The notes beneath the pieces were generated by a model. It was not told the origin of the DNA, made no database searches, and saw nothing but the letters and a program-made list of their open reading frames with translations. Below, piece after piece: positions 1-64,000 of a DNA stretch of 64,000 bases. The position numbers were made by a program, and so were the translations under genes. Numbering within the stretch: the first letter of the stretch is position 1; each line of letters starts with the position of its first letter. The stretch is from Azolla caroliniana (lineage: Eukaryota; Plantae; Polypodiophyta), in NCBI GenBank assembly GCA_043228905.1, contig JBHGNT010000018.1:8618001-8682000 (forward strand). The letters run 5' to 3'.

Positions 1-3000
1 TTCGGCAACTCCACCAATTCGTACATATGGTTCTCATGTAGGGAATCCATCTCATCCTGCATGGCACTTAACCATTTGCGGCTGTGGGTGTCATCCTTCG
101 CTTCTTCGAAGCTTTCTGGCTCCCCCTCGTCGGTTAGCAGCACATGCTCTGCATCCGGAAATCTCCGGGGGGCTCTTCTATCTCTGAGAGGATATCTCCG
201 TCTTTGGGCTTCGGTAGCCAACTCCTCCATTTGCTCTTCATCCGAATCCGATTCGAGGTCTTGGCCGGTTCCGGTTTCAGCTTCCTCTACTTCTTCTTCT
301 GCCAGTTCGGTATCCTCACCATAACCGGCTGGTTCCTCGAGTGCTAACCGGTCTCTTGCCGGTTGGGTCTGCTCCTCGCAGAATCGATCCTTACCGGTCG
401 ACTCGGAGTTCATTATTGTCTTCTCCGACTCCCAGTCGGCGAGCGTCTTATCCTCCATGAAGATAATATCTCGACTCCGGAATACCTTCTTGTCGACCAG
501 GTCCCACACTCGGTAGCCGAACTCATCGTCGTCGTAACCGAGGAATATGCATGGCCGGGTCTGTGGATCTAGTTTTCCTCTCCGGTCCTTAGCTACATGC
601 ACATACGCAAGACACCCGAATACCTTCAAATGTCGGTAGGACACTTCCTTACCGGTCCAGACTCTCTGTGGCGTGTCTCCGTCCAAGGGTACTGAGGGTG
701 ATCTGTTTATCACATATGTCGCCATCGACAGTGCCTCAACCCAAAACTTCTTGGGTAGTTTTGCATGCGCCAGCATACTCCGGACCCTCTCCATTATGGT
801 CCGGTTCATCCTCTCGGCCAGCCCGTTTAGTTCCGGCGTCTTCGGCACGGTAAATTCGAGCCGGATTCCCTTCGAGTGATAGTACTCCTCAAACTGCCCC
901 CGGTATTCACCTCCGTTATCTGCTCGAACCGCCTTCAGCTTCCGGCTGGTTTCTCTTTCCACTCTCGCGTGGAGCTCTTTGAAGACGGATAAGACCTGAT
1001 CCTTCGTCTTCAACGGTGTGGCCCACAGCTTCCAGCTGTGGTCATCTATGAACGTCACGAAGTACTGCGATCCTGCATGTGACTTCGTGTCCACTTGACA
1101 CACATCCGTATGCACCAACTCCAGTGGCACATTATGTCTCATCGGTGGCCTTGGTCGGAAGGAGGTCCAGTTTTGCTTACCAGCCAGACAGTCATTGCAC
1201 TTCTCCAAGTGCACGTTCTTCACTGGAATGAGGTTGTCTTCTGCAAGCCTCTTCATCCCCTTCTCGCTCATGTGACACAACCTCTTGTGCCATAGCTCAC
1301 CGACAGTGTCGGATGCCACGTTCACTTCTTCCGGGCATAACTGGGCATTCATCAGGTACAACGTGTTGACCTTCCGAGCCCGAGCCACAATCAGGCTCCC
1401 TTTGCTGAACTTCATAACACCGTTCCAGATGCTACCCGTGTAGCCTTCATCATCCAGCCGATCAGCTGATATCAGGTTCAGACGAACCTCCGGAACGTGT
1501 CGGACATCCTTCAGCAGCAACTTGCATCCGGTTGGTGTTGTCATCCACACGTCTCCTATGCCGACAATTCGACATGTACCTTCATTCCCCATCCGGACAC
1601 AGCCATGGTCACCAACTGAGTAGGATGAGAAGCAATTTCGGTTCGGGGTAAGGTGGAACGACGCTCGAGAGTCGACCACCCAGGTCATCTCGTCGTCGGC
1701 AAGGTTTATCTCACTCTCCTCGGTGATGAGCATCAACTCTTCTTCACTTGTCGCGATTGTCGTCGTTCCCTTCCGGTCCGGCCCCCTCCGGTCTTTACCG
1801 TTCCGGTCCGGTGTCTGCTTCGAATCGGTACCGTCGATTTCCTTGTCTTTCCAGAAATGCTGACAGTTCTTCTGGAAGTGTCCCGGCTTGCTGCAATAGA
1901 AGCAAGTAGGCCTCCCCCTTGACTTTGACCTTGTCCCGGACTTCTCCCGGTTCTGGGGACTACCGTTCCTTTGTCTTCCTCATTCCGATTCGGTAAGGAG
2001 CGCTTTGGAGTCGGAGCTCGTATCCTTATCTTTCCGACGCGCCTCCTCATCTAGCAAGATCGACTTCACTCTTGCTAGGGATAACCGTTTCCCTTCCGGC
2101 CCGGCGTTGCCCAAAGTGACGACCAACGTCTCCCAGCTATCCGGGAGGGAACCGAGTAGGAGTGGCGCTAGTACCTCATCGACGAGAGGTACTTCCAATG
2201 ATGTTGCTTGGTGGATCAGCCCCTGGAAGGCAATCATGTGCTCTGCCATGCTGGAGCCATCTTGGTCACCAGAGTCTTACTAGCTTCCGGAATACCGAAA
2301 CCTGATTAACAACATTTTTGTTTTGAAACATAATGCCGATCTTCTCCCAGAGCTCATGAGCCTTGCTCTCTTCATTGAAGTTGTTGTATAGGCTCATGTC
2401 GATGAAGCACCGTATGTAAGCCGTTGTCTTCATGTGCATCACCTCCCATATCGTGGCGTCGATTTTGTCCAATCTCTTGTCCCCAAACTGAACCGGCAAC
2501 CAAAGATCTTTAACCACGAGCATGTCCCTCATCTTCAACTTCCACATCTTCAACTATCACTATGTTAGAATGTACAATAAGAAAGCACCGAGGCCACAAC
2601 CTCGAGCTTGCTATCTTCGCCACAGGCGGCGGTTACAATCAGACGCAACGACCTCTTCCTCTCTCTCACTCTCTCTGTACACAGTTGCGCGCTCTAATCT
2701 TGCACCATCAAAAAACACGAATGACAACAACACTTTCGCACTGTATATACAAAAAAAAATTCCCTAAGTCATATTTATACAAATATGACTTTTTGGCTAT
2801 TTACAAATATAGCCACGATGGACTCTCAGAAACATATTTACGAATATGTCTCTTCATCCGGTAAGCACTCCTCACCGGGACTGCATCATCCGGCGCTTGT
2901 CGGGTACTCGTCATCTGGCTCTCACCGGGTCTTCCGTTTCCGGGTACTCCTCATCCGGTTCTCACCGGGTCTGCAACATCCGGCTCTCCGTAGCCGGGTA

Positions 3001-3140
3001 CTCGTCATCCGGTTCTCACCGGGTCTTCCGTAGCTGGGTATTCCTCATCCGGTTTCGGCCTCGGCCTATCGGGCTCGGCCGAGTTTGCTCATCAGTACTG
3101 TTCTTCTGACTTCCCATCCGGAGGGACCTGTTTCCTCATG
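1..3140 (-). mobile_element. Ty1/Copia LTR retrotransposon (TNT1-like), degenerate; runs off the left window edge and is inserted in a Gypsy integrase
   Basis: Minus-strand gag (WKLKMRDMLVVKDLW, LLLGSLPDSWETLVVTL), CCHC knuckle near 1860-1910, protease WVVDSRASFH near 1650-1680, integrase core, and RT start KWLSAMQDEMDSL near 40-80. Domain order PR-INT-RT, with stops and frameshifts. Confidence 0.9.
2563..3140 (-). repeat. 5' LTR of the TNT1-like Copia; PBS and gag start deleted
   Basis: Reverse complement resembles the Copia LTR at 41078 (…aggaa…gtccctc.gg start; gctayatttgtaaata.cc…cttaggg TATA region). Internal ~30-bp tandem repeats lie at 2870-3060. Confidence 0.7.
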
Positions 3141-3966
3141 GTGACCCCTTGGCTGGTCATTTTGGCGTTACAAAGTTACTCGAATTAATCTCACGAGGAT
3201 ATGTGGCCTCAACCATGAAGTTCGTCAAGGAATTCATCAAGATATGTGATACTTGTGCTAGATCCAAAGTCATCCACCATAGGCCATATGGGTTGCTCCA
3301 ACCACTTCCCATTCCCAACCGGCCTTGGGCATCAATTTCCATGGATTTCATACTGATTTGCCTCTTGTCCACAGATATGACACAGTGATCCTCATGGTAG
3401 ATCGGTTTACAAAGATGGCTCATTTTGCACCTTGTGCAAAGACTATTTCAACAGAAGCAACAACCGATCTATTATTAAAGAATGTGGTGCGGCTTCATGG
3501 GGTCCCAAATGATGTCACCTCAGATCGCGGACCCCAATTTGTCTCTCGTTTTTTGCGGCAGCTCCTTCAAACATTGGGCACAACAGTGAATTTGTCTTCG
3601 TCCTATCATCCTCAAACCGATGACCAAACGGAGCGGATGAACCAAATTCTTGAGCAATACCTTCGATGCTCGCTTAACTACCAGCAAAATGATTGGGTTG
3701 ACCTCCTACCCTTTGCAGAGTTCACATATAATAATACGCTACATGGTTCAACTGGGGTCACCCCATTTTTCGCCAACTATGGTTTCCATCCTCGTTTTAG
3801 TATATCCATCCCTGGCAACTCTGTCAACCCGTCAGTGGAAGGACGTGCTCGTATTTTAACCGACATTCATCAAGACCTCTCCCTCCAACTCATCCTTGCA
3901 AGGGACCGGTATAAAGCGCAAGCTGATTGACATCGTTCCGCTATACCTGCCTTTGTAGTTGCTGAT

Positions 3967-4374
3967 TCTTGAGCGTCAAGCTCAACCGGATCCGGATCGG
4001 CATTCAGAAGGATGAGCCGGATCGGTGAGCAAGTGAGCCGGTGAGTTGGGGAGCCGGTTAGCCGGATCCATCAGTAACCGGAAGCCTAGTAGCAGCCTAG
4101 ACTACTAGGAAGTTAATGTCTCATAGTTAGTGTCAGACGCTCGAGTGAGCATTGAAATACACCGTACTTCTGTCGATCCTCTTAGGACTTGTATAAATAG
4201 TGTTGTTGAGCACGTTTTATGTACTTAGAGCTATTATTGCTTTGTAATAGGATTTTAAAGTTTTGCTCTCTTTTTGTCTCTGTCTCTCCCGCGCACACTC
4301 TGTGTGTTAATCTCTCTCTCTATTGCTATCCGGCAAGGCCGATTTGTCTAACGCTTCCGCACATAATCTTTTCA
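3967..4374 (+). repeat. 5' LTR of Copia 3967-9790
   Basis: Direct repeat of 9389-9790, followed by the iMet PBS. Confidence 0.95.
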
Positions 4375-7300
4375 TGGTATCAGAGCGCGAGGGTTGAGAA
4401 CCTCTACATCCGACATCAGCATCTGAAGACAAACCCTAAGACCCGGTAAGAACAAGAAGAGAAGTAATGGACATAGGAATTGGCTAGCTCATTCCCGATG
4501 GAGAAGCTCAACAGATCCAACTACGCATCATGGTCACACAAAATGCACCAGTACCTGCTTGGGCATGGTTACTGGAGCTATGTCGACCGAGCTAACGACA
4601 CAGCACCTGATGCGGCACACAAGGACTTCCCAGTGTGGGAACAAGCGGCAAGTAGAGTGATGTATTGCTTTGCGTCAAGTGTCGAAGACCAGCTGCTGAG
4701 CCATGTCCGAGATGCCAAGACACCAAAAGAAGCTTGGGGAAACCTGAAGAAGCTTTTCGCGGCAAGCACTATGGCCCGGAAGCTGCAACTCCGACAAGAG
4801 TTGAGCAATGTCCAACAGAAGGACATGTCAGTAGCCGATTACACGGCCCAAATCAAAGAAATTTGTGACCCACTTGCCTCTATCAACGTCATGGTAGAGG
4901 AAGATGAGATGGTGCAGACATGTCTTGGGGGCCTAACGTCTAAGTTCAAAATGTTCTGAACGGCGGTATGTACAAGGGAGAATACGCCGTGAATTTTCGA
5001 CTTACAGTCGATGCTCCTTGTAGAGGAGAACCGTGCCGGTGCGTCAACAAGTGCACCCATCGACAGTCAGATGCTCTACACGGAGGCGGATCGACCCCGT
5101 GGGCGTAGTGGACGAGGCGGGTTGGCTCGCAATGGTAGCGGCCGGCAAGAGCATGAATGAAGGCACAGATAAAGTGCCGACAGCAACTCTGGACCCTCCA
5201 CAAGGAGGGGGAGTCAAGGCGGTGCCGGAGGCCAGCAAGCAAAGGCCGACACGGAATGCTGGTACTGTGATAAAAAGGGCCACAGAGAAAGTGAGTGTTG
5301 GAAGAAGTGCGCCGATTCGGATAGATCCGGATACGGCAAGGCCGGCAGAGAGAACCGGCAATACTCGCACTATGCAAAAGGATTGGGAGGATCCAAAACC
5401 GAAAAAACTGGTAAAGGGCCAACCTTGGTGATGAAACACGAGGCTAACTCGATGAAGAAGACCACGTCCAAACTAGAGGAAGTGTGGTACGTTGATTCCA
5501 GAGCGTCGAATCACATGACGAGCCACAGAGAGTGGTTCTCCTTCTTGGAGAAACCAGAACAACTGGGAGTCGTCAAAACTGGAGACGACACTCCACATCC
5601 AATCGTGCATGTCGGAGAAGTTCCTTTGAGCCACGTTGGACAGAGGGGGAAGCTGATGAACGTATTACATGTTCCGACCATCACGAAGAACCTGGTGTCG
5701 GTTGGATAGATTGTCGACCAGGGGATGCATGTGCGGTTTACGCACCTCGGGTGCTTCATCGAGGAAGAGGGCCAAATCGTTGCGCAAGGGCGTAGGGACG
5801 GGAGGATGTTTATCCTCAACACCAATGACGTCGGCACCGCTTTGTTCACCAAAGGATAGAAGATTGAATCAGATATCGATCTCTAGCACAAGCGGATTGG
5901 CCACGTCAATTACAGGAGGCTTCAAGACTTGCAAACGAAACACGTTGTTTTCGGTTTGCCGAAGTTTAGTGGCCGGAAGGCCCAAGTATGTGAAGCCTGC
6001 CAACTCGGGAAGCAACACTGGCTTCCCTTCCCCACCGAACGAAACTAGAGCCATAACAAGCTCGATCTAATCCATTCGGATGTATGGGGACCGGCACAAA
6101 ACTTGAGTCTTGGGGGGAGTCGATATTTCCTCACCTTCATCGACGACTACAGCTGGCACACATGGATCTACCTCATTGAGTGGAAAAGCGAAGTCTTCGA
6201 GTGTTTCTGGAACCTGCAAAGGCTAGTTGAATGGGAAATGGAAAGGAAGATCAAGTGCCTGCGGTTGGATGGAGGAAAAGAATATTTTTCTGGCCAATTC
6301 AACAGTTATCTGCAGTAGAACGGAATTCAAAGAGATATCAGCTGCAGGTACACACCGGAGCAAAACGGTGTGGCCAAAAGGAAGAACCGTTCGATTGTCC
6401 ACACGTCAAGGGCAATGTTGGAGGAGAAGAGCATGCCCCATTTCTACTGGGCTAAGGTGGTCTAGATGACCGTCTACATCCAAAACCGGATCGATGACAA
6501 GGTGTCAACACATGAGCTATATTTCGGGCGCAAGCCGAATTTGAGAAACCTTCGGATATTCGGTAGCATTGCATATGTGCATGTGCCGGATGAGAAGCGG
6601 AGGAAGTTGGATGCAAAGTCAGAGAAATGCATCTTGGTCGGTTACTCGCATGAGCAAAAGGGGTACAAGTGTTATAACCACCGGACGAAGTAGGTCCGAG
6701 TAAGCCAAGATGTCGAGTTCGATGAATCGGCATCATGGTACTCCTTACCGGCTCCGACTTCCGACCCCGACCCGATACCAAAGGATGAGGCTAGTGAGCC
6801 TGAACCGATCCAATTAGAAGATGAAGGGTTGGAGACTCTAGATGAGAGTTTAGAATTGTTTCGGTTGAGTGGACTGAATGAGCGGCTGAGTCTGGGATGA
6901 CTACTCAAATGAGGAACCGACGAATAGTGGAGACTCTGTCGTGCTCTCCCCACGCAAGGAACCGAGGAGACGGTTCACGCGCAAAGAGAAAGGGAAGAAG
7001 AAGATGCAGGAATACGAAACCAGCAACGTTGAGTCGGATCGGAGCGAATCCGACTCCGGAAAGGATGAAGGTGGATCTTCGAGAACGAAGTCCGAACCGG
7101 CTAAGAAGGGCCCCAAACCGGGTAACGATAAGATATGTCGGTCTTCTCGCCAGAAGAACCCCGTGAAGCGGTACGGGTACAATGAGTACATGGCGCATCA
7201 CTATGCATACATGACCAAGGTGGCGGAAGTGTGTGAGCCGGAGAGCTACGCAGAAGCGGCAAAGGACGCAAATTGGCGTGCCACTATTAAGGAAGAAATG

Positions 7301-9388
7301 CGGGCACTCGATGCCAACGACACATGGGACCTAGTTGACCCTCCCCGACACTGTAAACTGATCGGATGTAAATGGGTGTACAAGGTAAAGTACAATGCCG
7401 ACGGTTCGGTTAACCAGTACAAGGCCCGGTTAGTGGCGAAGGGATACACGCAGACCCACGGAATCGACTACGACGAGACCTTCACTCCGGTAGCAAAGAT
7501 GACGATGGTTCGTGTGGTGTTGGCGGTTGTTGTGGCAAGGGGGTGGCATCTTCACCAGATGGACGTGAAGAATGCATTTCTTCAAGGAGATCTTGAAGAA
7601 GAGGTCTTTATAACCCAACCCCCCAGTTTCCAGTCGGAGATGAACAAGTCGGCGGTATGCCGGCTAAATAAGTCACTTTATGGCCTGAAGTAAGCCCCCC
7701 GAGCTTGGAATACGAAGATCACGCACCGGTTGCGTAAGATGGGGTTTGCGGCCTCCAAGTCTGACTCTTCGTTGTTCATCCGGCAAGGTCAAGACGGTCT
7801 GATTTGCATCTTACTGTATGTTGATGATCTAGTCATCACAGGACCTGGACTCGATGAAATTGGCCGAGTCAAGTCCCAATTGTCGGATGCATTTGAGATG
7901 AAGGACCTGGGGGACCTTCACTATTTCCTTGGGATCGAGGTGATCTGAACCCCCGACGGCATATTTCTCTCACAGAGACACTATGTGTTGAATATGTTGT
8001 ACAAGTTCGGCATGACGGAATGCCAACCTATCTCTACACCCTTGGACCGGAACCAGAAGCTCCGTCCCGACTCCGGACCAGCCTGTGATGAGAAACGGTT
8101 CCAACAAATTGTCGGAAGCCTTATATGTTTGATAATCACCCGACCCGACATCAGTTATCCGGTCAACGTGATCAACCAATATATGCAGAAGCTGACCGTG
8201 GCGCACCTTCTATGCACGCATCGAATTTTGCGATATGTGAGCAGCACAAAGGAACGAGGACTTTTATACCGGCATGGTATAACCGAAGAACTAGTCGGCT
8301 ACAACAATGCTGATTGAGTCGGCTATGCATCAGATTGTCGATCCACCTCCGGCTATATGTTTTCCCTTGGTAGCGCGGTTGTTGCGTGGAGCAGCAAAAA
8401 GCAGCCAACGGTGGCCCTTTTGAGCACTGAGGCTGAATACCGGGGCGCTACCGTTGCCACCTGTGAAGCCATTTGGCTCCGGTGATTGCTACAAGACCTG
8501 CAGATCGAGGTGCCGACCCCGATCCTACTCTACTACGACAACATAAGCAGCATGCAGCTCGCCAAGAACCCCATATTCCATGCTTGCACAAAGCACATAG
8601 AAGTGCACTACCACTTCGTGCGTGAGCGTGTCCTGAGCGGTGAAGTCGAACTTCGGTATGTTCATACAGATTGGCAAGTTGCCAACATCTTCACCAAACC
8701 GCTCGGATCGGACAAGTTGCAGCACTTCACCGAAATGCTTGGTGTTCAGCATCTCGACGTGCCACACTTGAGGGGGAGAACTGGCAAAGACACCAGAACG
8801 GGCAAAGGCAAAGAGACTGTCGATTGCGCCGGTAAGGGAAGAACCGACAAGGGGAGAGACAAGATGAAGAAAGGAGTCGAGTCGACAAAGGAAGTTGACA
8901 CATCCAAACAAGTCGGAACTAGCGGCAATGGCTGTAGAGTCAAGAAGGACAGAGCCGCCAAGACCCGGACATGGTCCAATGTGGTGAAGGGCCTGGAACC
9001 CGAAAACGAATCGGGAGCGACCGATTCAGACAAGAGCTGGAACGAATCGGAGACAGTCGATTCAGTTCAATAGACGGATTCAGAAGAACCGGATCAATTC
9101 AAGGCCAAGAGGACGAGAAGGCAGCGAAAGTCGACGCCAACACGAAGGAATCAGCGAATCGGCAAGAGCTGAAGTCACAGCAGCGAGGGAGCTGAATTGG
9201 GCTTGTTGAGCAGACAAGCCGACCGAGGAGGTCGAGGTGCGCAGAATCAAAAGGGTCGCGGCAAACGGGACCGGACCGGACGAGGAGCACGACCGAGGTG
9301 GAGTGACGCCCGAAGGAGCCGAGTGGAAGGACCGACAGCCATGGAGACTAACACTACGATCCGACCTCAAGTTGAGCATGAGGGGGAG

Positions 9389-9790
9389 TGTTGAGCGGCA
9401 AGCTCAACTGGATCCGGATCGGCTGAATAAGCCTGAGCTGGTGAGCAAGTGAGCCGGTTAGCTGGGGAGCCGGTTAGCCGAATCCATCAATAACCAAAAG
9501 CCTAGTAGCAGCCTAGACTACTAGGAAGTTATTGTCTCATTGTTAGTGTCAGACGCTCGAGTGAGCATTGAAATACACCGTACTTCTATCAGCCCTCTTA
9601 GGACTTGTATAAATAGTGTTGTTGAGCACGTTTTATGTACATAGAACTATTATTGCTTTGTAATAGGATTTTAATGTTCTGCTCTCTTTCTGCCTCTCTC
9701 TCTCCCGCACACACTCTGTGTGTTAATCTCTCTCTCTGTTGCTATCCGGCAAGGCCGATTTGTCTGATGCTTCCGCACATAATCTTTACA
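9389..9790 (+). repeat. 3' LTR of Copia 3967-9790
   Basis: TG…CA ends, preceded by the PPT. Confidence 0.95.
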
Positions 9791-10249
9791 TTGATCAAGT
9801 TTGGTTCTTACGTCACCATTTCGATACTACTCGACCTTGCAGAAATTTGGATTACAAGAAGTTGGGGCCTTTCCACATCATTGAGTGTGTCAATCCCGCT
9901 ACTTTCCGGCTGGAACTTCCTCCACATTTCCGGATTCATAATGTCTTCCATGCCTCTCTTCTCAAACCTTATCATCCATCCACTATTCCTGGAAGACACT
10001 CTCCACCTCCACCTCCAATTGAGCTTTCCACATGTGAGGAGTATGAGGTGGACAAGATTCTGGACTCTTGTTGGCATCGACGAAAACTTCAATACTTAGT
10101 CCTATGGAAAGGGTATCCCATTTCAGAGGCAACTTGGGAACCAGCCCAACACTTGGAGAATGCACCGGATGTTGTTCATGCATTTCATCACCAATATCCA
10201 CAAAAACCGGGGAGACGTCTTCGCCTAGGCGGCCTTAACAGGGGGAAAA

Positions 10250-10564
10250 TGTCAATGGACATGACAACAATCATGTCATGATTCGAACTCTTGACCTATT
10301 GTATTTAATCGATATGTTTTAACCAATACATCCAATACATAATTATGTACCTTACTAGATTATTGTAGGTTATCTATTCTACATGTAGGATTTTAGAAGC
10401 TTCCAGAAAGCTCCAGAAGCTAGAACATTCTAGAAGCTTGTGCATGAAAATGAGTCTTTGCATGGGGCTACATTTAGAGCCCATAAACATGTATAAATAC
10501 AGGGGTTCACCTTGGTTTTAGTCTCACTCTCCTAGTATTGAGCCTCGTCTACTTGTCCGTGACA
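10250..10564 (+). repeat. 3' LTR of the Tcn1-like chromovirus
   Basis: Follows the chromodomain and PPT; tgtcaatggacatgac…tgtccgtgaca; TATA tgtataaata near 10490. Confidence 0.85.
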
Positions 10565-10923
10565 CTCCTCTCCATCTTCTTCTTCTTCTTCATTTACTTG
10601 TTTTTGTGTACAAGAAAGTCGGTTGTAGAGGATCAGACTCAACCCTCGCGCTCTGATACTATAAAAACAATGTGGAAGTCTGGATACATAGTTGGCCTAG
10701 CCGAACACAACATGAGCAAATAAGATAAAAACAACAAATGTAGAGATGGTGGCACAAAGAGTGAGAGAGAGGGAATAGAAAACCAAAGAACAAAATTGTA
10801 TCACTAAAAACAATCAATTAATTACAATGGTGCTCAATGAGCCTTTATATACCTAACCCTAGAATGCCCTAATAAGATAGTGGGCTTTCATATGTACAAG
10901 GTGTTGAGCTTGCTATCTCAACA
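10565..10923 (-). mobile_element. Copia 5' LTR, PBS and leader (same superfamily as 3967-9790); host of the chromovirus
   Basis: Reverse complement reads tgttgagatagcaagctcaac… (LTR about 10662-10923), then tagtatcagagcgcgagggttgag, nearly identical to the PBS and leader at 4375. Confidence 0.8.
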
Positions 10924-11249
10924 ATAATCTCTATTGTCCCTTTTATATGCTTTTAGAGCTCCTCACATGCAAAAAAAATAGTAAGTATTGTATTGGCATG
11001 CACCTCACTTTATTTGCTTTTACATTGACCTTTACTTACTTAGGGCACCTAATGTGAGCAAAATGTTCATTATTGCGTCCACATGTTTCATGTCTTTCTT
11101 GTCATACCTTAGCTTCAACCCTTCTTATAGCTTGATTTTGACGCATTTTCTCTCGTGAACTTCCTGCATCACGACACTAAAATGGATGCTTGAGCAAGGT
11201 TTGAAATGCATTCCAAGAGTTCTATCATAGATCGATATGTGGGATGTCA

Positions 11250-11810
11250 AGTAGGAATTGATTTGCATCGTGAATTATAGATTGTATCTTTGTTGAATAA
11301 AATCAGGAGGAAATTTGTGTGTTGGAGTACTACTAATTTATCTTTTGGAGGAAGGATTATTTTGGTTAACCACATTCTATTGTCTACTATGTAGCATGCA
11401 AGTTCGTCTTGGATTTCAACAAAATCATGTCTAACTACAGTACAATAGTTTGTTAGGAATTTCATATGGTTTGGAAAAGATAATGTAAGAGTTAGGGGTA
11501 AGATGGCGTGGTCAAAGGTTACACTACCTAAACATAAGGGTGGTCTTGGCTTTATTGATCCTATTGAACCAAGGCCTTGTTGGTCAAATTTATGGCTAGA
11601 GCATAGTTACTTGGGTAGGAAGTGATGAAACTCATTCTCAAATATAGATTGCAACCTTGTGGTCATGTGCATGGTGGCCCTTGGGCCTTACAATTTTGTT
11701 GGTTTATAGAGTATTTTGCTTGGTTTAGAGGTGGTCATAAATGGGAATCCAAAAATTTTGCAATAGTTTTTAAAGCTTGGATTGATGTTAGGAGTGGTTT
11801 TTTTATTTCG
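11250..11810 (+). mobile_element. LINE-1-like ORF2 relic (post-RT region)
   Basis: Translates to SFGGRIILVNHIL… and RNFIWFG…KMAWSKVTLPKHKGGLGFIDP, matching the plant L1 'W..V..PK..GGLG' motif; contains stops. Confidence 0.75.
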
Positions 11811-12957
11811 GTTCCTATGTGTATGTATTAAGTTGGTGCACAAATAGTGTGTCCCGATTAAGACCAAGAAGTTGGGGCAAAACATATAAATGAAACAGAG
11901 ATGTTCCAAATGACTTCGAGAGAACCAATAGAACCAATTGATGATGAAGCGGGGGACCTTGTAGACTTAGAAGACATATCAAAGTCTGAACATAATCATG
12001 ATTCTGCTGAGGATACTGAAGAAGCCAACAAGGGTAATCTTGAACAAATAGCATATCCTAAAAAGCCTCTGTTACCGGACTTACTGTTAGATTATAAATG
12101 CATATAACTTTTGAACATTGACTAATTTTAAAAGTCTCCTTTAATATATAATTCAAGTTTATGTATAAAGCAGTGTCCGACTAATGGATTTAAATTTTGA
12201 GTTTAATTAGTATGTGTACATGTTGGGTTTGGTCCCCATTCTTGTTTGCCAGGGTATTGGTGAATCTGAATTTATAGTTTGACAATTGTTATTATTTGGC
12301 AAGTTATTTTCCAACTAATGAACTTAAAGTTTGAGTTTAATTTGCATGTGTACATGTTTCCGTTGCTCTCCCTCCATTCTTGTTTGGGGTAAACTTGAAT
12401 ATAAATTTATACTTTGACATATGTTATAATGGGCAAGTTATTGTGTATGGGTTCTTTGCACATTGAAAGTGTCACGTGTCATGTGTCATTGATTGGAATA
12501 ATTTTCTCGATATAATTGTATCTTGTAGTTGCAACCCTCACAATTTCCTTTAAGATGTCTTATATATAAATATATGGACAAAATTAACAGAAAGCACTTA
12601 TTTAGTGGGGTGTGATTTTCATATTATGTAAAATGAAGTCACAAAATTAGCACAAGTCAATTATTTAGTACGATATGATTTTCATATAAAGTAAAATGGT
12701 TGGTAGTACAATTATACTTGCATGGACTTCTAGACCTTATATAAGAATTGGATAATAATTTGGTAGGGAGAATATGAGACTATTGCTTTTGCGATCGTGA
12801 TAATGTTTAGTTCTAAAATTTTCTAAGTTTTGATGAACCATGTACACATGCATTGTACCTTCTTGAAAGGCTCTTAAGATAAGGCATTTTTTAAAATTGT
12901 CACCGAAATGTCAAAAAGAGAATGTGACATATTACCTATACAAATGACCTAGTGTTC

Positions 12958-15900
12958 ATTCCAAAAATGGGGTCTAGACTTTGTCGGTCCATTTAAACCA
13001 GCAGCAACAAAAATGAGCAATCGGTATCTTATAGTCGCTACCAACTATTGTACCAAGTGGGTCGAAGCAAAACCTCTCCGGGATAATACAACAACATCGA
13101 CTGCAAAGTTTCTATATGAATATATCTGGTGCAGATTCGGATGTCCAATCGAACTCATTAATGATCAGGGTAGCCATTTCATTAATAATGTAATTCATGA
13201 ATTAATCTATCACTATGCAGTTGTTCATAAAAGAAGTATGCCTTATTATCCTTAGGCCAATGGATTGGCCGAATCGACCAACAAAACAATTCAAATGGTC
13301 CTACAGAAAAATCGTCAACGAAAATCGAATCAATTGGGATCTGAAGTTGCATAGGGTATTATGGGCCTATTGAACGACTTACAAAACCTCTTTTCGATCA
13401 ACTCCATTTCAGTTGGCTTTTGGATTAGAGGTTGTTATGTCAATTGAATTCCTAATTCTAACTTTACGAGTTCAGGTAGCAGAACAACTTGATGAGGAGT
13501 AGTCTGAAAGAATCAGAGGGGAGGAAGGTCGGCTTCAATCTCTGTGGTATCTGGAATAGAAGCAACGAAGAACCAAAGCCTTTGTCAATCGTCATCAAAT
13601 GGAAAAAAAAGGTTTTTCAACATAGGCAAATTGGTCCTTGTGTTTCAAACAAAAATTGACTCTTAGTCTCCCTAGACCGGTCCATATTGGATTGTCGACA
13701 ACAAAAATAGCACATATCAGTTAGGCACACTCGCATGCGAAATATTGCCAAAATGGGTTAATGGATTTCAACTTAAACCATACCAACGGCCAACTCCGAC
13801 TAATCCGTTCATAACTACACCAGACACTCCCTTGAGTGATCGACTGTAATCGATTAAAAAGGCTATTATTGTAAATACCAAGTAATAGAAAAGGGAAAAA
13901 AATCATAATCAAATATTGGCATAAGTATTTCTTGGCACTATCACTTTCACAACACAACTATTTATAGAGTGACACATTAACGCATTAAATTCATTTATAA
14001 GAGTGTCTCTTGAAAGACGTCATTAATAGAAGATTCTATTTTGAAGTCGTTTCATGTTGAGATATGGACCACTTCTACACCGATACAAAACTCTCTTTTT
14101 CCCATTTTCCTGACACAGAAAAGCACAAAGAAGCAAAATCTCACAGAGCACACAGAAAACTTCGACCTCAAAATCTTGCACAGAGAACAGTATCCTTTCC
14201 TCAAACAAAGAATCAATAGGAGAAATTTCGATTGAAACCGCTAAACATCTCTTTTTCCCATTTTCCTGACACAGAAAAGCACAAAGAAGCTAAATCTCAC
14301 AGAGCACACAAACAACTTCGACCTCAAAATCTTGCACAGAGAATAGTATCATTTCCTCATACGAAGAATCGATAGGAGAAATGTCAATTGAAATCTCTAA
14401 ACATCTTAGAAATTGGCTGCAAACTAATGCGTTGGGGGGATATATCCTAGTAGTTGAAGCTCCACCCAATGAATAGGCAAAGGAGGTCGCAAGTCAAATC
14501 AACATAGACAAGATCACCAACAAACAGGTACGTCAAATCTTAAATCTAAATAGTAAAGGGTACAATCACATGGACCACGTGGAGACCAAGGTCCTCGACT
14601 CTTATTTCGGTGAGTATTCTCCTTCTCCAAAAGCTTATAGAACTCAAGGAGGTTTGGATGTTTTCTTCCAAAACGTTGCAAAATTTTTGTTGGAGGTAGC
14701 ATGTATGAATCCGAAATCTTACTGCGTGCCAAAGCATAAGGCAGGATTTATCATAGCAACCTATGAGGGAGAGAAAATCGATTGGGGTTACATTACCGGA
14801 GCCATGTTGAGACCACATTTAGTAGTGATTAAGGGAGGGAAAGCCATGAAGCTGATCATTGCACAATGGCAAACATTATTATGCCCAATGCCATTAGCAA
14901 TCAGGGGATGTAAGGCCCCGAAAAAGGACAAGGGGCAATCATCGTAGGCATTGCCAAAGCAATCGACAAGGCGAAAATTCTTGACAGGACCACGTGAGGA
15001 GTGGTAATATGCCCAATGCCATTAGCAATCAGGGGATGTAAGGCCCCGGAAAAGGACAAGGGGCAATCATCGTAGGCATTGCCAAAGCAATCGACAAGGC
15101 AAAAATTCTTGACATGAGCACGTGAGGAGTGGCAAGAAAGTCGGGCAACAACAGAGAGACCAACAACTAAGAAAGTCGTAGAATCAAGGGCCCAGAATCA
15201 ACAACCCATCGATAAAGAACAACCTTCCAGGACACAATAGGAAGAAAGGAGACTACATGAAGAGACGACCACAACTCAACCACCACTTCCCAAGAAGAAG
15301 AGTCGTTCGACTTCGCAACAAGTCGATAGAGAACAACAAGAGAAACCCCAAAGTCGACACACAACATAGAGTGTCGACCAAGAAATGTCTAAAAGAAAAC
15401 AAACTAACTAAAGACTGGAACCAGCCAAAGAAAAAGAAGAGGAGATTAGTAAAATAACATCAAACACAACAAGAAGAAGGGACGACGAACAATGTATCAC
15501 AGGTGATAGACATAGAGGATACAATGACACTAATAGGTATCATTGAGTAAGGCAAATCATCAGGAAAACCCCCAATGAAGTCTTAGCTATTCCAGACATA
15601 CCATTAGCAACTCACAAAATTGCCACCATATTGTAGTTTGGCACATCATACAAGTTGGTCGACTGGTTAGCTAAACACCTGCAATTTGCTTCGAATCAAC
15701 TAGGGCAGGAACACAAGGATTGAGAGATGATCCAATGCGCATTACTAGGAGAAATAGAGCCGAAAGACGAACAAGAGCTTAATAGAATCGCACGAAAACA
15801 AGATGTAAAGAATAAAGGGATGTTTATTCAAATGCCACCTCTACATACATCATTGGTCAAAGTTCATCAAGGACTAGCCAAAACTATTCATGCAGCAAAG

Positions 15901-18439
15901 GAGATGGCAAAAGTATGTAAATGTATGACCAAGGCGCGGAACTAATGAAGAAAGAGTGGTTGGAAGCTACTCAATCCAATGCATAATTAATTGTCTGGCC
16001 ACAACAAGCTGAATCAAAACTTAAGGAAGTTGAAGAATGACTCCAAACATACGACTAGGCCATTGTACAAATACCAAACAGGTGGCTATGGGAGGAGATG
16101 CAAGAAAAAGATGACATAATCAAGAGAGCCAATAAACGCATAGACTAGGTAGACACTGAACTACAAAGGATGAGAGACTCTGAAAGGCACATCAACAAGT
16201 GGAAGCTTTTCAGGAACGAATCCATCAGATGCTTCGCAAATAGAAGGAGGAGTTTGACAAACTCAATTATCAACATACAACTCTCAAAATACATTTTTTA
16301 TCAGAATCAACAAATTATCACTGATCTCAATAGGCAAATTCAAAGACAGGAGGAGTTATGTCAAAAGCATACGAAAAAATTCAAAACAGAAAAGGAGAAA
16401 ATGCATCAGGACTTTAAAGATGATTAGGAATGGCTAGCACAACAAGTAACGCAACTTACAAACAAATATGAGCATGCACGAACCTCACTCTTGGTAACAT
16501 AAGCCAAATTACAATTTGAACTGGACTCACATGTAGCTCGACGAGATCAATTACAAAATGAGATCAGTTCTCTGGGATATCGCCTCAGCATGGGGGAACT
16601 GAGAATTTAGGCAATATTGAGCAAACACAAGAAAATGATACATCAAAAAATCATTGAGTCTCTAGACAAAGATGGAAGACTTGGTCGCTCAAGCAGTTGA
16701 GTTACAACTATTGCGAGCAGACCAAGTGAACAGGAAAAAGGAAGGTCAGGGTTTCTACAAGTTAGATAAGAATAGTATGACAATCGTTCGAGACGAACTA
16801 TCGGGAGATTTCTACAAGATGACAACCCAACATAGGTTCGAAATTACCACATTGTTAGAGGAATATGACGACCATCAAATACAACTCACGTTGCAACTTG
16901 AAGCCTATGAAAAGGACCATCGTCGAAGGGAAGGAGAGCAAAAAGGAAACTGAGGTCGACGACGAAGGAACACAGCAGCAATCGGAGTAGGATGAAGAGA
17001 CTGATACCTCTGAAGAAGCTTAATAGAGACGACAAGACCAGGAGCACAATGACCCAAAGCCATACCAAGAAGATCCTGAGGAAGAGCAGACGCACCATGA
17101 GCATCATAACAAGCTTGGACGGAGTACGATGTACGACTGAAGGATCTACAACAAACAAGCATGGATCAGGATAAGGGGACAAAGTCGACTCCTTGGCCTG
17201 AACAATCACAGCAAACAGACAATCAGCAAGTTTCGGACGACTCTAAACAGAGCGGAGATCGGGACGAGGAAGATCCAAAATTGCTAGACATTTTGACTGA
17301 GGACGCTGACGAAGATGAGCTTGAGGGCGACGACTAGAACGAGGACGAAGAGGAGGATGTGAAGGATGATGAGGATGATGAGGATGACTAGATACTGATT
17401 TTTGGGGTTTGACCGTGCAAGGCACTGTCCCACGGGTGTGCCATGTGTTACCCGGTCAACTAGCCAAAGTATATCGGTCGACAAGAGAGTCGTAGTCGTA
17501 GTCGTAGAGGGCTAATGTGAAAGGAAATAGCCAAAATAATATAATAGCTATGAAAGTGTTTTTAGAATTCAAGCTATTGAACACTAGAAGAATATAAGGT
17601 ATGAAGCATTCACATTTGGAGGGCAAGAACACGAACAAAGATCTTATGGAGAAGTCAAACTAAACAAGGTCGTTGTGTCATAGCTAAAAATAGGAGATGA
17701 AAAAGCGTTAAAAAGTTGAGAGAGCAGGAAGAATAGTATATCTACAAGAAGTGAGAAGAGATTGGTTAGAAGAAGGTAAGAGAGAAAGTAGAAAGAGGTG
17801 AGAAGAAGAATAGGAGAAAAGGAAGGAATTTTGTGAGTTTGGGGGATAGGAAATCAAGTCGTTCTTTAGTTGTGGTTGTATTTGGAGTTTATCCGGTTTC
17901 TATTGTCTCCATAATAGAATATAGTAGCATTCTTGTCTCTTTCTTTTCTCTTCTCTATCTTTTCTCTATATGTCTTTCATAACCAAGTAGAAAAACATAA
18001 CAGTTAGTTGTAACTGTAAATTCTTGCCAAACGGTAATTGTATTATCTTGGTAAAGTCTCTCAGGTCACCTATAAAAAGGGATCGAGAGCATTGTAACAA
18101 TATCAATCTGTTTTGTTATAACTTAATATAATTTTGTTAGTAGAGTATATGTTGTGTCTCGAATTATTATTTAGAATCTGTATTACTCGGAGTACATATA
18201 GTTATCAGTCGATCATAATAGTATTCGATAACCATATTAATTAAGTATGGTAATTTGATATATGTGTCAGGTTTTATCGTGTTTAAGAAATCATAAAGCA
18301 TAGTCGACCAAATCTAATCTCCAACCACAACTCTATTGATAGAACGACTTAGAGAGTAAGACATTCGACCCTTTGTGTTGGTCGACCCAAACAACAGCCT
18401 AACGCCAAGGGAGACCAAGAGCCACCTCTTGGCATAACA
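12958..18439 (+). mobile_element. Degenerate non-chromovirus Ty3/Gypsy element (Athila/Tat-like), 3' part: integrase, extra ORF and long 3' LTR
   Basis: FQKWGLDFVGPFKP…YCTKWVEAKPLRD integrase is homologous to 54467-55261. An extra-ORF relic lies at 14381-17391. The LTR starts tgttacccgg at 17446 and probably ends …cataaca at 18439. Confidence 0.8.
14381..17391 (+). pseudogene. Disrupted extra 3' ORF of Gypsy element, homolog of 51029-53803
   Basis: MSIEISKHLRNWLQTNALGG…, YFGEYS…YRTQGG…IIATYEG.K.DW, ELQLLRAD..NR.KEG…RDEL..DF and LLDIL plus an acidic tail all align with the ORF at 51029-53803. Many stops. Confidence 0.85.
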
Positions 18440-19651
18440 GCCACCCCCATTACCTATAGTAGCATTCCCTTTTCTCATTTTTTAGCATTCCCAGATTTAC
18501 AGTCTCTCTCCTCTCTCTCTCTCCTTATTTATAGTAGCTCTAAGGAGCTTGTACCTAATCTTCTTCTTAATCATGCTTAATTTATATTAATGAAATCTCT
18601 CTTTTGGTTATTCTCTCTTCTCCCCACCATGTTTTGGGTTCGTTTCGAGACTCCTGGTTTTAGGTTCGTCACATATACATATTCCACATTAGTCGACTAA
18701 CCTCACACACTAGTTGACCAAGGCATCATATAGTGCCATCACGAGCTATATTTCTAGTTCGGTTCCCATACATGACAATATAAACCCTTAGTTTTAGTAT
18801 TTAGGCGTTGTTATGCTAGACTATGTTAGTTTTTCAAGCTTAACAGTTTTTTAGTGTTAAGTTGTTGAGAGCCAATCTACTCTCCAACCATTGTAATCAT
18901 CTCCTCATTAATCGAGTGTTGACCTATTTATGTGTTCATTTCAATCTTCTTACCTTTGCTTACACAAGTCATATTTGTGTATAACTCCCTTGCCACATTC
19001 GGACACATCAAGCATTGTGCTAGTTGGGATGAGCATTGTGCTTACTACAATGTTGACTAACAAATTGTATGTGATGGTAATCGTGAGTTGTGACTACACA
19101 GAACATTATAACTCTACAAAGTGCAAATGCTTTACATCATGAGCACAAATACATGTACAAACCCTTTTCACGAAATGAGGAGCATTCATGCAATGGTTGC
19201 ATATACATATAACAATGTTGACTATTGCATTAATTGCTCATAAACCAAATTATCACTCATCATCATCCATTGAGCATAACCACATGTACACCTACTTACA
19301 CAATTTACACACCAATCATACTCAAAACACCAAATGTCTATCCTATTGGCTTTTGCGGATGCAACCATGTTAACATCAACTTCTATAACCCCCCATTATA
19401 TCAACACTTGTTTTATCTTTGTTATAATTTGTCGCATTGCGTGGCTTGCATAACCTAAGCTACCACCTGGTTTAAATCGACTAGCCAACCCAACCTAGTC
19501 ATCCACCCCGATGCAAGCAACCAACACATCTTCGATAATCCCTACCCAACCCAACAACATGACCTATTCAACTAACCCTTGACCTCTAGCACTTAGATTC
19601 CTAACCACCTTGGAACTGAATCCATCATACATGACCTAAATACCCAACCGA

Positions 19652-20557
19652 TGTCGCGAAGTTACGTGTGTACGTACGCTGCTTGAGCGGGACCACCGGG
19701 GACTTGAACCAAAGTGGATGGATGACTCAAAGCTTTGTCAGAGTTGAAAGCTCATCATTGTAGAAGGCAGAGTTGAAAGATCGCCACAGTCGAACGTAGG
19801 TTAGAGTCGAAGGCTCTACAAATTCAAAGGTAACCTAGAGTCAAAGTCAAAGGTAAGTTAGAGTCAAAGGTAGTCAAAGTTGAACACTCTACAAAGTCAA
19901 AGGTATTGCAGAGTTGAAGGGTAGGTAGAGTCGAAAGCTCGACTGAGTCGAAGGCTCTGTAGAGTCGAAGGTTTCTACAAAGTCAAATGTTCCTAAGAAT
20001 CAAAGGTTCTGCAAACTCGAAGGCTCCTCTGAGTCGAAAGCTCAACTGAGTCGAAGGCTCTAGAAACTTGAATGTTTCTACAGAGTCTATTGTTCCTGAG
20101 AATCAAAGGTTCAGCAAGCTCGAAGGTTCCTTAGAGTCGAAAGCTCTTCTTATTTGAAGGCTCTACAGAGTCCTTGCACTCCCCCTTGATTCACTATCCC
20201 AACTTCCTCGCTTCTCAATTTAGCAAAGCTTCCACATCTCACACTCTTTCTTCCCCCCAAACAATGAGTAATCTTCTCCCTTTTATAGAATGAAAGATGC
20301 TCTCTCCAGAATAAAGTTAGTGATTGTTTTTTATTTTAGCATGCATCATGCTTTTCCTTTCCCAATTACACGCTCTATTTTTCCATTTCACTCATATTAC
20401 AAGTTCTTAGCAATTGAGCTAAGACTTCTTTATTGTTTTCAAATGCAACACGCTACTTGTCCTTCATACCACACCTTATCTTTATAATTCAACCATTTTA
20501 ATATTTGTTGTTTAACTTATTTCCTCCTATGTGTGCCCCACATCACAACACCACACA
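19652..20557. mobile_element. Probable solo LTR with internal AGTCGAAGG-type short tandem repeats
   Basis: TG…CA ends, flanks accga/accaa (possible 5-bp TSD), degenerate agagtcgaaggctct repeats at 19740-20170; it interrupts a C/A-rich tract. Confidence 0.5.
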
Positions 20558-20883
20558 ACCAACTTAATTGACCCACCTCTCTAATGACTAGATGACTAGA
20601 TCCATCAGGCATGACCCACTACCCATACTTAACCCGCCACAAGCTCAACTTGCTTAACTAGACTACCTTCAACAAGATGGACAATCCCCCAAAGCCAAAT
20701 GTACCTAACCATTTGTTAGGCCAACCAATATGACTTGGCCACCCTTCACACCAATCATCGCCAAGGACATGTGTGTAAGAAAGAGAGCACGTAAGAGCAA
20801 TATTTGAGCTTCTTCAAAAACCCGTTCTCTCGCCATTACACCCTCTAATATTAAATTTTTGTATTACTCCATGTAGTTTATAG

Positions 20884-21612
20884 TAGGGATCAGCAACGGC
20901 TCGACTCAAGCCTAAACTGATTTTTAACAACTTAGTGGCTCGGCTCGGTTTAGGCTTGAGGCTACCTAAACGATTTGAGCTCGGATCAGCTTGACTTGAG
21001 CCTTGTCAAACCATTTAAGCCGCTTATGTGATTTAAGAATTAGGGTTTAGAAAGTTAGAAATTAGAGAGTTAGAAGTTAGACATTAGAACTTGAAAGTTG
21101 ACAGAGAGACTAACAGGAAGCCATAGGCAACAAACTATTGAGTGACAAGAGAGGGAGGAAAAGAGAGGGACAAGGAGCTTGAATAGTGAATTATCAGAGA
21201 ACCTCCTTCCTATTATATACATTCTTTGGAGATGGATTGGATCACCGAGAGTGAGAGGTCGCCATAGCCTCGGGACTCCTGGTTCGGGTGGTGGGAGGCA
21301 GGGGATTTGTGGATGTCAGCCGACCAATCATAGTAGTCTACGAAGAGGGAGTCGTGGAGGTGGGACTTGGAGTTGAATTTCGACTCACCAGTGGTAAGGC
21401 CGAGGGGGTGGGCGTCATGAGGAGGAGAAGAAGAGTAGGAGGAAGTGGTAGTGGTAGTGGTGTTTTTTTGGGTTTCTTCAGCTTTTTTGTCCCAAACCGG
21501 TTTAGGGATCGATTCGGTTTGGTTCAGTTTAGGTTTGAGAACCCCAAAACGGTTTAGGCTTAACCGGTTTGGCTAACCGGTTAAGCCTAAACCGAACCAT
21601 TGTCGATTCCTA
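20884..21612. mobile_element. Non-autonomous hAT-type DNA transposon (MITE)
   Basis: Imperfect TIRs tagggatcagcaacgg / ccattgtcgattccta, 8-bp TSD gtttatag/gtttatgg, subterminal aaccg/cggtt repeats, no transposase. Confidence 0.8.
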
Positions 21613-23876
21613 GTTTATGGGTATATTGAGGGGAGAGAACATAATTCATTGCCTACTAAGGATACTAATGTAGCATTGTGGTCCCTCAAAATGAATGGCT
21701 AATTTTGTGATGAAATTATAGTTGTAAAATGTTAGAATATACACATATGAGCATGTGCCACTATATTGGCTTTTTGGCCAAGGCCATAAGGTAATATTTC
21801 TAAAATTACAAAGGTAGGACAAATATTGTGCTTGATGTGAGGGGTAATAATACCAACATATTTGCCTAAAATTAAAGGAATTTCACTTCCATCATTTTTA
21901 AGTTGGAACACCACAAATATTAATGTTGAAAACAGGGGGACATGATAAAAGGAAATTACCTCATGCTATTTTAAACACTTTTGCACTTATCAAAAGTCTT
22001 AGATATGCGTACATTATACAAAACAGGAAACATTTCTATTTAAATGCATTACACCATTCACAAATATATATTATTGTTGCAAGAGTAGAGAGGTTGCTTT
22101 GAAGTTATTTTAGGTTTTTGGCCCTCACTGCCATGATGAATGAATGGGTTCATGTAGTTGCATCTAAAGGTGTTCAAGTGTTTGTTGTTGGTAAAGTCAT
22201 ATCATTATTCAAGTGCATAGATACATGTGGATATAGTGTTTATAGCAATTATAGTCACACCTTTACATGATTATAACATATGGAGCTTTTCCATGTTAAG
22301 TTGTTGGGACAATGGATAAGATTTCCCAATCTCTTTCGAGGACAAAAGCGTCTCCAAGAAGAGGGTGTAGTGTGAGGATGTGAATAGTCTTATTTAGTTA
22401 TATGACGGGAGGATATACTCCGAGGACAAAAGCATTTCGAAAGAGAGAGGGAGAGAGAGAGGGGGAGTTGTGCTAGGATGTAGACAATCTTATTTAGTTA
22501 TATGACGCGATGATGCACATGGAATGAACCTACACTCAATACTCAATATTACATATATGGGATCAAGTATATGGGGGAGGTATGTGTATAATGACTTTTT
22601 CATAATCTTATTGCATCACACTATCTCTCCCCTCAATTACTTTAGTCTTCAATGTATGGTCGATGGGGTCCTATAGGTGTGTAGGGTGTCTCCATGCATG
22701 AATGACCATGAGGGAACATGCAATGGGGCAAGCTACATATTGTGCAAAGCGTGTCATATTCCCCTTTGCATACACATGAGATTCGAACCTACGTAGATAG
22801 ATATATATAGCCTTCATATACCAATTTACTATACACACACCCCACAACATTGACCTTCACAAAAGGACATTCATTTGACATGGGCATATAACACAAAACC
22901 TTTTCCTACTAGTGTGTCTCTAGATCTCTACCATGGAAAAAATATGGCATTTAAAATAGGCTCTACTAAATGTGGCAATTTGACAAATGTCTTGGTATAT
23001 ATACATTGTAGATATGTGATATATTATGTATAATCTACCATACCATATGTGTCCATTCAAGTATTTTCACATGTAGAGAGGTGATATGTCACCGTGTATA
23101 ATGGGCTCTATCTCCATGTTGCATAACCCAGGTGCCTATAATTATGAGTATCTTTTCCACAATAGGCATTTGTATCCTATTGTGCAAAGTATGCAGTGTA
23201 TAGTTTGGAAAAGTACAAGGGACTAATTGCAATCCATCCATACTATGTTTTTATATCGTATTGTGCAACAAAAGGTAAAGTTTGTAAACAAGTATGAATG
23301 GCTAACTTTGCCTTCGACTAATGACTAATTGCAATGCATCAAATTAAGCGATATTATTTTGAAGAATATGAAGGTCTTGTCATATTATTAATTATTTAAA
23401 ACATAGACACATTTTAACTTGGAATTATCATCACAAAACATATTGATATTGATAAATGTTTGGAATATTAATAACCGGCTCACATGATGACACATCGACT
23501 ATGTCCTCTCTTTGTTAAATTCATAACAATTATGAATCTTGCATCACCTTTAAACCAAATGATGGTTAAAAAAGTCTCGGATCATGGCGAGCCATTAACA
23601 ATATGATATCGGGAATTAATGCTACATATCAATTCCTAGGAGTCAATCAACCCAAAATGTTGATTTTGACCTTTGACAATCACTACATTATGTAAACCTT
23701 CCCCCTACATATAGTGAAAATTGAAGTGTCAAAACAAATACAACTTTTCTCAACGATCTATGTGGTGGGGGACTTAGAGTGTCAATGAAGCGATGATTTG
23801 TATCAAAAACAAATCATGTGTGTCAAACCAAGGAGAGTGCTCTCTCTCACATAGATAGTTCATAACTAGTACTATT

Positions 23877-23879
<3 letters not shown>

Positions 23880-23918
<39 letters not shown>
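23880..23918. repeat. (AG)n microsatellite
   Basis: Direct observation. Confidence 0.95.
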
Positions 23919-23920
<2 letters not shown>

Positions 23921-24701
23921 GCAACAATTTGTCATTGATATTTCCTTTCGTACAACATTAAACAATAACAATGCAAATCAAAGCAATGGCAACTTGGGAG
24001 CCCCTAGGGCGCATAAAGAGGACCAGAAGGAACTAATGAGTTCTAAGGGTGGTTGGAGACACTTGGGTGGCACATGGAAACAGGAAAAAAGAAAAAAGAA
24101 AGAGAACAAGAGAACAACGAAATGATGAGAAAAGTGTCCAACACTTGGGGCCCTTATATCGTCGATGCCATCTACGCACGGGGTAAATTACTAATAACAC
24201 AACATCTCATATTCACATACATATACATATTTTTATTTTTATTGTAATTGTAAGAAGTAAATTAGATATACATATAAAAAAGCCCAGATCCCCAAGGATG
24301 TGTTTTTCGTTTTTACGTTTTTCCTTCTTTATTCCTTAAAAGGTTGAAAACAAGTAAATATCTGGAAAGAGGAAATAAGAAAATAATTATTATGATTATT
24401 ATTATTATCATCAGTCTATACGACTCATGAGCCGTGATCCGGGGGTGGGCCCAGCTTGCTTTGCTGACGTGGCATCCGTGTGGTGCGCGTGCTTGAAATG
24501 GGCGGCCGCCCGTGCCCATGCATGCCCTGTGTGAAAAGGACAGTCCCAGATATATAATTTAATTATTTGATTATTTAATTACTTTCGGAAAATAAAATAA
24601 ATAAGACCAAAAAATAAGCAATGAGCGGGAAAATGAAAATTTTAGGGCCTTCACATCCATCATCATCATCATCATCCCAATGAACTACCCTCTCGTCTCT
24701 C

Positions 24702-24702
<1 letters not shown>

Positions 24703-24750
<48 letters not shown>

Positions 24751-24792
24751 GTGTCATGTGTCATGTGTGTGTGTATGTGTGTGTGTGTGTGT
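24703..24792. repeat. Compound (TC)n/(TG)n microsatellite
   Basis: Direct observation. Confidence 0.9.
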
Positions 24793-27700
24793 CTCCACAT
24801 CCCAATGAATCGATGGTTCTCATGTTCCTCCTAGTTGTGCCATCTCGCCCCCCTCGAGTCCGAGTCCGAGTCCCGACGCATAACATACATACATGCAACT
24901 CAACAATCATCTATGTTGTGCCACTTCCATTTCTTCTCTCATCAACACTTCAAACCCCCTCCCCCAAAAAACCTAGCTATGTGCTATATATATCATGACT
25001 CATTGTTGTTCTACACTAACACAGCTTGTGCTACCTACCTCCACACGATAATATTTCTCATTGCTACTCGTTTGGACTCTTAAATAAGATGGTGCTAGAT
25101 AGGAAAACGAATGTCAAAATCCATGATAGCATCCCTAACCAACCATTGTCCACATCCATTTCAATTGAACCTCAAAAATATAAAATAGCCAAAGCTCTCT
25201 TCTTCACGTGAAAGCTCTCTAAATCACCCTACCGAAAGGTGGACTACACCAAACCCAAAACATCACATATTGATACAACCTAGAAGATCCCAATCATAGT
25301 CATCATCGACTATGTGGGTTATTTGCCCTACCCTATTCATTGCCACCAAGAGAAGACATAAATCCTTGTCCATCATCTTTAGACACAAGCCATTAATGTT
25401 CTAGCCATTAAATTGTATAGGGATGAAGCTAGCCTTCTTGCACCTTTCTTAATTTAATGTAAGCAAGTAGTATAGCAATGATAAGACGAAACTTTACAAA
25501 ACTATGCATTCCAATTTCTTCTTGGGCAATGGGTATAGTAGATAGATTTTTTTTCTTTGTGACACCATTGTTGATTGCTCAATTTTTGTTTTCTCCAAGT
25601 CATATCTTCTTGGACAACAAATTGCCTACTTATGGAAAAATGTAAATCCAACACCACCTTAATGTATGAGTATCAATGTTTCTTAGTTCTCGGGAATGTT
25701 CGAAAAGGGATAGATATACAAGTAGCAACTTTATTGGGTCTCCAAATTTGCCATTGCGCGCATGTACTAAATGTGAAAATGGCATTCAAAACTTGGCATA
25801 TTGGCCACAATATTTCGTGGAGATGATTTGACTACCAATCGAGATGATTGTCCATTAGAGACGTGTTGGTTTATTCTCCATTAGAGACATGTTGGTTTAT
25901 TCTATACTTTGCACAAATAATCAATGATTGTTTCTATCTCTATGATAGGTGTAAGGCATAACTAATGGACTTTAGTGCAATATTCTCGTAATAACATTAC
26001 AAAGTTTTGTCCGATCTTGCAATCATTCCTAATTTCACAATTAATTCTCATTCATCTTAGAATTTGGCATGAGATGTCATGCATATAAAATAAAGATGGA
26101 AGAACATAGATAGAGTCAAATTTGAGTTCACATGGATATCAAAGAAAACTACTATTTATCCTCTGACACCATACAACATGGACAATCCTTTCCAATGTTG
26201 ATGTGATGGACTTCGAAGATTGATTTTGTGTTTCCTTCCATACAACTCTAGTATTTCTTGTCCCCGAGGAATGTTTTCAACAAATATGTTTGCATCATTA
26301 GACACTTCAAAACAACCTAGATACAATTTATTTCCTTCACATATATTCAATCACCACACATTCAACAAAGGGCATGCATCAACGCGGGGATTTTATTCTA
26401 AAGTAATAATCTAGTCATTTTTGTTTCATGCACACTAAGGGCACAATGCGCTCAAAACAATATGGTAATGCTTTTTTAAAAGGGCTCATTATATCATAGC
26501 TTGACTGTCTTTATCGTGTCATTTGCCACTCCAAGTCTCCATAGCCCGTGAATTCGTTACCATTTACTTTCGATTTTGAGAATGCTATATTGGTGGTCAG
26601 GCAAGAATGTGTGAACCTTATCTAAGGCAACAATGTCACATTGTCTATCAAGGATTGATCAAATTTAATGTGATCGTTTTCATGGCAAGTATGTTGTGGA
26701 TGTATACCTATGTTCATTGGATTTTCCATCATCTTCTTATCAACATAGAGAACATTGATGTCATGAAATTAACACCTAGTTAGTCAATGTTGTGCATCCC
26801 ACATGATGTTTATAAATGGAACAACTATTATATTGATATCTATCTTAACTAATAATTCTTACGAGAGTATTGTCTTCATAAGCAGAGATGCACTTTACTT
26901 TATCATACAATAATGTTTAAGTTCTATGTGATATGAAACATCAAAAACCATTGGTATTGAGTGAGCATTATTGCTACAACATTAAGTCTCCTTTGATAAA
27001 GACACGACTATTTTGTTTTGATTTAACTAAAATTCTATGCAAAAGTTATTAGAAAAATCCAATTTGTGTAGATGCAACAAAACGAATCTAAGTATATGTA
27101 TTATGGATATTCAGAACAATGCATGTGTACTACTAATGGTTGAATATCAATAGAAAACAAAGGAAAAAATATGTATTTAGAGAGTGAGAAAGACATGGGC
27201 TTGTTGAGAATAATGCATGTGTACTACTAATAGTTGAATATTAATAGAAAACAAATGAAAAAAAAATGTATTTAGAGAAAGAGATGGACATGGGCAACAA
27301 GCCCAACTGAAACTCTCATTTTGCTTCACCTCGTAAAAGACATGAAAAATATATAAGTAAGATTAGAAAAAACTTAAGTATTCAATAAGAGATCCTACCA
27401 ATGATAAGTCTAATCCATTACGTGATATGAATGTACTCGTTGGTGATAAATAATATGCAACATTATTTGTGAATACCATGTTATTGCAACATTAAAGCTC
27501 GCCCCTTTCTATAATCATACATTAACATAATCGAGTATGCTCATGTTATATTTTAATTCAGAAATATTTTGTGTATGTGTTTTTGCACAAGTGAGTGGCC
27601 AACAAGATACTTGAAGGTGATGTTAATTGATATGGGAGTATTTGGTTATCATACCTATGTAGGAGGTAAGATGTGTGACAATGAAAGTTACTTACGATAA

Positions 27701-29443
27701 CAAAGTAGACTGTAACGGGAAAACATATGGAAAATCCCATTCTATTTTGAGACAATTCATCGTTGAAAAATCTTTGTCATGATTGCAAATTAGATGCATT
27801 GAAGGTTTCCTTATATCGACAAAGACATGAGATATATAAATCACATAAACTTTGAGAATAATGTCTTCCATTCATGGGTTCATTGAAAGAAAGTCAGTGT
27901 TGGTCAATCAAGGAATGCATCAAGGCATCATGCTACATGCTTGATTATAAGGTGTACAATGTTGATGACCACAAACATTTGTTGTGTCCTTCCACCAAAC
28001 TAGAAGGGGCACATGAAATGTTCTCTAACAATATTATGCACATTAATAATAATAATGTCTCAACTACAGTTTTTTCCATTAATATTATCTTTTTATACAT
28101 TGCATATACACATGCATGTGCATTTCAACATTGTTACATAACATCGATTTGAGCATTGCCCCAATGTCTTCATATGCCTACAATCAATTATTACACTCCA
28201 ACATTCGAGAAAAGGATGCTCTCCTTCACTAAAAGCCGATCAAGTGTCGATGAAATGTCCTACAAAGGAAGCAAAAGCCTAATAGAAGTATATTGGTCTT
28301 TTCTAGGATTCCTACTAAAAGTTGGTATATTTTTAAAGATTCTTACCATTATATTCAAGATGGAAAGGAGGCATTGTCCATTGTATGAGACATAATTGAA
28401 ACAATTTATTACATATTATGACCCTTTAGCTCTCTTAGAACTTAATCCAGAATATGGGGATGAGTTATTATACAAAATAACCTTTATTAAATTTAATTTT
28501 TGCAGTGACATTTGCTTTCACATGTGTGTTTGCACACAAGTTACAAATGCACAACCAGAGAGTTGTTGTGATTGCGTATACCGAGCACATTCTCCCCACT
28601 ACTATACATTATTGACCATTGTTTCTATCAAATAGAGAAAGCCAAATGTTGTGATATCTGACATGTATGCAAGAGTCAATATTGAAGGCGAAGTTCAACA
28701 ACTAGTAAAGATTGTCAATGTCGAAGCGTGTCTTCAAAAGGCATAAAGAGCCATTTGGTAATAATGTGATGAATTTGGTTTGGTAGCATTGTCGGGCATA
28801 TTTTGTATTTCCCTCAAAAAACTACAATGAATCACACAATGTAGTTGAGTACAAAGCTCTCATTGTGGAATTGCCTTTTCCACTCAATGTCATTATTGTA
28901 ACATTTCATGCCCTACCTAAGCTCAACACATTTTTAGCCTATAAAAATCACACATTTTCATGGCGCTAGATTTGACGTGAAAGCAAACACATGGGTGTTA
29001 GAAGCAAACAAAAGCTGAAAGGCATTATTGATGTGATTAAAAAGGCTCATGCAATGGGCAAAATAGTGAACTCTATGCCAGGCATCATTTGAGGAAGATG
29101 TAACCATCGTGTTGTGGAAGGTAGACAAAGCTTTGCAAAAGATAATGGGCCATCACAACTTCCTTGACCATAGATAATTGCATAAAGTCAAGAATGGTCA
29201 GCGAGGCTAGCACCCAAATAGCAAGATTAAGTTACTTGATGGAGATGCCCATTTACTCAGATGTGTGCACTTGAATCCTTCTTTTGGATCCATTATGAAT
29301 CAATATCCTCCTCCTCAAGTTCTCATGCCTTTATTGTATATTTTTGGAGGGATTTTGAGAGGTTGATTCTGCGCCCTTTTCGCGGTTGTTACTATTGGAT
29401 ATGAAACAAACAAGAACACCCTATTTTGGTGTGTGCCACCCCC

Positions 29444-29453
29444 ATACACACAC

Positions 29454-29507
<54 letters not shown>
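29444..29507. repeat. (CACATA)n hexanucleotide repeat
   Basis: Direct observation. Confidence 0.95.
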
Positions 29508-29508
<1 letters not shown>

Positions 29509-30479
29509 AAGTTGCAACATGTACACCTAAAATGCACACACACATGCATCAACATGTACACCTAAGGATGCACAAACATATGTATTGCATACATCGACAT
29601 GCCCTAACCGATTTGAGTGATTTGTAATAATGCGCAAGATCATGAGTGACATTAGGAGCACAATATTGGGATAAATGTAGGATGTCAATGGGGGCGGGAC
29701 GGGTGACACACACATGTAAGATATGGAGACATTAACTTTCCACATGCAAGGAAGGAGATTTCATATCTATTGGTACAACAAAGAGGATCTAAATTTCGAT
29801 CTCATGGTCGAGATAAACATATGAAAGGCAAAGGGAAGAGAAGGATAATAAGAGAGGCGAGGACAAAAGCAAGGGTAGTAAAAACATTGGTGTTTATGTG
29901 TGTTGCATAGATAGGTTCGTGTTTATTGGGGGGGAGGGGTGTCTAAATGCTCATGTTGCTTGTTTGTTGTCCGGAGAGTGAGTGAGTGGGCCAAAAGAAG
30001 AGAAGAGTTGGCTACAGAAGACAATATGTGTACAACAAACACATGAAGGGGGAAGGAAGGGCAACCAAATAAGGGAGGGGTAGTATTTGTAATTTTGGAA
30101 AAGTTGAAGACGACCGCTTTTTTTGGAGGGTAGTTATGACAATTTCTGAAAGGAAGAGAAAAATCGTTTGAGGTTTTAGAGAGGGAAGGGAGGGGTGAGA
30201 CGACATCGATGTGCATCTAGAGAGAGGATGGCTTGTTCATAGAGAGAGGATGGCACCCCATAGAGGAGGTGGGGAGGAGGGGGGGGGTTTTGATTGATGT
30301 GTTTTCCTAGAGAGAGGATGGCACCGAACATGAGTGAGGGGCATTTAAAGTGGCGCTCTAGAGAGATGATGAGGATGCTCGACTGACTATCTATGTATGG
30401 TATGGGTATGGTATGGTAAGGTATGGATTGGGAGGTAGTTATAACTTATAGGTTATGGCCCTGTAGAGAGAGGATGACA

Positions 30480-30603
30480 CATAACACGCACGCTCTCTCT
30501 GTCTCTCTCTCTCTAGGTACATGTATGTATGTATGTATGTACAGCACGCACACATGGGCGAGAGGGCGGGCCCTTTTGTATGTATGTATTGAAGAAGAGA
30601 TTC

Positions 30604-30639
<36 letters not shown>

Positions 30640-30720
30640 GAGCCCATATTGTTACACACTCACTCTCTGTTATGCTCTCTGTTCTTCTGACAGAGAAAAG
30701 CAGGAAACAGAGAGCAGAGC

Positions 30721-30751
<31 letters not shown>

Positions 30752-31290
30752 TAGAGAGAGAAACTGAGGATCTCTCTCTCACGGGAGAATCTCTCTCTTG
30801 CTCTTCTCTGCTCTGCCATTTCCTAATGCACCATATCATCTTCACCAATCCATCAACCATTCGCGCTTCTTCTTCTTCTTCTTCTTCTTCTTCTGTGTCC
30901 ACCATCATTTAGTAGCGTCTCCATTACGACTCATAATCTGCCTTCTATTCATGCCAGTAGATGTTTTATCCTCTCTTCTTCTTCTCATTCGCCTTCTTTC
31001 TCTACCTTTCCATTACCAGAATTGAAAGCTTCTCCATTGGCTTCGATTTTGTTTTGTTTGTATTACTCCTTTCTTTATATACATGCAAAATAAACAAACA
31101 TCGAAGTAAAGCAAATCTATTCTGTATATTGAATTGATATTCTGTTTATTTCTTTCTGACCTAAAGACCGAAATCGATCATCAACTCCATTGTGGTCATG
31201 ATGAGATTATACAGCTTAGTGATCTTATAATTTTTTTGAATCATACATACATACATACATACATACATACATACATACATACATAATATC
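30480..31290 (+). promoter_or_regulatory. Putative promoter/5' UTR of the TCX gene, rich in GA/CT, TTC and CATA microsatellites
   Basis: GAGA tracts at 30604-30634 and 30728-30760, (TTC)n at 30867-30893 and (CATA)n at 31243-31284, immediately upstream of ATG 31321. TSS not determinable. Confidence 0.45.
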
Positions 31291-31320
31291 TCTATAAAAG
31301 AAAGCTGAAAAAACAGAGCG

Positions 31321-34300
31321 ATGGCAGCCGGGATGGGTTCACCTGAGAGAACTCCCATTGTTCTGAACCCCGATGGACAGGTGTGGAAGTCGGCAAAAAC
31401 CAATTAATTCACAACGATCAAAATAATCATATCACTGTTTTTGTAAATCTTCTTATTCTTCTTCATAACCTGCATGCATGTGTAATATGCAGGGCTCTCC
31501 ATTTTTCCACTTCCTGTGCAGTCTCTCACCCATCAAGCCAGTAAGATCCGGGCATGTGGTAGCACAGACCTTCTCAGAGCTCAGCTTCGCACCCCCACCT
31601 TCAGTCTTTGTATCACCCAAAGAGAGTAGCAGGAGCAGATCAGCTGAGGATGAGAGGAGGCAGAAAGACAATACTTCTTATACCAAAAGGTATAGAAATT
31701 TGTAAAAGTCCTGCTATTGATTCTTTAATTAATTTGTTTACATACATGTACATGTATTGTCTGCCATGTTGTTCTCAATCAATAGCAGGACTTGTGTTGT
31801 AATTTATTTGCTTGTTTGTGCCATTGCTGCTATGTGTAGGAAAATCTTTACAAGCATGGTTGACAACACTATGACAGGAAAGAAGAGTAAATTTACCATC
31901 AAATCCTCACTGTTGGCCTCTCCTGTTAACAACAAATTAATCCCTGAACAACAAGAATATCTCACATCATCTTCAAATTCAAGCTCACCAACCAATCTCG
32001 ATACCAATCTGATGCGAGGTGACAAATTAGGAGCCACAAATCCATGCGCCCCGCCTTGTGGTTTGAGTGTCGAAGAAGAATCATTAGATGCCACATCTCG
32101 AATTAACCTCGTCCCCCGAGATTATGCCCCGGCATTGAAAAGCTTTGATCTCCACCCACTGGCTACTATGTGTGAATATGCGAACGAGGAAGGAATTCCG
32201 AATGATTTCATGTGTGGTAATCCAGTTAATGGCTCGGGGATCGCATCCTGGAGAGAAGGGATTCCTTCGCGACAAATTCCTTCCATATTGTCTGCACCAA
32301 TGCAAAGGACAGTAGAAGAAACTACACAAAAAATCGACTTACATGGCAGTGGAGATTCTTATTCTATGCCCACTCATATCCATAACAATGACCAAGTGTG
32401 TGATGAAAGCACGCAACAAGTCTCCTGCAGGGTTAGCATTTAGTAGTAGTTCCTTCCATTTATCAACAATTGTTTTATGTAATTAATCCTGAATTGTTGC
32501 CCTTTTTGCTTATTTTGCCTATAGGCTGGAATTCGAAGGCGTTGCTTGGACTTTGAAACTCTAGAAGACCAGAAAAGATCTTCCAATCATGTTCCTTTGT
32601 TAGACGTTTCTTTGGATAAATCTTGCCATCCTAATTTTTTGAATACTTTGGGTATGAAGAGTGGATTTCATACCGCTACTACTTCTACTACCTCCACTGC
32701 TACTGCACACACAGCATCCAACATGCATTTGGTTTCTGGATACACGATGGACAATCCGACAATGTTCGCTTCCACAAATGAGCATGCATTATATCCTCCT
32801 CTCCGACCTGAGTTGGAGATCTGTGCACGAGGTTCCAACTTGGAGGCTCCTTGTCTGAATACTATGAATGAGCTCTCATATAAGGTTTCAGCCATGCATA
32901 ATTACCCTTGTATCCATCAAAGTCATGAATCTCCCTTAATTGACATAGATAACTCACATGGTCACGTGCCTACGAATGTCTCTAGAGACAGTAATACCAA
33001 TCATTCACATGGAAATCACTACAATGTATCTGTTGATAACCTCGACCTCGAGGCGGTCCTTTCGCTTGTGGACAGGATTGGTATGAAACCACCAGATGTG
33101 AGCAAATCCTTATCAAGTGATGCCCATGTTGCTGGGCTTGGGATGCAAAATTCTTGTTTTCCTACAACTTTTGATATGGATTCTATTCACAACCTTGAGA
33201 ATAGATTATTTACATGTGGAACAGTCCCTCCAGAGATTTCCCATTGTCATCAATCAGAGTCCAACCACGCCGAAGATGATTCAGGTCATATAAGCTCTGA
33301 CTGTGGTTCAAACAAAAAGAGGCAAGTGAAAGATTGATACATTTTTGTGCAAACATGTGTATGTATATGTGTTTTCTTCTTCTTCTTCTTCTTCTGTTTT
33401 CCTCTCATAGAAATGACAAGTATTTGTTTTGGGTACTATACCAGAAAGCTCTCCATCGATGACAACCCAAGCGGAGAAGGCTGTAAAAATTGCAAGTGCA
33501 AGAAATCAAAGTGTCTCAAATTGTGAGTATTTTTTAATGTTTCATGTTTGACATGAAAAAAAACCAATACAAGAGTTTATAATTTTACCTCTTATACCCT
33601 TGCTGCAGATACTGCGAATGCTTTGCTGCTGGAGTGTATTGTGTAGGTGGGTGTAGGTGCAGTAATTGCTATAACCGACCCGAGTTTGAGGATATAGTGC
33701 TCCAAACCCGAGAACAAATTGAGTCGAGAAATCCTTCGGCCTTTGTCCCGAAGATTATCCGAGCACCTGTTTCTTCACCTACCACAATTGGGGTATATAC
33801 ATTTCTCTCTCTCATGCAATTCTGCTAGAAAAGAACGCAGCATAGTGTGTATTTTGTGAATTTTTGTCTCCAAATGCTCTGCTATTGTGAACATCTTTTG
33901 AACTGTAATTCTGAAACAAACAACACATTTTTTGGATCATGTATGCAAAAAACGAAGGAGGAATGCCTTGATGTCACTCCTGCACCCACACGTCACAAAC
34001 GCGGTTGCAACTGCAAGAAATCTCAGTGTTCGAAAAAGTATTGTGAATGCTATCAGGTATATACATATATGTGCATGTGTGTGCTGCATGTGCATACATA
34101 CACAGAGTTGGAGTGCATTCTTATTCAATGCAAAAGGAACCCAAATGTTTTCCTGTTAAGTTTTTGATATCTCATTTTCCTTTACTTTTTTCCTTTTGGT
34201 TTGAGTTTGTAATTTTTTTTTCCCCAATGGTTGATTGCAGGCTGGCATTGGCTGTGGCGAAGGTTGTCGGTGTGAGGGATGTAGAAATGTCTTCGGAAGA

Positions 34301-35644
34301 AATGAAGGTTTTGACATATCAAAGCTTTTCAATGATTATTTGATCACACATGATGTTATGATCTTTATGCAGAAAGCAAAAAATGTCTCTAAAACCAAGC
34401 AAAAGGAAATAAAAGGCCTATATTAATGCATTACCATCTGCTTGATGATAGGTTCAGCCGAAGTTGATGAAAATGAGCAACAAAAAACTCCTGTAGAGAC
34501 AATGAGTAGTAGCAATGAGGAAATGATCCAAATGGATTCGAGGCCGACACCAGATCATCATCCTCAATCTGATCAAAAGAACAGAGTCCTTTCTCCAGTT
34601 ACACCTTACCTTAATAATGAACACTCTGGGTGAGTTTCTTTGTGTGGTTTACTTACTAACAAACTCATTGTAATGCCTAGTTCATAACCATCTCAAATAG
34701 CCACCAATAACAACACCTAACTTGCATCGGAATGCATTGATAACTTTTTTTTATTACTAACATTTGAAAATGTAGAATTCGGAACCATTTAACACCTTAA
34801 CACACTTTCATTTTCTTTTTTTGCAACATAATACAGACCATATGTTCAACCCCTGGTGAAGTCAGGTGAACAAAGCTGCTCCCCATTCACACTTTCAGTA
34901 TTACCGACAATGGCTTTTAACTCACCATGTCGGATATTCGAGGCATTGGAAGGGAGCCAAAACTTTGGCCAAATCCTGATGAATCCACAATCGAACCTCT
35001 CAACTTTCCCCCATAACCTAACTGATGCACCCTCTCATCCTGATGGTCTTAATGACATCTACTCTCTTCATCGGCCTCTCCCACAACTCTCCGAAGATGA
35101 TTATACTTTGTATTCTCGAATCAGCACATCCCAATCATACTGGCAGAACCAGGGACATTCCATCCCCACAGAATTGCCTGGCTTAACAAGCCAGGAATCA
35201 TCTCTGATTGAGCATTTACGACCTTCGATCTTCCCTTCCGATAACTATCAATTCCATACACGAGAGCATGATGGTCTCACTGTACCTGTAACTCCCCTTC
35301 TTCTTCCCTCTTCTAGCGTAGCGCGACGTAATTTTGAAGATCTTGATGAAATGTCAGAAACACCGTCTTGTTCGCGGGTTTGGTTGGGCGATGAGAACAG
35401 CCCGAATGTCTACAACGATCCCAATAGCTTTTGTGCACCTGAAATTGTTCTGAAAACACGGTCGCCCCAACAAAAGAGGGTTTTCTCTCATCATCAGAAC
35501 TCCAAAAGCGACGGGAGAGAGAGCGTCTCTCCCGGATCAGCATTTAAAAATGGAAGAAAGTTCATCTTGCATGCATTGCCATCATCATCAGGGATGCCTG
35601 ATAATCATGAGAGCACGACACACCCATACATTGACACGCAGTGA
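31321..35644 (+). CDS. TCX: Tesmin/TSO1-like CXC (CRC-domain, CPP family) protein, LIN54-like DREAM subunit; 10 exons, about 1019 aa
   Basis: Exons 31321-31380, 31493-31689, 31840-32431, 32525-33321, 33445-33522, 33609-33792, 33958-34056, 34241-34307, 34452-34629 and 34837-35644 join in frame (3060 nt). Motifs: SLSPIKPV…[27 protein letters not shown]1 [19 protein letters not shown], hinge [13 protein letters not shown]2 [24 protein letters not shown]-terminal [11 protein letters not shown]. Confidence 0.93.
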
Positions 35645-37609
35645 TTTTGGTGTAGTTATTCCTTGATAACCTTACTTGTGCACGTTTTAAACACATAATT
35701 GTGTGCTCGGGATGATTCATTCCTCTGATAGAGAAATACGATAATGATAGATATTCTTGCTTATGAAAAGTGGTAACGAAGCGACCAATAATCATTTCCT
35801 TGAAAGTTTCTCGGCACCAGAGCTCTCGTGACATTTCAATTGAAATCACCTACATGAATGATCATCTCCAACATAGAGTTGGATTATAAATACCCAAACA
35901 ACAAATAGGCTCCCATTCCAATGTACTCATAATCACCTGTATGAATTTACTCATACATGCTAAAACTCCTTAAACAAGAACAAGAGCCAGTGACTCGACC
36001 TGTATTTTACAATGTAGACCTACCTAGTGAGAATTGTTTTCATCATTTCTTTGACAATTGGATGTGTAAAGTTTGTTTGTCTCCTTAAGGCAACAAACAT
36101 TCATGGCTTAAGCTTACCTTAAGGATGAAATAAAAGTGGTGAAATGAGATTCCATTACAGTGCCCATTTTCCCAGCTTCTTTTTGGGTTTGATGCCATGA
36201 TAGTTCTTGGCATTGAATTGCTGAAATCATTCCTTCTACATGATTTTTTGGTTGCTACTTCAACAAAACAAAGAGCGACATGTTACCCCAATTGACAGAA
36301 AACAATCTCTCAATTTTTTGTTGTGTTCGAATGTGAGCAATTTCTCAATATGGTTCATTTTGAGAACTCATTTTGGGTAATGTCCTTTTGAATGCCTCAT
36401 ATCTTGATGATTAGAGCCATCTTTCTACGCTTCACGTTTTAGAGCTACTAGAGTTTTAAAACCTAAGCTCTAGCGACCTTGACTAAATGCGAAAGTTTTC
36501 GACCAATTCATATAATAATGCAAAAGTTTTCAAGTTTGGTTGTTTTGTAGGTAGCTTGGCAAACACACAATGGTGATCACAACTTTTAATGATGATTTTA
36601 TTTTTTGTTCTCTCTCTATTGCCAGCTTAAGTATGTATTTGTTTGGGTTTTTTAGTACTACATTGTGATTTTCTTCTACATTTCTTCATTGTCTCGAGAA
36701 GTTTGTGCAACATCTTGATCTGTTGGCAAAAGAAATTTTCACTATAGCAAATTAATAAACGGGGTTCCTAAAAATCATGAGTAGGTGCACCTATTCAAAA
36801 TGTTAGAAGGTTTTTGATTTCTCACGATCAATTGTAATGTATTGATAAGGTGTTTTATGGCCTGAAATTGTGGCATCTCTCATTGGGGCTCCACCCTACA
36901 CCCAATCACATTAATGTGCGCATCAAATTGTCTTGAGGCTTTGAGTGGTGAAGGCATTTGATCAATTGAACTCAATCAACAAAGTTGAGGTAATAATGTA
37001 TATGACATTTGGATAGTAAATGGTTAATGAATGGTAAATGTGTTACATAATTGCACTTGAGTTAGAACCTAACGAAGCAAACACAAAATTGAATAAATCT
37101 TAGAGATTGCTTGAAATAGAAAAATGGATAGATTCATTTATCTTAGGTTGAGTATATCACGTAATGCTCAAGTAGATCCATATGGATGGAGACAAACCTC
37201 TTATGTGGAGGATGGGGGGGAGGGGGGGGGGCATAGGTAAGAATGGGAATGATTGAAGGTTTAGTGAGGAAACTAGCGAAACCTTGATAGCACCTTCAAG
37301 TTGGTTTTTGACATATATCCTAAGATGATATGCTGTAATGTAGTCAATAATTGATCTGACGTTGCCAATAAATAGGTGCTACTTCTTGGATACCAAGAGT
37401 GGGTATAGTAATGCAAAGGTTTACTTTTCTGATCTTGAAGGAACAATCCACAAACACTACCAAATACTCAATCCTGTCCATCTGGCCCATTGATAGTAGA
37501 TTCTTTGCCTCAACTATCTGGCTAGACTCCTTAGCCAATTCATGTAGACACCACGTGATATTCATCTAGAATGTGTTAAGCGAGTGTTACGATGAATATC
37601 GATGGTTGA

Positions 37610-40600
37610 CTGCGACATAAACTAACTAATAAGTTCGACCGAATAGCTAAGGTCCGACTGAGTGATGGTCAAGTATATCAGGTTTTCAACTATTTGTCGG
37701 AACCGTGTCAGGTCACAAGTCATTCCCGATTCGGGGCGAAGCTTGACATTCTTGTCAAGGGAGTCGGGATGGATTTGCAATCCGTCATTCTGAACTTGAA
37801 GAGCATACTCAACACATAATGTCGTTGCATGATCAGTATGCCTTCCGGGATGCGGATCACTTTGATCTTGAGGATGTAATGAAGGTCTCCCATATCCTTT
37901 ATTTCGAATGATGCGGCAAGCTAGGACTTTACGCGGTTGATTTCTTCCAGGTCGGCGCCGGTGATGACCAAGTCATCCACATATAGCAGTATGCTAACCG
38001 GCCTATTCCAACCTTGTCGGATGAACAATGATGAGTTCGACTTCGACGGAGCAAACCCCATCCAACGCAATCTTTGCGTGATCTTCGTGTTCCAAGCATG
38101 CAGGGCTTGCTTTAGTTCGTAAAGGGACTTCTTTAGTCGGCAGGCGACCGATGTGTTCAATCCGGACTGAAATCCGGGGGGTTGCACCATGTACACCTGT
38201 TCCTCAAGCTCTCCTTGCAGGAACATATTCTTCACATCCATTTGGTGTAGGTATCACGACACAATGACATAAAATACAACCTACAACCTACAAGATGTCA
38301 TGCTCAACCATTTTGATTGAACCTACAACCTCACATCAACAAGATGTCATGCTTAACCATTTTGATATGAGCATGCATTTGTATATAGTAGTTTAGTATT
38401 CTATAGTCCAACATATAATACATTTCAGAATCAGAATATTCTAGTCGTTAGTATATTCTAGAAATATTGTACGGTATATTCTAGAGATATTTCTCGAGTA
38501 TATTCTAAAGATATTCAATCACCGAACTTGTATAAATACTTGTAACATCCTTGGTCCCTTTCAAGGGATTGAACACCAGTCATTGACACATCAATCTAGT
38601 ATTCTCGTTTCATGTCATCTTGTCTCCTTCTTCCTCTTTGTCTTCATGCCCTCATGTCTCTCACAACTTCTAGAGTTCCTAACCTTGTCATTTCTAACTC
38701 CAAGTTCGTAGCCCGTCGTTCGTAGCCCCATCATCCGTGCTCTGTCCCAATCTGCACTTGGTGTGTTCGTGATAGTTTGAATCCCTTCCAATTGGAAGCA
38801 TCATCCATCTTCATCATCGTCTTTGCTTCTAGAGTTACCATCATCACCATAGTTATAGTCGTTCCTTCTAGAGACACTTCCTCATCATCATTGTCTTCAT
38901 TGCCTCGTCTTTGACATCATCATTTTTCCGCACCTCTTGTTGTCTTCATTGCTACATCGCCCAACCTTCATCATCATCAACATTACTTTGCATGGTCTTT
39001 CATTATCTTCATTGTTCCGCCCTCTTCATTGTCATTGTCATCATCTATAGGTATCATTTTGCATTCCGATTTTGGCGAGGATTGATTTCAATCGCTCACC
39101 TTCATAGTTCTGGTGGGGGTTACAATCGCTCACTTTCCTGGTGGGAATCGAATCATTGCTCGTTTGCAGTTCATTTTCATTTCGGTTCAAGTTTAACTCC
39201 ACTTTCCTTTGATGAGGATCGATTTTGAACGCTCACCTTCTCAGTTCCGGTGGGGGTTACAACCGCCCACTTTCCTGGTGGGGATCGAATCATTGCTCGT
39301 TTTCACTCCATTTTCATTTCAGTTCAAGTTTCACTCCACTTTCCTTTGGTGAGGATCAAGTTTGAACGCCCACCTTCTCAGTTCCGGTTGGGGTTACAAC
39401 AGCTCACTTTCCTGGTGGGGATCTAATCATTGCTCGCCTGCACTCCATTTTTATTTTGGTCTACATTTCGCTCCACTTTCTTTTGACGAGGATCGATTTC
39501 GATCGCTCACTTTCTAGTTCCGGTGGGGATCACAACCGCTCACTTTCTTGGTGGGTATCAACGTCGGTTTCTCGTTAACGCTACCATTTGTGCTGTGTTT
39601 TGGGTCAACCTTGACTATTTAACCTCGACCTCTTCACATGCACTCCTTCGCCCATTGTTGTTCCAGTTCCCAGTGAGGATACTTGTTGCTCCATCATCCG
39701 TGCTCCGTCCCAATCCGCGCTTTGTGTGTTCGTGATGGTAGGTACCATCCCTTCACCGCCGCTACTGCAAGCAGCACCCGGACGACTGGCATTTTGGCAA
39801 TCGGCGCGAATGTTTAGTTGTAATCGATGCCGCGCTGCTATGTGCAACTCTTGGCCACTAGTTGGGCTTTGTATCAGTTAATGGAGCCGTCGCCGTTGTA
39901 CTTCACTTTGTATACCGACCGAAATCCGATTGGATTCACACCCTTGGGAGCATAAACTAGATCCCATGTTTCTTTCTCCATTAGTGCGCACATCTCTTCC
40001 TCCATTGCGGCTCGCCAATTGGCGTCCTTCACCACCTCTGCATAGTTCCCTACCTCACACACTTCCGCCACCTTCGCCATATACACATAATGATGCACCA
40101 TATGCTCATTATAGCAGTACCAGATCATGGGGTTCTTCTGGCAGGTGGATTGACGCAACTTCTGGTCTGCCGATTCTCTGACCTCAATTCTGGAGGTCCA
40201 TCTTCACTCCTGGCTGCATCGGATTCACTTCGGTCCGATGCGCCGACCTCTATGCCGTATTCTGGCATCTTCATCTTCCCCTTCTCCTTGCGCATAATCC
40301 ATCTCCTCGGCTTCTAGCGCAAGGATTGCATGACCGAGTCTTCGCTACTCGCCGACTTCTCATCCGGTTGGCCATCCTGGCTCAACCAATCCGGATTTGG
40401 CCCACAGAGCCAGAAGGCGATTGGACTATCTGGAAGTCCATATTCCACCCCATCTCTAACTGAGTTGGTCTCAATGACCTCATCCCTAGTAATCGGCTTG
40501 GAGTCTTCGGGAGTCAGAGACAGAAGGGAATACCAAGACATTGATTCCTTAAAGATGACATCATGGCTCACTCACACTTGCTTCGTCTAGGGGTTGTAAC

Positions 40601-41070
40601 ACTTGTACCCCGTATGCTCGTGGAGGGTCTTGAACTGCTGTCAGTACCACTTTTGTGACTCTGATCTTGCTCTTGTTGGCTGCCATTGTTGCGTGCCGAT
40701 CCACCTCGTCCACCACGACCACGGGGCCGGTCCACCTCTGTGTACATTGATGTCAGTGTGCGCATTCGTCGACACACCCACATGATTTTCTTCAACGAGT
40801 AGCATTGATCGCAACTCGAAGAAAGAAGGCGTATTCTCCCTTGTGCAGACAGCCGTTCGGAATGCTCCAAACTTAGACGCCAGCCTGCTGACGCAGACCT
40901 GAACCATTTGGTCCTCCTCGATGATCACGTTGACGGAGGTGAGGGAGTTGTAGATCTCCTGGATCTAGGCAGTATAATCAGACATAAACAAATATTTTTG
41001 TTAGACATTGTTGAGCTCCTATTTGAGCTGCACCTTCCTGGTCGTTGTGCTCGCGGTGAAAATCCATTTG
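37610..41070 (-). mobile_element. Degenerate, internally deleted Ty1/Copia (relative of 3967-9790), interrupted at 38252-39737
   Basis: RT LYVDDL and MDVKN at 37921-38241; RT start DANWRAAMEEEM near 39900-40160; gag ENTPSFFELRSMLLVEEN at 40641-40928. Frame continues across the insertion (KGWY|LHQMDVKN). Confidence 0.85.
38252..39737 (+). mobile_element. Non-autonomous LTR element, copy 1 of the tandem-repeat family; 3' part deleted
   Basis: Perfect TSD gtagg/gtagg; 5' LTR at 38252-38774 homologous to 49043 and 60781; four ~120-bp tandem repeats at 39080-39560; only the last ~50 bp of the 3' LTR remain. Confidence 0.85.
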
Positions 41071-41533
41071 AGTTTCATGTTAGGAATATGTCCCTCTGGG
41101 AGGAGCCGATTGGTCGGACTGAGAGCCAACGCTTGAAGATAAGGAGTAGTTGACTGGTCGGACTGAGAGCCGACAATCGAAGATAAGGAGTAGCTGACTA
41201 GTCAGGCCGAGAGCCGATAATCGATGACAAGGAGGAGTCGACAGTATAGTAAGTGATCCAAGTCGAAGACACGACCAACTAGTTGGGCCGACCGGATTGT
41301 CGATGACAAGGTCGACCAGTTGGGCCGTCTGGATAGGTTACATAGGACTCGGCTAGTCGAATCGACTAGTCGACTAGTCGGCCGATTAACTATTATTGTT
41401 ATTAGTATAGTAATAGGAAGATAGTAGTTACAGAGGCTACATTTGTAAATAACCCATACTGTGTATAAGTAGAAATACACTTAGGGCAAATAGAGTGGTA
41501 GAACAAGAGAGTAGAATAGCACAATAGTTCCTG

Positions 41534-41629
41534 TGTTAGTAATAGTACTAAAGACGGAGAGGGAATTAGTACTAGAGGTAGAGGAGGATGAGTACTATGA
41601 GTACTTAAGAGGAGAAGATGGTGTGGAAC

Positions 41630-41671
<42 letters not shown>

Positions 41672-41981
41672 GGCAATAGAAGATATATATTATAAGGAGA
41701 AAGATACAAGAACAACTAGGAGGCTTAAGACTGACGTTGAACCGAATTGGTTCGAAATAATGCCTTGTGCCTCTTTTTATAGTGTTGTCAGGAGTACTCC
41801 TGAAGTTTCTAGAATGTTCCAAAGAAATCTGGAATATACATCAATTTTCTATAGTGAAATAGTAAATGAAAACAAAATTCTTTGTATTATAATGTATAAC
41901 TCAATGGTAGGGCTTCAACCCATGTGACACAAGGTCATGGGTTCAAATCCTTTTAAAGCCATACCATGCTATATCATGACA
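41534..41981 (-). mobile_element. Solo LTR of the Tcn1-like chromovirus family
   Basis: Reverse complement of the LTR at 48005-48428; TSD tcctg/tcttg. Confidence 0.9.
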
Positions 41982-42418
41982 TCTTGTAGCGAGTGTAGTT
42001 ACAGAGAGACAAGAGAGTGCATGAGAGAGAGAGAGCGACGATAGAGTTTAATGAACTTACCAAGAACCCTATGTGGTTATCCTTTGAGCATCAAAGAAGA
42101 GTTGTAACTGTTCTTTGTGTTCTCTGTGTATAGTGGAAGATCTGCTCTCCCGAGGTTTTCCCCGATTCAGGTTTCCACGTAAAACTGCGTGCATTGTATA
42201 TCTTTGTCTATTTGTTGTTTTCTATTCTGAGTTGTGTATTTCTGTGAATCTAGAAGTGAGATTCAAGATCCAATCTCTACAAACTGGTATTAGAGCTTGA
42301 GGTGCAAGCATGGAAGGAGGTTTTAGCGGCTTCCCAGGCATGATAGTTCTAAACTCGCAGAACTATGCAGATTGGAAGATAAAGATGGAAGACCTTCTCA
42401 TCGTTAAAGACTTGTATG

Positions 42419-45400
42419 TGTCATGATATAGCATGATATGGCATTAAAAGGATTTGAACCCATGACCTTGTGTAACATGGGTTAAAGCCCTACCATTAAG
42501 CTATACATTGTAATATAAAGATTGTTTTTATTTATTATTTTATTATAGAAAATTGTTATATATTCTAGATTTCTTTGGAACATTCTAGAAACTTCAGGAG
42601 TACTCCTGACAACACTATAAAAAGAGGCACAAGGCATTATTTCGAACCCATTAGGTTCAACTCCAGTCTTAAGCCTCCTAGCTATTGTTGTACTTACTCT
42701 TCATATAATATATGACCTGTTATCATCATTCTCTCTCTCTCTCTAACACATTATACTATACATGTTGCACCTAACTACAAAACCATATTCTTTGCAGAAC
42801 GGGGAAACCGTACACATCGATACATGTTAGAGTCCATATCGTTATTGGCTATGCACATTTTGTCCTAAACAAGTTCGCGAGTCTAAGTATCACACTTTGA
42901 TACAATGCTCTGCCTTTGATCATATTCGACCATGCTTTCAACATGTCTTTGACCGAGCCCAATCCTTGCATGAATTCCTCTCACAACCACAATGTGCACT
43001 CTCGATTGCAACATTCATTGGTAAAGTTCATGAACATCAATAGTCACTACTCACTTTCACATGTATCACGTGAAATGTAATATTTTTGGTCTCATAGGTC
43101 ATATTTGACCTCCGAAGACGATAATATAATCTCTCTCTCTCTCTCTCTCGTGTGTCTTACACACTCCCTTCCTCTTAGTATTAATCCTTATAGTACTTTC
43201 CTTCTCTAGTACTAATTCTCTCTCTTATCCTCTTATCCCTCCTTCCCTTCATACTAATCTTCTTATCCTCCCTAGTAAATGGAATCTGTTAGCACTCAAG
43301 AATACCAATCTTTTTTCTTAGAGCTCTAGTGCTTAACAGAGAAGTTTGTAGCACTAGATCAAGAAAATCATTGTCGGTTGGGGGATCTTCAACAAATAGC
43401 TCTACAAAAACAACAACACGGGGAGCTGACATTACGTGTGAAACAACTTGAAGTGACTATTGACAGTATCATTACAACAACAAGGATCAAATGCTCAAGG
43501 GACTCACAAAGAACCCAAGATCGGTCTTTCTATGAAATTTGATGGGACCTGATCATAGTTTAGAGGCTTTCTTAATTAGGTACGTTTAGTGATTCAAATG
43601 CATCCTTCTCGATATCCCACCGATGCATCACGAGTGGGAGTAGTAGGCACGTTACTTAGTGGCACGACTTTGGCATGGTTCGCCCCCCTGTTAGAAAAAA
43701 AGCTCTGAGTCCCTTGTTAAATAATTTTGAAGAGTTTATTAGCGAGTTTAAAGCTTGTTTTGGAGATATCGACAACGTTAGGATGACAATCAACAAAATC
43801 CGAAGATTGCGCCAAGGTGATCGGTCGGCCTTAGCTTATGTTGTGGATTTCCGTCTTCTCGCCACTGATAGTCCTTGGGATGACCACACATTAAAGGAGA
43901 AATTTTGTTATGGCCTACGTTATGATGTTAAGGATTTACTCTTGACTTTCCCCGAAGAGCCAAAGTCATTGACAGAAGTAATCAGTCGCGCGGTACGATG
44001 CGATAACCGCCTTTTCGAACGACGTTCAAAACGTCAGTTCCAGATGCCAAGGACAAGATCAGAGCCCACCAATGCCTTAGTTGTAGCAAAACCTTTTCCA
44101 AGGGAGTCATATAATGTGTCTCCAACAAATAGTCCAACTCCGATGGAAATCGACACCACACGTTGTTGCAGATCATTATCGGAAGAGGAAAAGCAACGAC
44201 GCCGAGCAAATCGACTATGTCTTTATTGTGGTGGACTGGGGCATATTGTAGTGAACTGTCGCCATAGACCAAGAAGACAGGTAAACCAAATAGTCGCTAG
44301 TACTAATTGTACTAAACTCGAGTCTATTTTAGTAGGAATATCTGATAGTCCTAATAGTACTAATAGCCCAAGTTCATCGAACAAATTTGATGTCCTTAGT
44401 CAGTGAGAAGAAGAGTTAAACGACTAAGTCTAGCCAAAATAGGAGCTGTTTGGTTGGACAACCCTAGATCCGTGTAGCCCATTAGTGGTTCCATTCTCTC
44501 TAAGCAAGTTAGCAATGTGTTCTTAGCTCAAGAAACAATTAGTACTAAAAGTACCCCTCCAATACATATCTTAGCACTCTTAGATTCCAAAACTAATTCT
44601 TGTTTCATGGATAGGAATTTTGCGCAAGCTCATCAGATATCCCTAAGAAAACTTCCCTGCCCAGCATTTGTAGTAGTCATTGATGGTCGTCCCATTGCTT
44701 CTGGAAATATCATAGAAGAGTCAAAGCCAATTAGTATTGTCTTAGATAATTTGCCATGTGTAGTATCATTTAATATAATTAGTAGTACAAAACATCCCAT
44801 TGTTTTAGGGTTACCATGGTTCGAATTACACAATCTGGACATAGATTGGAGAACAAGAGAAATTAGGTATCGACAACCCCAAGAACCTACTCATAAGGTT
44901 TCAACCATTTTGCTAAATCAATTGCGTGAGGAAGGACGCACAGAATCAATGTTTGTATTCGCAGTATCAGTGAAACCTTCCAACACCGCTGAGGAGTCAA
45001 CAATTCAACTTCCAAAAAAGTATCATCATTACACCGATGTTTTTGATAAGGTAAAAGCTAGTACTCTTCCTCATCATCGATCGTATGATTATCCCATTGA
45101 TTTACAACCAGGTAAAGAGCCAGCGAGGGGACCAATCTACAACTTGTCACGAACAGAGCTTGACGTTCTTCAAGCTTACATAGAGGAAAATTTGGCAAAC
45201 GGGTTCATTCGACATTTAAAATCTCCTACCGGTGCACCCATTTTCTTCGTCAAGAAAAAAGATGGCTCACTTCATCTAGTCGTGGATTACCGTGGGTTGA
45301 ATAAGGTCACCATCAGGAATAGGTATGCACTTCCCTTGGTCTCGAGTCTTTTAGAAAGGATTAATGGTGCCAAGTTTTTCACAAAAAATCAACTTACGAG

Positions 45401-48400
45401 GAGCATATAACCTCGTACGGATTCGACCAGGAGACGAATCGAAGACAACTTTCCGCACCTGATATGGGCACTTCGAGTATATGGTTATGCCATTCGGCCT
45501 CACAAATGTGCCAACAGTCTTCCATCACATGGCAAATGATATATTCCTAGATCTTTTGGACATCTGTTTAATCATATCTACTTGGATGATCTGCTAGTTT
45601 ATTCAAAGACACAGGAGGAGCATGATTCTCATGTACTATTAGTACTAAAACGACTACAAGAACATGGTCTTTATGCAAAGCTGGAGAAGTGTAGTTTTGA
45701 CTGTAGCCAGGTGGAATTTCTCGTCTATGTCATTTCCTCAGAAGGCATCTCTATGGATCCGGCTAAAGTCCAAATTGTGCTAGAGTGGCAGACTCCACGT
45801 TTGTTGCGAGATGTGCAATGCTTCCTAGGATTCGCAAACTTCTATTGCAAGTTTATACAAGACTACTCAAAGCTTATTTTGCCGTTTACACAACTTACAA
45901 AGAAGGGTCAATCGTTTATTTGGTCTAAGGAAGTGGACATGGCTTTTGAGGGTCTCAAGAAAGCATTTACATCGGCTCATGTTTTAACTCATATTGATCT
46001 GCAAAAACCATTTATCATGGAGGCAGACGCGTCAGATTTCGCCCTAGGTAGTATTTTATCACACAACAAGGTGACGATGAGAAGCTACATCCCTTGGTGT
46101 TTCACTCATGCAAATTTGATGCCGCCGAAATCAACTACGAGATACATGACAAGGAGCTATTAGCAATCATGGACTCTTTTGCACAATGGAGGCATTTTTT
46201 AGAAGGATCTCCTCATCAAGTCATTGTATTCAGTGATCACAAGAATCTTGCCTACTTTCAGAATGTTCGCGTGTTAAATAGACAACAAGCTCAGTGGGCC
46301 CCGTTTCTCACTCATTTTGATTTTAAGATTACATATCGTCCGGGCAAGCAACAAGGGAAGGCGGATGCATTATCACGACGCTCGTATCTAGCTCCTCGTC
46401 CGGGTGATTTGGTCTTCGACAATCAAAAGCAAGTAATCCAGGGACTGACACAACTTCAAACAATGTGGGTCTTTGACACTCCATTGGATTCCTGCATTAT
46501 CGACACCATTCGTGAAGATTTGAAGACGGATATTTTCGCTCAAGCTATTCTAGATCAAATCGATTCTTCTCAGGCATCTTGTTCTCGATCACAATAACCT
46601 GGTATAGATTATCGGCAATTCAAATGTCATAATGGATTACTCTTCTTTAAGAAACTTTTGTATGTTCCCAATGGTTCGTGCCGCCTTCGAATAGTACAAA
46701 ATTGTCATGACACATATACAACCAGAAATTTTGGTAGTACTAAAACATTGGATTAGTACACCAATCATTTTGGTGGCCCCATATGTGAAGATTTGTCGAA
46801 AACTACGTTCGGACATGTGATACATGTTGTAGAGCGAAGATGCCGAGACATCATTCATATGGTTTTTTGGAGCCATTACCGATCCCAAGCAAACCATGGC
46901 AATCTATTTCTCTTTATTTTATCACAGATCTTCCGGATTCGAGGGATTTCAATGCAATCCTAACAATGGTAGATCGATTTACTAAGATGGCACATTTCGT
47001 TCCCTGTACTAAAGAAATCACTAGTGAAGAAACCGCTGGAATTGTTATGTGTGAAGTATTTCGGCATCATGGTCTTCCCGAGAGTATCATCAGTGATCGT
47101 GGACTGCAATTCATCTCCAAATTTTGGAAGCATCTCTTTAAAATGCTCAAGGTCACTTGCAACCTCTCCTCTGGCTATCATCCCCAAACAGATGGACAAA
47201 CTGAATGTACCAATCAAACATTGGAACAATATCTTCGGTGTTTCCTAAGCTATCAACAGGGTGATTGGGCGGATATTCTACATTTTGCTCAATTTGATTA
47301 TAATAATTCTACGCACTCCTCTACTAGGGTTTCACCATTCTACACTTATATAGGCTATCATCCTCGATGGTGTATGTTAGAAACTCTTGAGTTACCCACA
47401 AATCCTAGTGTAGAGGATCATTTGGAGTGGTTACGACGAATTCAGGTAGAACTATCTACCCACCTACATCACGCCCAACAAACATGAAGGATTATGCAGA
47501 TTGTCATCGACATCCATCCCCTTTTAATATTGGAGATTGAGTATGGCTATTACGATGGCACATCAAGACTACTCAACCGTGTGAAAAACTGGATTATCAA
47601 CGGCTAGGCCCTTTCCATATTAACGGAAAAATTAATGATGTTACTTTTCACCTTGATCTTCCTCCGCAATTACGTATACATCCAATATTTCATAGTTCTT
47701 TCCTAGAACCCTATTAGGACAATACTATCCCAAGATCGTATTATACCACCTCCACTCCCCATCGAGCTTGAAGATGGACCTGACTTCGAGGTTGCTGCCA
47801 TCCTCGACTCCAAGATTGTTTGCAACAAGCTCTATTATTTGGTTGATTGGTTCAGATATAGTCCAAGCAAGCATACTTGGGAACTAGTGACGAATTTGGC
47901 GAATGCTTGAGCTCTTCTTGAAGACCTCCATCGTCAATATCCGAACAAACCAGGTCCTCAATCAAAGATGACTCGTAACACTCGTCATTTAAAGGGGGGG
48001 ATAATGTCATGATATAGCATGGTATGGCTTTAAAAGGATTTGAACCCATGACCTTATATAACATGGGTTGAAGCCCTACCATTAAGCTATATATTGTAAT
48101 ACAAAAAATATTGTTTTCATTTATTATTTCACTATAGAAAATTGATGTATATTCCAGTTTTCTCTGGAACATTCTAGAAACTTTAGGAGTACTCCTGACA
48201 ACACTATAAAAAGAGGCACAAGGCATTATTTCGAACCAATTCAGTTCAACGCCAGTCTTAAGCCTCCTAGCTATTCTTGTACTTACTATTCATATAATAT
48301 ATCACCTGTTATCATCATTCTCTCTCTCTCGTGAGTCTTACACACTCCCTCCCTCTTAGTACTAATCCTCATAGTACTTTCCTTCTCTAGTACTAATTCT

Positions 48401-48428
48401 CTCTTTGTTTTTAGTACTATTCCTGATA
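42419..48428 (+). mobile_element. Full-length Ty3/Gypsy chromovirus (Tcn1-like), pseudogenised
   Basis: LTRs at 42419 to about 43222 (with insertion) and 48005-48428; TSD gtatg/gtata; PPT aaaggggggataa. Domains: gag (PTPMEID, CLYCGGLGH), PR (LLDSK), RT (VKKKDGSLHLVVDYRGLN, YLDD), RH (DASD, DKELLA), INT and chromodomain (FEVAAILDS…YLVDW…TWE). Confidence 0.95.
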
Positions 48429-50129
48429 GTATAAGCCCATGAACAGAGCAAAAATACCCACGAGGGTGTTAGAGTCTGAATGGAAACTTCTGAATAGAAA
48501 GGCAGTGGCCACCATCAGACAATATGTTGATGTGAGTGTCCTTCAACATGTGGCAAACGACACAAATGCTTATGAGATGTGGTAGAAGTTGTGATGTCTA
48601 TATGAGATGAATAACGTCCTCAACAAATCATCTTTGATGAGAAAGATTGTGAGGCTGAAATATAGGGATGGAGAAAGCATAGTGGAGCATGTAAGTACAT
48701 TCATGGGGTATGTGAACCAACTGGCAACAACCAAGTTTCCCCTTGAGGACGCAATGCAGGCCATCCTACTACTGTGTACCCTGCCAGACAACTGGGAGAA
48801 TCTGGTGGTGACTCTCAACACCTCGTGTCAAGAAGAGAACTTGTCACCACAAGTGGTAAAGACAAGCAACTTAAATGAGGAGACTAGAAGGAAGGACAAG
48901 GGTGTCCTATGCTAGTCAGAGTCAAACTTGATTCAACATACCGACAAAGGAAGGAATCGGCAAATAAGTCTACCAAGAAGGGACAAGTCCTAAGGTAGGT
49001 CAAAGTCTAGAAGGAAACTGACATGTTTTTATTGTGGAAAGTTGTCATGACAGAGTGACATCAAATACGTAGTTAGTTGGGGATTGAACCTACATCCTCA
49101 CATCTACAAGATGTCATGCCTAACCATTTCAATATGAGCATGTATTTATGTATAATAGTTTATTGTTATTCTAGCATATAGTATATAATTTTCAGAATAT
49201 TTTAGTCTTTAATATATTCTAGAAATATTCTGTGGTGTATTCTAGATGGGTATATTCCACAGATATTTCTCAAGTATATTCTAGAGATATTCAATCTCAA
49301 AATTTGTATAAATACTTGTAACCTCCTTGGTCCCTTTCAAGAGATTCAACACTAGTCATTGACACATCAATCTACTATTCTCGTTTCATTCCATCTTGTC
49401 TCCTTCTTCATCTCTGTCTTCATGCTCTCCATAGCTTCCTAAGTTCATAGTCTCATCACTCACAACTTCTAGAGTTCTTAGCCTCATCATTTCTAGTTCC
49501 ATGTTTGTCATCCATGCTCTGTCATAGTCTGCAGTTCATGTGTCCTTGCTAGTTTGAATCCCTTCCAATTGGAAGCATCACCCATCTTCGTTATTGCCCT
49601 TGCTTCTAGAGTTACCATTGTCATAGTCCTTGCTTCAAGAGTTACCATCATTAACATCCTTGGTTTTAGAGTCGCCATCGTCACCATAGTCAAAATCATT
49701 CCTTGTAGAGAAGCTTCCTCATCATCATTGTCTTCATTGCCTCATCTTCGACATTATGATTTTTCAACACTTCTTGTTGTCTTCATCAAATGGATTGATT
49801 TCGATCACTCACCTTCACAGTTCCAGTGGGGGTTACAACCACTCACTTTCATGGTGGGGTTCGAATCATTGCCCGTTTGCAATCCAATTTCATTTTAGTT
49901 CAAGTCTCGTGCCACATTCCTTTGGTGAGGATCGATTTTGATCGCTCATCATCTAGTTCTGGTGGGGGTCACAACCACTCACTTTCCTGGTGGGGATCAC
50001 GTCTGTTTCTCACTAGCGCTATCGTTTGTGCCATGTTTTGGGTCAACCTCGACTATTTACCCTCTTATAATAGAAGAAGTCGAGTCGACCGCTTCACTTG
50101 CACTCCTTCGCCCGTTTGTGTTCCAGTTC

Positions 50130-50549
50130 TTGGTGAGGGCCGGATGGTCGCTCACTCCGGTTCGTGTTCCAGTTCCCGGTGAGGACTGCATGGTCATTCA
50201 GACTCGTTTGTGTGTCCGATGAGGACTGCACCTGGTCACTCACATTCTCATTCTCGGTGAGGGTTGCAAATGGTCGCTCACGCCTGCTCGTGGTCTAGTT
50301 CCCGGTGAGAGGGCCGCATGGTCGCTCACTCCCGCTCGTGTTCCAGTTCCCAGTGAGGGCCGCTTGGCCACTCACTCTCGCTCGTGTTCCAGTTCCCGGT
50401 GAGGACCGCATGGCCGCTCATGCCCGTTCGTGTTCCAATTCCCGGTGAGGGCCACACATGGTCGCTCACTCTTGATCGTGTTCCAATTCTTGGTGAGGGT
50501 CGCATGGTCGCTCACTCCTGTTCGTGTTCCAGTTCCCGGTGAGGACCGC
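50130..50549 (+). repeat. ~45-48-bp tandem repeat array (GAGGRCCGCATGGTCGCTCAC core), left part
   Basis: Degenerate head-to-tail units; continues at 59917. Confidence 0.9.
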
Positions 50550-50987
50550 TGTTAACTCTTAGGGCCGGACAATGGCCTAACATAGGGTGTCTACGGAAGA
50601 CACTTCACCAAAGGGGTGTTACGGCAACAGGATTAGACTCAACGATTAATCCGACTTAATTAAGTTACTTAGCAAGATCGTCCTTAATATTCACACGCGT
50701 AAGATATAACAATGAATGCAGAACGACAATTAACACAGAGAGATAACAACACTAAGCTTTATTACTTAACCGTTGTTCATTACATTGTATCCGGGCCTTT
50801 AAATAGGTTTCCAGTATGTATTACAAAACGGTGCCATCCGCACCTGTTCGGGATCGGTCCAGATCCGGAACGGCATACCGATTCCGGTCCGTCCGTCCAC
50901 ACTCATAGCTTACCTACAACCATTCCTACTAATTAAATGACTCCCCGTTTCACACTCTAGACTCCTTTGCCGGCCGGGCCGGTAACA
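50550..50987 (-). repeat. 3' LTR
   Basis: Direct repeat of 59479-59916. Confidence 0.97.
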
Positions 50988-51028
50988 CATGGCACGCCCT
51001 TGTATGTTGAATCCACATCCGACCCTTG

Positions 51029-53803
51029 CTATTCCTCGTCCAAAATATCCAGAATGCTTTGTTCGAGAGTCTCCAATGGTTCATCTGGAATTGGTTGTTG
51101 TTGTTGCTGCTCTGTTGATGGCTGCTGCGACGGGTCCGTTGGTGGCGGCTGCGGCTGCTCCTCCATTTGTTGCTCTGACACCGGCGTCTCCGTCGTTGCT
51201 CCCTCCGTCGTAGTGGTCTCCGGTGTACTGGTTCCGGGCTGGCCCTCGGCCGGCGACGGTTCCTCATCACTAAGGTTAACCGTTGCCGCTTCCCGTGCTT
51301 TTTCTTCCAGAACCCAGGACCGCTCGTAGCTTTCAAACTGGATTTGAGCGTCCAGCCTATCATCATCTAGCTGAGCTACGAGTTGCCGGACCTGCGCCAG
51401 CTGTTCATCCGCCAGGACTTGGAAGTCATCGGCCAACTCGTCCCGTATGGTGGTGAAGTCCTCAGAAGTCAACGTGTAACAATCATCTCCTTCCTTCCGC
51501 CGGTTTGCCACGTCTGCCCGTAGTAATTGGAGTTCCGCCGCATTTTGTGCCCACTTTGTCCACCATCTTACGGAGCTTTCGTCAATCAAGCGTTTTGTCT
51601 GATTCAACCATGCCCGGAGGATGCACTGAATCTGGCCCTTTCCCAACTGCGATTTGGTCTCCGCAGCTTGCCGTTCCTCCTTCAATTGCTTGATGATTTT
51701 GACGTTGTCTTCCACGTGCTCCTTGTAATGCGTCAATTGCCTTTGATATGTGCTTCGTAATTTCTGCAATACCGTTGACGCTCTCTCCTTTTCTTCCTGC
51801 TTTTGCCTCTGGAGCTCCATCCGGACCTTCTCCGCCTTGTCCAACCGTCTTGTATTTTCTGCACGTTCGTCGGCGATCGCCGTCACGGCCCGATCAACTT
51901 CCTGCTGGAGGTCGGCCATACGTTCCTTATGCTCTGTTTCCAGCCGTTTGTAGTCCCGGTGCAGGTGCTCAAAATCATCTGTCTTTTGCTTGAGCCGTGT
52001 GTTGATCTGTCGACGGGCCCGGTCCTCACGGTCCTTCTACTGGCGGAGCTCTTCCTTTAGCCGTTCCATTTCCGTTTCCGCCATCTTTCGCAACTTGTCC
52101 TTTTCCTGTAGCACTTTGTCTTTTTCCTCCCTTAGCCGGTCGTACGCTTGATGGCCTTTCCGAAGGCTCTCCTCTGCCCGGCGAAGGTTCTCAGTAGTCT
52201 TCTTTAATTCGGCTTCGGCCGCTGTCTTCAATTCCCGTTCTCGGCTCCTTAGCGCTTCTTGTGCGACAAGTTCATCTTTCAATTCCGCAAGCTCCTGGGC
52301 TTGCGCCGCATCTCTCTTTGGAACGATTTTCGTTGCCGGGGTCTTATTGGTATGTACAGGTTGATCTGTTTCTTTATTCTGTACACTTACCGGAGTCACC
52401 GGTGATTGGATCTGTGTTGTCGTTAAGGCCATTTTGGCCATCTCTACCGTGACCTGATCCAAGTCTCTTTCAAGGCACCGGATTCTGGACCGGGCCGTCT
52501 CTAGTTGTTCAGTTGTGACGAGCAACCGTTCGCTTTGCGCTCTTTCTTCCGCCTCAATATACCCCACTGCTCCGGCAATCTGTTCGCTTATCCACCGGAG
52601 CCACATGCTACCGGTGCTTTGTGATTGCGTTTGCCCGGAGGTTTGACGGATGGGCTCGCTTGTAGATGGGTGGTCCCGCTTGATTGCGCCGAGTTGCAAT
52701 TCCGTTTCTGCCCGTGGACCACCCTGCTGTCCTGGTTCCCCTTGCGCTTCTTCTTGGTTGGCCGAGGGAGGTTGCATTGACCTTTCCGGCTTTGGCGGGA
52801 TGGGACTTGCCGGTGTTGCCGGTGGTGCCGGGGCTTCTGATTCCGGTGCCATGCGCACCGGTTCCGGTTCTTGCCTTGGCATGGGAGTCTCAGTATGGGG
52901 AGCCGGTGTTCCCTCCGTCTGAGGGTCCGAACATTTCCCGACTGCCTCAAGGGTCCTTGCCGACAACCGTCGCTGGAGGTGCTCCGTAGGCTCCTCCTCT
53001 ATTTCCTCTTCCTGAGTCCCGGCATTGAGTTTTGCCGCCAAGGGGTCCGCTTCTCTATTCACCGGTCGGCGAAGTGTAACCTTTACGGGCCGTGCCGGTG
53101 GTTCCTCCTGCGCATCCGTTGGCCGCTTCCGGCTGGCGCTCTCCTTTCCCGCCTGTTCTACGTCCGCCGCCTTCCCTTTAGTGGCCTTAGAGGCCAACAA
53201 CTGTTGTCTTTTGGAAGCCATCTTTGGGGTGCCGTCCGCCACTCTTCCTTGCTTCTTGGGCTGGACGGGTGGCACAAGCAAGGTGAGCCACTGCGTTACG
53301 GCGTGCCATATCCTCCGTCCGTCTCGGCCTTCTTTGCCGTCTTTGCCTCTAACGATCTCAATCGCCACACACAACCCGTCTGCGATCAATACCGGCCAAT
53401 CCACCTTGATCCCTTCATAGGTGGCGATGATCATTCTTGCCCGGTTATGTGGCATGACAGGGGGTCTAGGGTACACATGGCCGTATTCGTGGAGCACACG
53501 AGCAATCTCGCGGAACATCATATCTCCGCCGCCCTGTGTCCGGTAGCCCTTGATGGCTAGGGAGTACTCACCAAAATACCTGATGAGTTGCTCCGAGGTC
53601 GGATTGTCAATCGTGAGTATGCCTCCCTCCGGAAGGCTTGTTAACGCTCGAATCGCCTCCGCCGTTATGACCTCTGTGTCGATTTCTTTGATCACCTTGT
53701 CGGCTTCTTTGTGTGGTGGTACCTTCATAATCATCAAGAAGCCCTCGAGCCCGTGTTGCTTTAGCCAGGTCTTGGCGGCTTCCGACAGCGTTTGCAGGTC
53801 CAT
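51029..53803 (-). CDS. Extra retrotransposon ORF of about 924 aa, unknown function (N-terminal conserved region, Pro/Glu linker, coiled coil, acidic tail); one in-frame TAG at 52037-52039
   Basis: ORFs 52037-54109 and 51029-51919 share a frame and are separated by a single TAG. Homology with 14381 places the start at MDLQTL (53803). Confidence 0.8.
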
Positions 53804-54180
53804 GTTTGTGTCGAGGTCGGCTTTTGGTGGCGAGATTGGCTGGTGATGAGAGTGAGAGTGAGTGAGAGAGAGTTCAGAAGGTGGGGGTTCTCTGTGTGTA
53901 GGTTCTCGTCTGATGATCTTGCAGTGCCTTGGTGCTTCTGTGCTCCTAGGTTCGTGAAAGTAGAGGGTCTCCACGCGTAGTGGTTTTTCTCTGTGCATTC
54001 TGGTGCCTTTTTCGAGTGTGTGCACGTCGTGTACTAAAATAGCATTATGTCCTGTGGTGGCGCTTAAATGCCCACTACGTACCTTTTTGCTCCTCGCTCT
54101 TTCGTCCATTCATTCCTCGCTTTTGCATGATTACTTCGTTTTATTTATTTATTATTTATTATTTTATTGTTAATGTGACG

Positions 54181-57100
54181 TTACTTGTCCGTTGGTCCAA
54201 TCGGACCCTTACCGGCCTCATTCTCCCCAGTTACCTGCTCGCCGTTTCTGCCGTCTTGGTGGTTGCCGTTTCCCTCATAGGTTGCCATTTCCGCACTGGT
54301 GTCGGTCCTTTGCTCAAATGGGTTTTTGGGCATCGGTCCTCTATATGGCTTCAATCGGAATCCGTTGACCCATTTGCCTAGCACTTCGCCGGCAAGTGTC
54401 CCTAACTGGTAGGACCCATTATACTCACGTGTCAGCCAATACGGTCCGGTCCATCTAAACCGTAGTTTACCCGGCATCTTGCTCATCTAGGTCTGAAATA
54501 CTAACACCGGTTTGCCGATTGCGAACATTTTTTCGTTTCCTTTCCTGTGCCGGTCGACAAATGCTTTCTGTCGCCGTTGTTCCAATTCTAAGTGCAGGAT
54601 GCTTTTCCAGTCGTTGTTCCTTGAGTTCACACAACGTTGTTAACCGTATTGCCTCCGACTCCTTCTCGTTCAGCCGTTCCCGTAGCTGGATCCGTAAGCT
54701 GGGTACTTGGAATTCCACTGGCATTACCGCCTCTAGTTCGAACACTAACCGGAACGGTGTTGTTCGGATGCTCGTTTTATATGCCGTCCGGTATGCCCAA
54801 AGCGCGCTATGTAGCTTGGTATCCCAATCCGTTCGGTTTTCGTTGACGATCTTCCGGAGGACATTCTGGAGCGTTTTGTTCATCGATTCCGCTAACTCGT
54901 TTGCTTGCAGATAGTATGGTGTGCTCCGTTTATAGGCAACGACATAGAATGTCGTCAGGCTTTCAACTACTTGGCCGAGAAAGTGCCCCCCTTGGTTGCT
55001 TATTAATTCGATTGGGCACCCGTAACGGCCCCAGATGTACTCGTATAGAAATTTCTCCGTTGACGCAGCGGTGATGTCTCTTAAGGCTTTGGCCTCCACC
55101 CATTTCGTGCAGTAATCCATTGCGACAATGACGTACCGATTACCCGTTCTCATTGCCGGTGGTTTGAACGGTCCAACAAAGTCCAGTCCCCACTTCTGGA
55201 ATGGCTCGAGTGGTAGTACCAGCTGGTGTGGCATACGAGCCTGCTCCGTTGGCTGGCCCATTCGCTAGCATAGGTCACATTCTTTTGCGTATCGTACCGC
55301 ATCTCTTAATGTCGTTGGCCACCATAGGCCACTTTGCCATATTTTCCTAACCGTCGCATCTCCGGCATAGTGACCTGCGGCAACTCCGCAGTGGGCTTCC
55401 CTCAGTATCAGGACCTTTTCATCGCTGCGCACAACCCGTCTCCATATGCCGTCCGCGCCCTTGTGGTAAAGTGTGTCTTGTAGTAAGCAGAAATGTCGGC
55501 TTTGCACCGCCAGACGTTTCCGTTCGTCCCGGTTCATCTCTTCCGGAGGCAGTCCTGTGCTCAGAAACTGGTGCATGTTTGTGAGCCACTTGTCTTCTTG
55601 TGCCACCGTCTCATCTGCTGCCGTTTCCGTAGTATCGGAGCATCCGGCTGTGCCACCGGATCTGGCCTAAGAACCGGCTTAATGCCTTTGCCGTTGCCGG
55701 CGCCGGCGCTTCTAATATGGCTTTCACTTTGTCCGGGTCGACTGCAATACCTTCCTGGCTCACAATATGTCCTAATAAAGTTCCACTAGACACGCCAAAT
55801 ACACACTTTGCCGGATTCAAGCTTAGCCAGTACGCTCTACACTTTTCTAGACAAAGACGGAGGTGCTGAAAATGGTCCTCCTCCCGGCTATAGACGGCGA
55901 AATCGTCAAGGAAAACCTACATAAAAGCCGGGATATATTCACCAAAGATTTCCATGATGATTCGTTGAAATGTTGCCAGTGCCGTTTTGAGTCCGAACAT
56001 CATCACCATGGCCACAAACACCACCCATTCGGTGACGAAAGCCGTTTTCTCTTGGTCGTCGGGGTGCATCCGGATTTGATTATACCCGCTGAATCCGTCT
56101 AGAAAGCTATAGACCTCATGGTCGGCGACGGCATCCAACACTCCATCTGTGAACGGGAGTGGAAACGCATCCGTTACCGTAGCCGCATTGAGTTTCCGGT
56201 AGTCCACACAAACTCGAATTTTTCCGTTCTTCTTCGGTACGACTACGATCGGGCTCAACCATGTCGCTTTCTTTACCGGACGGATAAAGCCAACTCTTAA
56301 CAGTTTGTCGATTTCCTCCTTGGCTTTGGCGGCATAATTGGGATTCATCCGGTACCGTCTTTGTGCCACTGGTTTTGCGTCCTTGCTCAAGTGAACCTGA
56401 TGCTGGTATAACTGAGGGTCGAGTCCTCGCATGTCTTCGTATGACCAGGCGAACACATCGCGAAATTCCGTGAGAAGTGTGATCATCGTCGTTTTGTCTC
56501 CGGTCTTCATCTCCTTGGCGATGTGCACCGGTTTTGTTTCGTCCGTGGTCCCTAGGTTCACCTCTTCAAGTTGCGACGCTTTTACGCGCTGTGAAACGGC
56601 CATTTCCCGTTCCAACGCTTCCTGCGCTTGCCGTAACTCCCGGATTGTGTCTTTATCCGGTTCTGCTTCAGCCTGTTCCGGCTACGGTAAGTATGGTGCT
56701 ACTGCTTCAGCAATGTCAATTTCGAAGAGGGGTATGATCTTCGGGTTTTCCTGCAAGTACTGAGCTTCTTCTTCGTCAGCTAACCCTTCTAGCATGTTGA
56801 CGCACTCTGCATACAATGGTGTACATTCCTTGCCAGTGCTCGTCCTTGGCTGTGTTGGTACCTGTACCTTGGCTTTTCCTCGTCGGAAGGTAATTATATT
56901 TTTCCTCCAATTCTGTTTGATATGTGCCATTTTCAACCATGGCCGCCCCGACAATAGTGGGTATGCGCCTTGTGCCTGTAATTGTAGCACTACTGCCGAG
57001 ATGTGAAATGTATGACCGCCCACGGTGACTTCTAATTTCCGTATTAATCCTGTCGGCCGTACTGAGCTTGTATCGGCCATCCGTAACCAGAACGGACACG

Positions 57101-59425
57101 GCTCCCACTCGTGGATTCCTAGGGCATCACACGTCAGGAGGCTTATTACATTCACCCCGGAGCCTCCGTCTATAACTGTGCCGGGGAGTTCTTTCCCTTT
57201 TACAATGGCAGTGATTACCGGACTGTTGGTGTCTACCACCATTGGTCCCTCCTCCGGATTCGAGAAGAGTACCAGTGCCGGTGATGATTCTCCTACCATC
57301 ATGGCCGTCTTCAGTCCTTCCGTGAATCTTGGCACGAGCTGTAGGAGTCTTCCTAGTGGCAGCGTAATCTGGCATTCTTGCAATGCCTGCCATATCTCGT
57401 TCTCGAAGTGACTGCCGCTGGCATGCCCTACGGTGTTCTCCTTTTGCCACTGTAAGTCTGTGACATTCTGCTCGTTTGCTTTCTTTACCCATTCCGTCGC
57501 TTGCTTCCGAATGGTCTCCTACGTCTCCCATTCCTTGGCCATGCCCTTCGACCTTGTGGTCACATGCTGCAGATCTGCCACCTCAGGGACTACCATATTT
57601 ACTGCCGGTCGTTTTTCATAGCTCTTCACCGGGCATTGATTACTATAATGACCTTCCTGTCGACAGTAGTAGCAGTAGGCTTTCCGGGTATTGCTGGATT
57701 CGGCATTGTCTGTTGTACCCGAGGCCGGTCCTGTGGTAAGTGCAGGGTTTTGGGCCGGTTGGCTGCTTGAAGCTCCTTGTTCCGGATCCCGTAGGTAGCT
57801 GCCTTTTTTGAAATGCCGTTTTTTGTTATAGTTCTTCTTATTGCGGTACTCTTGACGAGGTTGCTCGTTATATCTACCGTATTCCTCCCGTTGCTGACGA
57901 TACCCGGGGGAGTGCTCCCAGTCGTAATGTTCGTATCGTCTATTGTAATCCCGGTACCGATCATATCTATCATGCCGGTCATAGTTATCTCGCCGATCAC
58001 CGTACCGGACATCATTCTCCCGTCGATCGCCATACCGGACATCCTGTGCCGGTCGGTCGCGGTCCATTCGCCGCCAGCGTTCCTCTTCTTCATCCTGGCT
58101 GCTGCGTGGCTCTATTTGTCGGATGGGCGGTGCTTGCCGATTCAATAGATTATACTCGCACCTATTCGTTGTATGGCCCTTGGATTGACAGATTACACAT
58201 TGTGTCCTCATAGTGCATTCTAGTGCCGAGTGTCCGGAATTCAAGCAAGTTGTGCACTGTATTATTGCTTGCCGAAACCGGAGGTCTTCATCGGACGGTA
58301 ACGCCCGTTGGAGTGCTCCCAGTGTGAGCCAGGAGCTTGTCTTTTCCATCTCTCTCACCCGGTCAATGACCTGGTCGATGGTACTTGTGCGGAAGTCAAT
58401 TACTGTGCAAACCGTGCGTAGGGGTTCCCGGAGCACATTTAGGAATATAGTCCGTAATTCCTCCTCCGGGGGTGCGCGGGCAAGCTGACTATGCATCCGT
58501 TGAAACCGGATGACAAATTGGGGAATGCTCTCCCCTGCCTCCTGTCGGATGGTATAAAATAAGCCCACCATTATTGTCTAGTCCACCTCCTTTTGGAAAA
58601 AATGCAAGAATTTAGCTTTTAAATTTGCGACGGTGGTGATGGTAGATGGGTCCTGCGTCCGGCGCATCTTGCTGCCGGTCCCTCCAATGTGACGCCAAAT
58701 TCTGCTATCTTAGAGCGTTCCTCTTCTTCCGGGGTCAATTGCTAGGACACATGGTTTGCTTCCCATGTCTGTTCAAAGGTGTGAACATGAGCTTCCGCGT
58801 CCGGATCATCTCTATACTTGGAGTACTGGAACGACATGTCGTCGTCCGGTATCGGTGCGCGGGCTGGCAGTGTTGGTGGTTGTTCCGGGATTTTCTCCGG
58901 TGTCAGTGGTCTTTCCTGATTTGTTTCCGGCGTCGGTGGTCTTTCCTCTTCTTTTGGTAATGGAGGCCTCTCCTCTTTGACTTCTGGTGTCGGAGGTCGC
59001 TCTTCCTCTGCTGGTTTCGGAGGTTCCAGTCTTAGCACTTCCGGTTCCGGTGTCGGTAAGGTGTCCGATCCTTCGTCCTCCAGTCCTCCCGGGGTTTCGC
59101 TGCTGCTACGGTAGTTCGTGTGCACGCTGTATTCCCCTTCGGAATCCGATTCATACGCTGAAAAGGCTTCTGCTTCGCCTTCTCCGTTTGCCAACGCCTG
59201 GAGAAGGGATTCGGTTTCCCGGAGGTTGCTTAGGCTGCTGCCGTCATCCGGGTGCGATGTTTGCTGTAACCAGAGGGAGTCCTCCGCTACTCTTCGGATT
59301 ACGTTGGAAAACGAGCGATCCGCTCTAATTTCCTGCACCGCTTGCTGGAAAGCCTCTCGTCTCCTTTGCCTTTCGGCAAGGCGTTGAGTTTGATCTGTAA
59401 CCAGGTCGTCCGTTGATCTAGTCAT
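54181..59425 (-). pseudogene. gag-pol polyprotein of Gypsy 50550-59916
   Basis: Gag 59425-57519, PR about 57160, RT 56615-55630, INT 55606-54181 including GPY/F (RWTGPY). A few stops and frameshifts. Confidence 0.9.
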
Positions 59426-59478
59426 CCATCTGTGTCGTCGTTCGCTGCAAAAATAGGAATCGTGGTTGCCAAAAACTG

Positions 59479-59916
59479 TGTTAACTCTTAGGGCCGGACA
59501 ATGGCCTAACACAGGGTGTCTACGGAAGACACTTCACCAAAGGGGTGTTACGGCAACAGGATTAGACTCAACGATTAATCCGACTTAATTAAGTTACTTA
59601 GCAAGATCGTCCTTAATATTCACACGCGTAAGATATAACAATGAATGCAGAACGGCAATTAACACAGAGAGATAACAACACTAAGCTTTATTACTTAACC
59701 GTTGTTCATTACATTGTATCCGGGCCTTTAAATAGGTTTCCTGTCTGTATTACAAAACGGTGCCATCCGCACCTGTTCGAGATCGGTCCGGATCCGGAAC
59801 GGCATACCGATTCCGGTCCGTCCGTCCACACTCATAGCTTACCTACAAGCCTTCCTACTAATTAAATGACTCCCCGTTTCACACTCTGGACTCCTTTGCC
59901 GGCCGGGCCGGTAACA
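59479..59916 (-). repeat. 5' LTR
   Basis: Direct repeat of 50550-50987, followed by the PBS-like motif. Confidence 0.97.
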
Positions 59917-60720
59917 ACCGCATGGTCGCTCGCGCTCGTTCATGTTCCCGATGAGGACTACACATGATTGCTTGTGTTCCAGTTCCCGGTGAGGGCTGCA
60001 TGGTGACTCACTCCCACTCGTGTTGTAGTTCCCAATGAGGGCTTCCTGGTCGCTCACTCCCGTTCATGTTCGAGTTTGAGTTCTTGGTGAGGGCCGCATG
60101 GCTGCTCACCCCGTTCCTGTTCTAGTTCCCGGTGAGGGTCGCATGGTCGCTCACCCCGTTCGAGTTCTAGTTGTTGGTGAGGGCCGCATGGTCGCTCACG
60201 CCCGTTCATGTTCCAGTTCCCGGTGAGGGTCGCATGGTCACTCATGCCCGTTCATGTTCTAGTTCTCGGTGAGGGCCGCACATGGTCGCTCAATCCTATT
60301 CCTGTTCCAATTCTCAATGAGGACCGCATGGTCACTCACGGACGTTCATGTTCTCGATGAGGACTGCACATGATCACTCATGTTTGTTAGTGTTCTAGTC
60401 TTTGGTGAGGACCACACATGGTCGCTCACACCTGTAAGGGTTCTAGTTTCCGGTGAGGACTATACATGGTCGCTCACACCTGTTCATGTTCCCGATGAGA
60501 ACTGCACATGATCGCTCACACCTGTTGGGGTTCCAGTTTCTGGTGAGGATTGTACATGGTCGCTCACGCCTGTCGTTCCAATCTCCGGTGAGGACCGCAC
60601 ATGGTCACTCAAGTCCCTTGTTGTTCTAATCTCCGTTGAGGACCACACATGGTGGCTCAAGTCCGTCAGTGTTCTAGTCTTCGGTGAGGACAACATATGG
60701 TTCCTCACTCCCGTTGGTGC
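59917..60720 (+). repeat. ~45-48-bp tandem repeat array, right part
   Basis: Roughly 17 degenerate units of gaggrccgcatggtcgctcac…gttccagttcccggt. Confidence 0.9.
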
Positions 60721-61689
60721 TCCAATTCCCATCCACCCCTACACCACGCTTTCAAAAAGGTGGCCTAAAGGGGAGGATAATGTCATGACAAAATGACATC
60801 AAATACGTACTTAGTTGAGGATTGAACCTACAACCTCACATCTACAAGACGTCATGCCTAACCATTTTGATATTAGCATGTATTTATATATAATAGTTTC
60901 TTGTTATTCTAGCATACATAATTTCCAGAATATTCTAGTCTTTAGTATATTTTCGAAATATTCTATGGTGTATTCTAGAGATATTTCTCAGGTATATTCT
61001 AGAGATATTCAATCTCAGAATTGGTATAAATACTTGTAACCTCCTTGGTCCCTTTCAAGGGATTCAACACCAGTCATTGACACATCAATCTCGTATTCTC
61101 GTTTCATTCCATCTTGTCTCCTTCTTCATCTCTGTCTTCATTTTCTCCATAGCTTCCTAAGTTCATAGTCTCATCACTCACAACTTCTAGAGTTCTTAGC
61201 CTCGTCATTTCTAGTTCCACGTTCGTCATCCATGCTCCGTCGCAGTCTGCAGTTGGTGTGTCCGTGAGAAAATCCTAGACACTTCCAGAAGGACTGCTGA
61301 CTGTCAACTCAAGAAGGACAAAGGTGTTGGTAATAATGTCGAACCCAGGAAGATTCCTAATGAAAAGGGCACATCCGCCGTACCTACGAGTGCAGAGGAG
61401 ATCTTGTTCATTTGTGAGCAGGCAAGCACAAATCTTGCAAATGAAGAGTGCACCTAGGTGATCGACTCCGGTGCATCTTTCCATATCACTCCTTTGAGAG
61501 AGTGCTTCTCGACTTACATAGCTGGGGACCACGACTATGTAAAGATGGGAGATAATGGTGAGTGCAAGATAGCCGGCATAGGAAGTGTAAGGCCGATGAC
61601 GTTGACAGGTTGTTGACTCACTTTGAGGGAAGTTCAACATGTCCCCAATATCAGATTGAATTTGTATCAACTGGAAGGTATGATGATGA

Positions 61690-63590
61690 TGTCACAAACA
61701 TGACTTCCACGTTTTCGAAAAGGCGGCTATAAAGGGGAGGATAATGTCATAGACATGACAACAATCATGTCAAGATTCGAATTGTTCACCTCTTGTATAT
61801 AATTCAGTGTTATATTCTAACCAACACATCCATATACATGGTCATGTTATCTATATCTTAGTAGATTATCTATTCCAAGTTCTAGGAGTTTTTAGAAGCT
61901 TCCAAAAAGCTAGCTTCTGCATGAACATGGGTTGATGCATGGAATTACATGTAGAGGCCACAAACATGTATAAATACATGTATCTTCCTTGATCCCTTTC
62001 AATGTCCATTCAACACCAGTCATTGACACATCAATCTAGTCTTCTCATTTCATGCCATATTGTCTCTGTGATCTTCATATTTGTCTTCATGCTCTCGAGT
62101 TAATCCTAGCTTCCTAAGCTCATAGTCTCATAACTCACAACTTCTAGAGTTCCTAGCCTCGTCACACTTCTAGTTCCAAGTTCTTAGCTTGTCACTTGTA
62201 GCCCCATCATCTGTGCTCCACCTGAGCCTCTGGTTGGTGTGTCCGTGTTAGTTTTAATCCCTTCCAACTGGAAACATCACCCGTCTTCGTCATCGCCCTT
62301 ACTTCCAGAGTTATCATCATCATCCCTATCTTTGCACTTCTTATCATCTTCCATATCCTTATCTCTGCGTTTTTTGTCATTGTCATCCTTCTCCCTGTGT
62401 TTCCTGCCGTTTTCATCATTGTCTATGTGTTTCTTATCATCATCATCCCTATCTATGTGTTTCTTATCATCTTCATCGTTGTCCCTGGGTTTTCTATCGT
62501 CCTCTATATGTCTGTCTTTGTGTTTCTTTTTATCCTCAATGTCTCGATCTCTGTGTTTCTTATCCTCTTCATCTACTTCTTTGTTTCCATCATTGCCATA
62601 GACACAATCATTGCTTTCGGAGACGCGTCCTCAACATCGTTGTCTTCATTGCTTTGTCTTCGACATCATCATCTTCAACACCTCTTGGTGTTGTCATCAA
62701 CACTACTTTGCTTAGCCTTCATCGACACTACTTTGCCTAGTGGTCATCGACGTCATGTGTCCCAGTTCCTGGTCGCTCACGCCCGTTCGTGTTCGTGTCT
62801 CTGATGAGGACCGCACATGGTCGCTCACGTCCGTTCGTGTTCGTGTCTACGGTGAGAACCGCACAAGGTCGCTCATGCCCATTGGTATCCCAGTTCCCGG
62901 TGAGGACCACACATGGTCGATCGCACCCATTGGTGTTCGTGTCTCCAGTGAGGACCACACAAGGTTGCTCATGCCCGTTGGTGTTCGTGTCTCCGGTGAG
63001 GACTGCACATGGTCGCTCACGCCCATTGGTGTTCGTGTCTCTGGGAGGACCGTACATGGTCGCTCATGCCCGTTGGTGCTTCAATTCCCGATGAAGGACC
63101 ATACATGGTCGCTCATGTTCACTCATGTTCCATTCTCCGGTGAGGACCACACATGGTCAGCCACTCCTCAACCTACTTCAGTTTTCTCTTTCAGCTCACC
63201 CCTACACCACGCTTCTGAAAAGGAGGCCATAAAGGGGAGAATAATGTCACGAACATGACTACCACGCTTCCGAAAAGGTGGTCGTAAAGGGGAGGATAAT
63301 GTTACGGACATGACAACAGTCATGTCAAGATTCAAACTCTTCACCTCTTGTATATAGTCAAGTGCTATATTTTTTATAAAAATTATCCTCCATTAGTATT
63401 AAGATTAAAATAGCCAAAGGCAAGATACTCAAGTGCTATATTCTAACCAACACATCCATATAGATGCTCATGTTATCTATAACTTAGTAGATTATTAGTA
63501 GATTATTTATTCCAAGTTCTAGGAGTTTTTAGAAGCTTTTGCATGAAAATGGGTCGATGCATAGAACTATATGTAGAGGCCACAAACATG
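61690..63590 (+). mobile_element. Non-autonomous LTR element, copy 3 (variant LTR); 3' LTR interrupted at 63591
   Basis: 5' LTR about 61690-62250, low-complexity region 62270-62740, 48-bp repeats at 62760-63160, PPT aaggggagaataa, 3' LTR from 63245. Confidence 0.85.
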
Positions 63591-64000
63591 TGTTGAGAGA
63601 TCAAGCTCAACTTAGTTTAGTTAGTTAGTCAACCATGTAACTTCGTAGTTACCTAGGTAGAATCTAGTTAGAAGTGTTGACTATAATGCCTTAAATAGGA
63701 CCTTGTACTTAAGTGGGATATTCTAGATCCTCCACTCCTAAGTACATTTAATATAGGACTTACACCGTGGTACCTATATTCCACTCATACATGTGCACCC
63801 TTGCACATGAGATGTATATATACCTCATTGTGGGTATTTTTGTATTTGATGATGATAATGCTAATTTAATATACTTACTCATCCCCCATCTTGTGTTGTT
63901 CATAAGTGTATCTCTCTCTCTCTCTCTCTCTCTCTTCCTCTCACACATACACACACATATCACATAATCTTCCGCTTACTAACTTTATCACATAATTAGG
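63591..64000 (+). mobile_element. Copia-type LTR inserted in the 3' LTR of copy 3
   Basis: Starts tgttgagagatcaagctcaac like the LTRs at 9389 and 10923, and abruptly interrupts the host LTR just before its TATA. Confidence 0.7.

Follow-up and report, generated by a model that had tools for sequence, protein, structure and literature searches.

The window, as the 64-kb stretch of DNA analyzed here is called, contains a non-coding family of LTR retrotransposons (family A) in three copies. These very probably represent an element that likely primes reverse transcription with its own first 11 nt and is likely helped in trans by Tcn1-type chromoviruses. A first-pass annotation of this DNA had proposed a self-primed, non-autonomous parasite. 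All motifs quoted there are present at the positions given for them, and the proposal is supported by the lack of a match to tRNA 3' ends and by compensatory pairing between primer and PBS.

The window belongs to a 523-Mb eukaryote assembly and consists of nested LTR retrotransposons (Table 1). Copy 2 is an entire element (49043-61269), interrupted by a nested gypsy element of 9.4 kb, and is inserted in the gag zinc-knuckle region of a copia element, as judged from the host frame read from the sequence. Its LTR pair differs in 38 of 489 aligned columns, which indicates that this copy is old, and its TSD matches at three of five positions. The nested gypsy element shows nine differences between its LTRs and has a perfect 5-bp TSD; a TGG-type PBS follows its 5' LTR (50988-51030), and its 3' LTR is preceded not by a purine tract but by a tRNA-like stretch that ends in CCA and amounts to a second PBS in inverted orientation (59440-59478). 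In copy 1, little of the 3' LTR is left, yet the 5-bp TSD is still perfect. The primer segment of copy 3 is diverged, as the annotation had stated. In both LTRs of this copy (61690-61745 and 63245-63300), and also in locus L033, about 15 nt of the LTR start are followed by a jump back of about 40 nt to upstream of the PPT and a restart, so that both copy 3 LTRs carry a duplicated PPT-U3 junction internally. A further copia element in the window (LTRs at approximately 3969-4375 and 9391-9791) harbors a long purine-rich stretch after RNase H (8760-9390) with a 195-codon open frame that has no Pfam match. A copy of the window region with 99% identity is located on contig C232 (L002, L027, L166) and, to judge by sequence, is likely an unmerged haplotype.

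Table 1. Features of the window; positions count from its first nucleotide.
Feature	Position	Strand	Remarks
Family C coding chromovirus, 3' end	9727..10564	+	SH3, chromodomain, LTR 10250-10564 with primer region deleted
Copy 1	38252..39737	+	5' LTR 38252-38774, interior, 3' LTR cut down to U5 end
Copy 1, primer	38563..38573	+	one mismatch
Copy 1, PBS	38777..38787	+	
Family D coding chromovirus, decayed	42419..48428	+	12-mer at TATA+33 design; PBS lost in this copy
Copy 2, 5' LTR	49043..49551	+	U3 through 49338; predicted R start 49339
Copy 2, TATA box of 5' LTR	49307..49314	+	32 nt ahead of primer 11-mer
Copy 2, predicted self-primer of 5' LTR	49339..49349	+	11 nt; one mismatch to PBS (decayed copy)
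Copy 2, R arm of R-U5 stem	49355..49370	+	predicted fold; partner is U5 end, ~49534-49550
Copy 2, spacer and PBS	49552..49564	+	spacer 2 nt (49552-49553), PBS 11 nt (49554-49564), complementary to primer
Copy 2, non-coding interior, 5' part	49565..50549	+	pyrimidine-rich leader; 137-nt and 46-48-nt tandem repeats
Nested Ty3/gypsy in copy 2	50550..59916	-	younger, outside the family; 438-nt LTRs
Copy 2, non-coding interior, 3' part	59917..60766	+	array of 48-nt repeats
Copy 2, polypurine tract	60767..60780	+	
Copy 2, 3' LTR	60781..61269	+	perfect primer 11-mer at 61057-61067
Copy 3	61690..63590	+	5' LTR 61690-62250, different U3 type, duplicated PPT junction
Copy 3, diverged primer segment	62001..62013	+	
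Copy 3, spacer and PBS	from 62251	+	PBS 62253-62263
Copy 3, 3' LTR	from 63245	+	disrupted by a further insertion

Family A possesses LTRs, a PBS, a PPT, TSDs and many dispersed copies, and lacks a polyprotein. Its interior measures 0.84-1.49 kb at 16 loci, and the elements amount to about 1.5-2.9 kb. The non-coding status claimed for the family holds: apart from nested inserts, the interiors of these 16 loci contain no match to family C proteins, and the longest ATG-initiated ORF in the interior of copy 2 has 61 codons. At least three U3 types occur in the family on a single R-U5-leader core.

Mature tRNAs end in CCA, and a standard PBS therefore requires a TGG beside the LTR. No TGG is located within 5 nt of the LTR end in family A. 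Instead, as had been claimed, the PBS is an 11-nt tract positioned 2 nt past the 5' LTR, which pairs with an 11-mer of the LTR located 32 nt after the TATA box. The chance expectation for an exact 11-mer is 5e-5 per LTR, and 20000 shuffles produced none. The 11 bp at an offset of 2 nt also agree with the criterion used for predicted self-priming, which demands complementarity of 10 nt or more between the LTR and a tract beginning 0-5 nt downstream of the 5' LTR (PMC6317226). The annotation had suggested a comparison of the PBS with the tRNA 3' ends of the species, and none matched: pairing reached 2 nt at best among 60 distinct tRNA sequences, an incomplete set that represents 13 anticodons and was called in loci around 62 matches. 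Genes for tRNA-Lys(TTT)/Asn, tRNA-Ile(TAT) and tRNA-Arg(TCT) occur in tandem arrays with many decayed copies (L118, L125 and L126 on contig C5, L135 on C2, L136-L137 on C11). The primer is positioned at TATA+32 in A, A' and C types and at TATA+33 in D. A C/A step at the primer start, with a pyrimidine before the 11-mer, was found in 67 of 78 A LTRs and 56 of 60 C LTRs; a position at TATA+32/33 behind a pyrimidine is the usual geometry of plant transcription starts.

Both the 11-nt PBS duplex and the neighboring R-U5 stem that had been proposed were recovered in predicted folds of the segment from the 11-mer to 25 nt beyond the PBS. The primer duplex had a mean pair probability of 0.88-0.95 in 11 of 15 copies, whereas the four remaining copies, all with mismatches, gave 0.48-0.78. 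The predicted order in A and C types is the 11-bp duplex, a bulged nucleotide 12, two spacer pairs and the R-U5 stem; by folding, the R-U5 duplex lies beside the primer duplex in A, A' and C and is absent in D. A third duplex between leader and LTR, as in the Tf1 'pretzel', did not exceed shuffled leaders in any of 10 copies (p 0.09-0.91), a test that a short stem could escape.

The pairing is conserved through compensatory changes in A', C and D, a check that had likewise been suggested. Among 53 distinct 5' LTR rows, which include two near-duplicate pairs and one rearranged row, all 11 positions are paired in 33 (with G-U allowed) and one mismatch occurs in 13; the remaining seven include one-base register shifts and copy 3. 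The PBS side of these rows is biased toward perfect, because an exact PBS pattern located most of the loci. Subfamily A' (L226, L229, L231) has R-U5, leader and 48-nt repeats in common with A at 75-81% identity, whereas positions 5-8 of the primer have switched together with the four PBS positions opposite them, from G-C to T-A, from A-T to G-C and twice from T-A to A-T. The resulting primer:PBS pair is that of family C, in which five of seven 5' LTR loci pair perfectly and two carry one change. Family D harbors an unrelated 12-mer at TATA+33 together with a matching PBS, and both sides have also changed together in the single copies L220 and L174. Among six selected copies with a variant PBS, a compensating primer change was present in one (L220) and absent in five; most PBS variants are decay after insertion.

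Family C, a family of coding chromoviruses in the same genome, was found starting from the LTR at 10250-10564 of the window. Its elements of about 5.4 kb encode Gag, PR, RT, RH, IN, SH3 and Chromo (domains by Pfam, order by tblastn). The named relatives among 120 listed for its integrase come from Parasitella and Calocera (two fungi), from Xenopus and from one entry labelled Enterococcus. As these few named relatives match the host range of the Tf1/sushi group (two fungi, Xenopus), family C is likely a Tcn1-type (Tf1/sushi) chromovirus, placed by nearest neighbors in sequence comparison. The range of Tcn1 suggests that the host is a non-seed plant. The U3 of A' is 82% identical to that of coding C2 elements and A' terminates in a chromodomain remnant; between the copy 3 LTR and C1 the identity is 71%. 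No coding element with an A-type primer occurred among the first 100 (38 of A type, 62 of C type) of 519 general PBS matches, and the helper of A proper is therefore deduced through A'. Thus Tcn1-type chromoviruses of the same genome, acting in trans, are the likely helper. Family A is a non-coding derivative or parasite of these chromoviruses and not a member proper, because the polyprotein is missing and a chromodomain remnant occurs in A' only. One family C LTR (L074, G000:C20:13516148-13517787) holds eight tandem 173-nt pieces of TATA, primer and R.

Some PBS copies do not continue into the leader but run into the reverse complement of U3, and the join falls within the 11-mer. In exact counts, the A type shows 144 normal U5-PBS-leader junctions in the genome, 18 matches to the inverted pattern, 17 of which are inverted U3, and one reciprocal junction, i.e. 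reversed leader joined to R. The C type shows 376 normal, 27 PBS-to-inverted-U3 and one reciprocal junction; of these 27, 25 were called as inverted U3 by script, one more was recognized by eye and one keeps just 12 nt. One inverted junction was found in the D type. For A and C combined, there are about 12 normal junctions for each inverted one (520 to 44), and inverted outnumber reciprocal junctions 44 to 2 (binomial p 3e-11 against symmetry), with search patterns of similar though not identical stringency and with a few junction copies on unplaced contigs that duplicate others (L094/L108, L285/L288). Simple reciprocal inversion between primer and PBS is ruled out by the ratio of 44 to 2. Both ends were present in 14 junction elements, and the second end of the other copies was unrecognizable in the DNA examined. 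Nine of the 14 have a perfect 5-bp TSD (L196, L207, L209, L222, L283, L285, L294, L303, L308), three a TSD with one mismatch and two none. L222 (G000:C2:3115286-3115901) consists of U3-R-U5-PBS-inverted U3 in 616 nt, with arms identical at 247 of 250 positions and a perfect TSD. Like L196, it has U3-type ends on both sides within the TSD; in L294 the PBS is located behind a 3' LTR. This suggests that formation preceded integration, and the inverted junctions are likely products of mis-primed reverse transcription. Dozens of scrambled genomic copies thus likely record misfiring of the primer:PBS pairing. At L210, different U3 types flank the inverted junction, which points to recombination between co-packaged subfamilies.

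In the C types, positions -19 to -10 ahead of the primer are the complement of the primer. The pairs of this U3 arm are conserved in 47-60 of 60 LTRs, in contrast to the diverging flanks and loop, and the pair -8/-3 is C-G in 25, A-T in 17 and T-A in 14 of the 60; these counts derive from related copies and not from independent events. By folding, the U3 hairpin, which comprises 12 bp in C types, reaches -14 to -19 kcal/mol in C and A' and is weaker elsewhere, with -5 to -11 kcal/mol in A and -3 to -7 kcal/mol in D. Arm positions -9 to -15 (and -18) are still paired in the A type. Because the hairpin forms only where U3 precedes R, i.e. in the RNA of the 3' LTR and in plus-strand DNA, the arm would mask the second primer copy: in this model, it would hide the primer in the 3' LTR and leave the 5' copy free. 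The prediction that a weak arm raises the rate of inverted junctions was followed in direction, with 17 of 161 in A (10.6%) against 27 of 403 in C (6.7%), at p 0.16. The loop of the U3 hairpin is flipped between the 5' and 3' LTR of L229 (G000:C2:11020400-11026900), and its orientation likewise varies in the junction copies L273 and L278. As the two LTRs of one element differ in this way, some flips of the hairpin may have an origin other than reverse transcription.

By analogy with Tf1, transcription would start at the 11-mer, the RT/RNase H of the helper would cleave between nucleotides 11 and 12, and the 3' end of the released primer would then copy the 2-nt spacer and U5. Tf1 reportedly keeps its primer on the cDNA. 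Complementarity between the PBS and the beginning of R would allow a plus-strand end carrying the copied primer to anneal to an R start and then copy U3 backwards. This would restore an integrase end, and products with integrase ends on both sides could be integrated.

Alternatively, a tRNA fragment might prime, with self-complementarity as a by-product or serving strand transfer only. Among the 13 anticodons sampled, tRNA-Arg(TCT) has an internal stretch that can pair with the PBS region of the A type over 8-9 nt, but this best internal match (9 bp) begins 5 nt away from the LTR, and its use would require a 3' end within the tRNA body. The C-type PBS matches no tRNA above 6 bp, with 3'-end pairing of no more than 2 nt, and in three families the changes of the PBS follow the 11-mer of the LTR and not a tRNA. 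Priming by tRNA was rejected on the 3'-end pairing in the 60 sequences, and the fragment version is highly improbable. The 11-mer could also be the primer without being the RNA 5' end, if transcription started upstream, inside or before the U3 arm; alternatively, the primer could be taken from the 3' R copy or from a second RNA and freed by cleavage. Given an upstream start, the 12-bp hairpin of the C types could be a 5' structure, and L197, L214 and L294, in which U3, PPT and internal sequence are joined upstream of the primer, look as priming from the 3' R predicts. Against this, the 11-mer of three families follows a pyrimidine and lies at TATA+32/33, an upstream start would trap the primer within the hairpin, and normal junctions by far outnumber inverted ones. 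Either version of this explanation is regarded as improbable.

The interpretation of the junctions faces a stronger competitor, in which self-priming is correct, the U3 arm has a promoter role instead of masking the primer and the inverted junctions are DNA rearrangements after insertion (replication template switches at the 11-bp inverted repeat) or assembly artefacts. An inversion within an element leaves its TSD intact, and the many additional deletions and switches at microhomologies in junction copies, the loop flip of L229 and the lack of a significant difference between the inverted rates of A and C are consistent with this explanation. Contigs of four public runs contain related copies; among those listed the L222 junction is unbridged, which is uninformative as to its absence. 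In-place inversion, however, predicts equal numbers of reciprocal junctions, which were not observed, and neither the two U3-type ends inside the TSD of L222 and L196 nor the PBS behind a 3' LTR in L294 resemble its products. Moreover, the A, C and D types all have such junctions, located at different sites, and their arms have aged to 85-100% identity, unlike read chimeras. Rearrangement or artefact, together with the promoter role, is regarded as unlikely. Taken together, the observations permit a joint reading that is somewhat less likely than not: mis-primed U3-inverted products, which make up about 7-11% of surviving PBS junctions, would be a hazard of self-priming and still integrate, the Tcn1 U3 hairpin would have evolved to silence the 3' primer, and the parasite would have rewired primer and PBS into a private pair that is still cut by the helper RT. 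If this reading is true, inverted junctions prove self-priming without bench work, since tRNA-primed elements cannot leave them.

The usual sizes of TRIM and LARD elements flank that of family A, and elements of these types are tRNA-primed. In plants, self-priming was predicted for 83% of 1500 elements of Tcn1, which belongs to the Tf1/sushi group and has a 5-bp TSD, and also for TAR copia elements (PMC6317226); for SM-Tcn1, Novikova et al. found evidence of neither priming mode (PMC2864245). The surprise is lowered accordingly: the self-priming core was already to be expected from print, and the additions are co-variation, polar junctions and the U3 arm. The first-pass annotation mentioned neither the published prediction for Tcn1 nor the helper family nor the copies with inverted junctions. 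Family A resembles plant Tcn1 (Neumann et al. 2019, PMC6317226; PMC2864245) in its chromodomain Ty3/gypsy helper, its 5-bp TSD and the lack of a tRNA PBS. It differs from the coding elements of that survey (PMC6317226) in having no coding capacity, and the primer:PBS pair of subfamily A is absent from the coding elements sampled here. The available portions of the plant Tcn1 literature (PMC6317226, PMC2864245) mention neither a test for co-variation nor inverted junctions nor a U3 arm.

Following cleavage by RNase H, Tf1 uses its own first 11 nt as primer (PMC7175516, PMC5341516, PMC4600332), and it requires three duplexes (PMC10085805). An 11-nt primer complementary to a PBS just past the 5' LTR is shared with Tf1/Tf2 of Schizosaccharomyces pombe, Tj1, Tosmo1-3 and Tcry1 (PMC7175516, PMC10085805, PMC4600332, PMC5341516), as are the adjacent U5-end/R duplex and the predicted cut after nucleotide 11. 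In contrast to Tf1, where the mechanism is proven, it is deduced here; the element is non-autonomous, the third duplex is unsupported and the 2-nt spacer is predicted to pair with R nucleotides 13-14. The TAR lineage of Ty1/copia (Houba, Osr-1; PMC6317226) likewise consists of plant elements with predicted self-priming, but belongs to another superfamily, whereas the partner here carries a chromodomain and has its domains in the gypsy order. TRIM, LARD, Dasheng and Cassandra (PMC6934838) also possess LTRs, PBS and PPT, lack an ORF and harbor internal tandem repeats; the PBS of family A differs in being self-complementary and not of tRNA type. The available text of PMC3601003 and PMC6934838 contains nothing on this family. 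Inverted junctions, a U3 arm or a self-primed non-autonomous plant (Tcn1-derived) element were not found in the literature searched, most subscription papers being outside its reach.

Self-priming in plants has so far rested on complementarity alone (PMC6317226). Here, the prediction gains co-variation within a family and an independent genomic trace in the form of polar inverted junctions with TSDs. If the interpretation is true, counting junctions would be a cheap test for lineages with predicted self-priming (Tcn1, TAR, sushi), and the U3 arm would explain why only one of two primer copies is used. The A/A' pair would then show that the RT reads structure over primer sequence, and non-coding parasites would thereby be free to drift from their helper.

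What the first reader, a model, noticed from the sequence alone, without database searches (positions are those of the whole stretch)
51029..53803. Conserved ~920-aa extra ORF of unknown function downstream of integrase in a Gypsy family, present in two diverged copies
Seen: after INT, element 50550-59916 carries a sense-strand ORF broken by only one TAG. A much older element with a dissimilar LTR (12958-18439) has a homolog at the same position. Collinear protein blocks are conserved from start to end despite heavy DNA divergence: W-L-x-x-x-x-L-x-G, YFGEYS…YRTQGG…IIATYEG.K.DW, ELQLLRAD..NR.KEG…RDEL..DF, and LDIL plus acidic tail. The middle is Pro/Glu-rich then a long coiled coil, and no clear transmembrane segment is visible, so it does not look like a classical env. 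Known: Athila/Tat/Ogre lineages carry extra ORFs, mostly uncharacterised. Inference: the protein was under selection and could be an anti-silencing, scaffolding or movement factor, perhaps expressed from a subgenomic RNA (a CT-rich leader precedes the ATG).
Basis: partly seen in the sequence, partly recalled or inferred. Interest (0 to 1): 0.8.

Follow-up and report, generated by a model that had tools for sequence, protein, structure and literature searches.

The report
VANC-fold gene in plant retrotransposons
A lineage of plant jumping genes carries an extra gene of about 990 codons that selection has kept in several families, and its front domain is predicted to fold like the DNA-binding anti-silencing protein VANC21, so it likely helps the elements resist being switched off rather than acting as a viral envelope.

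The parts
59479..59916 (-). 5' LTR of the family-A element
   Evidence: 97.9% identical to the 3' LTR
59459..59471 (-). Primer binding site complementary to host tRNA-Arg(TCG); one mismatch in this copy, 13 of 13 in most siblings
54310..59425 (-). gag-pol (zinc knuckle, protease region, RT, integrase), broken by stops and frameshifts
55631..55633 (-). Junction of a deletion of about 570 bp that removes the RNase H region in this copy
   Evidence: comparison with L064
53804..53998 (-). In-frame N-terminal extension (65 codons) that includes the 'CT-rich leader'; probably coding
   Evidence: weak in the pairwise test
53264..53803 (-). Globular N domain (180 aa), predicted VANC21/PMD-like fold, followed by a basic patch
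   Evidence: dN/dS 0.11
52304..53263 (-). Pro/Glu-rich linker with a short conserved W-L-x-W helix
   Evidence: dN/dS 0.37
51644..52303 (-). Long charged helical region, likely a coiled coil; holds the private stop at 52037-52039
   Evidence: dN/dS 0.13; sense codon in 24 of 28 copies
51299..51643 (-). Conserved C block (W..W...AAELQ.LRAD..NR...G), no known family
   Evidence: dN/dS 0.11
51029..51298 (-). Acidic, variable tail ending in a short conserved LDIL-type motif and the stop codon
50988..50999 (-). tRNA-Arg(TCT) 3'-end-like site plus 2-nt spacer where the polypurine tract should be (shortened in this copy)
50550..50987 (-). 3' LTR
50545..50549 (.). Target site duplication ACCGC (second copy at 59917-59921)
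12929..13825 (+). Integrase remnant of the decayed second element
14327..17390 (+). Decayed homologue of the extra ORF (different family, many stops and frameshifts)
17427..17445 (+). Full tRNA-Arg 3'-end-like site and spacer before the second element's 3' LTR (starts at 17446)

Best explanation
The ORF is a conserved accessory gene of a single-RNase-H Ty3/gypsy lineage, kept by purifying selection, whose N domain is predicted to share the VANC21/plant-mobile-domain fold and likely binds the element's own DNA to oppose host silencing. Shown: fixed position 3' of integrase, conservation across families, selection, no membrane segment. Predicted: the fold. Inferred and untested: a separate mRNA from the short spacer after pol; nuclear import through the basic patch after the domain; DNA binding by the N domain; oligomerisation through the coiled coil; recruitment or exclusion of host chromatin factors by the C block and acidic tail. 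The protein would act in trans, so broken copies such as this one could still benefit.
Confidence: 0.5

Rival explanations
1. The same DNA- or chromatin-binding fold is used for another nuclear step: tethering the integration complex to chromatin, nuclear import of the cDNA, or transactivation of the LTR promoter.
For: Fits the fold match, the basic patch and the lack of VANDAL-type motif arrays. The integrase shows no chromodomain.
Against: TSDs are varied 5-mers with no sign of a preferred site. The only solved structural match is an anti-silencing factor.
Confidence: 0.22
2. It is a cytoplasmic scaffold or RNA chaperone for particle assembly and reverse transcription, perhaps needed for the unusual tRNA-like plus-strand site.
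For: Long coiled-coil-like region. The ORF and the tRNA-like site co-occur in 57 of 65 loci examined. A chaperone role has been proposed for env-like ORFs (PMC7264820, part 1 read).
Against: Co-occurrence is expected from shared ancestry. The N domain's match is to a double-stranded-DNA binder.
Confidence: 0.15
3. It is an envelope or cell-to-cell movement protein.
For: It sits at the env position, in sense orientation, with a coiled coil.
Against: No hydrophobic segment in 5 of 5 full-length homologues (maximum KD19 0.87-1.42). No match among predicted viral structures at E<=0.001, tested with the weaker model only.
Confidence: 0.05
4. The VANC21 match is a chance helical arrangement, and the domain is an unrelated new fold whose role cannot be read from structure.
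Against: The match covers 94% of the domain, stands 4 Z units above all other rows, improved with the better model, and lands on a plant transposon accessory protein.
Confidence: 0.2

Closest known systems
VANC21 of Arabidopsis VANDAL21 (PDB 9lnk; PMC5735166)
   Same: Transposon accessory protein; predicted shared fold over 169 residues; a coiled-coil region is also reported for VANC21 (PMC13547354)
   Different: Encoded by a MuDR DNA transposon; VANC is called dicot-specific; VANDALs carry tandem arrays of the target motif, not seen here; 8% identity; no DUF1985 Pfam hit
PMD-coiled-coil extra ORFs of Tat/Ogre elements (PMD-A; PMC4408406, PMC5418596)
   Same: Gypsy extra ORF with a globular domain of the VANC/PMD type followed by a coiled coil
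   Different: Those lie antisense 3' or sense 5' in elements with an additional RNase H; this one is sense 3', has no PF10536 hit, and the pol has one RNase H
Athila 3' sense 'env-like' ORF (PF03078, PF20167; PMC6317226, PMC11728184)
   Same: Position and orientation, 5-bp TSD, no additional RNase H; weak Atlas lead
   Different: No Pfam match, no membrane segment, tRNA-Arg primer instead of mostly tRNA-Asp, no polypurine tract
[not shown]
   Same: Single RNase H in a non-chromovirus-type pol; present in seed-free plants
   Different: No extra ORF was seen in the passages read; an earlier study found none in moss Tat-like elements (PMC4408406); placement was not tested by a tree

Membership tests
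Ty3/gypsy LTR retrotransposon | LTRs, TSD, PBS, domain order gag-PR-RT-RH-INT | tested here: met
   (intact family-B pol); RH deleted in the window copy
VANC / DUF1985 | Fold of the DNA-binding domain | tested here: inconclusive
   [not shown]
VANC / DUF1985 | Sequence match to PF09331 | tested here: not met
   No member of A2 (20) or A3 (60) matches
VANC / DUF1985 | Tandem arrays of a target motif in non-coding parts of the element | tested here: not met
   (two elements examined)
VANC / DUF1985 | Sequence-specific DNA binding and demethylation in trans | not testable with these tools
   needs EMSA, ChIP or a methylome
PMD (PF10536) extra ORFs | Sequence match to PF10536 | tested here: not met
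PMD (PF10536) extra ORFs | Structural match to a PMD model | not testable with these tools
   No AlphaFold DB library on hand; the link is indirect, through VANC21
PMD (PF10536) extra ORFs | Coiled coil after the globular domain | tested here: inconclusive
   Judged from composition only
Athila | 3' sense extra ORF, 5-bp TSD, no additional RNase H | tested here: met
   TSD exact in 8 of 9 further elements, one mismatch in the ninth
Athila | tRNA-Asp/Asn/Ala primer; PF03078 or PF20167 domain | tested here: not met
   tRNA-Arg sites; Pfam negative; table rows
[not shown]
Phygy / Selgy | 4-bp TSD, tRNA-Trp or Ala primer, no extra ORF | tested here: not met
Retroviral-type envelope | Signal peptide and membrane anchor | tested here: not met
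   (hydropathy scan only)

The most novel reading that the evidence does not exclude
A seed-free-plant gypsy lineage carries its own VANC-type, family-specific anti-silencing protein. The VANC/PMD fold would then be an ancient retrotransposon invention, older than flowering-plant MAIN and VANC, and the 3' 'env-like' ORFs of plant gypsy elements would be anti-silencing factors rather than envelopes. The same lineage would also prime both cDNA strands with tRNA.
Probability: 0.3. Interest if true: 0.85.

Novelty: new variant of a known kind. Interest (0 to 1): 0.58.

Why it matters
The role of extra ORFs in plant gypsy elements is a long-open question. A selected, Pfam-less family whose core is predicted to match a solved anti-silencing factor gives a direct test: does an intact member bind and demethylate its own element? 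It also bears on whether the PMD/VANC fold began in retrotransposons or in host genes, which PMC5418596 calls fully open. Several families with divergent versions in one genome allow a test of family-specific targeting.

Tried and rejected
Programmed read-through of the TAG: rejected; 24 of 28 copies have a sense codon there, 2 a stop and 2 a gap. Chance antisense or overlapping frame: rejected; constraint appears only in this frame. Pfam: no relevant family for the ORF, A2, A3 or the C block. PDB by sequence: 0 hits at E<=10 with A3 and A4. Foldseek on PDB (both models) and BFVD (first model): none at E<=0.001. Genome searches for PF10536 and PF20167 found nothing and their controls did not ring; PF09331 gave three sub-threshold hits in RT sequence. 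Complex prediction of N domain with C block: no answer, alignments not used. Expression: no RNA holder listed; laying the two listed contig sets gave 0 contigs on family B and 22 short, mostly divergent contigs of uncertain kind on the window element. Two metagenome scans returned no locus, so the context of outside homologues is unknown. Host clade: a MIR1023 search stayed under the cut-off. The first INT control was sliced out of frame and is void; it was redone. dS is saturated in several between-family pairs. The VANC21 structure paper (doi 10.1266/ggs.25-00096) is not held, so any comparison it makes with retrotransposon proteins is unseen; bioRxiv supplements were not seen.

Full report
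1. Observation. The frame window:51029-53803 (-) gives 924 codons with one TAG at codon 589. It lies between integrase and the 3' LTR of a Ty3/gypsy element (50550-59916; LTRs 97.9% identical; TSD ACCGC). This copy is defective: gag-pol has stops and frameshifts and about 570 bp of the RNase H region are missing. The second window copy matches at aa 6-202 (32%) and 755-828 (41%). It is a 5'-truncated, heavily decayed piece and is closer to another family (43% to family B).

2. Spread. A search of the own genome with the N domain returned 150 matches of 150 scored (4,475 candidates), 91-100% identical. The decayed copy's domain also returned 150 of 150 scored (4,176 candidates), including a young family B about 38% identical to the window domain. 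In family B, 14 of 19 fetched copies have no stop in an 877-codon frame, but most were picked for long open frames. Outside the genome a profile found 363 cluster representatives at E<=0.001. The 120 best of 242 hits come from ENA or JGI contigs, none with a Pfam domain or informative name. Their genomic context and taxa are unknown. The host clade was not established here; other notes of this scan say 'likely a fern' (unchecked).

3. Selection. In 28 family-A copies, private variants are near neutral outside the N domain, as expected after insertion (pN/pS 0.8-1.0). Variants shared by three or more copies are depleted of amino-acid changes: ratio 0.45 (p 1e-6) downstream of the N domain, 0.19 in the C block and 0.41 in the coil; the two other frames give 1.50 and 1.04, and the LTR shows no effect. 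The N-domain value in that test is biased because copies were chosen by similarity to it. In family B the same test is borderline (0.61, p 0.051). Pairwise dN/dS against a sister subfamily (L137-L140; dS about 0.9) is 0.11 for the N domain, 0.37 linker, 0.13 coil, 0.11 C block, 0.75 tail and 0.23 overall, with RT 0.04 and INT 0.03. Family B against L134 gives 0.17 overall.

4. Anatomy. The 'CT-rich leader' is in frame with an ATG at 53998, is open in most of 30 copies and is constrained in frame in one test (p 0.007) but not clearly in the pairwise one (0.69, CI 0.34-1.46). The protein is thus probably about 990 aa: extension, 180-aa globular domain, basic patch, Pro/Glu linker with a short W-L-x-W helix, long charged helix, conserved C block, acidic tail. 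No membrane segment was found in 5 of 5 full-length homologues. Family B has a TATA-like word in the short spacer after pol, family A has none obvious; a separate mRNA is inferred, not shown.

6. Mechanism. VANC21 binds a 9-base motif and strips methylation from its own transposon family (PMC5735166, passages). Its DUF1985 domain resembles the PMD of MAIN/MAIL1 (bioRxiv 2024.09.27.615353, passages; PMC13547354, section 10 and passages). PMD-A is encoded by gypsy elements (PMC5418596, passages), often with a coiled coil (PMC4408406, passages). The simplest reading is a nuclear protein that binds the element's DNA through the N domain, oligomerises through the coil and opposes silencing in trans (0.5). 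Against it, no tandem motif arrays were seen in two elements, and the fold does not fix the function. Rivals are chromatin tethering or transactivation (0.22), a scaffold or chaperone for particles (0.15) and an envelope (0.05); separately, the fold match could be chance (0.2).

8. Second feature. There is no polypurine tract. Two bases before the 3' LTR lies a near copy of the 3' end of host tRNA-Arg(TCT) with CCA, in 57 of 65 loci holding the C block (some places were fetched twice; 0 of 1,300 shuffles). Of 37 genomic matches to the tRNA 3' end plus CCA, 30 were examined. Several are tRNA copies joined to the PBS side of an LTR, as expected. Three independent cases in three families are joined through the family's own 2-base spacer to the LTR's 5' end (L147-L149 as one event, L159, L169); one lies outside the 5' LTR of a full-length element. 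This supports tRNA priming of the plus strand, though template switching onto a packaged tRNA could give similar junctions, and the site can also fold as a hairpin in family A. The scan has noted this site many times in this genome; whether it is tied to the extra ORF is open.

9. Novelty. Extra ORFs of this layout are a known kind, and VANC-PMD similarity is in print. I found no paper on this family or on a structural match between a gypsy 3' sense ORF and VANC21 in nine full-text searches (listings, with passages read as cited); the VANC21 structure paper itself was not available. Earlier notes of this scan report a VANC21-like gene inside gypsy LTRs of another genome (unchecked). Verdict: a real, selected gene and a new variant of a known kind, with a testable anti-silencing hypothesis; interest 0.58.

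Noticed in passing
window 50988-50999 and 17427-17445; L061-L130: The polypurine tract is replaced by a tRNA-Arg(TCT) 3'-end-like site in all families of this lineage examined; its upstream part also resembles the tRNA's D-arm region.
   Followed up: yes
L147-L149 (G000:C2:12004220-12018007), L159, L169: Reverse-transcribed tRNA-Arg with CCA joined through a 2-base spacer to the 5' end of LTRs: likely fossils of plus-strand tRNA primers. L156 and L157 may be further cases.
   Followed up: partly
L146, L152, L161: tRNA copies with CCA joined to the PBS side of family-B LTRs, read well beyond the usual stop; L152 looks like a two-LTR junction.
   Followed up: partly
window 50111-50549 and 59975-60719: The element inserted into an array of 46-48-bp tandem repeats that belongs to another repeat.
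   Followed up: no
window 50550-59916: CCGG is 2.85-fold over expectation from base content in this element (2.1 in L067, 1.5 in the rest of the window), and CG is not depleted.
   Followed up: no
L063:1767-7906; L015: Some family-A copies lack RT, RNase H and integrase but keep gag and the extra ORF (uninterrupted in L063): possible non-autonomous derivatives.
   Followed up: no
window 14087-14398 and 14877-15132: Two tandem duplications (156 and 128 bp) inside the decayed second copy.
   Followed up: no
G000:C18:8632480 and G000:C232:45073: The decayed copy has a 99% identical twin on a small contig, probably an assembly duplicate or recent segmental copy.
   Followed up: no
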